From a virus: 42,089 bases of DNA. The notes beneath the pieces are model-generated. The model ran no database searches and had not been told where the DNA came from. It saw only the letters and a program-made list of their open reading frames with translations. Where the stretch lies: IMG/VR virus record IMGVR_UViG_3300045988_068238; one strand, given 5' to 3'. Below, piece by piece: positions 1-42,089 of the stretch (its first letter is position 1; every line of letters starts with the position of its first letter). The translations under genes and the position numbers were made by a program.

Positions 1-8282: not shown

Positions 8283-8584
8283 CCTTTCGACATAAGATGA
8301 ATATCTTTGTCTACACGTTTTCTTGTGTCGGCAGCATCCAGCTTGCAATTCCCCATGATTTCATGTACGGCATCATGTAGAATGGACAGCCTTTGTGCAT
8401 CTTCTTCGACGGAAATAGACTTGATATATTCAACAATCAGCTTCGCGTCATTAAGTGTCCAATGCGGAATTCATCCATTGCCAAACAGCCGCTTCCCAAT
8501 GGCATTAACCGTTGCCGGTGAAAGCCCAAGCTCGTAAGCGATTTCTGCGTTTGTATAAATAACTTCACCTTTTGCGTTAATCAT
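8279..8584 (-). CDS. Small HTH protein ORF interrupted by an in-frame TGA (37 aa, TGA at 8471-8473, then 63 more codons)
   Basis: MINAKGEVIYTNAEIAYELGLSPATVNAIGKRLFGNG-TGA-IPHWTLNDAKLIVEYIKSISVEEDAQRLSILHDAVHEIMGNCKLDAADTRKRVDKDIHLMSKG. The downstream part has no ATG/GTG/TTG for 38 codons and ends in an ATGA overlap with the next gene. Confidence 0.5.
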
Positions 8585-8843
8585 TTTCTTTCCTTTCTCC
8601 GTAGCTACAAAAGTCATTGGCATCCGGTGTTTCTCCGTGCCCCCATCGGCATTCTTCGTGCGGATAGCCATCGTTATTGTCCTGCCAATACTTGCAGTCC
8701 TTGCACCGCACCACCGGCGCAACGTCGGCTGTTGGCATATCCGCAAGCAGCCGCTTCGCGTCTGTCATTGTGGCGCTTGGCGCTGTAACCTCCAATGCGG
8801 TAAGTTTGGCAATCGCCGTTCCGCGCTCAATGTACTCAGTCAT
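8577..8843 (-). CDS. Hypothetical Cys-containing phage protein (88 aa)
   Basis: ATG start overlapping the upstream stop. CKDCKYW...EECRW...FCSYGE motif. Confidence 0.6.
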   Translation of the reverse strand: MTEYIERGTAIAKLTALEVTAPSATMTDAKRLLADMPTADVAPVVRCKDCKYWQDNNDGYPHEECRWGHGETPDANDFCSYGERKEND

Positions 8844-9063
8844 CTTTCACCTCCATGTAGGCCGCTTGAAGCAGTCCGTCCAAGTCAGTGTCGTTGCTGT
8901 CACCCAGATAGTTCCCGGCAGCATCGTAATAGCTGTAGGCCGTATATGGCCGCGCTACGATTCCCGTGTGTTTCTGCAAGCAGGCATTGAACTCCTGACG
9001 ATCTCCAAAGAACACAGTGCTTTCAATATCGTTGTACTGTGCCCGCGTGATATATTCAGCCAT
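8836..9063 (-). CDS. Hypothetical protein (75 aa)
   Basis: ATG with RBS GGAACAGGAGGG upstream. Confidence 0.6.
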   Translation of the reverse strand: MAEYITRAQYNDIESTVFFGDRQEFNACLQKHTGIVARPYTAYSYYDAAGNYLGDSNDTDLDGLLQAAYMEVKDD

Positions 9064-9123
9064 TCTCGGCCCTCCTGTTCCATGTTTCGATTGCTGATAG
9101 GTGGTCGGACAGTCTCTATTCGA

Positions 9124-9210
9124 TCAGCACACCCGAAAGCAGCAACCGCTTCTCTGCACAACGCCCTTGTCTCCGCAAAACGGGCACGGTTTGAGTTCGT
9201 ACTTAGCCAT
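9124..9210 (-). CDS. Truncated Lar-like zinc-ribbon ORF (28 aa)
   Basis: MAKYELKPCPFCGDKGVVQRSGCCFRVC. LKPCPFCG matches the start of the Lar restriction-alleviation family. Ends at a TGA that is in frame with the next gene (60 nt gap). Confidence 0.35.
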   Translation of the reverse strand: MAKYELKPCPFCGDKGVVQRSGCCFRVC

Positions 9211-9337
9211 TGTCAGCACCTTCCTTCCCGCAGGCTGGTTGATAGCAGTTAAACAGCACGTCATCAGTGTCACACGCGCAGCATGGTTTCCCGTCTGATG
9301 CGCTCGGCGGGTAAAATACGCAAGTATCACAAAGCAT
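9203..9337 (-). CDS. Cys-rich small protein (44 aa), below the ORF-track threshold
   Basis: MLCDTCVFYPPSASDGKPCCACDTDDVLFNCYQPACGKEGADNG. RBS AAGGGGG plus 8 nt. Stop overlaps the next ATG (ATGGCTAA). Confidence 0.5.
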   Translation of the reverse strand: MLCDTCVFYPPSASDGKPCCACDTDDVLFNCYQPACGKEGADNG

Positions 9338-9350
9338 TATTTTCGCCCCC

Positions 9351-9506
9351 TTACGCCACGCCGAACAATTTGAACACCAGCCACAGCACGAAGCTCAAAA
9401 TCCAGCCAGCGGCGAAAAGAAGCAGCGCACGCGCGGTGTTATAAACAATGAACGCCGCGCCCTTATCAAATTTTTTCTTGGTTTCTGCATCGCCAAAAAT
9501 TTTCAT
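9351..9506 (-). CDS. Small membrane protein (51 aa), below the ORF-track threshold
   Basis: MKIFGDAETKKKFDKGAAFIVYNTARALLLFAAGWILSFVLWLVFKLFGVA. One hydrophobic helix. RBS AAAGGAA. Starts 1 nt after the upstream stop. Confidence 0.5.
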   Translation of the reverse strand: MKIFGDAETKKKFDKGAAFIVYNTARALLLFAAGWILSFVLWLVFKLFGVA

Positions 9507-9507
9507 A

Positions 9508-10053
9508 TTAGTTCCTTTCTTTGTCCGTCAAAAGCGACTGTACGCTATTTGGTGCCATGCCGTCAGATAGCTGCTGGATGATCTGCTGAAGCGGCAGCGA
9601 AAGCACCTGCGCTTCCTGTTCACGCTTTGCCACGATTTCGTAGCACTGGCGAAAATTTGCCCGGTCTGCCGTTGGGTTCTCCGACAGGCACAAATTCGTA
9701 AAGCCAAGGCGTTCAACCGTTTTCCGTGTCAACGGGCTAAGTGACGCAAGCGCTTCTTTCGGCCTGTAATAGCCGTATCTGCTGATTGCTTTGCAGGTTT
9801 CTTCCCACGCTTCGCCCCAATCCGGGAGCTTGCCGTTTTGGATTTCTGCGGCAAGCTCTCTGATCTCGGCAATGGAAGGTGACCATTTATTTGTGGCCAC
9901 CCATTTATTCAGCGTAGCTTCAGCAACGGGGTAGGGGATATCCATAAGCTGCCGAAACCACAATTCCATTGCTTGACTGTTTGGCAAAAGGTTTTCTTTG
10001 CTGTAATAGGTGCGCAAGGCAGACGCGAACAGGGCAAATTCTTTTTTGTCCAT
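9508..10053 (-). CDS. Replicative helicase loader/inhibitor (SPP1 G39P-like)
   Basis: N-terminal FALFASALRTYYSKENLLPNSQAMELWFRQLMDIPYPVAEATLNKWV resembles the G39P family. TAATG overlap with the replisome organizer gene. Confidence 0.6.
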   Translation of the reverse strand: MDKKEFALFASALRTYYSKENLLPNSQAMELWFRQLMDIPYPVAEATLNKWVATNKWSPSIAEIRELAAEIQNGKLPDWGEAWEETCKAISRYGYYRPKEALASLSPLTRKTVERLGFTNLCLSENPTADRANFRQCYEIVAKREQEAQVLSLPLQQIIQQLSDGMAPNSVQSLLTDKERN

Positions 10054-10901
10054 TATGTTTCACTCCAATTCTCTGCCATAGTGTAAAAGTCGTTCAGTTC
10101 TTCGGCCTTTGTCTGCCGATGATAGCCACCGGAAGCCGGTTTCCGCTGGCTCTGCTGAAGCCGATCAAAAATAATGCCTTTCCAGTTGTTTGCCATGCAT
10201 TCATCAATCAGGCTGCAAACAGCATCATCGCCGTATTGAATGGCCTTGTTTTCAACCTGCCGCAAAAGGGATTTCATACCCTGTTCTTTGTAAGGCTCTT
10301 TGCGCTCGGTCTTATACTTGACCCATTCGCCCATTTTGGCCTGAAGCGAATCAGAAAGAAGATAGTCGGGAAGAAGCCGCGCGAAAAGTGTGTGTGTGGT
10401 TTCTCTTACGCTCTTATTCTCTTTCTCCTTCTTATTCTTATCTTCTTCTATATCTTCTTCTGGGCGGCTAACATTAGCCTTACCGTTAGCCTTACCGTTA
10501 GCATTACAAGAAAGAAGCTTTTGCCTTTCCCGGTATTGCCGCATATATTCTCGCTGGCTTACCCTTTTCTTCTCAAGCTGGTCAAGGTTTTGGTGCTTGC
10601 CCCAATTGGGGATAGTAATTACACCGTCAATAATTTCAACCATGCCGAAGTTTTCGAAGGTCTGAAGCGCAAGCTGCACCGTGCTTTCCTTTCGCCGGAA
10701 GATAGTAGCAAGCATTTTATCCGTGTATGGAATTTTGTCATTCATCATGAACACGCCGCTATTATTCATTTTCCCGGCAAGGCAAAGCAGCTTGAACCAG
10801 ATCACGATTATGGAATCCGCTTCGGGCAAACTTTCAATCAGCAGGATTTTTTCATCGTCGAAAATGTCCGTGGTGATCTTAATCCACTTAACATCAGCCA
10901 T
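10053..10901 (-). CDS. Phage replisome organizer (N-terminal domain) / DnaD-like protein
   Basis: VKWIKITTDIFDDEKILLIESLPEADSIIVIWFKLLCLAGKMNNSG is the replisome-organizer signature. Start set to ATG 10901 (AGGTGA plus 6 nt). Contains a short NGKANGKAN tandem repeat. Confidence 0.75.
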   Translation of the reverse strand: MADVKWIKITTDIFDDEKILLIESLPEADSIIVIWFKLLCLAGKMNNSGVFMMNDKIPYTDKMLATIFRRKESTVQLALQTFENFGMVEIIDGVITIPNWGKHQNLDQLEKKRVSQREYMRQYRERQKLLSCNANGKANGKANVSRPEEDIEEDKNKKEKENKSVRETTHTLFARLLPDYLLSDSLQAKMGEWVKYKTERKEPYKEQGMKSLLRQVENKAIQYGDDAVCSLIDECMANNWKGIIFDRLQQSQRKPASGGYHRQTKAEELNDFYTMAENWSET

Positions 10902-11121
10902 CTGCATCACCTGCTGCGACAATTGAATACTGTGCGTAGCTGGTAGGTTCGCCATAGCGATTTTTGCCGCTGACCATTTCCTTCTTGATTGGAAAGCCCA
11001 GCTTTTTCAGATCGCTGATACGGGATGCAAGGCGCATGATTCCGTATTCGGTCATGGCTTCTGCCGATGTGATACTGCCATAGTCTTTCATATGCCGCAG
11101 CACACGTTCACACTGTGTCAT
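10894..11121 (-). CDS. Winged-helix/HTH DNA-binding protein (75 aa)
   Basis: CERVLRHMKDYGSITSAEAMTEYGIMRLASRISDLKKLGFPI is an HTH pattern common in phage early regions. Confidence 0.6.
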   Translation of the reverse strand: MTQCERVLRHMKDYGSITSAEAMTEYGIMRLASRISDLKKLGFPIKKEMVSGKNRYGEPTSYAQYSIVAAGDADG

Positions 11122-11485
11122 CTGCATCACCTTTCAATTCCAATAATTTGTTGAGATACCAGATAGCCTTTTTAACGTCCTCTGCACCGTTTTTATACTC
11201 ACAGCGCCAGATGTACTTAAACGCTGCAATCTTGCAGTACACGGCAAGCTGGGCGGCACCAAAGGCCGATTTCATTGCGTCAATGCATTCAATCCCCCCC
11301 TGCGTGTAATGGGATGGATGATTGATAACATCGTTTTCGGTTTCCGGTTCTGGGTTGGTTGCCGGTTCAAACATATCCGGTCGCGCGTTGTATTCTTCCG
11401 AATCGGTTACGGCCGTGTTTTTGCATTCGCGGCAAGGATAATCACTGAACGCAAGCGCAGCATACTTACACAGTCCGCATTCCAT
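11108..11485 (-). CDS. DUF3310-family protein with N-terminal Cys cluster
   Basis: INHPSHYTQGGIECIDAMKSAFG...AAFKYIWRCEYKNGAEDVKKAIWYLNKLLEL is the DUF3310 core. TGATG overlap with the upstream gene. Confidence 0.7.
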   Translation of the reverse strand: MECGLCKYAALAFSDYPCRECKNTAVTDSEEYNARPDMFEPATNPEPETENDVINHPSHYTQGGIECIDAMKSAFGAAQLAVYCKIAAFKYIWRCEYKNGAEDVKKAIWYLNKLLELKGDADDTV

Positions 11486-12117
11486 CACAGCACCGCCTTT
11501 CCTGTAATTCCTGTGATAAGATCAGAATACGGAAGCGATTCAATCCAATCACAAAAATCGTGCCATTCATCAAGCTTGTGGTTGCGCCGGGCGTGGTAGA
11601 TGTTTTGCAGCACAGCATAGTTCAAATCCCACGTCCGAAGCTGGTTGTAACTGGACGGAAGAAGCTGAATCATCTGCCACCACCAGCTTTTATTTTTGTC
11701 TTTCAAGAACAGTTCGCGATTGCAATTCAGCAGATCAATAAGCTTCAAAAGACAATCTGTCGATTCATCGTTCAGGTGCTCGTGCGAAAAATCGTCAAGC
11801 GTGAATTCCTTCGCGTGAATCTTGTGCATCGTGCTGCACGAATCTGTAACTGTCCCAACTTTGTACTGGTCTGCTTCTTTCCACCAGTACAGCGGGGCTG
11901 TAACGTCACACTGCACGTGAATCATCCGCATGAACTTCCCGTGATCGGTTCCGGCAGACGCAAGCCTGTACATCAAATCATAATCGTTATTGCCAACGAC
12001 GAAACAATTTCCATTAACGACCGCGCTGTCAATTTGCGCCCATGAATTTTTGGGATTTCGCATTCCGCGAATCGCCGCTTTCCATCCGCTGGTGGAAATA
12101 TTTTCGATTTTCAGCAT
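11485..12117 (-). CDS. Divergent ThyX (Thy1)-like fold protein lacking the RHR signature
   Basis: HGKFMRMIHVQCDVTAPLYWWKEADQYKVGTVTDSCS parallels ThyX H..pfEhi.f.f.v.AP.fv.rq..RHR.as, but RHR is replaced by QYK. LLPSSYNQLRTW..N...L.NIYHARRNHKLDEW matches the distal ThyX region. Confidence 0.5.
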   Translation of the reverse strand: MLKIENISTSGWKAAIRGMRNPKNSWAQIDSAVVNGNCFVVGNNDYDLMYRLASAGTDHGKFMRMIHVQCDVTAPLYWWKEADQYKVGTVTDSCSTMHKIHAKEFTLDDFSHEHLNDESTDCLLKLIDLLNCNRELFLKDKNKSWWWQMIQLLPSSYNQLRTWDLNYAVLQNIYHARRNHKLDEWHDFCDWIESLPYSDLITGITGKAVL

Positions 12118-12452
12118 CAGATATCACCTACTTCCCGGTGCTGCGAACGGTCGGAATCGAATCCCCAAGGGTAACGCTTCCGCAGCTTTTCAACGTTCAT
12201 CTGCATGACGGTTTCCAGATCAATGCCGATAGCTGTTGCAGTCTCGGCGATGTACCAGCACACATCACCCAATTCCTTTGCAACGTGCTCCAAATCCAAA
12301 ACGTGGCCTTGCATGAAGTTCTTTTTCACAAGGTCTGCGATTTCGCCGGATTCACCGGCAAGCCCCAAGGCTCCATTAAGTAGCCTATAATCTGGGGACA
12401 GGTCTTTATTGCTTGTCCGCATGGCAAGCTGCTGATATTCATTGATTGTCAT
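12117..12452 (-). CDS. mazG: MazG-like nucleoside triphosphate pyrophosphohydrolase
   Basis: INEYQQLAMRT...LLNGALGLAGESGEIADLVKK...ELGDVCWYIAETA is the classic MazG EXXE motif set. Confidence 0.85.
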   Translation of the reverse strand: MTINEYQQLAMRTSNKDLSPDYRLLNGALGLAGESGEIADLVKKNFMQGHVLDLEHVAKELGDVCWYIAETATAIGIDLETVMQMNVEKLRKRYPWGFDSDRSQHREVGDI

Positions 12453-12470
12453 TTTTGCTTTCCTTTCAAA

Positions 12471-12872
12471 CTATGAAATTTCCCGAATTTCTACGCTGAT
12501 GTAATCCCCATCGTGGAAGTAGTGGCAAACGCCTTTCACCCATCTTCGGCTGTCATCTTCAATGACACGGCCTTTCATTGCGTCCACAATCATCTTTCCC
12601 ATGATTGCGTGATTGTCGATGTCAAGCCGGTCGTTCCAATGAAAGGTAATGACAACAGGCCGCTTGAATGGTACGCGCCGGACATCCTGACTGTTCATGC
12701 AGGAGCGAACCATCATATGCCAGAATTCAGCATCGCGCTTTCTTTTTGACCAGTGCTTCCCGGCGTAATAGGCGTTCATGCCGTATTCTTTCGACCACTG
12801 CTTTTGACCTGCCTTGCTTTTCGGGTACGGAATCTTGAATTTTTCGATTAGATATTTGCCCAAAATGCCCAC
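12471..12872 (-). CDS. rusA: RusA-family Holliday junction resolvase
   Basis: DIDNHAIMGKMIVDAMKGRVIEDDSRRWV matches the D.DN...K...D.L......DD pattern. The start is uncertain: GTG 12872 or in-frame TTG 12863. Confidence 0.75.
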   Translation of the reverse strand: MGILGKYLIEKFKIPYPKSKAGQKQWSKEYGMNAYYAGKHWSKRKRDAEFWHMMVRSCMNSQDVRRVPFKRPVVITFHWNDRLDIDNHAIMGKMIVDAMKGRVIEDDSRRWVKGVCHYFHDGDYISVEIREIS

Positions 12873-12875
12873 CCC

Positions 12876-13268
12876 TTAGAACGGAAGATCGCCGTCATCG
12901 TCCATGTCTGTGAACGCCTGACCTGCGTTGCTGTTTGCTGTCGCAGCCTGTCCGCTTGACCTGCTTTCACAGAATTCATGGCGGTCAACAACGATGTCCG
13001 TTGTGTAGTGTTTCACGCCGTCTTTTTCATAGCTGCCGGTCTGAATTCTTCCTTCAACGGCAATCTTTGTGCCTTTGCGAAGATAGTTCCCGGCAAATTC
13101 CCCGGTCTTGCCCCAAGCAACGCAGTTGATGAAGTCTGCTTCCTGCTGACCATCCTGCTTGAACGGCCGATCAACAGCCAAGCGATAGGAAGCGACTGCC
13201 TTGCCGGACTGCGTATATCTGATTTCTGGGTCAGCAACCAAGCGTCCGATTAGTATGACTTTATTCAT
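12876..13268 (-). CDS. ssb: Single-stranded DNA-binding protein
   Basis: MNKVILIGRLVADPEIRYTQSGKAVASYRLAV OB-fold start, with an acidic DDDGDLPF tail. Confidence 0.95.
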   Translation of the reverse strand: MNKVILIGRLVADPEIRYTQSGKAVASYRLAVDRPFKQDGQQEADFINCVAWGKTGEFAGNYLRKGTKIAVEGRIQTGSYEKDGVKHYTTDIVVDRHEFCESRSSGQAATANSNAGQAFTDMDDDGDLPF

Positions 13269-13274
13269 TGACCA

Positions 13275-14207
13275 TCACCCCCCGAACAAAGCAGACTGAA
13301 TATCTTCTGCCGGTGCTTCCTGCGCAGGTTCGGACACCGGTTCCATGTCGATAACATCCGGGTCATTGTCAACATAGTCCTTCGTGCCGTCATCGTTGAT
13401 AACCGCCATATCAGCATCGATGGCAGAAGCCATGTCGATAGACATGATGCCCCACTTACTGATAAGCTGACGCAGCATCGTTTTGTATGCCATGCCGTCA
13501 AAGTCTTTGTACCAGAACGATGAATACATCCATGCGTCTTTCGGGTCAAAGTTACCGGCAACATAGTCAGAATATGAAACCTTGGTTTTTTCACCGTATC
13601 TTGTCTTGACCGTGCCGCCGTTGGCCGAAAACGCCTGACTGTACTTATCAGCATGGGCAAGCATCTTCTTCTTGCTCCAATAGATGGCCTTGCGAAAACC
13701 GTTGGTATACTCAAACATGGCATAGTAGCCGATTGCTTCAGCTGCTTCCCTTGCTTCTTCGTCCTCAATCAGCCTGACTTCGATTTCCTCGTTCAGCGGG
13801 TCAAATTTGATAAGTTCGCCGTCCTTGATAGCAAGGACATTCAGCTTCTTGTACTGGCCAGAGCGGATAGCAAGCTGAATATAGCCCTTATAGCCAAGCT
13901 GGAACTGCGCCACTTTGCCGCGCTCCCTGTCGTTGAACGGAACCATGTAATACTGTCCAAGCTGCGGGGAAGGGGAAAGCTTCAGGCTTTCGCCCAGCAG
14001 CGCAGCGGAAAGGATGCTCTGATTTGTGCATTCCTGAAGTCCGGGGTTCGTCTGAACCGCAGACACAACAGCGGAAATGAAGCGCTGGCCGTCCTTGCCG
14101 CCAATGACCTGATTGATACGCTGCTTGACTGCATCTCCGGTGAGATAGGAGCCGATGCCAAGCCTTTTCTGTGACTTCTGAAGTGAATTATTGACTGCCA
14201 TTTTCAT
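13275..14207 (-). CDS. recT: RecT-family single-strand annealing recombinase
   Basis: NPGLQECTNQSILSAALLGESLKLSPSPQLGQYYMVPF...FQLGYKGYIQLAIRSGQYK is the RecT core. Confidence 0.9.
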   Translation of the reverse strand: MKMAVNNSLQKSQKRLGIGSYLTGDAVKQRINQVIGGKDGQRFISAVVSAVQTNPGLQECTNQSILSAALLGESLKLSPSPQLGQYYMVPFNDRERGKVAQFQLGYKGYIQLAIRSGQYKKLNVLAIKDGELIKFDPLNEEIEVRLIEDEEAREAAEAIGYYAMFEYTNGFRKAIYWSKKKMLAHADKYSQAFSANGGTVKTRYGEKTKVSYSDYVAGNFDPKDAWMYSSFWYKDFDGMAYKTMLRQLISKWGIMSIDMASAIDADMAVINDDGTKDYVDNDPDVIDMEPVSEPAQEAPAEDIQSALFGG

Positions 14208-14217
14208 TCATCCTTTC

Positions 14218-15060
14218 TTAAATCGCCTTGTATTTGATGCCGTTACCTCTAAGCCATGCGCCCAGCGCCCTTGCTTCGTCTGCGGAAAGAAGCGCCTGAA
14301 AACCAATCCATTGACGGGAAGGTTCGTGCTGCACCGCTCTTTCAAATGCCTGTCTTTCAGTGCTTTCAATCGCCTTTCCGATGTCCGTTTTTGGCTCGGT
14401 TGCTTCTTCCTTGCGTCTCTGCTGCTCCGCTTCCCATGCAGCCCTTTTCTCAGCCTGTTCCTGAAGCCTGTGGGCTTCGCTGACAGCTTTCGCAAGGTCA
14501 AGGGTATCAACGTAGTATTCACGCGCTTCAAAGGCGAAGGACGGCAAAGAATCAATTACATCAAGGTCTTTTGCGATCTGTTCAAGCTTGCCGTCAATTG
14601 CTCCCTGAATAGACTTCATAGAAACAGAAGCGTTCAGCCACTTGTCATCAAGAATCTGTTTGAAAGAAACAGTTTCCGGAACCTTGTTGTCCGCAAGAAC
14701 GGAATGCCAGTATTCTTCAATGGCTTTCAGCTTTTCGGCTTTCTGCTGTTCCTCGAATTCTTTGACCTGCTTGTCCACGACAGATACCGATTTGTCGATG
14801 ATCTTGACAAGCTCGCCAACCTGTGCCTTGAAGGTGTTGAACGGCTGCATATAATCTTTTTCCTGCCGGATGCGTTCATCGTTCAAAGCTTTCTTCAGCC
14901 GATTCAGTGCCGCCCTGTCTGCCTTGGCTTCCTTCACCTGATCTTCCGTGTAGACCATAGTTTCATAGACAGACACCTTTGAAAGCAGCTCTGCCCGAAG
15001 CTCTTCATAGTTGAAGGTAATCGGCGCCGGAAGCGCCACTTCGTTGATTTTAAGTTCCAT
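14218..15060 (-). CDS. DUF1351-family phage protein (accessory to RecT modules)
   Basis: ELKINEVALPAPITFNYEELRAELLSKVSVYETMVYTEDQVKEAKADRAALNRLKKALNDERI is a typical DUF1351 N-terminus. Lies between the exonuclease and RecT genes. Confidence 0.7.
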   Translation of the reverse strand: MELKINEVALPAPITFNYEELRAELLSKVSVYETMVYTEDQVKEAKADRAALNRLKKALNDERIRQEKDYMQPFNTFKAQVGELVKIIDKSVSVVDKQVKEFEEQQKAEKLKAIEEYWHSVLADNKVPETVSFKQILDDKWLNASVSMKSIQGAIDGKLEQIAKDLDVIDSLPSFAFEAREYYVDTLDLAKAVSEAHRLQEQAEKRAAWEAEQQRRKEEATEPKTDIGKAIESTERQAFERAVQHEPSRQWIGFQALLSADEARALGAWLRGNGIKYKAI

Positions 15061-15078
15061 TTTTTCTAACTCCTTTTT

Positions 15079-15738
15079 TTAGATTTCCGGCAGAAGCAAT
15101 GCCGGTTTTTTGTTGTTTTTAACGCATTTCCAGAATTCCGCTTCTTTCCGCGCAAGATAATCAATATCTTCCTGCACTTCCGACCGCTCGATCTTGTAAT
15201 GCTTTGTGTGTAGCAGGATTTCGCCGCCAAAGTCGAACTTTAGCTGTGCTTTCAAGACAGCAAAGTCAAATTCCGTTACCATCAGGTAATGCAAAACCTG
15301 AATGTAGTAATTGTCCGGAATCCGGTGATTCCATTTTTCCTTCTGCATACTCTGAAGGATGTTCGTTGTCTTGATTTCAAGAATGCCTTGTCTGCCGTCC
15401 TGATCTGTCAGCCATCCGTCAAGTGAAGCATGGGCAAAAGGGTATTTGTCATTCAGCCACAAATTGTTTTCTATGTAGTCAACCTGATATTCTGGGAAAT
15501 CCAACCGGAACAGCCCACGCAGGTGCATTTCAGCTTGTGTGCCGTACTTGACATATGGCTTATCGCTGATATCTTCCGGCTGCACAAGACCGGTCTTTTC
15601 CTGCCACAGCTCCAAGTTCGTTTTGTATGGATTCAGGCCGATAACGGCTGAAGCGTCAGAACCGCCGATATAATGCGACCGGACTTCAAGCCATTCTTCC
15701 CGGCTGGACAAGGTTTTCATTTCTATCAAGGATGTCAT
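15079..15738 (-). CDS. YqaJ-like (lambda Exo-type) recombination exonuclease
   Basis: REEWLEVRSHYIGGSDASAVIGLNPYKTNLELWQEKTG is the YqaJ signature. Start at ATG 15738 (the ORF-track start 15741 is GTG). Confidence 0.85.
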   Translation of the reverse strand: MTSLIEMKTLSSREEWLEVRSHYIGGSDASAVIGLNPYKTNLELWQEKTGLVQPEDISDKPYVKYGTQAEMHLRGLFRLDFPEYQVDYIENNLWLNDKYPFAHASLDGWLTDQDGRQGILEIKTTNILQSMQKEKWNHRIPDNYYIQVLHYLMVTEFDFAVLKAQLKFDFGGEILLHTKHYKIERSEVQEDIDYLARKEAEFWKCVKNNKKPALLLPEI

Positions 15739-16549
15739 CACTCCTTTTCAAATTGCAGCAGTCATCTTTATTGAAGTTGACCGCTTCTTTCCAGTATTCG
15801 TAATGTTCTGTCACATCTTCGCAGACGGACGCTTCGTCAAAGCCAGTGACTTTTGACAGGTATTCGATTTTTCTTGACAGCGGAAGATGCTGATAGCCTG
15901 ACTGCTTGACTGTGTATTCCGTGTAATCCAGCGGCAACCATGTTTTAATCCAGTGATTTACACGAAGGAATTCAACAATGATTTTGTTGCACTTGATACT
16001 GTTCAGCCGGTCGAAGTCCACGAACTGCGGAATGTACGGGGAAAGCCTGACAGCCACATCAAAACCGGAAGCAAACAGTGTTTCCACTGCTTTTATCCGT
16101 CTTTCGACGCTTACCGCCTTTTCGCACGGTGCAAAAGTGATGCTGATCTGAATGTGCGCAAGCTGCTTGTCAAGAATATCCATGTATTCACATACAAGGT
16201 CAGACTTCGTGACAATCAGATAGCCGATGCCGTACTTGTTCAGCAGCTCGATTGTGCCTTTGGTGACCCTCTCCCGACGTTCAAGCGGCTGGAAGCAGTC
16301 TGTCATACCGCCAAGCCGGACAATCGTTCCCGGTTCAAGCTTTGCTATCTTGCGCTCGATCTTCGCCAAGCTTGCCACAGACGGCTCTACAGCGTCCCAC
16401 AAGCCCCGGAAACTAAGCAACGATTTTGCATAGCAGTATGAACAATCATGGGCGCAGCCGCAGCCGTAGGTGTCCAGACGCTTGTTGTACTGGCATTTAC
16501 CGCCCTCGTTTCCTTTGACTTCCTTGTAAAAACTCTTGAATTCTTTCAT
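15686..16549 (-). CDS. Radical SAM protein (COG1533 / SplB-like type)
   Basis: YGCGCAHDCSYCYAKSL contains CxxxCxxC in the C.H.C.YCYA context typical of the DNA-photolyase-like radical SAM group. Start ATG 16549 (AAAGGTG plus 8 nt). The 3-prime end overlaps the YqaJ start by 53 nt. Confidence 0.7.
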   Translation of the reverse strand: MKEFKSFYKEVKGNEGGKCQYNKRLDTYGCGCAHDCSYCYAKSLLSFRGLWDAVEPSVASLAKIERKIAKLEPGTIVRLGGMTDCFQPLERRERVTKGTIELLNKYGIGYLIVTKSDLVCEYMDILDKQLAHIQISITFAPCEKAVSVERRIKAVETLFASGFDVAVRLSPYIPQFVDFDRLNSIKCNKIIVEFLRVNHWIKTWLPLDYTEYTVKQSGYQHLPLSRKIEYLSKVTGFDEASVCEDVTEHYEYWKEAVNFNKDDCCNLKRSDDILDRNENLVQPGRMA

Positions 16550-16614
16550 TGCTTTTTCACCTTTCACTATGTTTTAAGGTCAAAAAGCACCTATCACCCA
16601 ATTGCTAATATGGA

Positions 16615-16794
16615 TTACGCTTGTTTGGCTTTCGCCATGTACATTCTCGCTGCTGATTCTTTCAGGGTTTTCAGCCCTTCTTCTGTGAATTTCCCATCCC
16701 GGATGTACCGCCCACGCTCACGAATCGTGACAATGGCCTTTTCCGATTCATAGCGAACACCGCCATCCGGAAGCCTTGTGACGGTCATTTCCAT
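16615..16794 (-). CDS. Hypothetical small protein (59 aa), below the ORF-track threshold
   Basis: MEMTVTRLPDGGVRYESEKAIVTIRERGRYIRDGKFTEEGLKTLKESAARMYMAKAKQA. Strong RBS GAAAGGAG plus 7 nt. Preceded by an operator copy. Confidence 0.55.
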   Translation of the reverse strand: MEMTVTRLPDGGVRYESEKAIVTIRERGRYIRDGKFTEEGLKTLKESAARMYMAKAKQA

Positions 16795-16811
16795 TGCATT
16801 TCTCCTTTCTG

Positions 16812-16828
16812 GTGTCTAAATTAGACAC
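16812..16828. promoter_or_regulatory. Distal operator copy (perfect 17-bp palindrome GTGTCTAAATTAGACAC)
   Basis: Same GTGTC-N7-GACAC core as the three sites at 18042-18210. About 44 bp of flank (to 16855) is homologous to 18042-18084. Confidence 0.6.
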
Positions 16829-17035
16829 TTAATCTGCAAAAAAAATACGGTCTACCATATCGCTATCAAGGTTGTACTTGGCTTTGATTTTGAAAATCTC
16901 GCCTTGCTTGAATTCCGTGCCGTTCTCGTTGATCTTGTTGGACACGCTCTGCTCCGTGATGCCGAGATATTCAGCAAGTGAAGCGTTCGTGTCCCCATGC
17001 AGAACCATGATGCTTCTAAGCAGCTTACCGTTCAT
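16829..17035 (-). CDS. Small HTH protein (Cro/XRE-like, 68 aa)
   Basis: Start moved to ATG 17035 (AAGGAAGGTG RBS). LRSIMVLHGDTNASLAEYLGITEQSVSNKING is an HTH pattern. Confidence 0.65.
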   Translation of the reverse strand: MNGKLLRSIMVLHGDTNASLAEYLGITEQSVSNKINENGTEFKQGEIFKIKAKYNLDSDMVDRIFFAD

Positions 17036-17151
17036 AGTTGCTGTCACCTTCCTTTCCCTAAATTCCACACTCTGCGTTTATCAGGGCTTGTGACCTGCTC
17101 ATGTTTTCACATAAGGCCGCATTAAGGAACGGCCATGAAGGCCGTTTCGGC

Positions 17152-17379
17152 TTATACTCTGCGATTCCACATGTTTTGCACCGTTCCGATGTCCCGTGCA
17201 TATCCGGGGTCAACTCCGGCCGTGCAGTCCTCACACCATACTCGGTACCGTTCTCCGGCCATGTGCAGATAGCGTTCATATACGATTTCAGTTCCGCCAC
17301 AGAAGGGGCAAGGCTTCAAGGCTTGCGCTTCTGTTTTCGGCTTGAATACTTCAATTGTCGATTCTATTATGTTTGGCAT
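17152..17379 (-). CDS. Lar-family restriction alleviation protein (75 aa)
   Basis: Start moved to ATG 17379 (GGAGA plus 8 nt). LKPCPFCGGTEIVYERY...YRVWCEDCTAG...TVQNMWNRRV matches the Lar zinc-ribbon pattern, including the terminal WNRR. Confidence 0.7.
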   Translation of the reverse strand: MPNIIESTIEVFKPKTEAQALKPCPFCGGTEIVYERYLHMAGERYRVWCEDCTAGVDPGYARDIGTVQNMWNRRV

Positions 17380-17392
17380 CGTCATTCTCCTT

Positions 17393-17653
17393 TCAGACCG
17401 TTTCGGCATACCTTTTACTAAGGATTTTTTCAATTTCACTAAGTCTTGTTGCAAGATTCCTTTCAAGCCAATAATCAGCAGGGACAAATCCGCGCATTTC
17501 TCCGCAATAAGCAAAAAAGGTGTTGTCATGTCCGTAGTCGCCTTTTGCATATCTCCACGCATCAAGCAAAGAAACATATTGCTTTTGAAGGGCTTCAAGG
17601 CTCATTTTTGATATATCAATCGACAACAGTTTTTTTGCTTTTGATATGTTCAT
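17393..17653 (-). CDS. Hypothetical protein (86 aa)
   Basis: ATG with GGAAAGGAGAAG RBS. Fits the operon packing. Confidence 0.6.
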   Translation of the reverse strand: MNISKAKKLLSIDISKMSLEALQKQYVSLLDAWRYAKGDYGHDNTFFAYCGEMRGFVPADYWLERNLATRLSEIEKILSKRYAETV

Positions 17654-17704
17654 GATCTTCTCCTTTCCGGGCGGTTTAGCCGCCGCCCTTCGGCTTTTTT
17701 ACGT

Positions 17705-18013
17705 TTACGCGATTTCAAACCAATCGCCAAACTTAGTCATGAAGTGCTTTGCGCTGTGGTTTGTCTCTGCCGCCGCCCACTTCGTGGAGCGCTTTTCCAT
17801 AATCGCCGTGTAGGTCTGTGCTTTAACATTGCTCTCGACCTTTTCAACCTTGCCGCTCTTTTCCATGATCTTAATGAGGTACATCGTTTCCGGATTGTGT
17901 ATTGCATCCGCTTCGATTATCGCTTCGGCGATGGTCTTTGCATTCAGGGCGCGATATTCAGCAGTCATGGGCTTGTAGGTGGCGCTGTAATCGATGTAAA
18001 GAACGAATTTCAT
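17705..18013 (-). CDS. Hypothetical protein, first gene of the early operon (102 aa)
   Basis: Start moved to ATG 18013 (GAAAGGGAAACAAA-ATG). The N-terminal extension in the ORF track runs through the operator. Confidence 0.6.
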   Translation of the reverse strand: MKFVLYIDYSATYKPMTAEYRALNAKTIAEAIIEADAIHNPETMYLIKIMEKSGKVEKVESNVKAQTYTAIMEKRSTKWAAAETNHSAKHFMTKFGDWFEIA

Positions 18014-18041
18014 TTTGTTTCCCTTTCTGCCTGTTGGCATA

Positions 18042-18058
18042 GTGTCTAAATCAGACAC
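18042..18058. promoter_or_regulatory. Operator O1 (GTGTCTAAATCAGACAC)
   Basis: GTGTC-N7-GACAC palindrome in the 5-prime leader of the early operon. Confidence 0.6.
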
Positions 18059-18093
18059 TTAAATGTAAAAAATATATCGGCTACTGCCGTTCG

Positions 18094-18110
18094 GTGTCTC
18101 TTTAGGACAC
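18094..18110. promoter_or_regulatory. Operator O2 (GTGTCTCTTTAGGACAC)
   Basis: GTGTC-N7-GACAC core, 4 nt downstream of the early -10 box. Confidence 0.55.
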
Positions 18111-18114
18111 CATT

Positions 18115-18143
18115 ACTATACTACGATAATTTTTTTCTGTCAA
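18115..18143 (-). promoter_or_regulatory. Early (PR-like) promoter TTGACA-17-TATAGT
   Basis: On the minus strand, TTGACA is at 18143-18138 and TATAGT at 18120-18115, with a 17-nt spacer. Points into the early operon. Confidence 0.7.
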
Positions 18144-18173
18144 TAAGTTTTTCAAGGATTTCTAAAAAAATAT

Positions 18174-18202
18174 TTGATTTTTAGGAAACGAGCGTGTATT
18201 AT
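18174..18202 (+). promoter_or_regulatory. Repressor (PRM-like) promoter TTGATT-17-TATTAT
   Basis: TTGATT at 18174-18179 and TATTAT at 18197-18202. The -10 box is overlapped by operator O3. Confidence 0.5.
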
Positions 18203-18210
18203 TAAGACAC
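18194..18210. promoter_or_regulatory. Operator O3 (GTGTATTATTAAGACAC, one mismatch to the core)
   Basis: GTGTa-N7-GACAC, overlapping the -10 box of the repressor promoter and just upstream of its RBS. Confidence 0.45.
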
Positions 18211-18228
18211 CGAAAGGCGGTGATACCA

Positions 18229-18567
18229 ATGGATATAGGAAAGTTGATAAAAGATGCAAGAATCGCAAAGGGCTTGACGCAAGAAGAACTTGGGAAGCTT
18301 GTAGGGGTTCAGAAGTCTGCTATCGCTAAGTACGAAAACGGCAGGGTCGTTAATATAAAAAGAAGCACCTTGCAAGGCTTGGCAAAGGCGCTTGATCTTA
18401 AAGGGTCGGATTTAATCATTGAATCCAACCCAAAAGAAGCAGCTTCGCTAAGTGCAAGGGTGCTATCAGATAGCGACCTACGTGAAGTGGCCGAACTTTA
18501 TTTATCTCTAAGTGATGAAGATAAGAAAACCTATAAAGAATTACTTAGGCGATTGGCAAAACAGTAA
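18229..18567 (+). CDS. CI-like XRE-family repressor (112 aa, no S24 peptidase domain)
   Basis: IGKLIKDARIAKGLTQEELGKLVGVQKSAIAKYENG is an HTH. Divergent from the early operon. Start ATG 18229 (the ORF-track start 18220 is a GTG inside the RBS). Confidence 0.8.
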   Translation: MDIGKLIKDARIAKGLTQEELGKLVGVQKSAIAKYENGRVVNIKRSTLQGLAKALDLKGSDLIIESNPKEAASLSARVLSDSDLREVAELYLSLSDEDKKTYKELLRRLAKQ

Positions 18568-18714
18568 GGTTGACAGCTCTAACAAATATTCCAACTGTGA
18601 TGCGGATAGATTCACTAATATCTTGTTGATATTGATAACATTCATAAGGTTTTCAGCGCTGCATTGCTCAAACAGCATGACGGTTTCTTGTAGTTGTTCC
18701 TGATTAGCTGTCAT
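18541..18714 (-). CDS. Hypothetical 57-aa ORF convergent with, and overlapping, the repressor 3-prime end
   Basis: MTANQEQLQETVMLFEQCSAENLMNVININKILVNLSASQLEYLLELSTLLFCQSPK. RBS GAAAGGAG plus 10 nt. Overlaps 18541-18567 of the repressor gene. Below the ORF-track threshold. Confidence 0.4.
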   Translation of the reverse strand: MTANQEQLQETVMLFEQCSAENLMNVININKILVNLSASQLEYLLELSTLLFCQSPK

Positions 18715-18765
18715 TTCGTTGGTGCTCCTTTCAATCGTACAGAAAAAACTGTTTACATCGGAATC

Positions 18766-18794
18766 TTAACACCATAGGAAATTTTCTGTATACT
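18766..18794 (+). promoter_or_regulatory. Promoter TTAACA-17-TATACT for the second XRE gene
   Basis: TTAACA at 18766-18771 and TATACT at 18789-18794. Followed by the inverted repeat GTCGCAG-AG-CTGCGAC (18821-18836). Confidence 0.5.
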
Positions 18795-18862
18795 GGTTTA
18801 TTTTTACATTATGCGGTTTTGTCGCAGAGCTGCGACACGGCGTTTTGAAAGGCGGTGAAACC

Positions 18863-19228
18863 ATGCACATCGGTAACAGAATCAAAGCGCGGAGAACTGA
18901 ATTAAAGATGTCGGCTGACAGTTTGGCGAAGCTGATAGGGAAAGACCGGTCAACCGTTTACCGATATGAAAGCGGAGATATTGACAAGGTAAGTTCCGAA
19001 GTCCTTATAACGCTTGCCAATGCGCTGCAAACAACGCCGTCCTATCTGATCGGGCTTGACACAAAAGAAGAAGAAACGATTGCAACGTTTGTCGCATCGG
19101 AAGGTGTGCAAATTCGGCACTTGGACACATGGTGTCACGAATTAGGCCATATTGAATTTACCGATGAAGAAAACCGGGAAATTATCAATTATGCGAAGTA
19201 CCTTGTACATAAGCGAGAATTAAAATAA
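18863..19228 (+). CDS. Second XRE-family HTH protein (121 aa)
   Basis: IGNRIKARRTELKMSADSLAKLIGKDRSTVYRYESG is an HTH. Start ATG 18863. The C-terminal part contains HELGH. Confidence 0.75.
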   Translation: MHIGNRIKARRTELKMSADSLAKLIGKDRSTVYRYESGDIDKVSSEVLITLANALQTTPSYLIGLDTKEEETIATFVASEGVQIRHLDTWCHELGHIEFTDEENREIINYAKYLVHKRELK

Positions 19229-19402
19229 AACTCCGTGTGGGGATGTAGCTGCCACACTGCACCCCCACACTTCGTATGGGCTGATAGGTCTTGTTTGACC
19301 TGCCAACAGCCTATCATTGGAATAATTATGCTGCAACCCCACATCCGTGCAATTATGGCACGATAAGGGAACCGCCAGCACCGTTATTGGAAAGGATTAG
19401 AA

Positions 19403-20014
19403 ATGTACGAGAAATGTATCAGTTGCCAGCATTTAGGGCGCGATTGCATACCGAATTTCTACATTATGCCCCTGAATGATATGCGGCACTTCGCAAAGCG
19501 GCGCATGACCGCTTTGGGTTGGAAGAATGCCGACCTTTCGGATGAATCCGGTGTAAAGGAAGGGACAATCAAGAATACCCTTTCCCAGAAAGACAGGGAT
19601 GTCTATTATTCTACTTTCGCGCCCATGTTTTGTGCGCTAATTGGCTGCGGGAACGAAGAAACACCTTGCCCAGAAGTGGCCGTTGAAGAAAGCAAGCACC
19701 TTGAAACCATTGAACGGTTGGAAAAGGAAAAGCAGGAACTGGAACGGCGGCTTGAAGAAGTGAAAAAGGACGCAGATAAGCAGGCGGAATTTATGAAGGA
19801 CGAATTGCGGAAAGTCCGCGCAACATCCGATGACCGCAAAAAATGGCGCAATATCTTCTGCGTTGTTGCCTTTATAGCCATTGCGATAATCATGCTGGCG
19901 ATTGCCGCTGACGTTCTTAATAAAGGCGTGGGCTTCTTCTGGCTTGAAGATCATTCGGTTATAGGGGATTTTGCAAACAATGTTATAAATCATATAAAAG
20001 GCGGGAACTTATAG
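19403..20014 (+). CDS. Membrane-anchored protein with N-terminal Cys cluster/HTH-like segment, coiled coil and one TM helix
   Basis: CISCQHLGRDC, then WKNADLSDESGVKEGTIKNTLS (HTH-like), then LEKEKQELERRLEEVKKDADKQAEFMKDEL, then the TM helix IFCVVAFIAIAIIMLAIAADVL. Stop is 2 nt before the integrase ATG. Confidence 0.6.
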   Translation: MYEKCISCQHLGRDCIPNFYIMPLNDMRHFAKRRMTALGWKNADLSDESGVKEGTIKNTLSQKDRDVYYSTFAPMFCALIGCGNEETPCPEVAVEESKHLETIERLEKEKQELERRLEEVKKDADKQAEFMKDELRKVRATSDDRKKWRNIFCVVAFIAIAIIMLAIAADVLNKGVGFFWLEDHSVIGDFANNVINHIKGGNL

Positions 20015-20015
20015 G

Positions 20016-21590
20016 ATGAATACAGACCAAATAATAGAAAAAGTAACAAGTCAATATACACAAGACAAGTATGCAATGTACCTTAGAAAATCAAGGGCAG
20101 ACATCGAAATGGAAGCCCTTGGCGAAGGTGAAACACTGGCGAAGCACAAAACCATGCTTTTCAATCTTGCTGCAAGACATGATATTCTTCCAAGTCAGAT
20201 AACCATCTATCAGGAAATTGTGTCCGGCGAAAGCATTCAGGACAGGCCAGAAGTGCAGCGGCTTCTTGACGATGTATATGCCAATAAGTACAAAGGTGTC
20301 CTTGTTGTAGAAGTCGAACGTTTAGCCCGTGGTAATACGAAAGATCAGGGCGAAGTCGCGGAAGCTTTTCAGATGTCCGACACAAAAATCATCACCCCTG
20401 TCAAGGTATATGACCCTGACAACGAGTTTGACCAAGAATATTTTGAATTCGGCCTTTTCATGTCACGCAGGGAATACAAAACCATTCGCCGCCGTCTGGA
20501 AGCCGGTAAGCTTCAGGCCGTGCTCGAAGGTAACTATCTTCTTCCGCAGCGCGTATTCGGCTATAACATCGTGCGCAAAAGCAAAGACAACAGATATCTT
20601 GTCATCAATGAAGAAGAACAGCCGCTTGTGCAGATGATGTTTGATTGGTTCACGGAAGAAAACCGGTCATGCGATTGGATTGCAAAGCAGTTTACTTCCA
20701 TGGGGATTCCGACTATGCAAGGTAGTCGGGAATGGCATAAGGAAACAATATCTTGTATGCTGAAAAACAAGCTGTATATCGGTATCATCACTTGGGGAAA
20801 AAGCAAAACGGTTAAGGTGCGTGACCCGAAAACAGGCAAAGTTCAAAAAAAGCGTGTGCAAGCATCGCCGGAAGAAGTCAAGTATATCAATGGGAAACAC
20901 AAGCCAATTATCAGCGAAGCACAGTTCCGAAAGGCGCAAGGTCGATTCAAGAAAAACCCGATTAACCACGGGAAAGGGCTTGTCAGCCCCCTTGCCGGTC
21001 TGATTCACTGCGCTGACTGCGGGAAAGCTTTGGACTGGATAAATTACAAGGATAGCCGTGGAATCCGTTATTCGCACAAGGCAAGTACCTATTGCAAGAA
21101 AAAGTCTTTGCGTGTGGAAATCGTGTTTGACGCGCTTGTTGAAGCGCTGGAAGCCCACATTGAAGATTTTGAATTTAAGATGAACCATGACGGCAACGGT
21201 GCCGAACGCGCCCGCCACCTTGAAAAAATATCGCGGATGGATGCAGAGCTTGAAAAGCTGGAAAAGAAGCGCAAAAAACTGTTTGATGATTACGAAGATG
21301 AAGTATACACGAAGGAAGAATTCATAGAGCGAAAGCAGGTTTACGCGCAATCAATTGCCGATCTGAAAGCGCAGCTTGCACAGGCGAAAGCGGACGTGCC
21401 GGAAGTCATTGACTATTCCGAACGAATCATCACCTTGCAGAAAATCATTGAAACGTTCAAAGACCCTGCGCTTGATGCACAAGCAAAGAACGATTTTTTG
21501 AAGGAATTTATTGAAGATATCAGATATGATGTTATTGACTATGGCAGAAGCAAAGGCGGCAAGCCCGTGTTAGAAATCATTTTCAAATAA
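20016..21590 (+). CDS. int: Large serine recombinase (phage integrase)
   Basis: YLRKSRAD...VLVVEVERLARG is a resolvase catalytic domain. Followed by a recombinase domain, the zinc ribbon CADCGKAL...YCKKK and a C-terminal coiled coil. 524 aa. Confidence 0.9.
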   Translation: MNTDQIIEKVTSQYTQDKYAMYLRKSRADIEMEALGEGETLAKHKTMLFNLAARHDILPSQITIYQEIVSGESIQDRPEVQRLLDDVYANKYKGVLVVEVERLARGNTKDQGEVAEAFQMSDTKIITPVKVYDPDNEFDQEYFEFGLFMSRREYKTIRRRLEAGKLQAVLEGNYLLPQRVFGYNIVRKSKDNRYLVINEEEQPLVQMMFDWFTEENRSCDWIAKQFTSMGIPTMQGSREWHKETISCMLKNKLYIGIITWGKSKTVKVRDPKTGKVQKKRVQASPEEVKYINGKHKPIISEAQFRKAQGRFKKNPINHGKGLVSPLAGLIHCADCGKALDWINYKDSRGIRYSHKASTYCKKKSLRVEIVFDALVEALEAHIEDFEFKMNHDGNGAERARHLEKISRMDAELEKLEKKRKKLFDDYEDEVYTKEEFIERKQVYAQSIADLKAQLAQAKADVPEVIDYSERIITLQKIIETFKDPALDAQAKNDFLKEFIEDIRYDVIDYGRSKGGKPVLEIIFK

Positions 21591-21611
21591 GGGCTAATTT
21601 TTTTAGCCCTT
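21589..21611 (+). terminator. Hairpin terminator after the integrase gene
   Basis: AAGGGCTAA-TTTTT-TTAGCCCTT, a 9-bp stem starting within the stop codon. Confidence 0.55.
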
Positions 21612-21661
21612 ATTAGTAGCTTGATAAGTCTATTTTAGTAGGCTTATCATGCTACTAATAA
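21610..21661. other. Candidate attP (52-bp imperfect palindrome)
   Basis: The arms TTATTAGTAGCTTGATAAGTCT (21610-21631) and AGGCTTATCATGCTACTAATAA (21640-21661) match at 20 of 22 positions as an inverted repeat around ATTTTAGT. Immediately downstream of the serine integrase gene. Confidence 0.5.
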
Positions 21662-21717
21662 CACCAAACCGCTGATATTACTGATTATATCAACCATAAA
21701 AGAAATGGGGAATAGAA

Positions 21718-21885
21718 ATGAATGGCAACATAGTATTAGGCCATCTTGAAAAGCGGCTTATGGCCGGGGAAATAAGTGAAGCAGAATATAAGAAGCGCAA
21801 AGCGCAGTATATAGACGCGCTGTTTGAATTGTATGTCAAGGATATCATCACATACGATGAATTACAGGAAAAGCTAAACGGATAA
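21718..21885 (+). CDS. SHOCT-like small protein (55 aa), below the ORF-track threshold
   Basis: MNGNIVLGHLEKRLMAGEISEAEYKKRKAQYIDALFELYVKDIITYDELQEKLNG. The G.IS..EY..RK pattern repeats. RBS GGGGA plus 7 nt. Confidence 0.5.
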   Translation: MNGNIVLGHLEKRLMAGEISEAEYKKRKAQYIDALFELYVKDIITYDELQEKLNG

Positions 21886-21886
21886 T

Positions 21887-21918
21887 AAAAAGGGGTAGAC
21901 CGCAGTCTGCCCCTTTCT
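21887..21918. terminator. Bidirectional terminator
   Basis: AGGGGTAGAC-CGCA-GTCTGCCCCT, flanked by an A-run upstream and a T-run downstream. Lies between convergent genes. Confidence 0.7.
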
Positions 21919-21919
21919 T

Positions 21920-22243
21920 TTAATCCGCTATATCCGCTTTCGTATCTTCTACCAGCTCGCCGATCAACCGTTTTGCGCTTTCGCTATCGCCGCTGTCAAG
22001 CGCATCCGTTACTTTTTCAAGCTGCCGCAAAAGCCCCCGCTGATATGCACGGTGCATATTGTCCATTTCCGTTACTTCCATGATCGCCCGTTTGATAAAG
22101 GCATTCACGGTTTCGCCCGTACTTTCCGCATGGGCTTTCAGCGCATCCTTGCTGCCCTTCGGCAAAGCAACGGAAATTCGGTCAAGATTCTTGCTATCCC
22201 AATTCTTGTTTGCGTTTTTTCTGGCTTCTGAATAATTGGACAT
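21920..22243 (-). CDS. Ribbon-helix-helix (CopG/Arc-type) DNA-binding protein with a helical C-terminal domain
   Basis: DRISVALPKGSKDALKAHAESTGETVNAFIKRAI is an RHH pattern. 107 aa. The C-terminal 41 aa are paralogous to the 47-aa ORF at 22434-22577. Confidence 0.7.
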   Translation of the reverse strand: MSNYSEARKNANKNWDSKNLDRISVALPKGSKDALKAHAESTGETVNAFIKRAIMEVTEMDNMHRAYQRGLLRQLEKVTDALDSGDSESAKRLIGELVEDTKADIAD

Positions 22244-22286
22244 TTAGAAAACCTCCTTCAATTGCCGATATTGTACCACAATATTA

Positions 22287-22377
22287 TGCACTTAACAAGT
22301 GTACAATATGCACAACTTATTAAGTGTATCTTTGTGCGGTATTCCGGCTTGCATACACTTAATAAGTGTATTATAAT
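22287..22377. promoter_or_regulatory. Operator array (three ACTTA-N-TAAGT-type palindromes) with an embedded TTGCAT-17-TATAAT promoter
   Basis: CACTTAACAAGTG at 22289-22301. ACTTATTAAGT at 22315-22325. Perfect 17-bp TACACTTAATAAGTGTA at 22354-22370, which fills the spacer between TTGCAT (22349-22354) and TATAAT (22372-22377). Confidence 0.6.
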
Positions 22378-22433
22378 AGAGACAGTCAGGAAGGGAAACC
22401 ACCTGATAAAACAAGATAAAGGACGGTATCAAA

Positions 22434-22577
22434 ATGGCAGTATTCAAAAGTTATCTAAGGAAGCTTGCAAGGGATTTGAAAGACCTGAAAGCGGCGCTGA
22501 AAGAAAAGGATTATGAAAAGGCTGAAAAGCTGCTTGATAATCTAATTGCTGACACGCAAGCGGATATCGAAGATTAA
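22434..22577 (+). CDS. 47-aa helical protein, stand-alone paralogue of the RHH protein C-terminal domain
   Basis: MAVFKSYLRKLARDLKDLKAALKEKDYEKAEKLLDNLIADTQADIED. Lies downstream of the TATAAT promoter. Below the ORF-track threshold. Confidence 0.5.
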   Translation: MAVFKSYLRKLARDLKDLKAALKEKDYEKAEKLLDNLIADTQADIED

Positions 22578-22582
22578 CTGCG

Positions 22583-22608
22583 AAGGGACGGTGCAAACCG
22601 TCCCTTTT
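22583..22608 (+). terminator. Rho-independent terminator
   Basis: AAGGGACGG-TGCAAA-CCGTCCCTT followed by TT. Confidence 0.65.
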
Positions 22609-22674
22609 CCTTGTCAAAACAGCCAGCTTTTGACCGTCTGAAAAGTGCAAAACGCTGATTATTTGTGTTGGATA

Positions 22675-22703
22675 TTGTCTTTCGCTGTATGGCGGCGTAA
22701 AAT
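22675..22703 (+). promoter_or_regulatory. Promoter TTGTCT-17-TAAAAT for the zinc-ribbon gene
   Basis: TTGTCT at 22675-22680 and TAAAAT at 22698-22703. RBS GAAAGGAG lies downstream. Confidence 0.5.
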
Positions 22704-22736
22704 GTAGTCACTTTTTGAAAGGAGAAGGGCACGAAT

Positions 22737-22985
22737 ATGTTTTGTCCAAAATGCGGAAGCGACAATGTAACTGTTTCTATTCAGCAAGCATCCACCAAGA
22801 CCAAGAAGCACGGGAATAGCTTTGGCGGGCACATGAACAACATGGCAAGGGGATTGACTGCTGCTTGCACGCTCGGTATGTCAAACCTTGTATGGAAGAA
22901 ATCCAAAGGCGGTGAAAAAACAGTTATAACAAACGAAAAAGTTTGCTTGTGCCAAAACTGCGGTAACTCGTGGATAATTGAATAA
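22737..22985 (+). CDS. Zinc-ribbon protein (82 aa), moron
   Basis: CPKCGS near the N-terminus and CQNCGN near the C-terminus. Has its own promoter and RBS. Orientation is opposite to the structural genes. Confidence 0.65.
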   Translation: MFCPKCGSDNVTVSIQQASTKTKKHGNSFGGHMNNMARGLTAACTLGMSNLVWKKSKGGEKTVITNEKVCLCQNCGNSWIIE

Positions 22986-23018
22986 AAAAAGAAGGCAAGG
23001 GATTAACCATTGCCTTCT
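22984..23018 (-). terminator. Terminator at the end of the late operon
   Basis: Stem GAAGGCAA/TTGCCTTC (22991-22998 and 23010-23017), followed on the minus strand by seven T. Confidence 0.65.
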
Positions 23019-23260
23019 CCATGTTCCAGATCGTCTATTCTGTGGTTTGCTACTTTGATTTTTTCTTTGATGATTTCCTGTTCTTCTTCAATGCGGTATG
23101 TTCGTTCCACAAGGTTGTTGTGCTTGTTCACACGTTCTTCAAGCCGTTCCAGACGATATGCAAGCAGCGCCTTTGTTTTGCTGTTGCTAAGATATGCGCC
23201 GGTCAGTGTGCCGACAAGTGCCAAAAATGCAACAATAATGGTAGATACGTCAAAGCCCAT
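23003..23260 (-). CDS. Membrane-anchored coiled-coil protein (possibly XhlA-like lysis accessory)
   Basis: N-terminal TM helix IIVAFLALVGTLTGAYL, then LERLEERVNKHNNLVERTYRIEEEQEIIKEKIK. Last gene after the tail fibre. Confidence 0.5.
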   Translation of the reverse strand: MGFDVSTIIVAFLALVGTLTGAYLSNSKTKALLAYRLERLEERVNKHNNLVERTYRIEEEQEIIKEKIKVANHRIDDLEHGEGNG

Positions 23261-23284
23261 ACGATTTACCTTCTTTATTAAGAT

Positions 23285-25315
23285 TTAGATTTGCCACGGC
23301 GCAGTGATGTTCCAAGTAAGACTAAATTCAATCGCCGCACCCGCTGTGTAAGCTGAACCTGTCCTTACATAGACCATTCCTGTTTTTCTGACCCAGCAGA
23401 CACAAGTCCCCGTTGCCCCCTGAACGCCAACCGTTGCAACGGAATTCAAAGGGCATTGTTCAACCGGTATCGTTGCCACCAGCGTTCCTGTCGCAGCAGC
23501 TATATCCTTATCAATATGAAGATTGATGTACATTGTCGCAATATCGCCGCTTCTGGACGCTGATGCCCGTGATATAGTAACGCCCGTTTCAGGCGTGATG
23601 GTGATTTTCTTTGTTCCGCCGCAGATCATCTGCCAGCCGCCCCAAGCGCCCGTATAATAGCACCGCTGCCAGACATACTGGTCATCCTTATCACATTGCG
23701 TGAACCGCTGGACACGCTGCAAGCCGTCCCCGCCAAGCAGCACTTCCACAAAGGCCGTTGCCGTAGTGGACAGGGAAGGCTTGTTCAGGACTGTTGGACT
23801 TGAAGTCGTGTTCGCCACACAGTAATAGCCCGGTTCCAGCAGTGTGTCCATGTCCGTTTCAGGCGGTAGCATGATCGGACTGTTTACCAGTTCCCCGTGC
23901 CATGACTTCATAGGCAAAGCAAATTCCACGCCTTCTGTCAACTCCGACACCTTGCCGAAGGCAAGTGCCTTCCCGTTTGCATTGAAATCCAGCAGCGTGA
24001 ACGCAGTGGGTATTTCTATAATGCTTCTGACTGTTGTGAAATGGTCTGTAACAGACAAGCGCACATCATAGCTGTTGTCAAGCCCGAAGATGCCGATTGC
24101 GCTGATAATGTTGTCTTTCAAAGCATAAACAGCGCCGCTTGTCAAGGTTGTCCAAGCAGTAGCACTTTGCAGCTTGTATTCCAGCGTGTAAGCTGCCGTG
24201 TTCTTATCTGACACGGGCGCTATACTGAAGTTGATCGCGGCGTTAAGATAGGCACCTTCATAGTTTTCCGTGCCGTCTGCAAGGCATCTGAAGCCCTGAA
24301 AGCTTATGATCTTGGGCGCAGAATAGGAAAGCACAGTCCAAGTCTTTGTTGTGCTGGCAGACCGTCCACGGCTATCAGTGACAGTTATCTTTGCTGATAC
24401 CGTCCCACTTCCCGTAATCACTCCGGCTGTCGGCGTAGCGCCTGAATAGCTCTTGCCCTCAAAAACTGTTTTATAGGTCTTGATGGTAGAGCTTAAAGCC
24501 CCTGCCGCCGTGATCGTGAACTTAGGCTTTGACTTGCTCTGCACCATGTTCCCGAAGAAGCTGTAAACCGCCGTGACAGTATCAGCAACAGCAACGCTTG
24601 AAATGGCCGGGACAACACTTGCCGGGACTGTGATCGTGAATTTTTTCGACACCGCCGACCCTATCTTTGTGCTGCCGGAATAGGTCGTTACTGTGACCTT
24701 TGCTGTGCCGCTTGTGGCGTTCGGTATGGCGTTTAGCCAGCTTTGGGGTATTGTATAGCTCGTAGATGTTCCAACGCCTGTGACGCTCTTAGAATAGCTT
24801 CCAAAGCTGAATACAACCGTGTGCGTAAAGCCGCTTGACTTGCGGTCGATGTTTACCATGACCGCATTGCTTCCAGTGACAGATACGGAAGAAGTCACGC
24901 TGCTGATGCTGGATGCTCGTGCTATGGCGTTGAATGTTCCGCTGCCGGACGCTGTGACATTGCCGTAATAAGTGCCGGACAGGGTAACATTTATCCCACA
25001 AGTGGCAGAGAACGAACAGCTTTTCGTGCCGTCCGAATTGTGGGGAATTGTGACCGTTTTTGTGAACAGCGTTTTGGTTTGATTGCCGGACAGGGCAGCG
25101 GTGAAATTGAAGGTGTATTTTGTGCCGTTGATGGTCAAGCTTCCGCTTTTGCTTGCGCTGGAATTGATAGTGTAGCTACTGCCGGTTGACACAAGCTGCA
25201 CCTTTGCCGTTACGCTGGAAGTGTTGTTAGCTACGGACTGCGAACCCACCGACCACGCTATTTGCAACCGATAGCCCGTCCGGATAGCCTGTTGAATGGT
25301 TCCTGATGATGCCAT
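23285..25315 (-). CDS. Tail fibre / receptor-binding protein (DUF859-like N-terminus, knob-like C-terminus)
   Basis: Start moved to ATG 25315 (TGATATG junction). GYRLQIAWSVGSQSVANNTSSVTAKVQL...GSLTINGTKYTF resembles siphovirus DUF859. DMDTLLEPGYYCV...QRFTQ...WQRCYYTGAWGGW resembles the pyocin-knob motif. Confidence 0.7.
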   Translation of the reverse strand: MASSGTIQQAIRTGYRLQIAWSVGSQSVANNTSSVTAKVQLVSTGSSYTINSSASKSGSLTINGTKYTFNFTAALSGNQTKTLFTKTVTIPHNSDGTKSCSFSATCGINVTLSGTYYGNVTASGSGTFNAIARASSISSVTSSVSVTGSNAVMVNIDRKSSGFTHTVVFSFGSYSKSVTGVGTSTSYTIPQSWLNAIPNATSGTAKVTVTTYSGSTKIGSAVSKKFTITVPASVVPAISSVAVADTVTAVYSFFGNMVQSKSKPKFTITAAGALSSTIKTYKTVFEGKSYSGATPTAGVITGSGTVSAKITVTDSRGRSASTTKTWTVLSYSAPKIISFQGFRCLADGTENYEGAYLNAAINFSIAPVSDKNTAAYTLEYKLQSATAWTTLTSGAVYALKDNIISAIGIFGLDNSYDVRLSVTDHFTTVRSIIEIPTAFTLLDFNANGKALAFGKVSELTEGVEFALPMKSWHGELVNSPIMLPPETDMDTLLEPGYYCVANTTSSPTVLNKPSLSTTATAFVEVLLGGDGLQRVQRFTQCDKDDQYVWQRCYYTGAWGGWQMICGGTKKITITPETGVTISRASASRSGDIATMYINLHIDKDIAAATGTLVATIPVEQCPLNSVATVGVQGATGTCVCWVRKTGMVYVRTGSAYTAGAAIEFSLTWNITAPWQI

Positions 25316-25316
25316 A

Positions 25317-25889
25317 TCAATCCACCGCCTTTTTGAAACTGATATTGCCGTTTTCCCTCGGCATGAAAGCGAACTTTCCAAGCTGTAGGCTATGCAATAT
25401 CTGTGTGTCGGTTACATACAGCTTCCGGTTGTTGAAGTATGCCACTTCTGAGCCGTCCTGAAGGAAGCTGATTCTGTCATTGGCTATCTGCAATTCAAGC
25501 TCGTTGCCCACTTCACCCAGCAGAATCTTTCCGTCTACAAATCTAATAAATTTGCGGATTTCTTCAAATTCTGCGTCAGTATTTGCAACTACACTATCAA
25601 TATTTGCGCGGAAAGATGTGAATTCAATCTCAAAACTGTTCTTTGTCTGCTCAATCTCCGTGCTGACAGCGGAAACAAGCGCGTCCGTATCTTCCTTCAA
25701 GTAGTAGTTTTCGGCCACAGTTGACTTGATGTTTTCCTCGGACACTTGCAAAGATGCAAGCAGATTTTGTTCCACGTTGTTAACGGCCGTAGAAGCCGCT
25801 TTGGACGCATTTTCTATTTGCAGTATATTCACCCTGCGCACCGGAAACGCCAGCCAGCGCGCCGGAAATACCCTCAAACACGCCGCCAA
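25317..25889 (-). CDS. C-terminal part of the tail-associated (Tal-like) minor structural protein, in a different frame from 25780-26925
   Basis: Coiled-coil-like NILQIENASKAASTAVNNVEQNLL... The only start is a TTG directly after an in-frame TGA. Overlaps the upstream ORF by 110 nt. Confidence 0.55.
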   Translation of the reverse strand: MAACLRVFPARWLAFPVRRVNILQIENASKAASTAVNNVEQNLLASLQVSEENIKSTVAENYYLKEDTDALVSAVSTEIEQTKNSFEIEFTSFRANIDSVVANTDAEFEEIRKFIRFVDGKILLGEVGNELELQIANDRISFLQDGSEVAYFNNRKLYVTDTQILHSLQLGKFAFMPRENGNISFKKAVD

Positions 25890-26925
25890 GCGTCAGTTTG
25901 TTTGCGCCCGGCTCCAACAGCTTCAAAGACAGCTTTGTAACAAGGAAGTTTTGGTCTATGCCGTGCGGATTGCTTTCCACTTTGACGTATGTCCCAAGGT
26001 GGAAGCTACTGAAAGAAGCGTCCACGGTTGCCAAATCTGCCGCCGTCAATTCGATGGTTTCCGGCTGGTTGACAAGATCAGAAAGATGTGCATTGGCCTT
26101 TGTCAGCAAGTTTGTCGCTTCGGTAACATCATCCCATGTATGCGTGGCAAAAATCAGGCCGTACTTGTCGGCGGCTTCTTCATCAATGATGTAATCAAGG
26201 CCATCATTAACAGAAGCAACGGTCAGGCGGTTGTCCGTGTCTTTGCCTTCATCATCCTTTATCTTTGCGCCCAATGGAATCAAAGCAGTTGCAATGTCAG
26301 CGCCCTTTCTAATCCGCTTCAGGTCAAGCAGATTCTTCCCGAACGTGATTTTTTGCGGCGAAAGAAGCGTGAAGTCCTGCAAGTAGTCAATGTAGTTGAT
26401 ATAACCTTCATGACGTATGACGATATACCCGCCCAGCAGATCAACCAGCTTCTTTTGCAGTTCCGTCCACGTATCGACATATTCAATATTCGACCGGACG
26501 ATATAATCATTCGGGTCAGTGACCGTGACATTTCCGACAGTAAACCACTTTGCTTCTTCCACCTGCGCATTGTGGTTATCAATCAGCAGGTTAAGAAACC
26601 CGGCAACCGTCCCGGAATAGTCGTATGGTCTTTGTACACTGTCCAGCAGAAAGGCAAGTTCACCTTCGCAAGTGACGTGCTTTTCGTTATGGAATCCGAT
26701 TTCGTCATCCAGCACGCGGCCACGGAAAAGCAAATAGTCATCCTGATAAACCGTGATGATGGATTTCAGCTTTTTGATGAAGCTGTAATGTGGATGATCG
26801 GGATAAACTGTGAATAAGACGCTGCCGGTTTTATTCAGCTCCAATTCAACGGAAGGGCTAAAAATTTTCAGGCTTTCCAGATTGCTGTTATACAGCGTCA
26901 GGCCGTCGCAATATACTCTGTACAT
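25780..26925 (-). CDS. Tail-associated protein, N-terminal Prophage_tail (Tal/minor structural) domain
   Basis: MYRVYCDGLTLYNSNLESLKIFSPSVELELNKTGSVLFTVYPDHPHY...YLLFRGRVLD is the typical N-terminal region of the phage minor structural protein. Confidence 0.75.
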   Translation of the reverse strand: MYRVYCDGLTLYNSNLESLKIFSPSVELELNKTGSVLFTVYPDHPHYSFIKKLKSIITVYQDDYLLFRGRVLDDEIGFHNEKHVTCEGELAFLLDSVQRPYDYSGTVAGFLNLLIDNHNAQVEEAKWFTVGNVTVTDPNDYIVRSNIEYVDTWTELQKKLVDLLGGYIVIRHEGYINYIDYLQDFTLLSPQKITFGKNLLDLKRIRKGADIATALIPLGAKIKDDEGKDTDNRLTVASVNDGLDYIIDEEAADKYGLIFATHTWDDVTEATNLLTKANAHLSDLVNQPETIELTAADLATVDASFSSFHLGTYVKVESNPHGIDQNFLVTKLSLKLLEPGANKLTLGGVFEGISGALAGVSGAQGEYTANRKCVQSGFYGR

Positions 26926-26926
26926 A

Positions 26927-27574
26927 TCACAGCCCCGCTTCCTGATAAGAAAACGTGATGCTTCCTGTACCCGTGACAGAAACAGTGTTTTCCCCGGCCT
27001 TTAATTCCAGTTCCGGCAGTGTATAGCTCCCGCTCCCCAAGTCCCACACGCTGTATGCGTTATAGACAATGTGCAGGGCGCTATCAGCTTCAATCAACAC
27101 TTCCGGCACAACGCGCTTGCGGAGATTGGCCAAAGTAATTGCCGTTTCGCCATTTACGGCTTGCGTGACAACAGTTTTTGCCGCCTTGTACTTGTACGGC
27201 TCACAATCCGCTTCTATGTTGATTTTGCCGATGCCCTTGGACGATGTAAAGCTTGAAACGTCAAGCCGCCCCACATAGAAAAAATGCGAATCATCGTCAA
27301 GGATGACCCGCATTTTTTTACCATGTAAAGCATTTTTAACAGCCGAAAATGTGGCAGGGAATTCCGACTGCGAACCAATTGTTGAAAACTGAAATTTGTG
27401 TATCACATTCCCATACTTAGGTTCACCGAAATAGTCAGTCAAATCCAGTGACCCATCAGCCCCCGCAACATCAATCTTCATGGTTTTCACCGTTGGCGCA
27501 CCGATTTCTTTCGACGCAAGAATCAGGTGAAGATCATCATACGAATGATAATTGCCGAATGTGATTCCGTTCAT
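26927..27574 (-). CDS. Distal tail protein (Dit, Sipho_tail), copy 2
   Basis: ITFGNYHSYDDLHLILASKEIGAPTVKTMKIDVAGADGSLDLTDYFGEPKYGN is the canonical Dit N-terminus. Confidence 0.8.
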   Translation of the reverse strand: MNGITFGNYHSYDDLHLILASKEIGAPTVKTMKIDVAGADGSLDLTDYFGEPKYGNVIHKFQFSTIGSQSEFPATFSAVKNALHGKKMRVILDDDSHFFYVGRLDVSSFTSSKGIGKINIEADCEPYKYKAAKTVVTQAVNGETAITLANLRKRVVPEVLIEADSALHIVYNAYSVWDLGSGSYTLPELELKAGENTVSVTGTGSITFSYQEAGL

Positions 27575-27592
27575 TTTTAACCCCCTATAAAA

Positions 27593-27679
27593 TTATGCCG
27601 TCCGCTGCCAAACGTACACAGACAAGTACGGCGGCATATTGTTATGCGCGACGCGCCCGTCTGCGATTGTGATTGCCAT
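27593..27679 (-). CDS. 28-aa ORF resembling the C-terminal end of a tail-collar (MdpB-type) domain, a possible gene remnant
   Basis: MAITIADGRVAHNNMPPYLSVYVWQRTA. HNNM(P/Q)PYL is the conserved end of collar-domain fibre proteins. GGGAGG RBS plus 7 nt. Confidence 0.3.
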   Translation of the reverse strand: MAITIADGRVAHNNMPPYLSVYVWQRTA

Positions 27680-27693
27680 ATGATGGCCTCCCG

Positions 27694-28350
27694 TCACAGC
27701 GCGCGGATGCGGTCTGCGAAGTCACAGGCCATGATCTTACCTGACTGACCGCTCTTGGTACGGATTGCGTTTGCGATGTCGACAAACAGCTCGCCAAGAT
27801 TATCAATGTACTGCACAGTCGGTGCATCCGAAAACGTCGTGATATGCTTATCCAGCCACTCCTTGCTCGGCTCCAAACCAGCGCCAAAGGCGGCGGTCAG
27901 GTCGATCAGCATACAACTTGTGAACCAAAACGGCGTGTTCTTTCCGTTATTGTTGTTGTAATCGAAACGGCAAGGGTAGCTGCCATCGCTAAAACTTGTG
28001 CGCTCAAATACCGCCGACAGGCGCACCCACGTTTCCGCCGCAACATTAAAAGCCATGTTTTGCGCTGCACAAGGCTCGGCAACTGGCCAGTACCAATCGC
28101 AAGTGCCCTGCGTGGCTGCCGCAAAGCGCACCTTGAAGCTGATGTAATATTTATGCGATGCAATCAGTTTGTGCGACGCCGACGTCAGCGTTACCTCGCC
28201 CGCGCCGGAAGGGATGATCTTGATACTGGACGCGGCCCCATCGCCCGGCGTGATGCTCGACAACTGCCACGAGCAGTTTCCACGCGTGGCCGGAAACCAA
28301 CCTTTCCCGCTATTCGCTACTTGATTTGTAAGTGTCACATTAGTAGGCAT
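27694..28350 (-). CDS. Tail fibre tip / putative carbohydrate-binding (jelly-roll-like) protein
   Basis: 218 aa, follows the fibre gene, RBS AAGGTGG. GC-rich. No confident family assignment. Confidence 0.5.
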   Translation of the reverse strand: MPTNVTLTNQVANSGKGWFPATRGNCSWQLSSITPGDGAASSIKIIPSGAGEVTLTSASHKLIASHKYYISFKVRFAAATQGTCDWYWPVAEPCAAQNMAFNVAAETWVRLSAVFERTSFSDGSYPCRFDYNNNNGKNTPFWFTSCMLIDLTAAFGAGLEPSKEWLDKHITTFSDAPTVQYIDNLGELFVDIANAIRTKSGQSGKIMACDFADRIRAL

Positions 28351-28364
28351 ATCGTTTCACCACC

Positions 28365-29900
28365 TTAATAGCTGCTGTTGATTGCTGCTACGATTGCAGT
28401 ATCAACGTAAGACTTGATCGCGTTGGCAATTCCAAGATCGCCAACCAGCTCGGTGGGCGTGCGATAGTACACCCAGCCGCTGTCGTCCAGCACGGCAATC
28501 TTGCCCGGTGTACGCCCAAGATCGCTAGCGGCAGTGGACTGTAGCCATGTACCGCAAAAATACTTGCCGTAGACGTTGCCGGTAAACGTGCCGCCAGACT
28601 TGCTCATTTTGGCGTCAAGTGCAGTCTTGTCCGCCTTTGCATCCAACGCGGTCTTGTCGGCCTTGGCGTCAATCGCTGCCTTGACAGCTTTATTTTGCAC
28701 CGGGTTGGCGCTGGTGCTGGATAGCGTCGCGTCAACGGTGATGTTACTGCCAGCAGCCACCTTGTCATCGATGTACTGCTTGATTACCTTGTTCTGCACA
28801 GGGTTGACCGATGACCCGGACATGGCACTGTCAATGGTGGTCTTGTTTGCGCCCCTCTCAATGTCGTCCAACTTGGTTTTATCCGCCTTGGACATCAGGC
28901 CGTTGGCGGACGTGCTCGCCACCGCGGTACCAGCTTTCTTGTCCAGTGCGGCCTTGACAACCTTGTTCTGAACGGGGTTGGTAGATGTGGCCGACAGTGC
29001 ATTATCCACGTCCACGCCGCCGCTGGCGGCAAGTTCGGCAACTTTTGCCTTGACGTAGGCCACGTTTGCCGCGCAGTCAGTCTGCGCGTCTGTCGGGGTT
29101 TCAATGCCGGACACACATACCGGTACATTTTCTGGCCCAGCGTCAAGCGCAAGCGTGTAGTCATTGCTTTTTTCGCTTGGCGTAATATTTACAACACTTA
29201 CCCCGTCATCATGCCCGATTGCCTGCAACATTACAGCGCCATCGATAAACGCGTACTTTTGGCTGACCGCCCCGATATTTTTGCACGCGCGGGATTTCTG
29301 ATCGGATGTCAGTTCTTGCGTTTCATCGTACCGAACAGAACCTTCTCCTGTCGGGATGTCTATGGTCACATCTTTTGAACCGCTAAACTGCGCCTTGGCA
29401 GCGCCAGTGAATTTCAGGATGCCGGGAGTGCTTGCAAGCAAATCGTATTCGGACTTTCCCCATATTGTACCCGCATATGTACCGCCAGCCGATGCAGTAT
29501 ACGCCAGTCTTGTATTGGGTTCCCAAAATCCATTGTCCTTTGTGGTTTGGAAAATATACTTGGTGCTCCCATCACCCGGCAACTGCACTCGATGCAACGG
29601 GATGATTGTATCCACAACCTTGATCGCGCAGGTGGTTGGAACACCTTTCAGTTTTTCATGCAACTGTGCAGGTGTGATGTCAAATGTCTCTCCATCCGTG
29701 GATGTAGCGACAATGTCGTACATACTGTCCAATTTTTCCTTATCGGCAGCGGACATCAGGCCATTTGCACTGGCCGTAGCAACGGTGGTATCTGCCTTAG
29801 TATCCAGCGCCGTCTTGTCCGCTTTTTTATCCAGCGCGGCCTTGGCAAGCGCCGCATTCTTTGCCGCTGCAATTGCACCGACATACTTTTCGTCACTCAT
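28365..29900 (-). CDS. Tail fibre protein with repeated NGLMS..DK.KLD and S.NPVQNK motifs
   Basis: Start moved to ATG 29900 (GAAAGGAG RBS). Motifs: ANGLMSAADKEKLD, ANGLMSKADKTKLD, three copies of S(T/S/V)NPVQNK and the tandem AKADKTALD. Confidence 0.75.
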   Translation of the reverse strand: MSDEKYVGAIAAAKNAALAKAALDKKADKTALDTKADTTVATASANGLMSAADKEKLDSMYDIVATSTDGETFDITPAQLHEKLKGVPTTCAIKVVDTIIPLHRVQLPGDGSTKYIFQTTKDNGFWEPNTRLAYTASAGGTYAGTIWGKSEYDLLASTPGILKFTGAAKAQFSGSKDVTIDIPTGEGSVRYDETQELTSDQKSRACKNIGAVSQKYAFIDGAVMLQAIGHDDGVSVVNITPSEKSNDYTLALDAGPENVPVCVSGIETPTDAQTDCAANVAYVKAKVAELAASGGVDVDNALSATSTNPVQNKVVKAALDKKAGTAVASTSANGLMSKADKTKLDDIERGANKTTIDSAMSGSSVNPVQNKVIKQYIDDKVAAGSNITVDATLSSTSANPVQNKAVKAAIDAKADKTALDAKADKTALDAKMSKSGGTFTGNVYGKYFCGTWLQSTAASDLGRTPGKIAVLDDSGWVYYRTPTELVGDLGIANAIKSYVDTAIVAAINSSY

Positions 29901-29913
29901 ACCGTTACTCCTT

Positions 29914-31170
29914 TCAATTGGCATCCCAGATGGCTTGCATCTCGTCTGCGGTCATGGCAACAAGGCTGCCGCCGCTAGATAGACCGTCGAGCTTCTTTTT
30001 GTCAGCAGCGGACATCAGGCCATTTTTAGACTGTGTTGCAACGTCCGTGTTTGCTTTAGCGTTCAATGCTGTGGTTACAATCTTGTTCTGCACCGGGTTT
30101 GTCGATGTCAGAGACAGCGCCGCGTCTACGTTGATAAATGTTCCACCGCCGCCACCGCCGCCGCTACTGCCGCCGCTTGACCCGCTGCTTGATGTTCCGT
30201 TCTTCCCGATCGCGGTTTCGTAAGATACGGACATATAGTCATTTCGGATGCTTACGATTTTTTTGGTAATAGGTACGGAAACGGAAATGCCGGTGACGGT
30301 ATCAACCGCGCCGACCACATCGCCGACATCAAAGGCATATTCCGCTTCGTTCAAGCTGACTGATAAATTGTCTTGATTTTGCAGCTCTGCCAATCTGGAC
30401 GCACCAGCTTCAATCAGCTTTTGCGCACTTTCCGCGCTCGGGTAGTCATATACCGCTGCATATTCATCCGCGCCTGTCAGCGTCTGCGTTTGGCTTATGC
30501 TGCCGCTTGCATCGGCGTATAGATGCACAACCGTTCTGTCCTTTAGTTCACCTTGACCCAAGCAAATCAGATGATTGACTTTTTTCGATGTCGTTTTAAC
30601 TTGGAAAGACATTGCATCAGACGAAACGGAACCGTCTTTTGTATGATCTGCGATAGGCGCGGCAGACAAAATTACCTTTTCCCCGTCAAACGACAAAACT
30701 AGTTTTCCGCCCACGGATTTCAGCATTTGCATGATTCCGTCATAGCCGGTGACATATCGCGGCATTTTATAGTTGCTGATTTCAAGGCCTGAAGCATAGA
30801 TATTAACAGTGAAGATTGATGTTAAACCCATCCTTGTAATCAGCGAATTAAGGACACCGTTTGCTTCGTTGTTTAACGTTAAGTAGTCCTGACCTGCGTC
30901 GGGACAAATCACCTTGGAATTAAGAATTCCGTGCCATGTCCTACCGGTATATGTCACTTCTCCGGTTTTGGTGTCAGAAGTTACCGCATCAATTACGCCG
31001 CCATACTCTGTGCCGATAATGTACACATAGTACCCGGCTTCGCAGCAATGATTATTTGCGTCAACCTTTATCTCAAAATCGTTTTCATCCGAACCGAATG
31101 CAAGGTCTAGATCATACGCTTTCATTACGCCAATAGCTTGCATTGACGAATTTGTATAAATCAAATCCAT
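29914..31170 (-). CDS. Siphovirus Gp37-like (ReqiPepy6-type) baseplate/Tal-like protein with a Gly-rich linker and fibre motif
   Basis: MDLIYTNSSMQAIGVMKAYDLDLAFGSDENDFEI... resembles Sipho_Gp37. The C-terminus carries SSGSSGGSSGGGGGGGT, then TSTNPVQNK and KNGLMSAADKKKLD. Confidence 0.6.
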   Translation of the reverse strand: MDLIYTNSSMQAIGVMKAYDLDLAFGSDENDFEIKVDANNHCCEAGYYVYIIGTEYGGVIDAVTSDTKTGEVTYTGRTWHGILNSKVICPDAGQDYLTLNNEANGVLNSLITRMGLTSIFTVNIYASGLEISNYKMPRYVTGYDGIMQMLKSVGGKLVLSFDGEKVILSAAPIADHTKDGSVSSDAMSFQVKTTSKKVNHLICLGQGELKDRTVVHLYADASGSISQTQTLTGADEYAAVYDYPSAESAQKLIEAGASRLAELQNQDNLSVSLNEAEYAFDVGDVVGAVDTVTGISVSVPITKKIVSIRNDYMSVSYETAIGKNGTSSSGSSGGSSGGGGGGGTFINVDAALSLTSTNPVQNKIVTTALNAKANTDVATQSKNGLMSAADKKKLDGLSSGGSLVAMTADEMQAIWDAN

Positions 31171-31982
31171 TTCGGTTCGCTCCTTTCATCGTAAAGGATT
31201 AACGACCACTGGAAAGATTCACTTCTGCCTATTGTGCTATTACCGCTGGGAATTTTCTTGAAAGTATCATCTACCAACACGCCTTTTATTACGCCGCCTA
31301 CCATTGTACCGGCTGAACCGCTTATATAAGAAACATAGCGTTGGCTAAAAGCATTATTCTTTTTGCCATTTTTAAGTACGTAAACTTCTTTCGTAATCGA
31401 ATCAATAACCAATTGTGTGTTAGCTTCAAGCCCATAACTAAGGCCATGAATTGCGCCACCAATAGATATCGTTGTTTCGGTTGTTGACCCAAAGATTGTA
31501 AGCCTGAAATTCGCTTCATGGTTCAGCGGATTGACTATACCTGTAAGCTCATTAGTAGTGGAATCGCGCACATACGTTGCTTCCACTTCCTTGACCCAAA
31601 ACGGTTCGTCTGATAGCAGTTCCAAAGAAACCAGCATCGTTTTCATAGAATCCAAGTACTTAGACTTCGATGACGCTGTTACATAGCACTTCAGATAGTA
31701 CCCGTTGACGAAAATTTTACCCGGCTGTTTTGCAAGGACATCTTTTTCAAAGCATTCAATCAAATCATTCCGCTTTTGAATTCCGGCAGCTTCTGTCGCA
31801 CACGCAATCGCGAGATCAATTTTTTTGCTGATAACGTTGCGCTTGAAGGAAGTGATTTTCCCGCCGCGCTCGGTGTAGTTCCACGCATAATCATGAAGAT
31901 CGGATGATTTCACATAGATGCCGTTTTCGGAAAAGTTAATTTCCTCGCCCAAATGATTCTGATATTTTACTGTTTCAAGCAT
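31161..31982 (-). CDS. Distal tail protein-like (Dit), copy 1
   Basis: 273 aa, immediately after a tape-measure gene (TAATG overlap). The IFVNGYYLKCYV segment is typical of phage tail family proteins. Confidence 0.55.
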   Translation of the reverse strand: MLETVKYQNHLGEEINFSENGIYVKSSDLHDYAWNYTERGGKITSFKRNVISKKIDLAIACATEAAGIQKRNDLIECFEKDVLAKQPGKIFVNGYYLKCYVTASSKSKYLDSMKTMLVSLELLSDEPFWVKEVEATYVRDSTTNELTGIVNPLNHEANFRLTIFGSTTETTISIGGAIHGLSYGLEANTQLVIDSITKEVYVLKNGKKNNAFSQRYVSYISGSAGTMVGGVIKGVLVDDTFKKIPSGNSTIGRSESFQWSLILYDERSEPKWI

Positions 31983-33646
31983 TACGTAACACCCCTAACA
32001 AGACGCCCGAATTCACGGCTGTTGATGCTGATCGTCTGCGAAGATTTCAGGCAGTCAAGAATCTGTCGCAGAAGATATTCTGTTTCTTCGCTGTTTCGCA
32101 GCGTCTGCGCTTCCCGTTTCGGGACAACCATTTCGCCCTTGTGCAGCTCGGCGATGTAGCCATCAAAAGGCACATAGTCAAGACCGGACGCATGGGAACC
32201 GTTAACACCTGCAACTGCACCTTTGGCGCTGCCATTTACGCTAACATTAGCTGACAAGTCGCCAAACAGATCATTCCAGATTCCCTTAAACCATCCAGTT
32301 AGCTTTTTCCATGCTCCGGCGATGCCGTCAATGATGGAATCAACCACTTTCGCGCCAGCCTTAACGATTTCACCAAGGCTGTTTGCAATGCCCTCCGCGA
32401 TTTTTCCCACAAGCTTTAGGCCAGCAGCAAGAAGATTCGGCGCATTACTAATCAGCGCCCTTAGTAGCCCCGTCACAAGTTCAGCCGCAGCCGCAATCAG
32501 CTTGGGCAAGGCATCAATAAGCCCGGAAACGATGATCGCGACAAGCATTATTGCCGTTTCGACAAGGCTTTCCGGGTCAGATGATATTGATTCGATCAAG
32601 GTAATGACCATATCAACGCCGTACTGAATGATTTGCGGGAGCATCTGAACAAGCCCTTGCAGGATAGCGCCAACCATTGAAATACCAGACTGCACAAGTT
32701 CCGGCAGAACGGTTGTTACAAGTCCCGGTATTGCCGCAGCAACAACAGGCGCAAGCCTTTCAGCAAGCGAACCGATTCCCGTGATGATTTTCCCAAGTCT
32801 CGGCAGGATATTTTCTGCTGCCGTGCCAGTGCTATCAACGAAATTGTTAATCAGCTTGTCCAAATCCTGCGAATCATCGCCGATGCCCGTAAGCAAATTT
32901 GTCCATGCAGATTTCATCGCGGAAAGGCTTCCCTGAATCGTGGTTGATGCTTCCTTCGCGGTCGTTCCAGTGATGCCCATTTCCGTCTGCACGTCGTGAA
33001 TTGCGCTGACAATATCGGCATAGCTGTCAATGCTGTAATTTGTAAGATTGCCCTGCGCAGCATTCAAGGCATTTGCATCGTCAATAAGGCGCTGCATTTC
33101 TTCCTTCGTGCCGCCATAGCCAAGCTTCAGGTTATCCAGCATTGTGTAATTCTGCTTTGCAAATCCCTGATAAGCATTCTGGATGTCACCCATTGCAGTG
33201 CCCATCTTGTTTGCATTATCAGCCATATCAGTGATTGCAAGATCAGCTTGCTTCGCCGCTGCTTCCGTATCACCGCCCAAGCTTTGCAACAGCGCAGCAG
33301 AAAAGCTTGTGACGGTTTCCATGTAGTCATTGGCTGACAAACCGGCAGTCTTATAGGCGTTGTTTGCGTACTGCTTGACAACATCAGCGCTGTCCTTGAA
33401 TAGCGTTTCAACGCCGCCGACAAGCTGTTCATACTCGGCGTATTCTTCAAGTGATTTTTTTGTCAGCGCTCCGACGGCCGTTGCAGCAGCGACAATAGCA
33501 GCAGCACCAAGTTTCGCGGCCGTAGCAAGACCTTTCCCGATCTTGCCGGATAATTTTTCGGCTTTGCTGGAAGATTCGTCAATGTCACCGTTGAATTGGT
33601 CTTTGCCTTTCAAAGCAATGGTTCCAAAAATCTTAAACAATTCCAA
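31982..33646 (-). CDS. Tape measure protein, copy 2 (554 aa)
   Basis: TTG start. MELFKIFGTIALKG N-terminus, long Ala/Leu/Ile helical repeats, and C-terminal HASGLDYVPFDGYIAELHKGEMVVP typical of TMP ends. Confidence 0.75.
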   Translation of the reverse strand: MELFKIFGTIALKGKDQFNGDIDESSSKAEKLSGKIGKGLATAAKLGAAAIVAAATAVGALTKKSLEEYAEYEQLVGGVETLFKDSADVVKQYANNAYKTAGLSANDYMETVTSFSAALLQSLGGDTEAAAKQADLAITDMADNANKMGTAMGDIQNAYQGFAKQNYTMLDNLKLGYGGTKEEMQRLIDDANALNAAQGNLTNYSIDSYADIVSAIHDVQTEMGITGTTAKEASTTIQGSLSAMKSAWTNLLTGIGDDSQDLDKLINNFVDSTGTAAENILPRLGKIITGIGSLAERLAPVVAAAIPGLVTTVLPELVQSGISMVGAILQGLVQMLPQIIQYGVDMVITLIESISSDPESLVETAIMLVAIIVSGLIDALPKLIAAAAELVTGLLRALISNAPNLLAAGLKLVGKIAEGIANSLGEIVKAGAKVVDSIIDGIAGAWKKLTGWFKGIWNDLFGDLSANVSVNGSAKGAVAGVNGSHASGLDYVPFDGYIAELHKGEMVVPKREAQTLRNSEETEYLLRQILDCLKSSQTISINSREFGRLVRGVT

Positions 33647-33681
33647 TGGTTATCAGCCCCTTTCCCATTGGTTTTGATATT

Positions 33682-33707
33682 AAAAAAAGGCCATCAAAAA
33701 GATGGTC
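33682..33707 (-). terminator. Weak terminator-like hairpin between the two tape-measure genes
   Basis: Minus strand reads GACCATC-TTTTT-GATGGCC (one mismatch) followed by seven T. The stem overlaps the TAG stop of TMP1. Confidence 0.35.
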
Positions 33708-35443
33708 TAACGTGTATTCCCTCGCTGCGCATGGGCAAGCCGATTGGATAGCCCCATATCCAGCGCGGGAAGTAGATTCCCCACAAGCGCACCGGAATCA
33801 AGCTCAATGGACTTCGGGATGACCCGTGACAGAAAGTCCATCAGCATCCGGTTTTGGTCGATAAGCGTGTTTATAATGCCGTCGTTCTCGCTTTTTACAG
33901 CGTCCTTGACATATCCCTGTAATAGTGATATGGGCGCAATGGCTTCTTTTCCAGCTTCACCGACACCCTGATAACCCATGCGTGTATTGAAAATCGTTGG
34001 CTTGTCAAATATACCGCCCTCTGCGTTCCACTTAACATTAAAATTCGGCAACTTACCCTTTCCGGCGATTCCGAAAGGCGCTTTGCCGCCTGACACGCTG
34101 ATTTTAGGCACTTTCAGGCCGCTGAATATCTTGCCAATTTTCAAAGGGAAGAACCCCTTGATTTTGTCAACGACACCTTTGACCTTATCCCTTGCAGCGT
34201 CCATCTTGTCTGTGATAGCGCTTTTGATGCTCTCAAAGGTAGCCTTAACCTTTGCGACAGCATCTTTCAGATCACCGAACTTGTTTTTTATCCATTTCAC
34301 GGCTGAACCTGTCGCAGACTTGATTTTCTCCCACATTTTCAGCCAGAAATTTCGGAAGCCCTCGTTGTTCTTCCAAAGGTACAGGAATGCCGCCACAAGC
34401 CCCGCTATCAGGCTTACAACAAACCCGATGGGATTAGCCCTTAGCGCTGCATTAAACAGCAGAATAGCCGCCCTAACGCCTTTTATGGCCTTTGTAGCGG
34501 CAGACATTATAGTGCCCCATTTCAATACCAGAAGAAAAGCGCCAACGCTGACGGTCGCGCCGATAATAACCGCCGCCCAATTATGGATAGCCTGTTTGTT
34601 TTGCTGTATCCATTTTTTCAGGTCTTTGACCTTCTTGATAAATGCTTCAAGCTTTGGAACAGCAGAAGTCACCATTTCGGCAACCTTGGTTTTGATAGCG
34701 GTCAAGATCGGTTCCCCGACCCGGCCAAGCTCCGCAAAGGCGCTTGTTAGCTTCTCCTGCGCTCGGTTCGCATCCATGACATCCTTGTTGGTTTTCTTGT
34801 ACTGTTCGGATGCCTTGGAATATGTGCCGTTCAGCGTTTCCATTATCAGCTTTTGCCGCTCCTGCTCTGTGGAGCACTTTGCAAGCTTTTCATTAAACGC
34901 ATCTTCTGAAATGCCAGCCCAGTTCAAAGCATCCGCAAGCGGGCCAGTTACTTCGCCGACTTTCGCCGTCTCGTTGGCCGCTTCGGTAAGCCCTTCGATG
35001 GGCAGAGAATCGCCGAACGTTGTGAAAACGCCGGTACAGATGTCTGTCCAAGTCTGTAAATCCTTTTCGTTATCGGTCATCACCGCAAGATGGTTTGCAG
35101 CTTCAACAGATACATCCGTATCGCCAAGCACCGCCTGTAAATCCTGATAGGTCTTTTTGGCCGCATCCGTGGAATGGCCGTTTGTTACAAATGCGGTGTC
35201 GAGCTTTCCCATTTCAGTCCGGTATTCCCGCGTTCCTTCAATGGCGGCAATCCACGCGCCGCCCAGCGCTGCGCCCGTTGTGACAATGCCTTTTGCAACG
35301 GTTCCGGCCGCTTTGCCGATTTTCTTGAAGGATTCCGAAGTTTTGCCGCTGGATTTATCGGCTTTTGCCGCTGTATCGTCTATGGCCTGATTTGCCTTTT
35401 CGTTATCAACGGCAATAGTGCCAAGTATTTTGAAAAGTTCCAT
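33707..35443 (-). CDS. Tape measure protein, copy 1 (578 aa)
   Basis: MELFKILGTIAVDN N-terminus, internal TM-like helices, and C-terminal GVGEAGKEAIAPISLL motif typical of TMPs. Confidence 0.8.
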   Translation of the reverse strand: MELFKILGTIAVDNEKANQAIDDTAAKADKSSGKTSESFKKIGKAAGTVAKGIVTTGAALGGAWIAAIEGTREYRTEMGKLDTAFVTNGHSTDAAKKTYQDLQAVLGDTDVSVEAANHLAVMTDNEKDLQTWTDICTGVFTTFGDSLPIEGLTEAANETAKVGEVTGPLADALNWAGISEDAFNEKLAKCSTEQERQKLIMETLNGTYSKASEQYKKTNKDVMDANRAQEKLTSAFAELGRVGEPILTAIKTKVAEMVTSAVPKLEAFIKKVKDLKKWIQQNKQAIHNWAAVIIGATVSVGAFLLVLKWGTIMSAATKAIKGVRAAILLFNAALRANPIGFVVSLIAGLVAAFLYLWKNNEGFRNFWLKMWEKIKSATGSAVKWIKNKFGDLKDAVAKVKATFESIKSAITDKMDAARDKVKGVVDKIKGFFPLKIGKIFSGLKVPKISVSGGKAPFGIAGKGKLPNFNVKWNAEGGIFDKPTIFNTRMGYQGVGEAGKEAIAPISLLQGYVKDAVKSENDGIINTLIDQNRMLMDFLSRVIPKSIELDSGALVGNLLPALDMGLSNRLAHAQRGNTR

Positions 35444-35506
35444 AAGGATAACCCCTTTATGCCCGAATGGTCAGCCCATCAGCCATCAGGAACTTTTATC
35501 AGATTC

Positions 35507-36234
35507 TTATTCTTCTGCAAACAAATCGTCGCAGATCGCTTGAATGTCTTTATCCGTCAGATCGGCATCCGTGCCTTGGCGTTGCCCGTTGCTGCCGATT
35601 CTAAGGACTTTCTTTTTCCAGTCAAGGAACGAATCTTCCGAATAGCTGTGGCAGTACATAATCCATAGCTTCATTTCTTCGTCCTTGTCCATTTCCGCTT
35701 TTTGGCGGTCGTATTCCGATTGAAGGAATCCCGTTACAAACTCCCCAAATCGCCCACGGTTAATATAGGAATTCATCAAGTCCATAGGACATGAATATCT
35801 GTGATATATCATGTCCATGAACTTGAATTCACCGATTAAAGCAATTTGGAAAGCGCCCTGAAAAAACTTGCATTCTTCGCGTCGGCAATGATGTCCCAGA
35901 TCATGCTGGGCGTAGTACCGAACGGCATTTCAGGGATTTCGTCAGCCGGGATGCCGGACAGGTCAGAAAGCAGCGGATAGATTTTATCAGGGATAGCGCT
36001 GACGTTTTTCAGCACGGACACAGCGATTTTGTAAACCACCATGCCGCCGATTTCGTCAACGGACTTTTCGCCGGTTGCAAGCTGCACAAACACATCCGCA
36101 AGGTCATCCGGAAGCGTAGCCGTGATGATATCCAGCATGGGATAAAAGTCTTTGTCCTTCAGGCTGCGCAGCTTATACGGCTTGACTTCTTCCGTTACTT
36201 CTTCAGTCATTTCAATGTTTTCCTTTTTGCTCAT
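35507..36234 (-). CDS. Tail assembly chaperone G-T fusion product (via -1 frameshift at 35860-35866)
   Basis: ORF 35507-35818 is in the -1 frame relative to 35836-36234. That frame stays open back through the slippery site. Confidence 0.7.
35836..36234 (-). CDS. Tail assembly chaperone (G-like)
   Basis: 132 aa acidic protein between the major tail and tape-measure genes. Confidence 0.8.
   Translation of the reverse strand: MSKKENIEMTEEVTEEVKPYKLRSLKDKDFYPMLDIITATLPDDLADVFVQLATGEKSVDEIGGMVVYKIAVSVLKNVSAIPDKIYPLLSDLSGIPADEIPEMPFGTTPSMIWDIIADAKNASFFRALSKLL
35860..35866 (-). promoter_or_regulatory. Programmed -1 ribosomal frameshift slippery heptamer T_TTT_TTC
   Basis: The mRNA reads AGT TTT TTC AGG in the G frame. 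This is an X_XXY_YYZ pattern 8 codons before the G stop. Confidence 0.7.
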
Positions 36235-36258
36235 CGGTTTTATGTTCCTTTCTGGCTG

Positions 36259-36882
36259 TTAAGATGCAGTTTCGATGATGTCCGTGGGCGTGGCGGCAGT
36301 CCAGCCGGTTGCCTTGCGGATAAAGATTGCATACGGCAGTTTGGTCGTGCCATATTCAATATCGGACTGGCAAGCAAAAGTGCCCTTAAACACGGAATTG
36401 TTTTTGTTCTTCGCTTCGGTCGTAAAGCCGGAAGTGCAAAGCGCGTGCTTAAAGATGATGATGATCGGTCTACCATCCGTAAACTTTCCGTAATAGCCGA
36501 AGCCCTCATAGAAGTGACCGGCGCGAAGCTCAGATGAAGTGACAACATCATAATTTTTGTCGGTAGATTCGGTGATCTTTCCGATAGCCAGATGCGCCGC
36601 CAGTTCTGCCGAAAGTTCAGCAATGGAAACTTCCATCTGTGCAGTCTCGCCAACCTTCTGCTGAAGCTCCTTGACTGCCACTGTTGCGCCGTCCAGCTCC
36701 GGCGCGAAGAACTCCGGCGTGATGGTCAGCGTGCCGCCGTCCTGCGTAGCGCCGATGATAGCCGCCTGAATTACTTCAGACGTAGGCGCAGCCGTTTCGC
36801 TGTACGTCACACCCTGAAAATATACGCCAGCCCCGAAAGGAATTTTTGCGGGAGTACCAGAAGTAATACCGCTGTTAGGCAT
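36259..36882 (-). CDS. Major tail protein
   Basis: 207 aa, in the position between the tail terminator and the chaperones. No sequence family recognised; called on position only. Confidence 0.75.
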   Translation of the reverse strand: MPNSGITSGTPAKIPFGAGVYFQGVTYSETAAPTSEVIQAAIIGATQDGGTLTITPEFFAPELDGATVAVKELQQKVGETAQMEVSIAELSAELAAHLAIGKITESTDKNYDVVTSSELRAGHFYEGFGYYGKFTDGRPIIIIFKHALCTSGFTTEAKNKNNSVFKGTFACQSDIEYGTTKLPYAIFIRKATGWTAATPTDIIETAS

Positions 36883-36883
36883 A

Positions 36884-37276
36884 TCAATTCACCTTCCATT
36901 CTTTGATGCTCAAATTGATTTGAATGCTTTTCAGCTCCGCGTCCCCCGTGGGAACGATCAGAGCACCAGCATAAAAAATAGCAACGGCATTGCCGCTGCG
37001 CGCGATGCCCACTTTGCCGGAAACCCGGTTGAAGTGGTGTTCAATTTTGTCTTTGCCGTTTTCAAGTTCAAGCCATGAACCCCGCGAAAAGCCGGTAAGT
37101 ATGACGGTCGTTTCCTGCAAGCCATCTTCGGTGTACGGCTCTGTTTCCGTGTAGCTTCCGACCCAATAGGGATAGACGATTTCGCCTTTGCTGTTACCGC
37201 CGTATTCACCAAAACCATATTCAAGTCCAAGGGATTTCATGGCGCTGTCAATGATGTTCAAAACCTCTTTTGACAT
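36884..37276 (-). CDS. Tail terminator / tail completion protein
   Basis: 130 aa, in the conserved position upstream of the major tail protein. Confidence 0.6.
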   Translation of the reverse strand: MSKEVLNIIDSAMKSLGLEYGFGEYGGNSKGEIVYPYWVGSYTETEPYTEDGLQETTVILTGFSRGSWLELENGKDKIEHHFNRVSGKVGIARSGNAVAIFYAGALIVPTGDAELKSIQINLSIKEWKVN

Positions 37277-37277
37277 A

Positions 37278-37691
37278 TCACTTCATTCCTTCCTTGAAAA
37301 TCTGCTTTGCGCGGTTGATGATCTTGCCTTTCGCGCTGTCAAAAGCCCGCTGAAGCGTCCTGTTCGGCTTTTTGCCGGTGGTGTGATGCCAATTGCCGCT
37401 ATCGTCCTGATAGCTCCAACCGCCTTTTCTACCATCGCCTTTGGCCGCATATTCGCCAGTTCCGAATTCTTCCCAGATAGCATTTTGTTCAGGGCTTCCA
37501 ACCGTTGCTTCACCGGCAGATTCGTTCACTCGGTGATTCCACGACCCTTTAAGCTGTCCGGTATCAACACGGCTATTGCGCTTCGCCTGTGATTCGATTT
37601 CACTTGCAGCTTCTTCCAAGAACCGAATGGCGGTGTCATTAAGTGCAGCTTTGACTTTCACTGAAAAGTCCTGAAATTCCACATCCGCCAT
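37278..37691 (-). CDS. HK97 gp10-family head-tail joining protein
   Basis: AKRNSRVDTGQLKGSWNHRV...GSPEQNAIWEEFGTGEYA is the gp10-family signature. Confidence 0.8.
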   Translation of the reverse strand: MADVEFQDFSVKVKAALNDTAIRFLEEAASEIESQAKRNSRVDTGQLKGSWNHRVNESAGEATVGSPEQNAIWEEFGTGEYAAKGDGRKGGWSYQDDSGNWHHTTGKKPNRTLQRAFDSAKGKIINRAKQIFKEGMK

Positions 37692-37692
37692 A

Positions 37693-38037
37693 TTACTGAC
37701 CCCCTGTGTATTTCAGATAGATTTCAAGCTGACTGCCGCTGCCCATTTCCATCGGATTGTCAATCAGCAGAATGTCATACCGCTTGCCGTTAATGGTCAT
37801 GCGGCTGTTTTCAGCCTGTATGCCATCGGCAAGCGGTACATAGTCTGCAACGAAAATGTGTGTCGATTCCTGAATTTTGGCGTTGAACGTGGTGTACTTG
37901 GAATCACCGGCCTGAAGGTCAAGCCAGCCTTTAAGCGTCTGCTTGTCAACCCATGATTTCACCTGTTCGCCAATTTCATTCTTGGTCACGGCGTAAGTCT
38001 GTATGATCGCTGTGGTGTTGCCGCCGATGCCTTTCAT
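37693..38037 (-). CDS. Head closure / head-tail adaptor protein (SPP1 gp16-like)
   Basis: 114 aa with the INGKRYDILLIDN motif. ATGA overlap with the upstream gene. Confidence 0.7.
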   Translation of the reverse strand: MKGIGGNTTAIIQTYAVTKNEIGEQVKSWVDKQTLKGWLDLQAGDSKYTTFNAKIQESTHIFVADYVPLADGIQAENSRMTINGKRYDILLIDNPMEMGSGSQLEIYLKYTGGQ

Positions 38038-38585
38038 ACCCTCAACCCCTGTCCGAATCTCGCTTTCATGTAGGGCTTCAAAAAGCCCATCAGGGACTTC
38101 GGATATCCCATAATGGAATTATCCCCGTCCATATTGAAATAGGTCACAGAATGCCGGGAAATCGTTTCAGACGAAACACCAACCTTGTCGCGGTTGTTCA
38201 TTTCCCACTTCATCAGATTGGCGCAGCCCATCCGTACATCAGCCGGATAAACAACCTTCGTGACCACGATTCCGCTTTCATCGATCAAGTTTTCCATGAC
38301 CTTGACCGTGTTACCCGAAACGCTTTTTACCGTGACAAGGCAATCGGGCATAAGGTCAGATTCCGTGATTTGCAAAGTGTCACCAGCGCGGAAGGGAACC
38401 ACACCATTGCAAACAATGTCATGGTCTGGCATGGACACGGCAACCGCCCTGAAAGCCCGCTGCTGAAAGTTGTTATTTGTGTATGCCCGAATAAGCAGTT
38501 CAAGTGCCTGAAGCTTTGCTTCAAGCACCTGATCTACATCATCCGTTGTGACATACTGCCGAAGTTCGGCAACAGTCATAATCAT
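38034..38585 (-). CDS. Head-tail connector protein (gp6-like)
   Basis: VAELRQYVTTDDVDQVLEAKLQALELLIRAYTNN is typical of the gp6 connector family. Confidence 0.7.
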   Translation of the reverse strand: MIMTVAELRQYVTTDDVDQVLEAKLQALELLIRAYTNNNFQQRAFRAVAVSMPDHDIVCNGVVPFRAGDTLQITESDLMPDCLVTVKSVSGNTVKVMENLIDESGIVVTKVVYPADVRMGCANLMKWEMNNRDKVGVSSETISRHSVTYFNMDGDNSIMGYPKSLMGFLKPYMKARFGQGLRV

Positions 38586-38893
38586 ACGGCTTCACCCTTC
38601 GCTTTTCTGCCCCGTTTGGGCTTCGGTACTTCCACCGGTTCAGTTTCAGGCTCAGGTTCAGTTTCAGGCTCAGGTTCAGGCTCAGGTTCAGGTTCAGGCT
38701 TGCCGATGCTGTCAAGCCGCCCCTGACACTTTGCCTTGACAGACAGTTCAGAAAGCATGATGAAATCATTGTGGGAAATATTCTCGCGGAATACTTCCCC
38801 CAATGTGAAACCTTCATCATCCCATCTGACAGCGTATGCTTTGCCCCCATCGTACAGATAAGGCAAGCCGTCAATGATGATGAATTCCTGCAT
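38582..38893 (-). CDS. Hypothetical head-module protein with a PE/TE repeat tail
   Basis: 103 aa. C-terminus KPEPEPEPEPEPETEPEPETEPVEVPKPKRGRKAKGE. Confidence 0.6.
   Translation of the reverse strand: MQEFIIIDGLPYLYDGGKAYAVRWDDEGFTLGEVFRENISHNDFIMLSELSVKAKCQGRLDSIGKPEPEPEPEPEPETEPEPETEPVEVPKPKRGRKAKGEAV
38636..38701. repeat. Hexanucleotide tandem repeat (GGTTCA/GGCTCA units) encoding the PE repeat
   Basis: Directly visible 6-nt periodicity with a higher-order repeat GGTTCAGTTTCAGGCTCA. Confidence 0.85.
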
Positions 38894-38905
38894 TTTGGCT
38901 CCCCC

Positions 38906-39934
38906 TTAACCGTTGGACTTAATCATGCCGATTCTGACGTTCTTGGAATTGAACTTCAGGCTGTAGTTCGCGGAAGTGCCCAGCTCGGTCTTGGTCGGGG
39001 ATTCCTTCGCGATGTTGTCCACGGCCAGAGACAGGCCGTTCGGATGCAGCACCTTGCCCTGCTTGGTATAGAACTTATCCGTACCGGCAGAAGTCTCGGG
39101 GTCATAGTTCGTGGTGTACTGCTTCTCGTAGTTATTCTTGTCGCACGACAGAATAGCGCCCTCGCCAAGCAGGAAGGTCTTGTAGACCGGGAATCCGGTA
39201 GTGGAGCTGTCCAGCGTGTAGTAGTCAGTCACCTTGACCACCTTGCCGCCGATGGTCGGAAGCTGGATGTCCTGCTTGATAGCGCCAGAACCAGAAACGA
39301 ACTTCTCATACTCCACGAGACCAAGCTTGCGATACGCGGCATAAATCTTGGAGTGCATGACCATCAGGCCAAGGCCACCGGCCATGTCACCAAGCGCGGC
39401 CTGTTCCGCGTCAATCAGCGTGGTCGCGCTGATTTTGTTCGCGTCACCGATAGTGCCGGTCGTGACAGACAGGTCGGTGACGTGAGTAGACAGAGCAGAC
39501 ACGCCCAGAACAGCGTTGATGATGTTCATCAGCTCATCTTCCCAGACCTGCGTGTAATAGTTCTGGATTTTGCCCTTGATGTAATCCAGCGGCTTCGCGC
39601 CGGTCAGCTCACGGGTGAAATCCTTGGCCTTGAAAGCCTTCATGCGCTGGATCATCATGCACGTCTGCTTGCTGCCGGAAATCTCCTGCGGGGTGTTGTC
39701 GGTCAGGCCGTCGTTGTTCAACGCAGCCATGTTGGTATCATGGATGTTGATGGGCGTATACATGGGGATCGTTGCCACGTTGCCCTTGCTGCCGATCATG
39801 TCCATGATCGAACCATCCTGACGGATAACGCCGGACGCAAGAACGGGATTACTCCAATAATCCGCTTCCTGCATCATGTCAGTGAAAACTTCTTCATCGA
39901 AAGAAAAACCACCAAAAAGGCCAGTTCTCGCCAT
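38906..39934 (-). CDS. Major capsid protein
   Basis: 342 aa, directly after the scaffold gene. No sequence family recognised; called on size and position only. Confidence 0.8.
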   Translation of the reverse strand: MARTGLFGGFSFDEEVFTDMMQEADYWSNPVLASGVIRQDGSIMDMIGSKGNVATIPMYTPINIHDTNMAALNNDGLTDNTPQEISGSKQTCMMIQRMKAFKAKDFTRELTGAKPLDYIKGKIQNYYTQVWEDELMNIINAVLGVSALSTHVTDLSVTTGTIGDANKISATTLIDAEQAALGDMAGGLGLMVMHSKIYAAYRKLGLVEYEKFVSGSGAIKQDIQLPTIGGKVVKVTDYYTLDSSTTGFPVYKTFLLGEGAILSCDKNNYEKQYTTNYDPETSAGTDKFYTKQGKVLHPNGLSLAVDNIAKESPTKTELGTSANYSLKFNSKNVRIGMIKSNG

Positions 39935-39953
39935 AATAAATTACCTCATTTCT

Positions 39954-40613
39954 TTAGTTTCCTTTGTACTGGTTGTACAATTCTTCGTTTTCCGCTTTGA
40001 GTTTTGAGCGCTCTGCAACGCCCATCTTACGGAACTGTTCAAGCGTAACAGTCTCGCTGCCACCCGTAGGCGGCAAACTGCCATCAAGGAATTTGCGGTT
40101 ACCTTCGTTTTCAAACTGGTTGGGAAACTGCGTTTTCAGTTCGGAAATAAGGTCTTTCCATCCCTTGATGTTGTCTGCATCATCAAGTTCAAGCTTCTTG
40201 CCGTCCTCTTTCATCTTGTTTTCAAGCTTGAAAGACAGGTAATCCACATCAAGCGCCTTTTCGGACAAAAGCGCCACCTTGATTGCAGATTTGATTTTCG
40301 TCTCCTGAAGCTGCTCCTGAAGCTGCTGAATCTGCCCTTCGTAGTTTGTGATCTTGCCCTGAAGTTCTTCGTTGCCCTTAGTGCCTTTTTTCAGGTCGGC
40401 AATCAGGCCGTTTGCCGTGTCAAGCTCGGCAGTCTTGCCGTCAAGCAGCGCCTGAAGCGCGTCATACTTGCCTTTGCCGACATACTCGCCGCCGCCAAGG
40501 TTGGCAAGCTTGATCTGCTTGTCCTTGTTGGCTTCGTCACCGTTATAGGCGTTCAGTTTTTCCGCAAACTGGCTGAACAGTTCTTCGCCCAAAATTGCTT
40601 TCAAGAATTCCAT
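39954..40613 (-). CDS. Scaffolding protein (phage GP20-like)
   Basis: MEFLKAILGEELFSQFAEKLNAY...KLANLGGGEYVGKGKYDAL is typical of GP20 scaffolds. Helical and acidic. Confidence 0.8.
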   Translation of the reverse strand: MEFLKAILGEELFSQFAEKLNAYNGDEANKDKQIKLANLGGGEYVGKGKYDALQALLDGKTAELDTANGLIADLKKGTKGNEELQGKITNYEGQIQQLQEQLQETKIKSAIKVALLSEKALDVDYLSFKLENKMKEDGKKLELDDADNIKGWKDLISELKTQFPNQFENEGNRKFLDGSLPPTGGSETVTLEQFRKMGVAERSKLKAENEELYNQYKGN

Positions 40614-40728
40614 GTTTATCCTTTCTTGCCGCTGTTTTTAAGCGTGGTGTCTCCACTGGCAAGCACTTTGTTAAATCCGGGAGTGCGCCGGAAAATGGGA
40701 GCAGTTTTAACGCCATGCTCGGGGCGTG

Positions 40729-40756
40729 AAAAAGGCACAGTGCAAAGCACCGCGCC
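40729..40756 (-). terminator. Rho-independent terminator after the endolysin gene
   Basis: Minus strand reads GGCGCGGTGC-TTT-GCACTGTGCC (two G-U pairs) followed by TTTTT, directly after the TAA at 40760-40762. Confidence 0.65.
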
Positions 40757-40759
40757 TTT

Positions 40760-42089: not shown

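Follow-up and report, generated by a model that had tools for sequence, protein, structure and literature searches.

Two nested tape-measure and tail-tip gene sets in a phage genome that may specify two virion types

Organization of the tail locus

The window analysed here is the whole 42,089-nt stretch of DNA from a gut phage (IMG/VR record IMGVR_UViG_3300045988_068238), whose ends overlap by 89 bp and so close it into a circle. Its tail genes are read from the minus strand in the order tail tube, chaperones, TMP-A (TMP1), a hairpin, TMP-B (TMP2), set B (Dit-B or Dit1, a Gp37-type hub, a fibre and a tip protein) and then set A (Dit-A or Dit2, a Prophage_tail Tal and a DUF859 protein):

36259-36882, tail tube gene
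35836..36234 (-), tail assembly chaperone G-like, 132 aa, between the tail tube gene and TMP1
35507..35818 (-), second chaperone-like ORF, 103 aa
33707..35443 (-), TMP-A, 578 aa; matches TMP PHROGs and 80alpha TMP gp57; alpha-type C-terminus LDSGALVGNLLPALDMGLSNRLAHAQRGNTR
33682..33707 (-), hairpin and T tract directly 3' of the TMP-A stop; stem 33691-33705, T tract to 33682
31982..33646 (-), TMP-B, 554 aa, TTG start; matches TMP PHROGs and diffocin TMP; beta-type C-terminus INSREFGRLVRGVT
31161..31982 (-), Dit-B, distal tail protein, 273 aa; phrog_33, 2.5e-12
29914..31170 (-), Tal-B, Gp37-type hub, 418 aa; PF14594 Sipho_Gp37; fibre repeats in its C-terminal region
28365..29924 (-), set-B fibre, 519 aa; NPVQNK and GLMSxxDKxKLD repeats
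27694..28350 (-), set-B distal (tip) protein, 218 aa; always paired with the fibre
27593..27679 (-), 28-codon relic ORF MAITIADGRVAHNNMPPYLSVYVWQRTA*; 3' end of the relatives' last set-B fibre gene
26927..27574 (-), Dit-A, distal tail protein, 215 aa; phrog_33, 3.6e-15
25780..26925 (-), Tal-A N-terminal hub, 381 aa as read; Prophage_tail PF06605
25317..25775 (-), Tal-A C-terminal part, 152 aa from GTG 25775 or 190 aa from TTG 25889
23285..25315 (-), DUF859 tail protein; PF05895, 4e-58; phrog_372, 3.5e-105
23003..23260 (-), small holin-like membrane protein, 85 aa; last gene of the module

Chaperones, TMP, Dit, Tal and fibre or receptor-binding protein follow one another as in SPP1 (gp18/gp19.1/gp21), TP901-1 and 80alpha (gp57/gp58/gp59), and the Dit1 fold, the Prophage_tail family of Tal-A and the match of TMP1 to the 80alpha TMP link the window to these canonical Gram-positive siphophages. 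Whereas such phages have one TMP, one Dit and one Tal, the window has two of each, nested.

Both tape-measure proteins aligned to the same region of phrog_991 (TMP1 at profile positions 228-914, TMP2 at 244-886), and each matched a solved TMP: 80alpha gp57 for TMP1 (2e-5) and diffocin CD1366 for TMP2 (5e-7). The two are colinear at 23% identity, clearly alike over their first ~35 residues, where they have the motif MELFK(I/L)xGTIA in common, and each runs from this motif through a hydrophobic middle to a C-terminal motif. The Dit-Tal complex of solved siphophage tips includes the TMP; 6v8i, for instance, has TMP chains.

For Dit-B, an AF2 model (pLDDT 89, pTM 0.81) matched SPP1 Dit (2x8k) and the Dit structures of NF5, p2, TP901-1 and 80alpha in Foldseek (E 1e-9 to 1e-6). 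The hub gene next to it scored 31.3 bits against PF14594 (cut-off 26.2) and 2.8e-58 against phrog_538. Its AF2 model was poor (pLDDT 50, TM-scores of 0.2-0.3 to fold matches), although the top fold matches were gp27-like hubs without exception (Listeria gp18 3gs9, 5e-7; MuSo2 3cdd, the monocin tip and NF5 Tal), and hhalign related it to the Tal-A family with an E value of 3.5e-4 and a probability of 37%. The 29914-31170 product behaves as a Tal analogue, or hub, on weak fold evidence. The fibre and the 218-aa protein travel as a pair in other phages (L009, L010 and L015); the latter had no family match in Pfam and PHROG profile searches, and its counterpart in single-set L001 is 81% identical and directly followed by a holin-like gene. 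Because the relic ORF at 27593-27679 corresponds to the 3' end of the relatives' last set-B fibre gene, it is a scar left by recombination at the right-hand boundary of cassette B (TMP-B and set B).

In set A, Dit-A is 41-100% identical across the dual loci, and the N-terminal part of Tal-A scored 65.5 bits against PF06605 (threshold 31.3). Tal-A is a single 536-aa ORF in the relatives; in the window its frame is shifted, relative to every relative, by a 2-nt deletion between 25828 and 25827, and a GTG 5 nt past the resulting stop restarts the C-terminal part, which shows homology to the unsplit protein from residue 367 to residue 536. The exact cut-down product occurs on at least nine other contigs. 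The split is a real, lineage-specific deletion and not general decay. The DUF859 gene likely starts at ATG 25315 (its longest ORF opens at 25381), and its product is probably the receptor-binding protein of set A.

All ORFs of a preliminary description of this DNA were found at the same coordinates on the minus strand. Its two TMP genes with paralogous N-termini are borne out by the profiles, the solved-TMP matches and the alignment; the hairpin it placed between them lies directly after TMP1, and in its first tip set the products of 31161-31982 and 29914-31170 behave as Dit and Tal analogues, as opposed to accessory proteins. The frame split that it saw in Tal is likewise real, but its suggestion that the split may mark a decaying set does not fit a deletion private to one lineage.

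Conservation and covariation among relatives

A TMP-A homologue was present in 42 related loci, none identical to another. They came from human gut and water buffalo samples and include metagenome-assembled genomes (MAGs) of Acutalibacteraceae and of water-buffalo Oscillospiraceae, as well as GenBank MT835521.1; the MAGs place the hosts in Oscillospirales. All 42 are nested alike (TMP-A, TMP-B, Dit-B, Tal-B, fibres, Dit-A, Tal-A), with the first TMP 4.4-8.7 kb from its predicted set-A partners, and TMP-A directly adjoins Dit-A in 0/42. Independent assemblies of many samples gave this layout on dozens of separate metagenomic contigs, and chance or misassembly therefore does not account for it. 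TMP-A measures 575-589 aa in all dual loci, at 58-99% identity. With dN/dS values of 0.06-0.35, both TMPs and both tip sets are under purifying selection. Divergence of TMP-A correlated with that of Dit-A (rho 0.70), TMP-B (0.50) and Tal-A (0.39); Tal-A is mosaic and tracks TMP-A only weakly.

The last ~30 residues of the TMP co-vary with the hub family. We tallied distinct TMPs directly upstream of a Dit-hub pair by C-terminal motif class and found 18 alpha with a Prophage_tail-type hub, 14 beta with a Gp37-type hub and 11 gamma with a Gp37-type hub. Off this pattern were three TMP-A sequences with an unflagged TMP-B and three sequences left without a class by the motif patterns, two of which obey the rule when read by eye; the exception was the L023 TMP-B, whose divergent C-terminus adjoins a Prophage_tail-type hub. 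Every TMP-A is of the alpha class and every set A of the Prophage_tail type, and the set B beside them is of the Gp37 type in 22 of the 42 loci.

Three single-set relatives (IMG/VR contigs L001, L003 and L006) are 95-96% identical to the window in DNA. In L001 and L003 this identity spans the connector, tube, chaperone, TMP-B, Dit-B and hub genes, and the difference from the window amounts to two clean indels that remove exactly TMP-A (35530-33705) and set A (27691-23276). L001 homology stops at ~35531, near the 3' end of the second chaperone-like ORF, and picks up again at the holin-like gene. The set-A indel is also present in L006, a shorter locus that begins at TMP2. TMP-B is 94% identical to the only TMP of L001 and L003, and the G-like chaperone, 96-99% identical in L001-L003, is upstream context common to both TMPs. 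TMP-B and set B thus suffice on this backbone, and the joint absence of TMP-A and set A means that they were gained or lost together. The more distant IMG/VR contigs L066 and L073 carry a single alpha-type TMP with a Dit and Tal of the set-A families. As every one of these relatives has one system only, each system is self-sufficient. One contig has frameshifts in TMP-B and Dit-B; together with the Tal-A split, it shows that lineages persist with lesions in either system, which fits redundancy. An 89-kb contig (L077) has one TMP upstream of two Dit-hub sets, and may be chimeric since a normal TMP-A locus lies on the same contig.

The covariation of TMP C-terminus and hub, the joint absence of TMP1 and set 2, and the scar at 27593-27679 together point to a nested topology. 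The preliminary description had proposed a foreign block, TMP2 through position 27593, inserted between TMP1 and its original Dit2. TMP2 and set 1 do sit between TMP1 and its cognate set, and the scar falls where the block was said to end; a recent insertion with decay, however, does not agree with nesting in 42/42 TMP1 loci and purifying selection on both halves.

A probable production of two tail types from one genome

We consider it somewhat better than an even chance (roughly 0.55), judging from sequence comparisons, that the locus encodes two independent tail-initiation complexes that have the tube protein and head in common and yield two types of virion, distinguished by their receptor-binding tips. 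TMP-A would pair with the distal set A (Dit-A, Prophage_tail Tal and DUF859 protein) and TMP-B with the adjacent set B (Dit-B, Gp37-type hub, fibre and 218-aa tip protein), both systems lying in one late operon and both probably being expressed and assembled. The chaperones, tube protein, tail-completion proteins and heads would serve both TMPs, while the last ~30 residues of each TMP would fit its own hub only. With shared components and hub-specific C-termini, two kinds of tail would be nucleated in the same cell as separate particles, and the burst would contain two virion types differing in their tips; some cross-assembly between systems A and B could also take place. Slot B would act as a hot-swappable cassette, traded by recombination between flanks that TMP-A and Dit-A, or the fibre's conserved 3' end, provide. 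If so, the phage would hedge its bets on host range constitutively. Counting against this reading are the L077 contig with its single TMP, the weak tracking of TMP-A by Tal-A, the low-confidence model of the Gp37-type hub, and the finding that none of the 42 loci has TMP-A with set A alone, so that TMP-A and set A could somehow depend on cassette B. We found no description of two complete tail-tip sets in one genome in the literature searched.

In Mu and P1, tail-fibre genes are swapped by site-specific inversion of the G segment by Gin and of the C segment by Cin, respectively. As proposed here, two virion types with different host ranges arise from one genome, and as in the window, constant and variable adsorption parts lie side by side. 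In Mu and P1, however, the fibre genes alone are swapped on one baseplate and TMP, whereas the window has the whole initiator (TMP, Dit and hub) doubled on the same strand, and neither inverted repeats nor a Gin/Cin-type invertase were found in it.

Other readings of the locus

Both sets might instead be functional but used one at a time, per host, condition or cycle, with the hairpin or a regulator choosing between them, so that the phage would switch tips and not release a mixed burst. The hairpin after TMP-A looks like a terminator or attenuator, although it is weak in this genome. A hairpin and T tract lie within 70 nt 3' of the TMP-A stop in 37 of the 42 distinct relatives, and in ~35 the hairpin starts 0-8 nt past the stop (-9 to -21 kcal/mol), conserved in position but not in stem sequence. 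At the same junction several relatives carry an antisense secreted-protein gene, which marks it as a transcription-unit boundary. The same hairpin, however, precedes the only TMP of the single-set phage L001, making a general attenuator for low-copy tip genes likelier than a switch. Set A also follows set B on the same strand, across short junctions that contain only an RBS, and we found no conserved promoter or terminator before Dit-A and no invertible segment. We therefore regard alternating use as unlikely.

A composite tip, in which both Dit-hub sets and perhaps both TMPs enter a single baseplate with two receptor-binding systems, corresponds to the dual-receptor tip raised in the preliminary description. 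Phages K1-5 and SP6 carry dual tailspikes. In the lactococcal 936 group, phages with dual receptor-binding proteins have both binders on one baseplate (PMC6315561). As in the window, two receptor-binding systems share a structural operon, presumably for a wider host range; those phages have one baseplate on a single TMP, Dit and Tal, whereas the window adds a second TMP and a second Dit and hub. In favour of a composite tip, all members of the clade show the nesting, and TMP-A with set A alone occurs in none of the 42 loci. In the textbook architecture of SPP1 and 80alpha, however, a hub trimer closes the tube and each tail has one distal end. A composite tip would moreover have no role for another full-length TMP with a C-terminus that varies in step with the second hub, and it sits poorly with the sufficiency of set B alone on the same backbone, of set-A-type tips alone in L066 and L073, and with lesions tolerated in either set. 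It is quite unlikely.

One cassette, B or A, could equip the phage tube as a non-infectious, tail-only weapon or decoy resembling an F-type tailocin, the other set building the infectious tail. F-type tailocins (monocin, F-pyocins) have homologous TMP, Dit, hub and fibre proteins, and monocin tip chains are among the best matches to the window. Tailocins, however, have their own tube and regulatory genes and lack head genes, whereas the second set lies inside a complete phage genome, in which tube, terminator and regulatory genes are not duplicated. In L001 and L003, apparently complete phages, cassette B supplies the sole tail tip, and nothing would keep such tails off heads, which makes this reading very improbable.

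The Tal-A split, the scar and the one contig with TMP-B and Dit-B frameshifts could be read as signs that foreign DNA came in recently, or that recombination went astray, and that one set is now redundant and decaying. The conservation data largely rule this out: the 42 distinct loci keep the layout even where TMP-A identity falls to 58%, in human and ruminant samples, all other ORFs are intact with low dN/dS in both sets, and the split Tal, with its restart codon, persists on at least nine contigs. A single TMP split in two, or a contig chimera of two phages, is ruled out: the tandem is indeed conserved clade-wide, as the preliminary description had allowed for a split TMP, but the two are full-length paralogues on the same profile region and not halves, and the closed window shares an architecture that independent assemblies of many samples reproduce.

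Tail module and its proteins

The window is a circularly closed contig with an exact 89-bp direct repeat at its termini (1-89 and 42001-42089), and the genome, at ~42,000 bp, appears complete. It encodes a large terminase, an SPP1-type portal, a Gp13-like capsid protein and a large serine recombinase (20016-21590, plus strand, 524 aa). The recombinase, which carries Resolvase, Recombinase and Zn_ribbon_recom domains and lies on the strand opposite to the tail module, was the sole recombinase among the 10 large ORFs scanned. It is probably an integrase, suggesting that the phage is a temperate siphophage.

The tail module encodes two tape measure proteins (TMPs), two distal tail proteins (Dits) and two hubs or hub-like proteins. 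We refer to TMP1 (TMP-A) together with Dit2 (Dit-A), Tal-A and the DUF859 protein (set A) as system A, and to TMP2 (TMP-B) together with Dit1 (Dit-B), the Gp37-like protein, a fibre and a tip protein (set B) as system B. System B forms a cassette nested between TMP-A and set A.

Features of the tail module
36259-36882, minus strand, tube protein (207 aa)
35836-36234, minus strand, chaperone-like ORF 1 (132 aa)
35507-35818, minus strand, chaperone-like ORF 2 (103 aa)
33707-35443, minus strand, TMP1 (578 aa), followed by a 60-nt gap containing a hairpin
31982-33646, minus strand, TMP2 (554 aa, TTG start)
31161-31982, minus strand, Dit1 (273 aa)
29914-31170, minus strand, Gp37-like protein (418 aa)
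28365-29924, minus strand, set-B fibre (519 aa)
27694-28350, minus strand, set-B tip protein (218 aa), followed by a 119-nt gap
26927-27574, minus strand, Dit2 (215 aa)
25780-26925 plus 25317-25889, minus strand, Tal-A, in two frames
23285-25381, minus strand, DUF859 protein (698 aa)
23003-23260, minus strand, holin-like gene (85 aa)

The preliminary description had named two tape measure genes and two Dit proteins, and both assignments were borne out by our searches. TMP1 matched phrog_58 (2.9e-33) and phrog_991 (2.1e-31), and TMP2 matched phrog_6900 (2.3e-79) and phrog_991 (7.7e-63); among solved TMPs, 80alpha gp57 matched TMP1 (2e-5) and diffocin CD1366 matched TMP2 (5e-7). The Pfam TMP_3 score of TMP1, 18 bits, fell under the cut-off. 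TMP1 follows the chaperones and TMP2 runs into Dit1 with overlapping stop and start codons, while in the related IMG/VR locus L001 the chaperones are followed by TMP2 itself. A split TMP, also raised in the preliminary description, would have its consecutive N- and C-terminal parts in two ORFs. This can be ruled out, since both proteins span the same phrog_991 interval (228-914 for TMP1, 244-886 for TMP2), align colinearly with 23% identity and a clear relationship over the first ~35 residues, and begin alike with MELFKIxGTIA. TMP1 and TMP2 are paralogues rather than halves of one protein. Tail length follows a rule of 0.15 nm per TMP residue, which predicts tails of ~87 nm for TMP1 and ~83 nm for TMP2.

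Both Dit1 and Dit2 matched the Dit family phrog_33, Dit2 with an E value of 3.6e-15 over residues 3-211 by profile comparison. A Foldseek search with the AF2 model of Dit1 (pLDDT 89) retrieved SPP1 2x8k (1.2e-8), NF5 9m8o (3.5e-9), the Dits of p2, TP901-1 and 80alpha (1e-7 to 1e-6) and the Bxb1 Dit; as modeled, Dit1 has the two-domain Dit fold, with a tube-like N-terminal and a galectin-like C-terminal domain. Each Dit gene lies just upstream of a hub gene, Dit1 overlapping its hub at 31161-31170 and Dit2 standing 1 nt from Tal-A, and this pairing is kept in nearly all mapped relatives; in a few, our own profile left the Dit unscored.

The N-terminal part of Tal-A scored 65.5 bits against Prophage_tail (PF06605; gathering threshold, 31.3). 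The 418-aa Gp37-like protein matched Sipho_Gp37 (PF14594; 31.3 bits, gathering threshold 26.2) and phrog_538 (2.8e-58). Its AF2 model was poor (pLDDT 50), and its best ten Foldseek matches, at TM-scores of just 0.2-0.3, were all gp27-like hubs, among them Listeria gp18 (3gs9, 5e-7), MuSo2 (3cdd), 3d37, the monocin tip and NF5 Tal. Alignment with the Tal-A family by hhalign was colinear but weak (probability 37%, E value 3.5e-4), and one homologue in NR is named after prophage tail protein gp18. We consider the 418-aa protein a likely hub. PDB sequence searches with Dit1, Dit2, the Gp37-like protein and Tal-A returned nothing meaningful. Repeat units of 42-54 nt (28615-30126) occur both in the fibre gene and in the 3' portion of the gene for the Gp37-like protein; they encode NPVQNK and GLMSxxDKxKLD motifs and could be recombination points for fibre exchange.

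The nested layout in related loci

A scan of IMG/VR with the Gp37-like protein, Tal and TMP1 yielded 140 loci, of which 42 carried a TMP-A homologue plus Dit-A or Tal-A after removal of identical sequences. The gene order was the same in 42/42: TMP-A, a second full-length TMP, one Dit, one hub-like protein and fibres, then Dit-A, Tal-A and the DUF859 protein. Cassette B measured 4.4-8.7 kb, and TMP-A adjoined Dit-A in none of the 42 loci. The length of TMP-A was near constant (575-589 aa), and that of TMP-B ranged from ~538 to 928 aa. Of the cassette hubs, 22 were of the Gp37 type and the other 20 were distant paralogues of the Prophage_tail type, the latter with 32-41% identity to Tal-A in the loci compared.

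The same layout was present in MT835521.1, an unannotated GenBank entry from human faeces, and in MAG contigs assigned to Acutalibacteraceae and to a water-buffalo Oscillospiraceae (TMP-A 58% identical). A near-identity DNA search of GenBank phages gave only a 520-bp partial match, and the protein search found MT835521.1 as the one unannotated relative and no cultured phage with the nested layout. Streptococcus prophage Javan262, which has two TMP features, proved to carry a fragmented TMP in a degraded prophage. The sole exception that we saw to the nested layout was locus L077 (1802-14137 of the 89-kb contig IMGVR_UViG_3300045988_072179), in which a single TMP precedes two Dit-hub sets, set A being the second. 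As a normal locus with TMP-A and TMP-B (L135) is present separately on the same contig, the contig may be a chimera or two joined phages. Relatives such as loci L022-L043 are 73-75% identical to the window in TMP-A, 37-41% in the tube proteins and 25-35% in the chaperones; the stretch that begins with TMP-A and ends with set A seems to be transferred as one unit among backbones that differ in head and tube.

Compared pairwise with five relatives, the two TMPs, the two Dits, the two hubs, the fibres and the DUF859 protein gave dN/dS values of 0.06-0.35, which shows that selection maintains both systems. The DNA of two loci, L001 and L003, is 95-96% identical to that of the window across the segment from connector to chaperone genes; the match picks up again at the hairpin, continues through TMP-B, Dit-B and the hub, and returns from the holin-like gene onward. 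Compared with these loci, the window has two clean insertions: 35530-33705, which is TMP-A, and 27691-23276, which comprises a recombination scar (described below), Dit-A, Tal-A and the DUF859 protein. System B is therefore a complete tail tip on the same backbone. The second indel is also found in L006, a shorter locus that matches the window at 95% from TMP2 on. TMP-A and set A are jointly present or jointly absent, even though they lie 6 kb apart, and a repeat search found no long direct repeats between the 5' ends of the TMP1 and TMP2 genes that could drive deletion. In two more distant loci, L066 and L073, a single TMP of the alpha class (defined below) leads directly into a Dit and Tal of the set-A type. 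Taken with L001 and L003, these loci show that each system is self-sufficient somewhere.

TMP classes, junctions and lesions

The last ~30 residues of the TMPs fell into three classes: alpha (LDSGxLVGxLxPxxDxxL...RGNTR), beta (INNREFGRLVKGVT) and gamma (AAYFEQARWAI). We tallied distinct TMPs, from cassettes and from single-set phages, that stand directly before a Dit-hub pair, and counted 18 alpha TMPs with a Prophage_tail-type hub, 14 beta with a Gp37-type hub and 11 gamma with a Gp37-type hub. Three apparent alpha/Gp37 cases were TMP-A proteins at loci whose TMP-B had been missed by the N-terminal pattern. Three sequences lay outside the motif patterns, and two of these fit the pairing rule by eye; the third, the TMP-B of locus L023, has a divergent C-terminus beside a Prophage_tail-type hub. 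TMP-A was always alpha and set A always of the Prophage_tail type, also at the 22 loci with a Gp37-type hub in the neighbouring cassette. By this pattern, TMP-A is matched to the distal set A and TMP-B to the adjacent set B. The TMP belongs to the Dit-Tal complex in solved siphophage tips, and the 80alpha model 6v8i includes TMP chains, so a C-terminal matching code between TMP and hub would be mechanistically reasonable. Co-divergence of TMP-A and Tal-A was weak, in a mirror-tree correlation that is itself weakly informative.

A GC-rich hairpin with a T tract begins 0-8 nt past the TMP-A stop codon in about 35 of the 42 distinct loci, with predicted energies of -9 to -21 kcal/mol and stem sequences that vary between lineages. 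The weak hairpin already recorded between the two TMP genes of the window is a degenerate version of this conserved element. The conservation is visible by comparative analysis only; a promoter and terminator scan yielded no more sites than shuffled controls. L001 has the same hairpin between the chaperones and its sole TMP. The element is probably an attenuator that limits transcription of the low-copy tip genes, with TMP-A on its upstream side. In MT835521.1 and six loci (L047, L052, L056, L057, L059 and L065), TMP-A and TMP-B stand further apart, with a gap of 370-620 nt. Listing of the ORFs in this gap for L052 and L056 revealed, in each, an antisense gene (L056, 2724-3230, minus strand; L052, 4414-4872, minus strand). 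Its product is a small secreted protein with a signal peptide, and the motif VPxGxYTVGxDIPxGxYTV is common to both loci. The gene looks like a moron inside the tail operon, beside the conserved hairpin.

At the other edge of the cassette, a relic of 28 codons (27593-27679) lies within the 119-nt stretch upstream of Dit-A. It ends in HNNMPPYLSVYVWQRTA, and in relatives the last fibre gene of the cassette has this same C-terminus. The relic is a recombination scar at the cassette's right edge. Junctions before Dit-A are otherwise short and hold a ribosome-binding site alone.

Tal-A is an intact single protein of 536 aa in all relatives and is split in the window by a 2-nt deletion (GGTGAA[AT]TATACTG, bracketed nucleotides missing between 25828 and 25827) into a part of 381 aa and another of 152 or 190 aa, the 152-aa C-terminal ORF being reopened by a GTG 5 nt past the stop codon. 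The exact truncated 381-aa product occurs on at least nine other contigs of 20-50 kb, indicating a real lineage variant and not a read error. A mirror image of this split was seen in locus L030/L133 (IMGVR_UViG_3300045988_082529), where frameshifts affect TMP-B (between residues 128 and 152) and Dit-B (between residues 194 and 204) and system A is intact. The preliminary description suggested that the split Tal may mark the set that is decaying, a view that we do not retain: occasional lesions in either system fit redundancy and not directional decay of one set. Apparent truncations of Dit-B in L032, L101, L106 and L137 were ORF-picking artefacts, as tblastn showed Dit-B to be intact.

Readings of the duplicated tail initiator

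Tailed phages are ordinarily taken to have a single tape measure and a single tail-tip initiator, and hence one tail per genome; this clade keeps two under selection. The most economical reading of the sequences, to which we give a probability of roughly 0.55, is that the two systems would form independent tail-initiation complexes using a common tube protein, chaperone set and head, so that a burst would contain two virion types and slot B would be an exchangeable cassette. At odds a little short of even, we propose that the whole clade of temperate gut Oscillospirales siphophages is constitutively dimorphic. Every burst would hold two virion types, alike in head and tube and unlike in tape measure, tip and receptor specificity and, in many members, also in tail length. 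TMP-A and set A would be the constant anchor, and slot B a plug-in site into which complete cassettes of TMP, Dit, hub and fibre are recombined from single-set phages, with a short C-terminal code on each TMP, matched to the hub family, enforcing cognate assembly. Dimorphism predicts that a single phage would yield tails of two lengths and tips of two shapes, the two lengths being expected in members with a TMP-A of 579 aa and a TMP-B of 750-930 aa.

Regulated use of the two systems as alternatives is the strongest competitor to simultaneous assembly, and we consider it unlikely. Slightly less probable again is a single composite tip, which would leave the second, hub-matched TMP without explanation and is at odds with the sufficiency of each system alone. 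We think it improbable that one system yields a tailocin-like by-product, and more improbable still that the layout reflects a recent insertion with decay. A split TMP or an artefact deserves hardly any credence.

Several known systems offer partial likenesses. Mu and P1 switch fibres by inversion, whereas here the TMP, Dit and hub initiator is duplicated. A cassette of the Mu G or P1 C type was rejected: a repeat search across 22500-36500 found no significant inverted repeats or invertible segment, both sets are on one strand, and the one recombinase among the 10 large ORFs scanned is of the large serine type, not a small Gin/Cin-type invertase. Phages of the 936 group and K1-5 place two binders on one baseplate, a layout that differs from that of the window; the 936-group arrangement, with two receptor-binding genes downstream of one TMP, one Dit and one Tal, does not fit the two TMPs, two Dits and two hubs. 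Tailocins differ from the window as well. A full-text literature search of partial coverage, which can give absence of evidence only, returned no case of two tape measures with two Dit/Tal sets and nothing relevant on two tail lengths or dual tail modules; the matches for 'two tape measure' concerned chaperones or alignments. The parts are all from known families, and what is unusual is the nested, conserved duplicate of the TMP-Dit-hub initiator. If both systems are assembled, this would be a new host-range hedge, in which the whole initiation complex is duplicated rather than fibres being switched or added. The pairing of TMP C-terminal motifs with hubs would then offer a natural experiment on the encoding of assembly specificity, and the layout a blueprint for engineered phages with two orthogonal tips or exchangeable tip cassettes. 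Host prediction for gut phages would also be affected, as one genome could have two receptor specificities.

Elsewhere in the genome, a small 103-aa protein of the head module (38582-38893, minus strand) contains a PEPEPEPEPEPETEPEPETEP repeat, and its tail is basic. A lysin with Amidase_2 and PG_binding_1 domains (40760-41791, minus strand) is encoded just upstream of the scaffold and capsid genes. It is distant from the holin-like gene, and endolysins are seldom placed in this way. In a 778-aa head-module protein (1296-3632, minus strand), a Mu F-like minor head domain is fused to a C-terminal ADP-ribosyltransferase exotoxin domain (PF03496, 1.4e-11), and the adjacent gene (156-1010, minus strand) encodes an ADP-ribosylglycohydrolase (PF03747, 1.6e-63); the pair may represent a toxin delivered by the virion and the enzyme that undoes its action.
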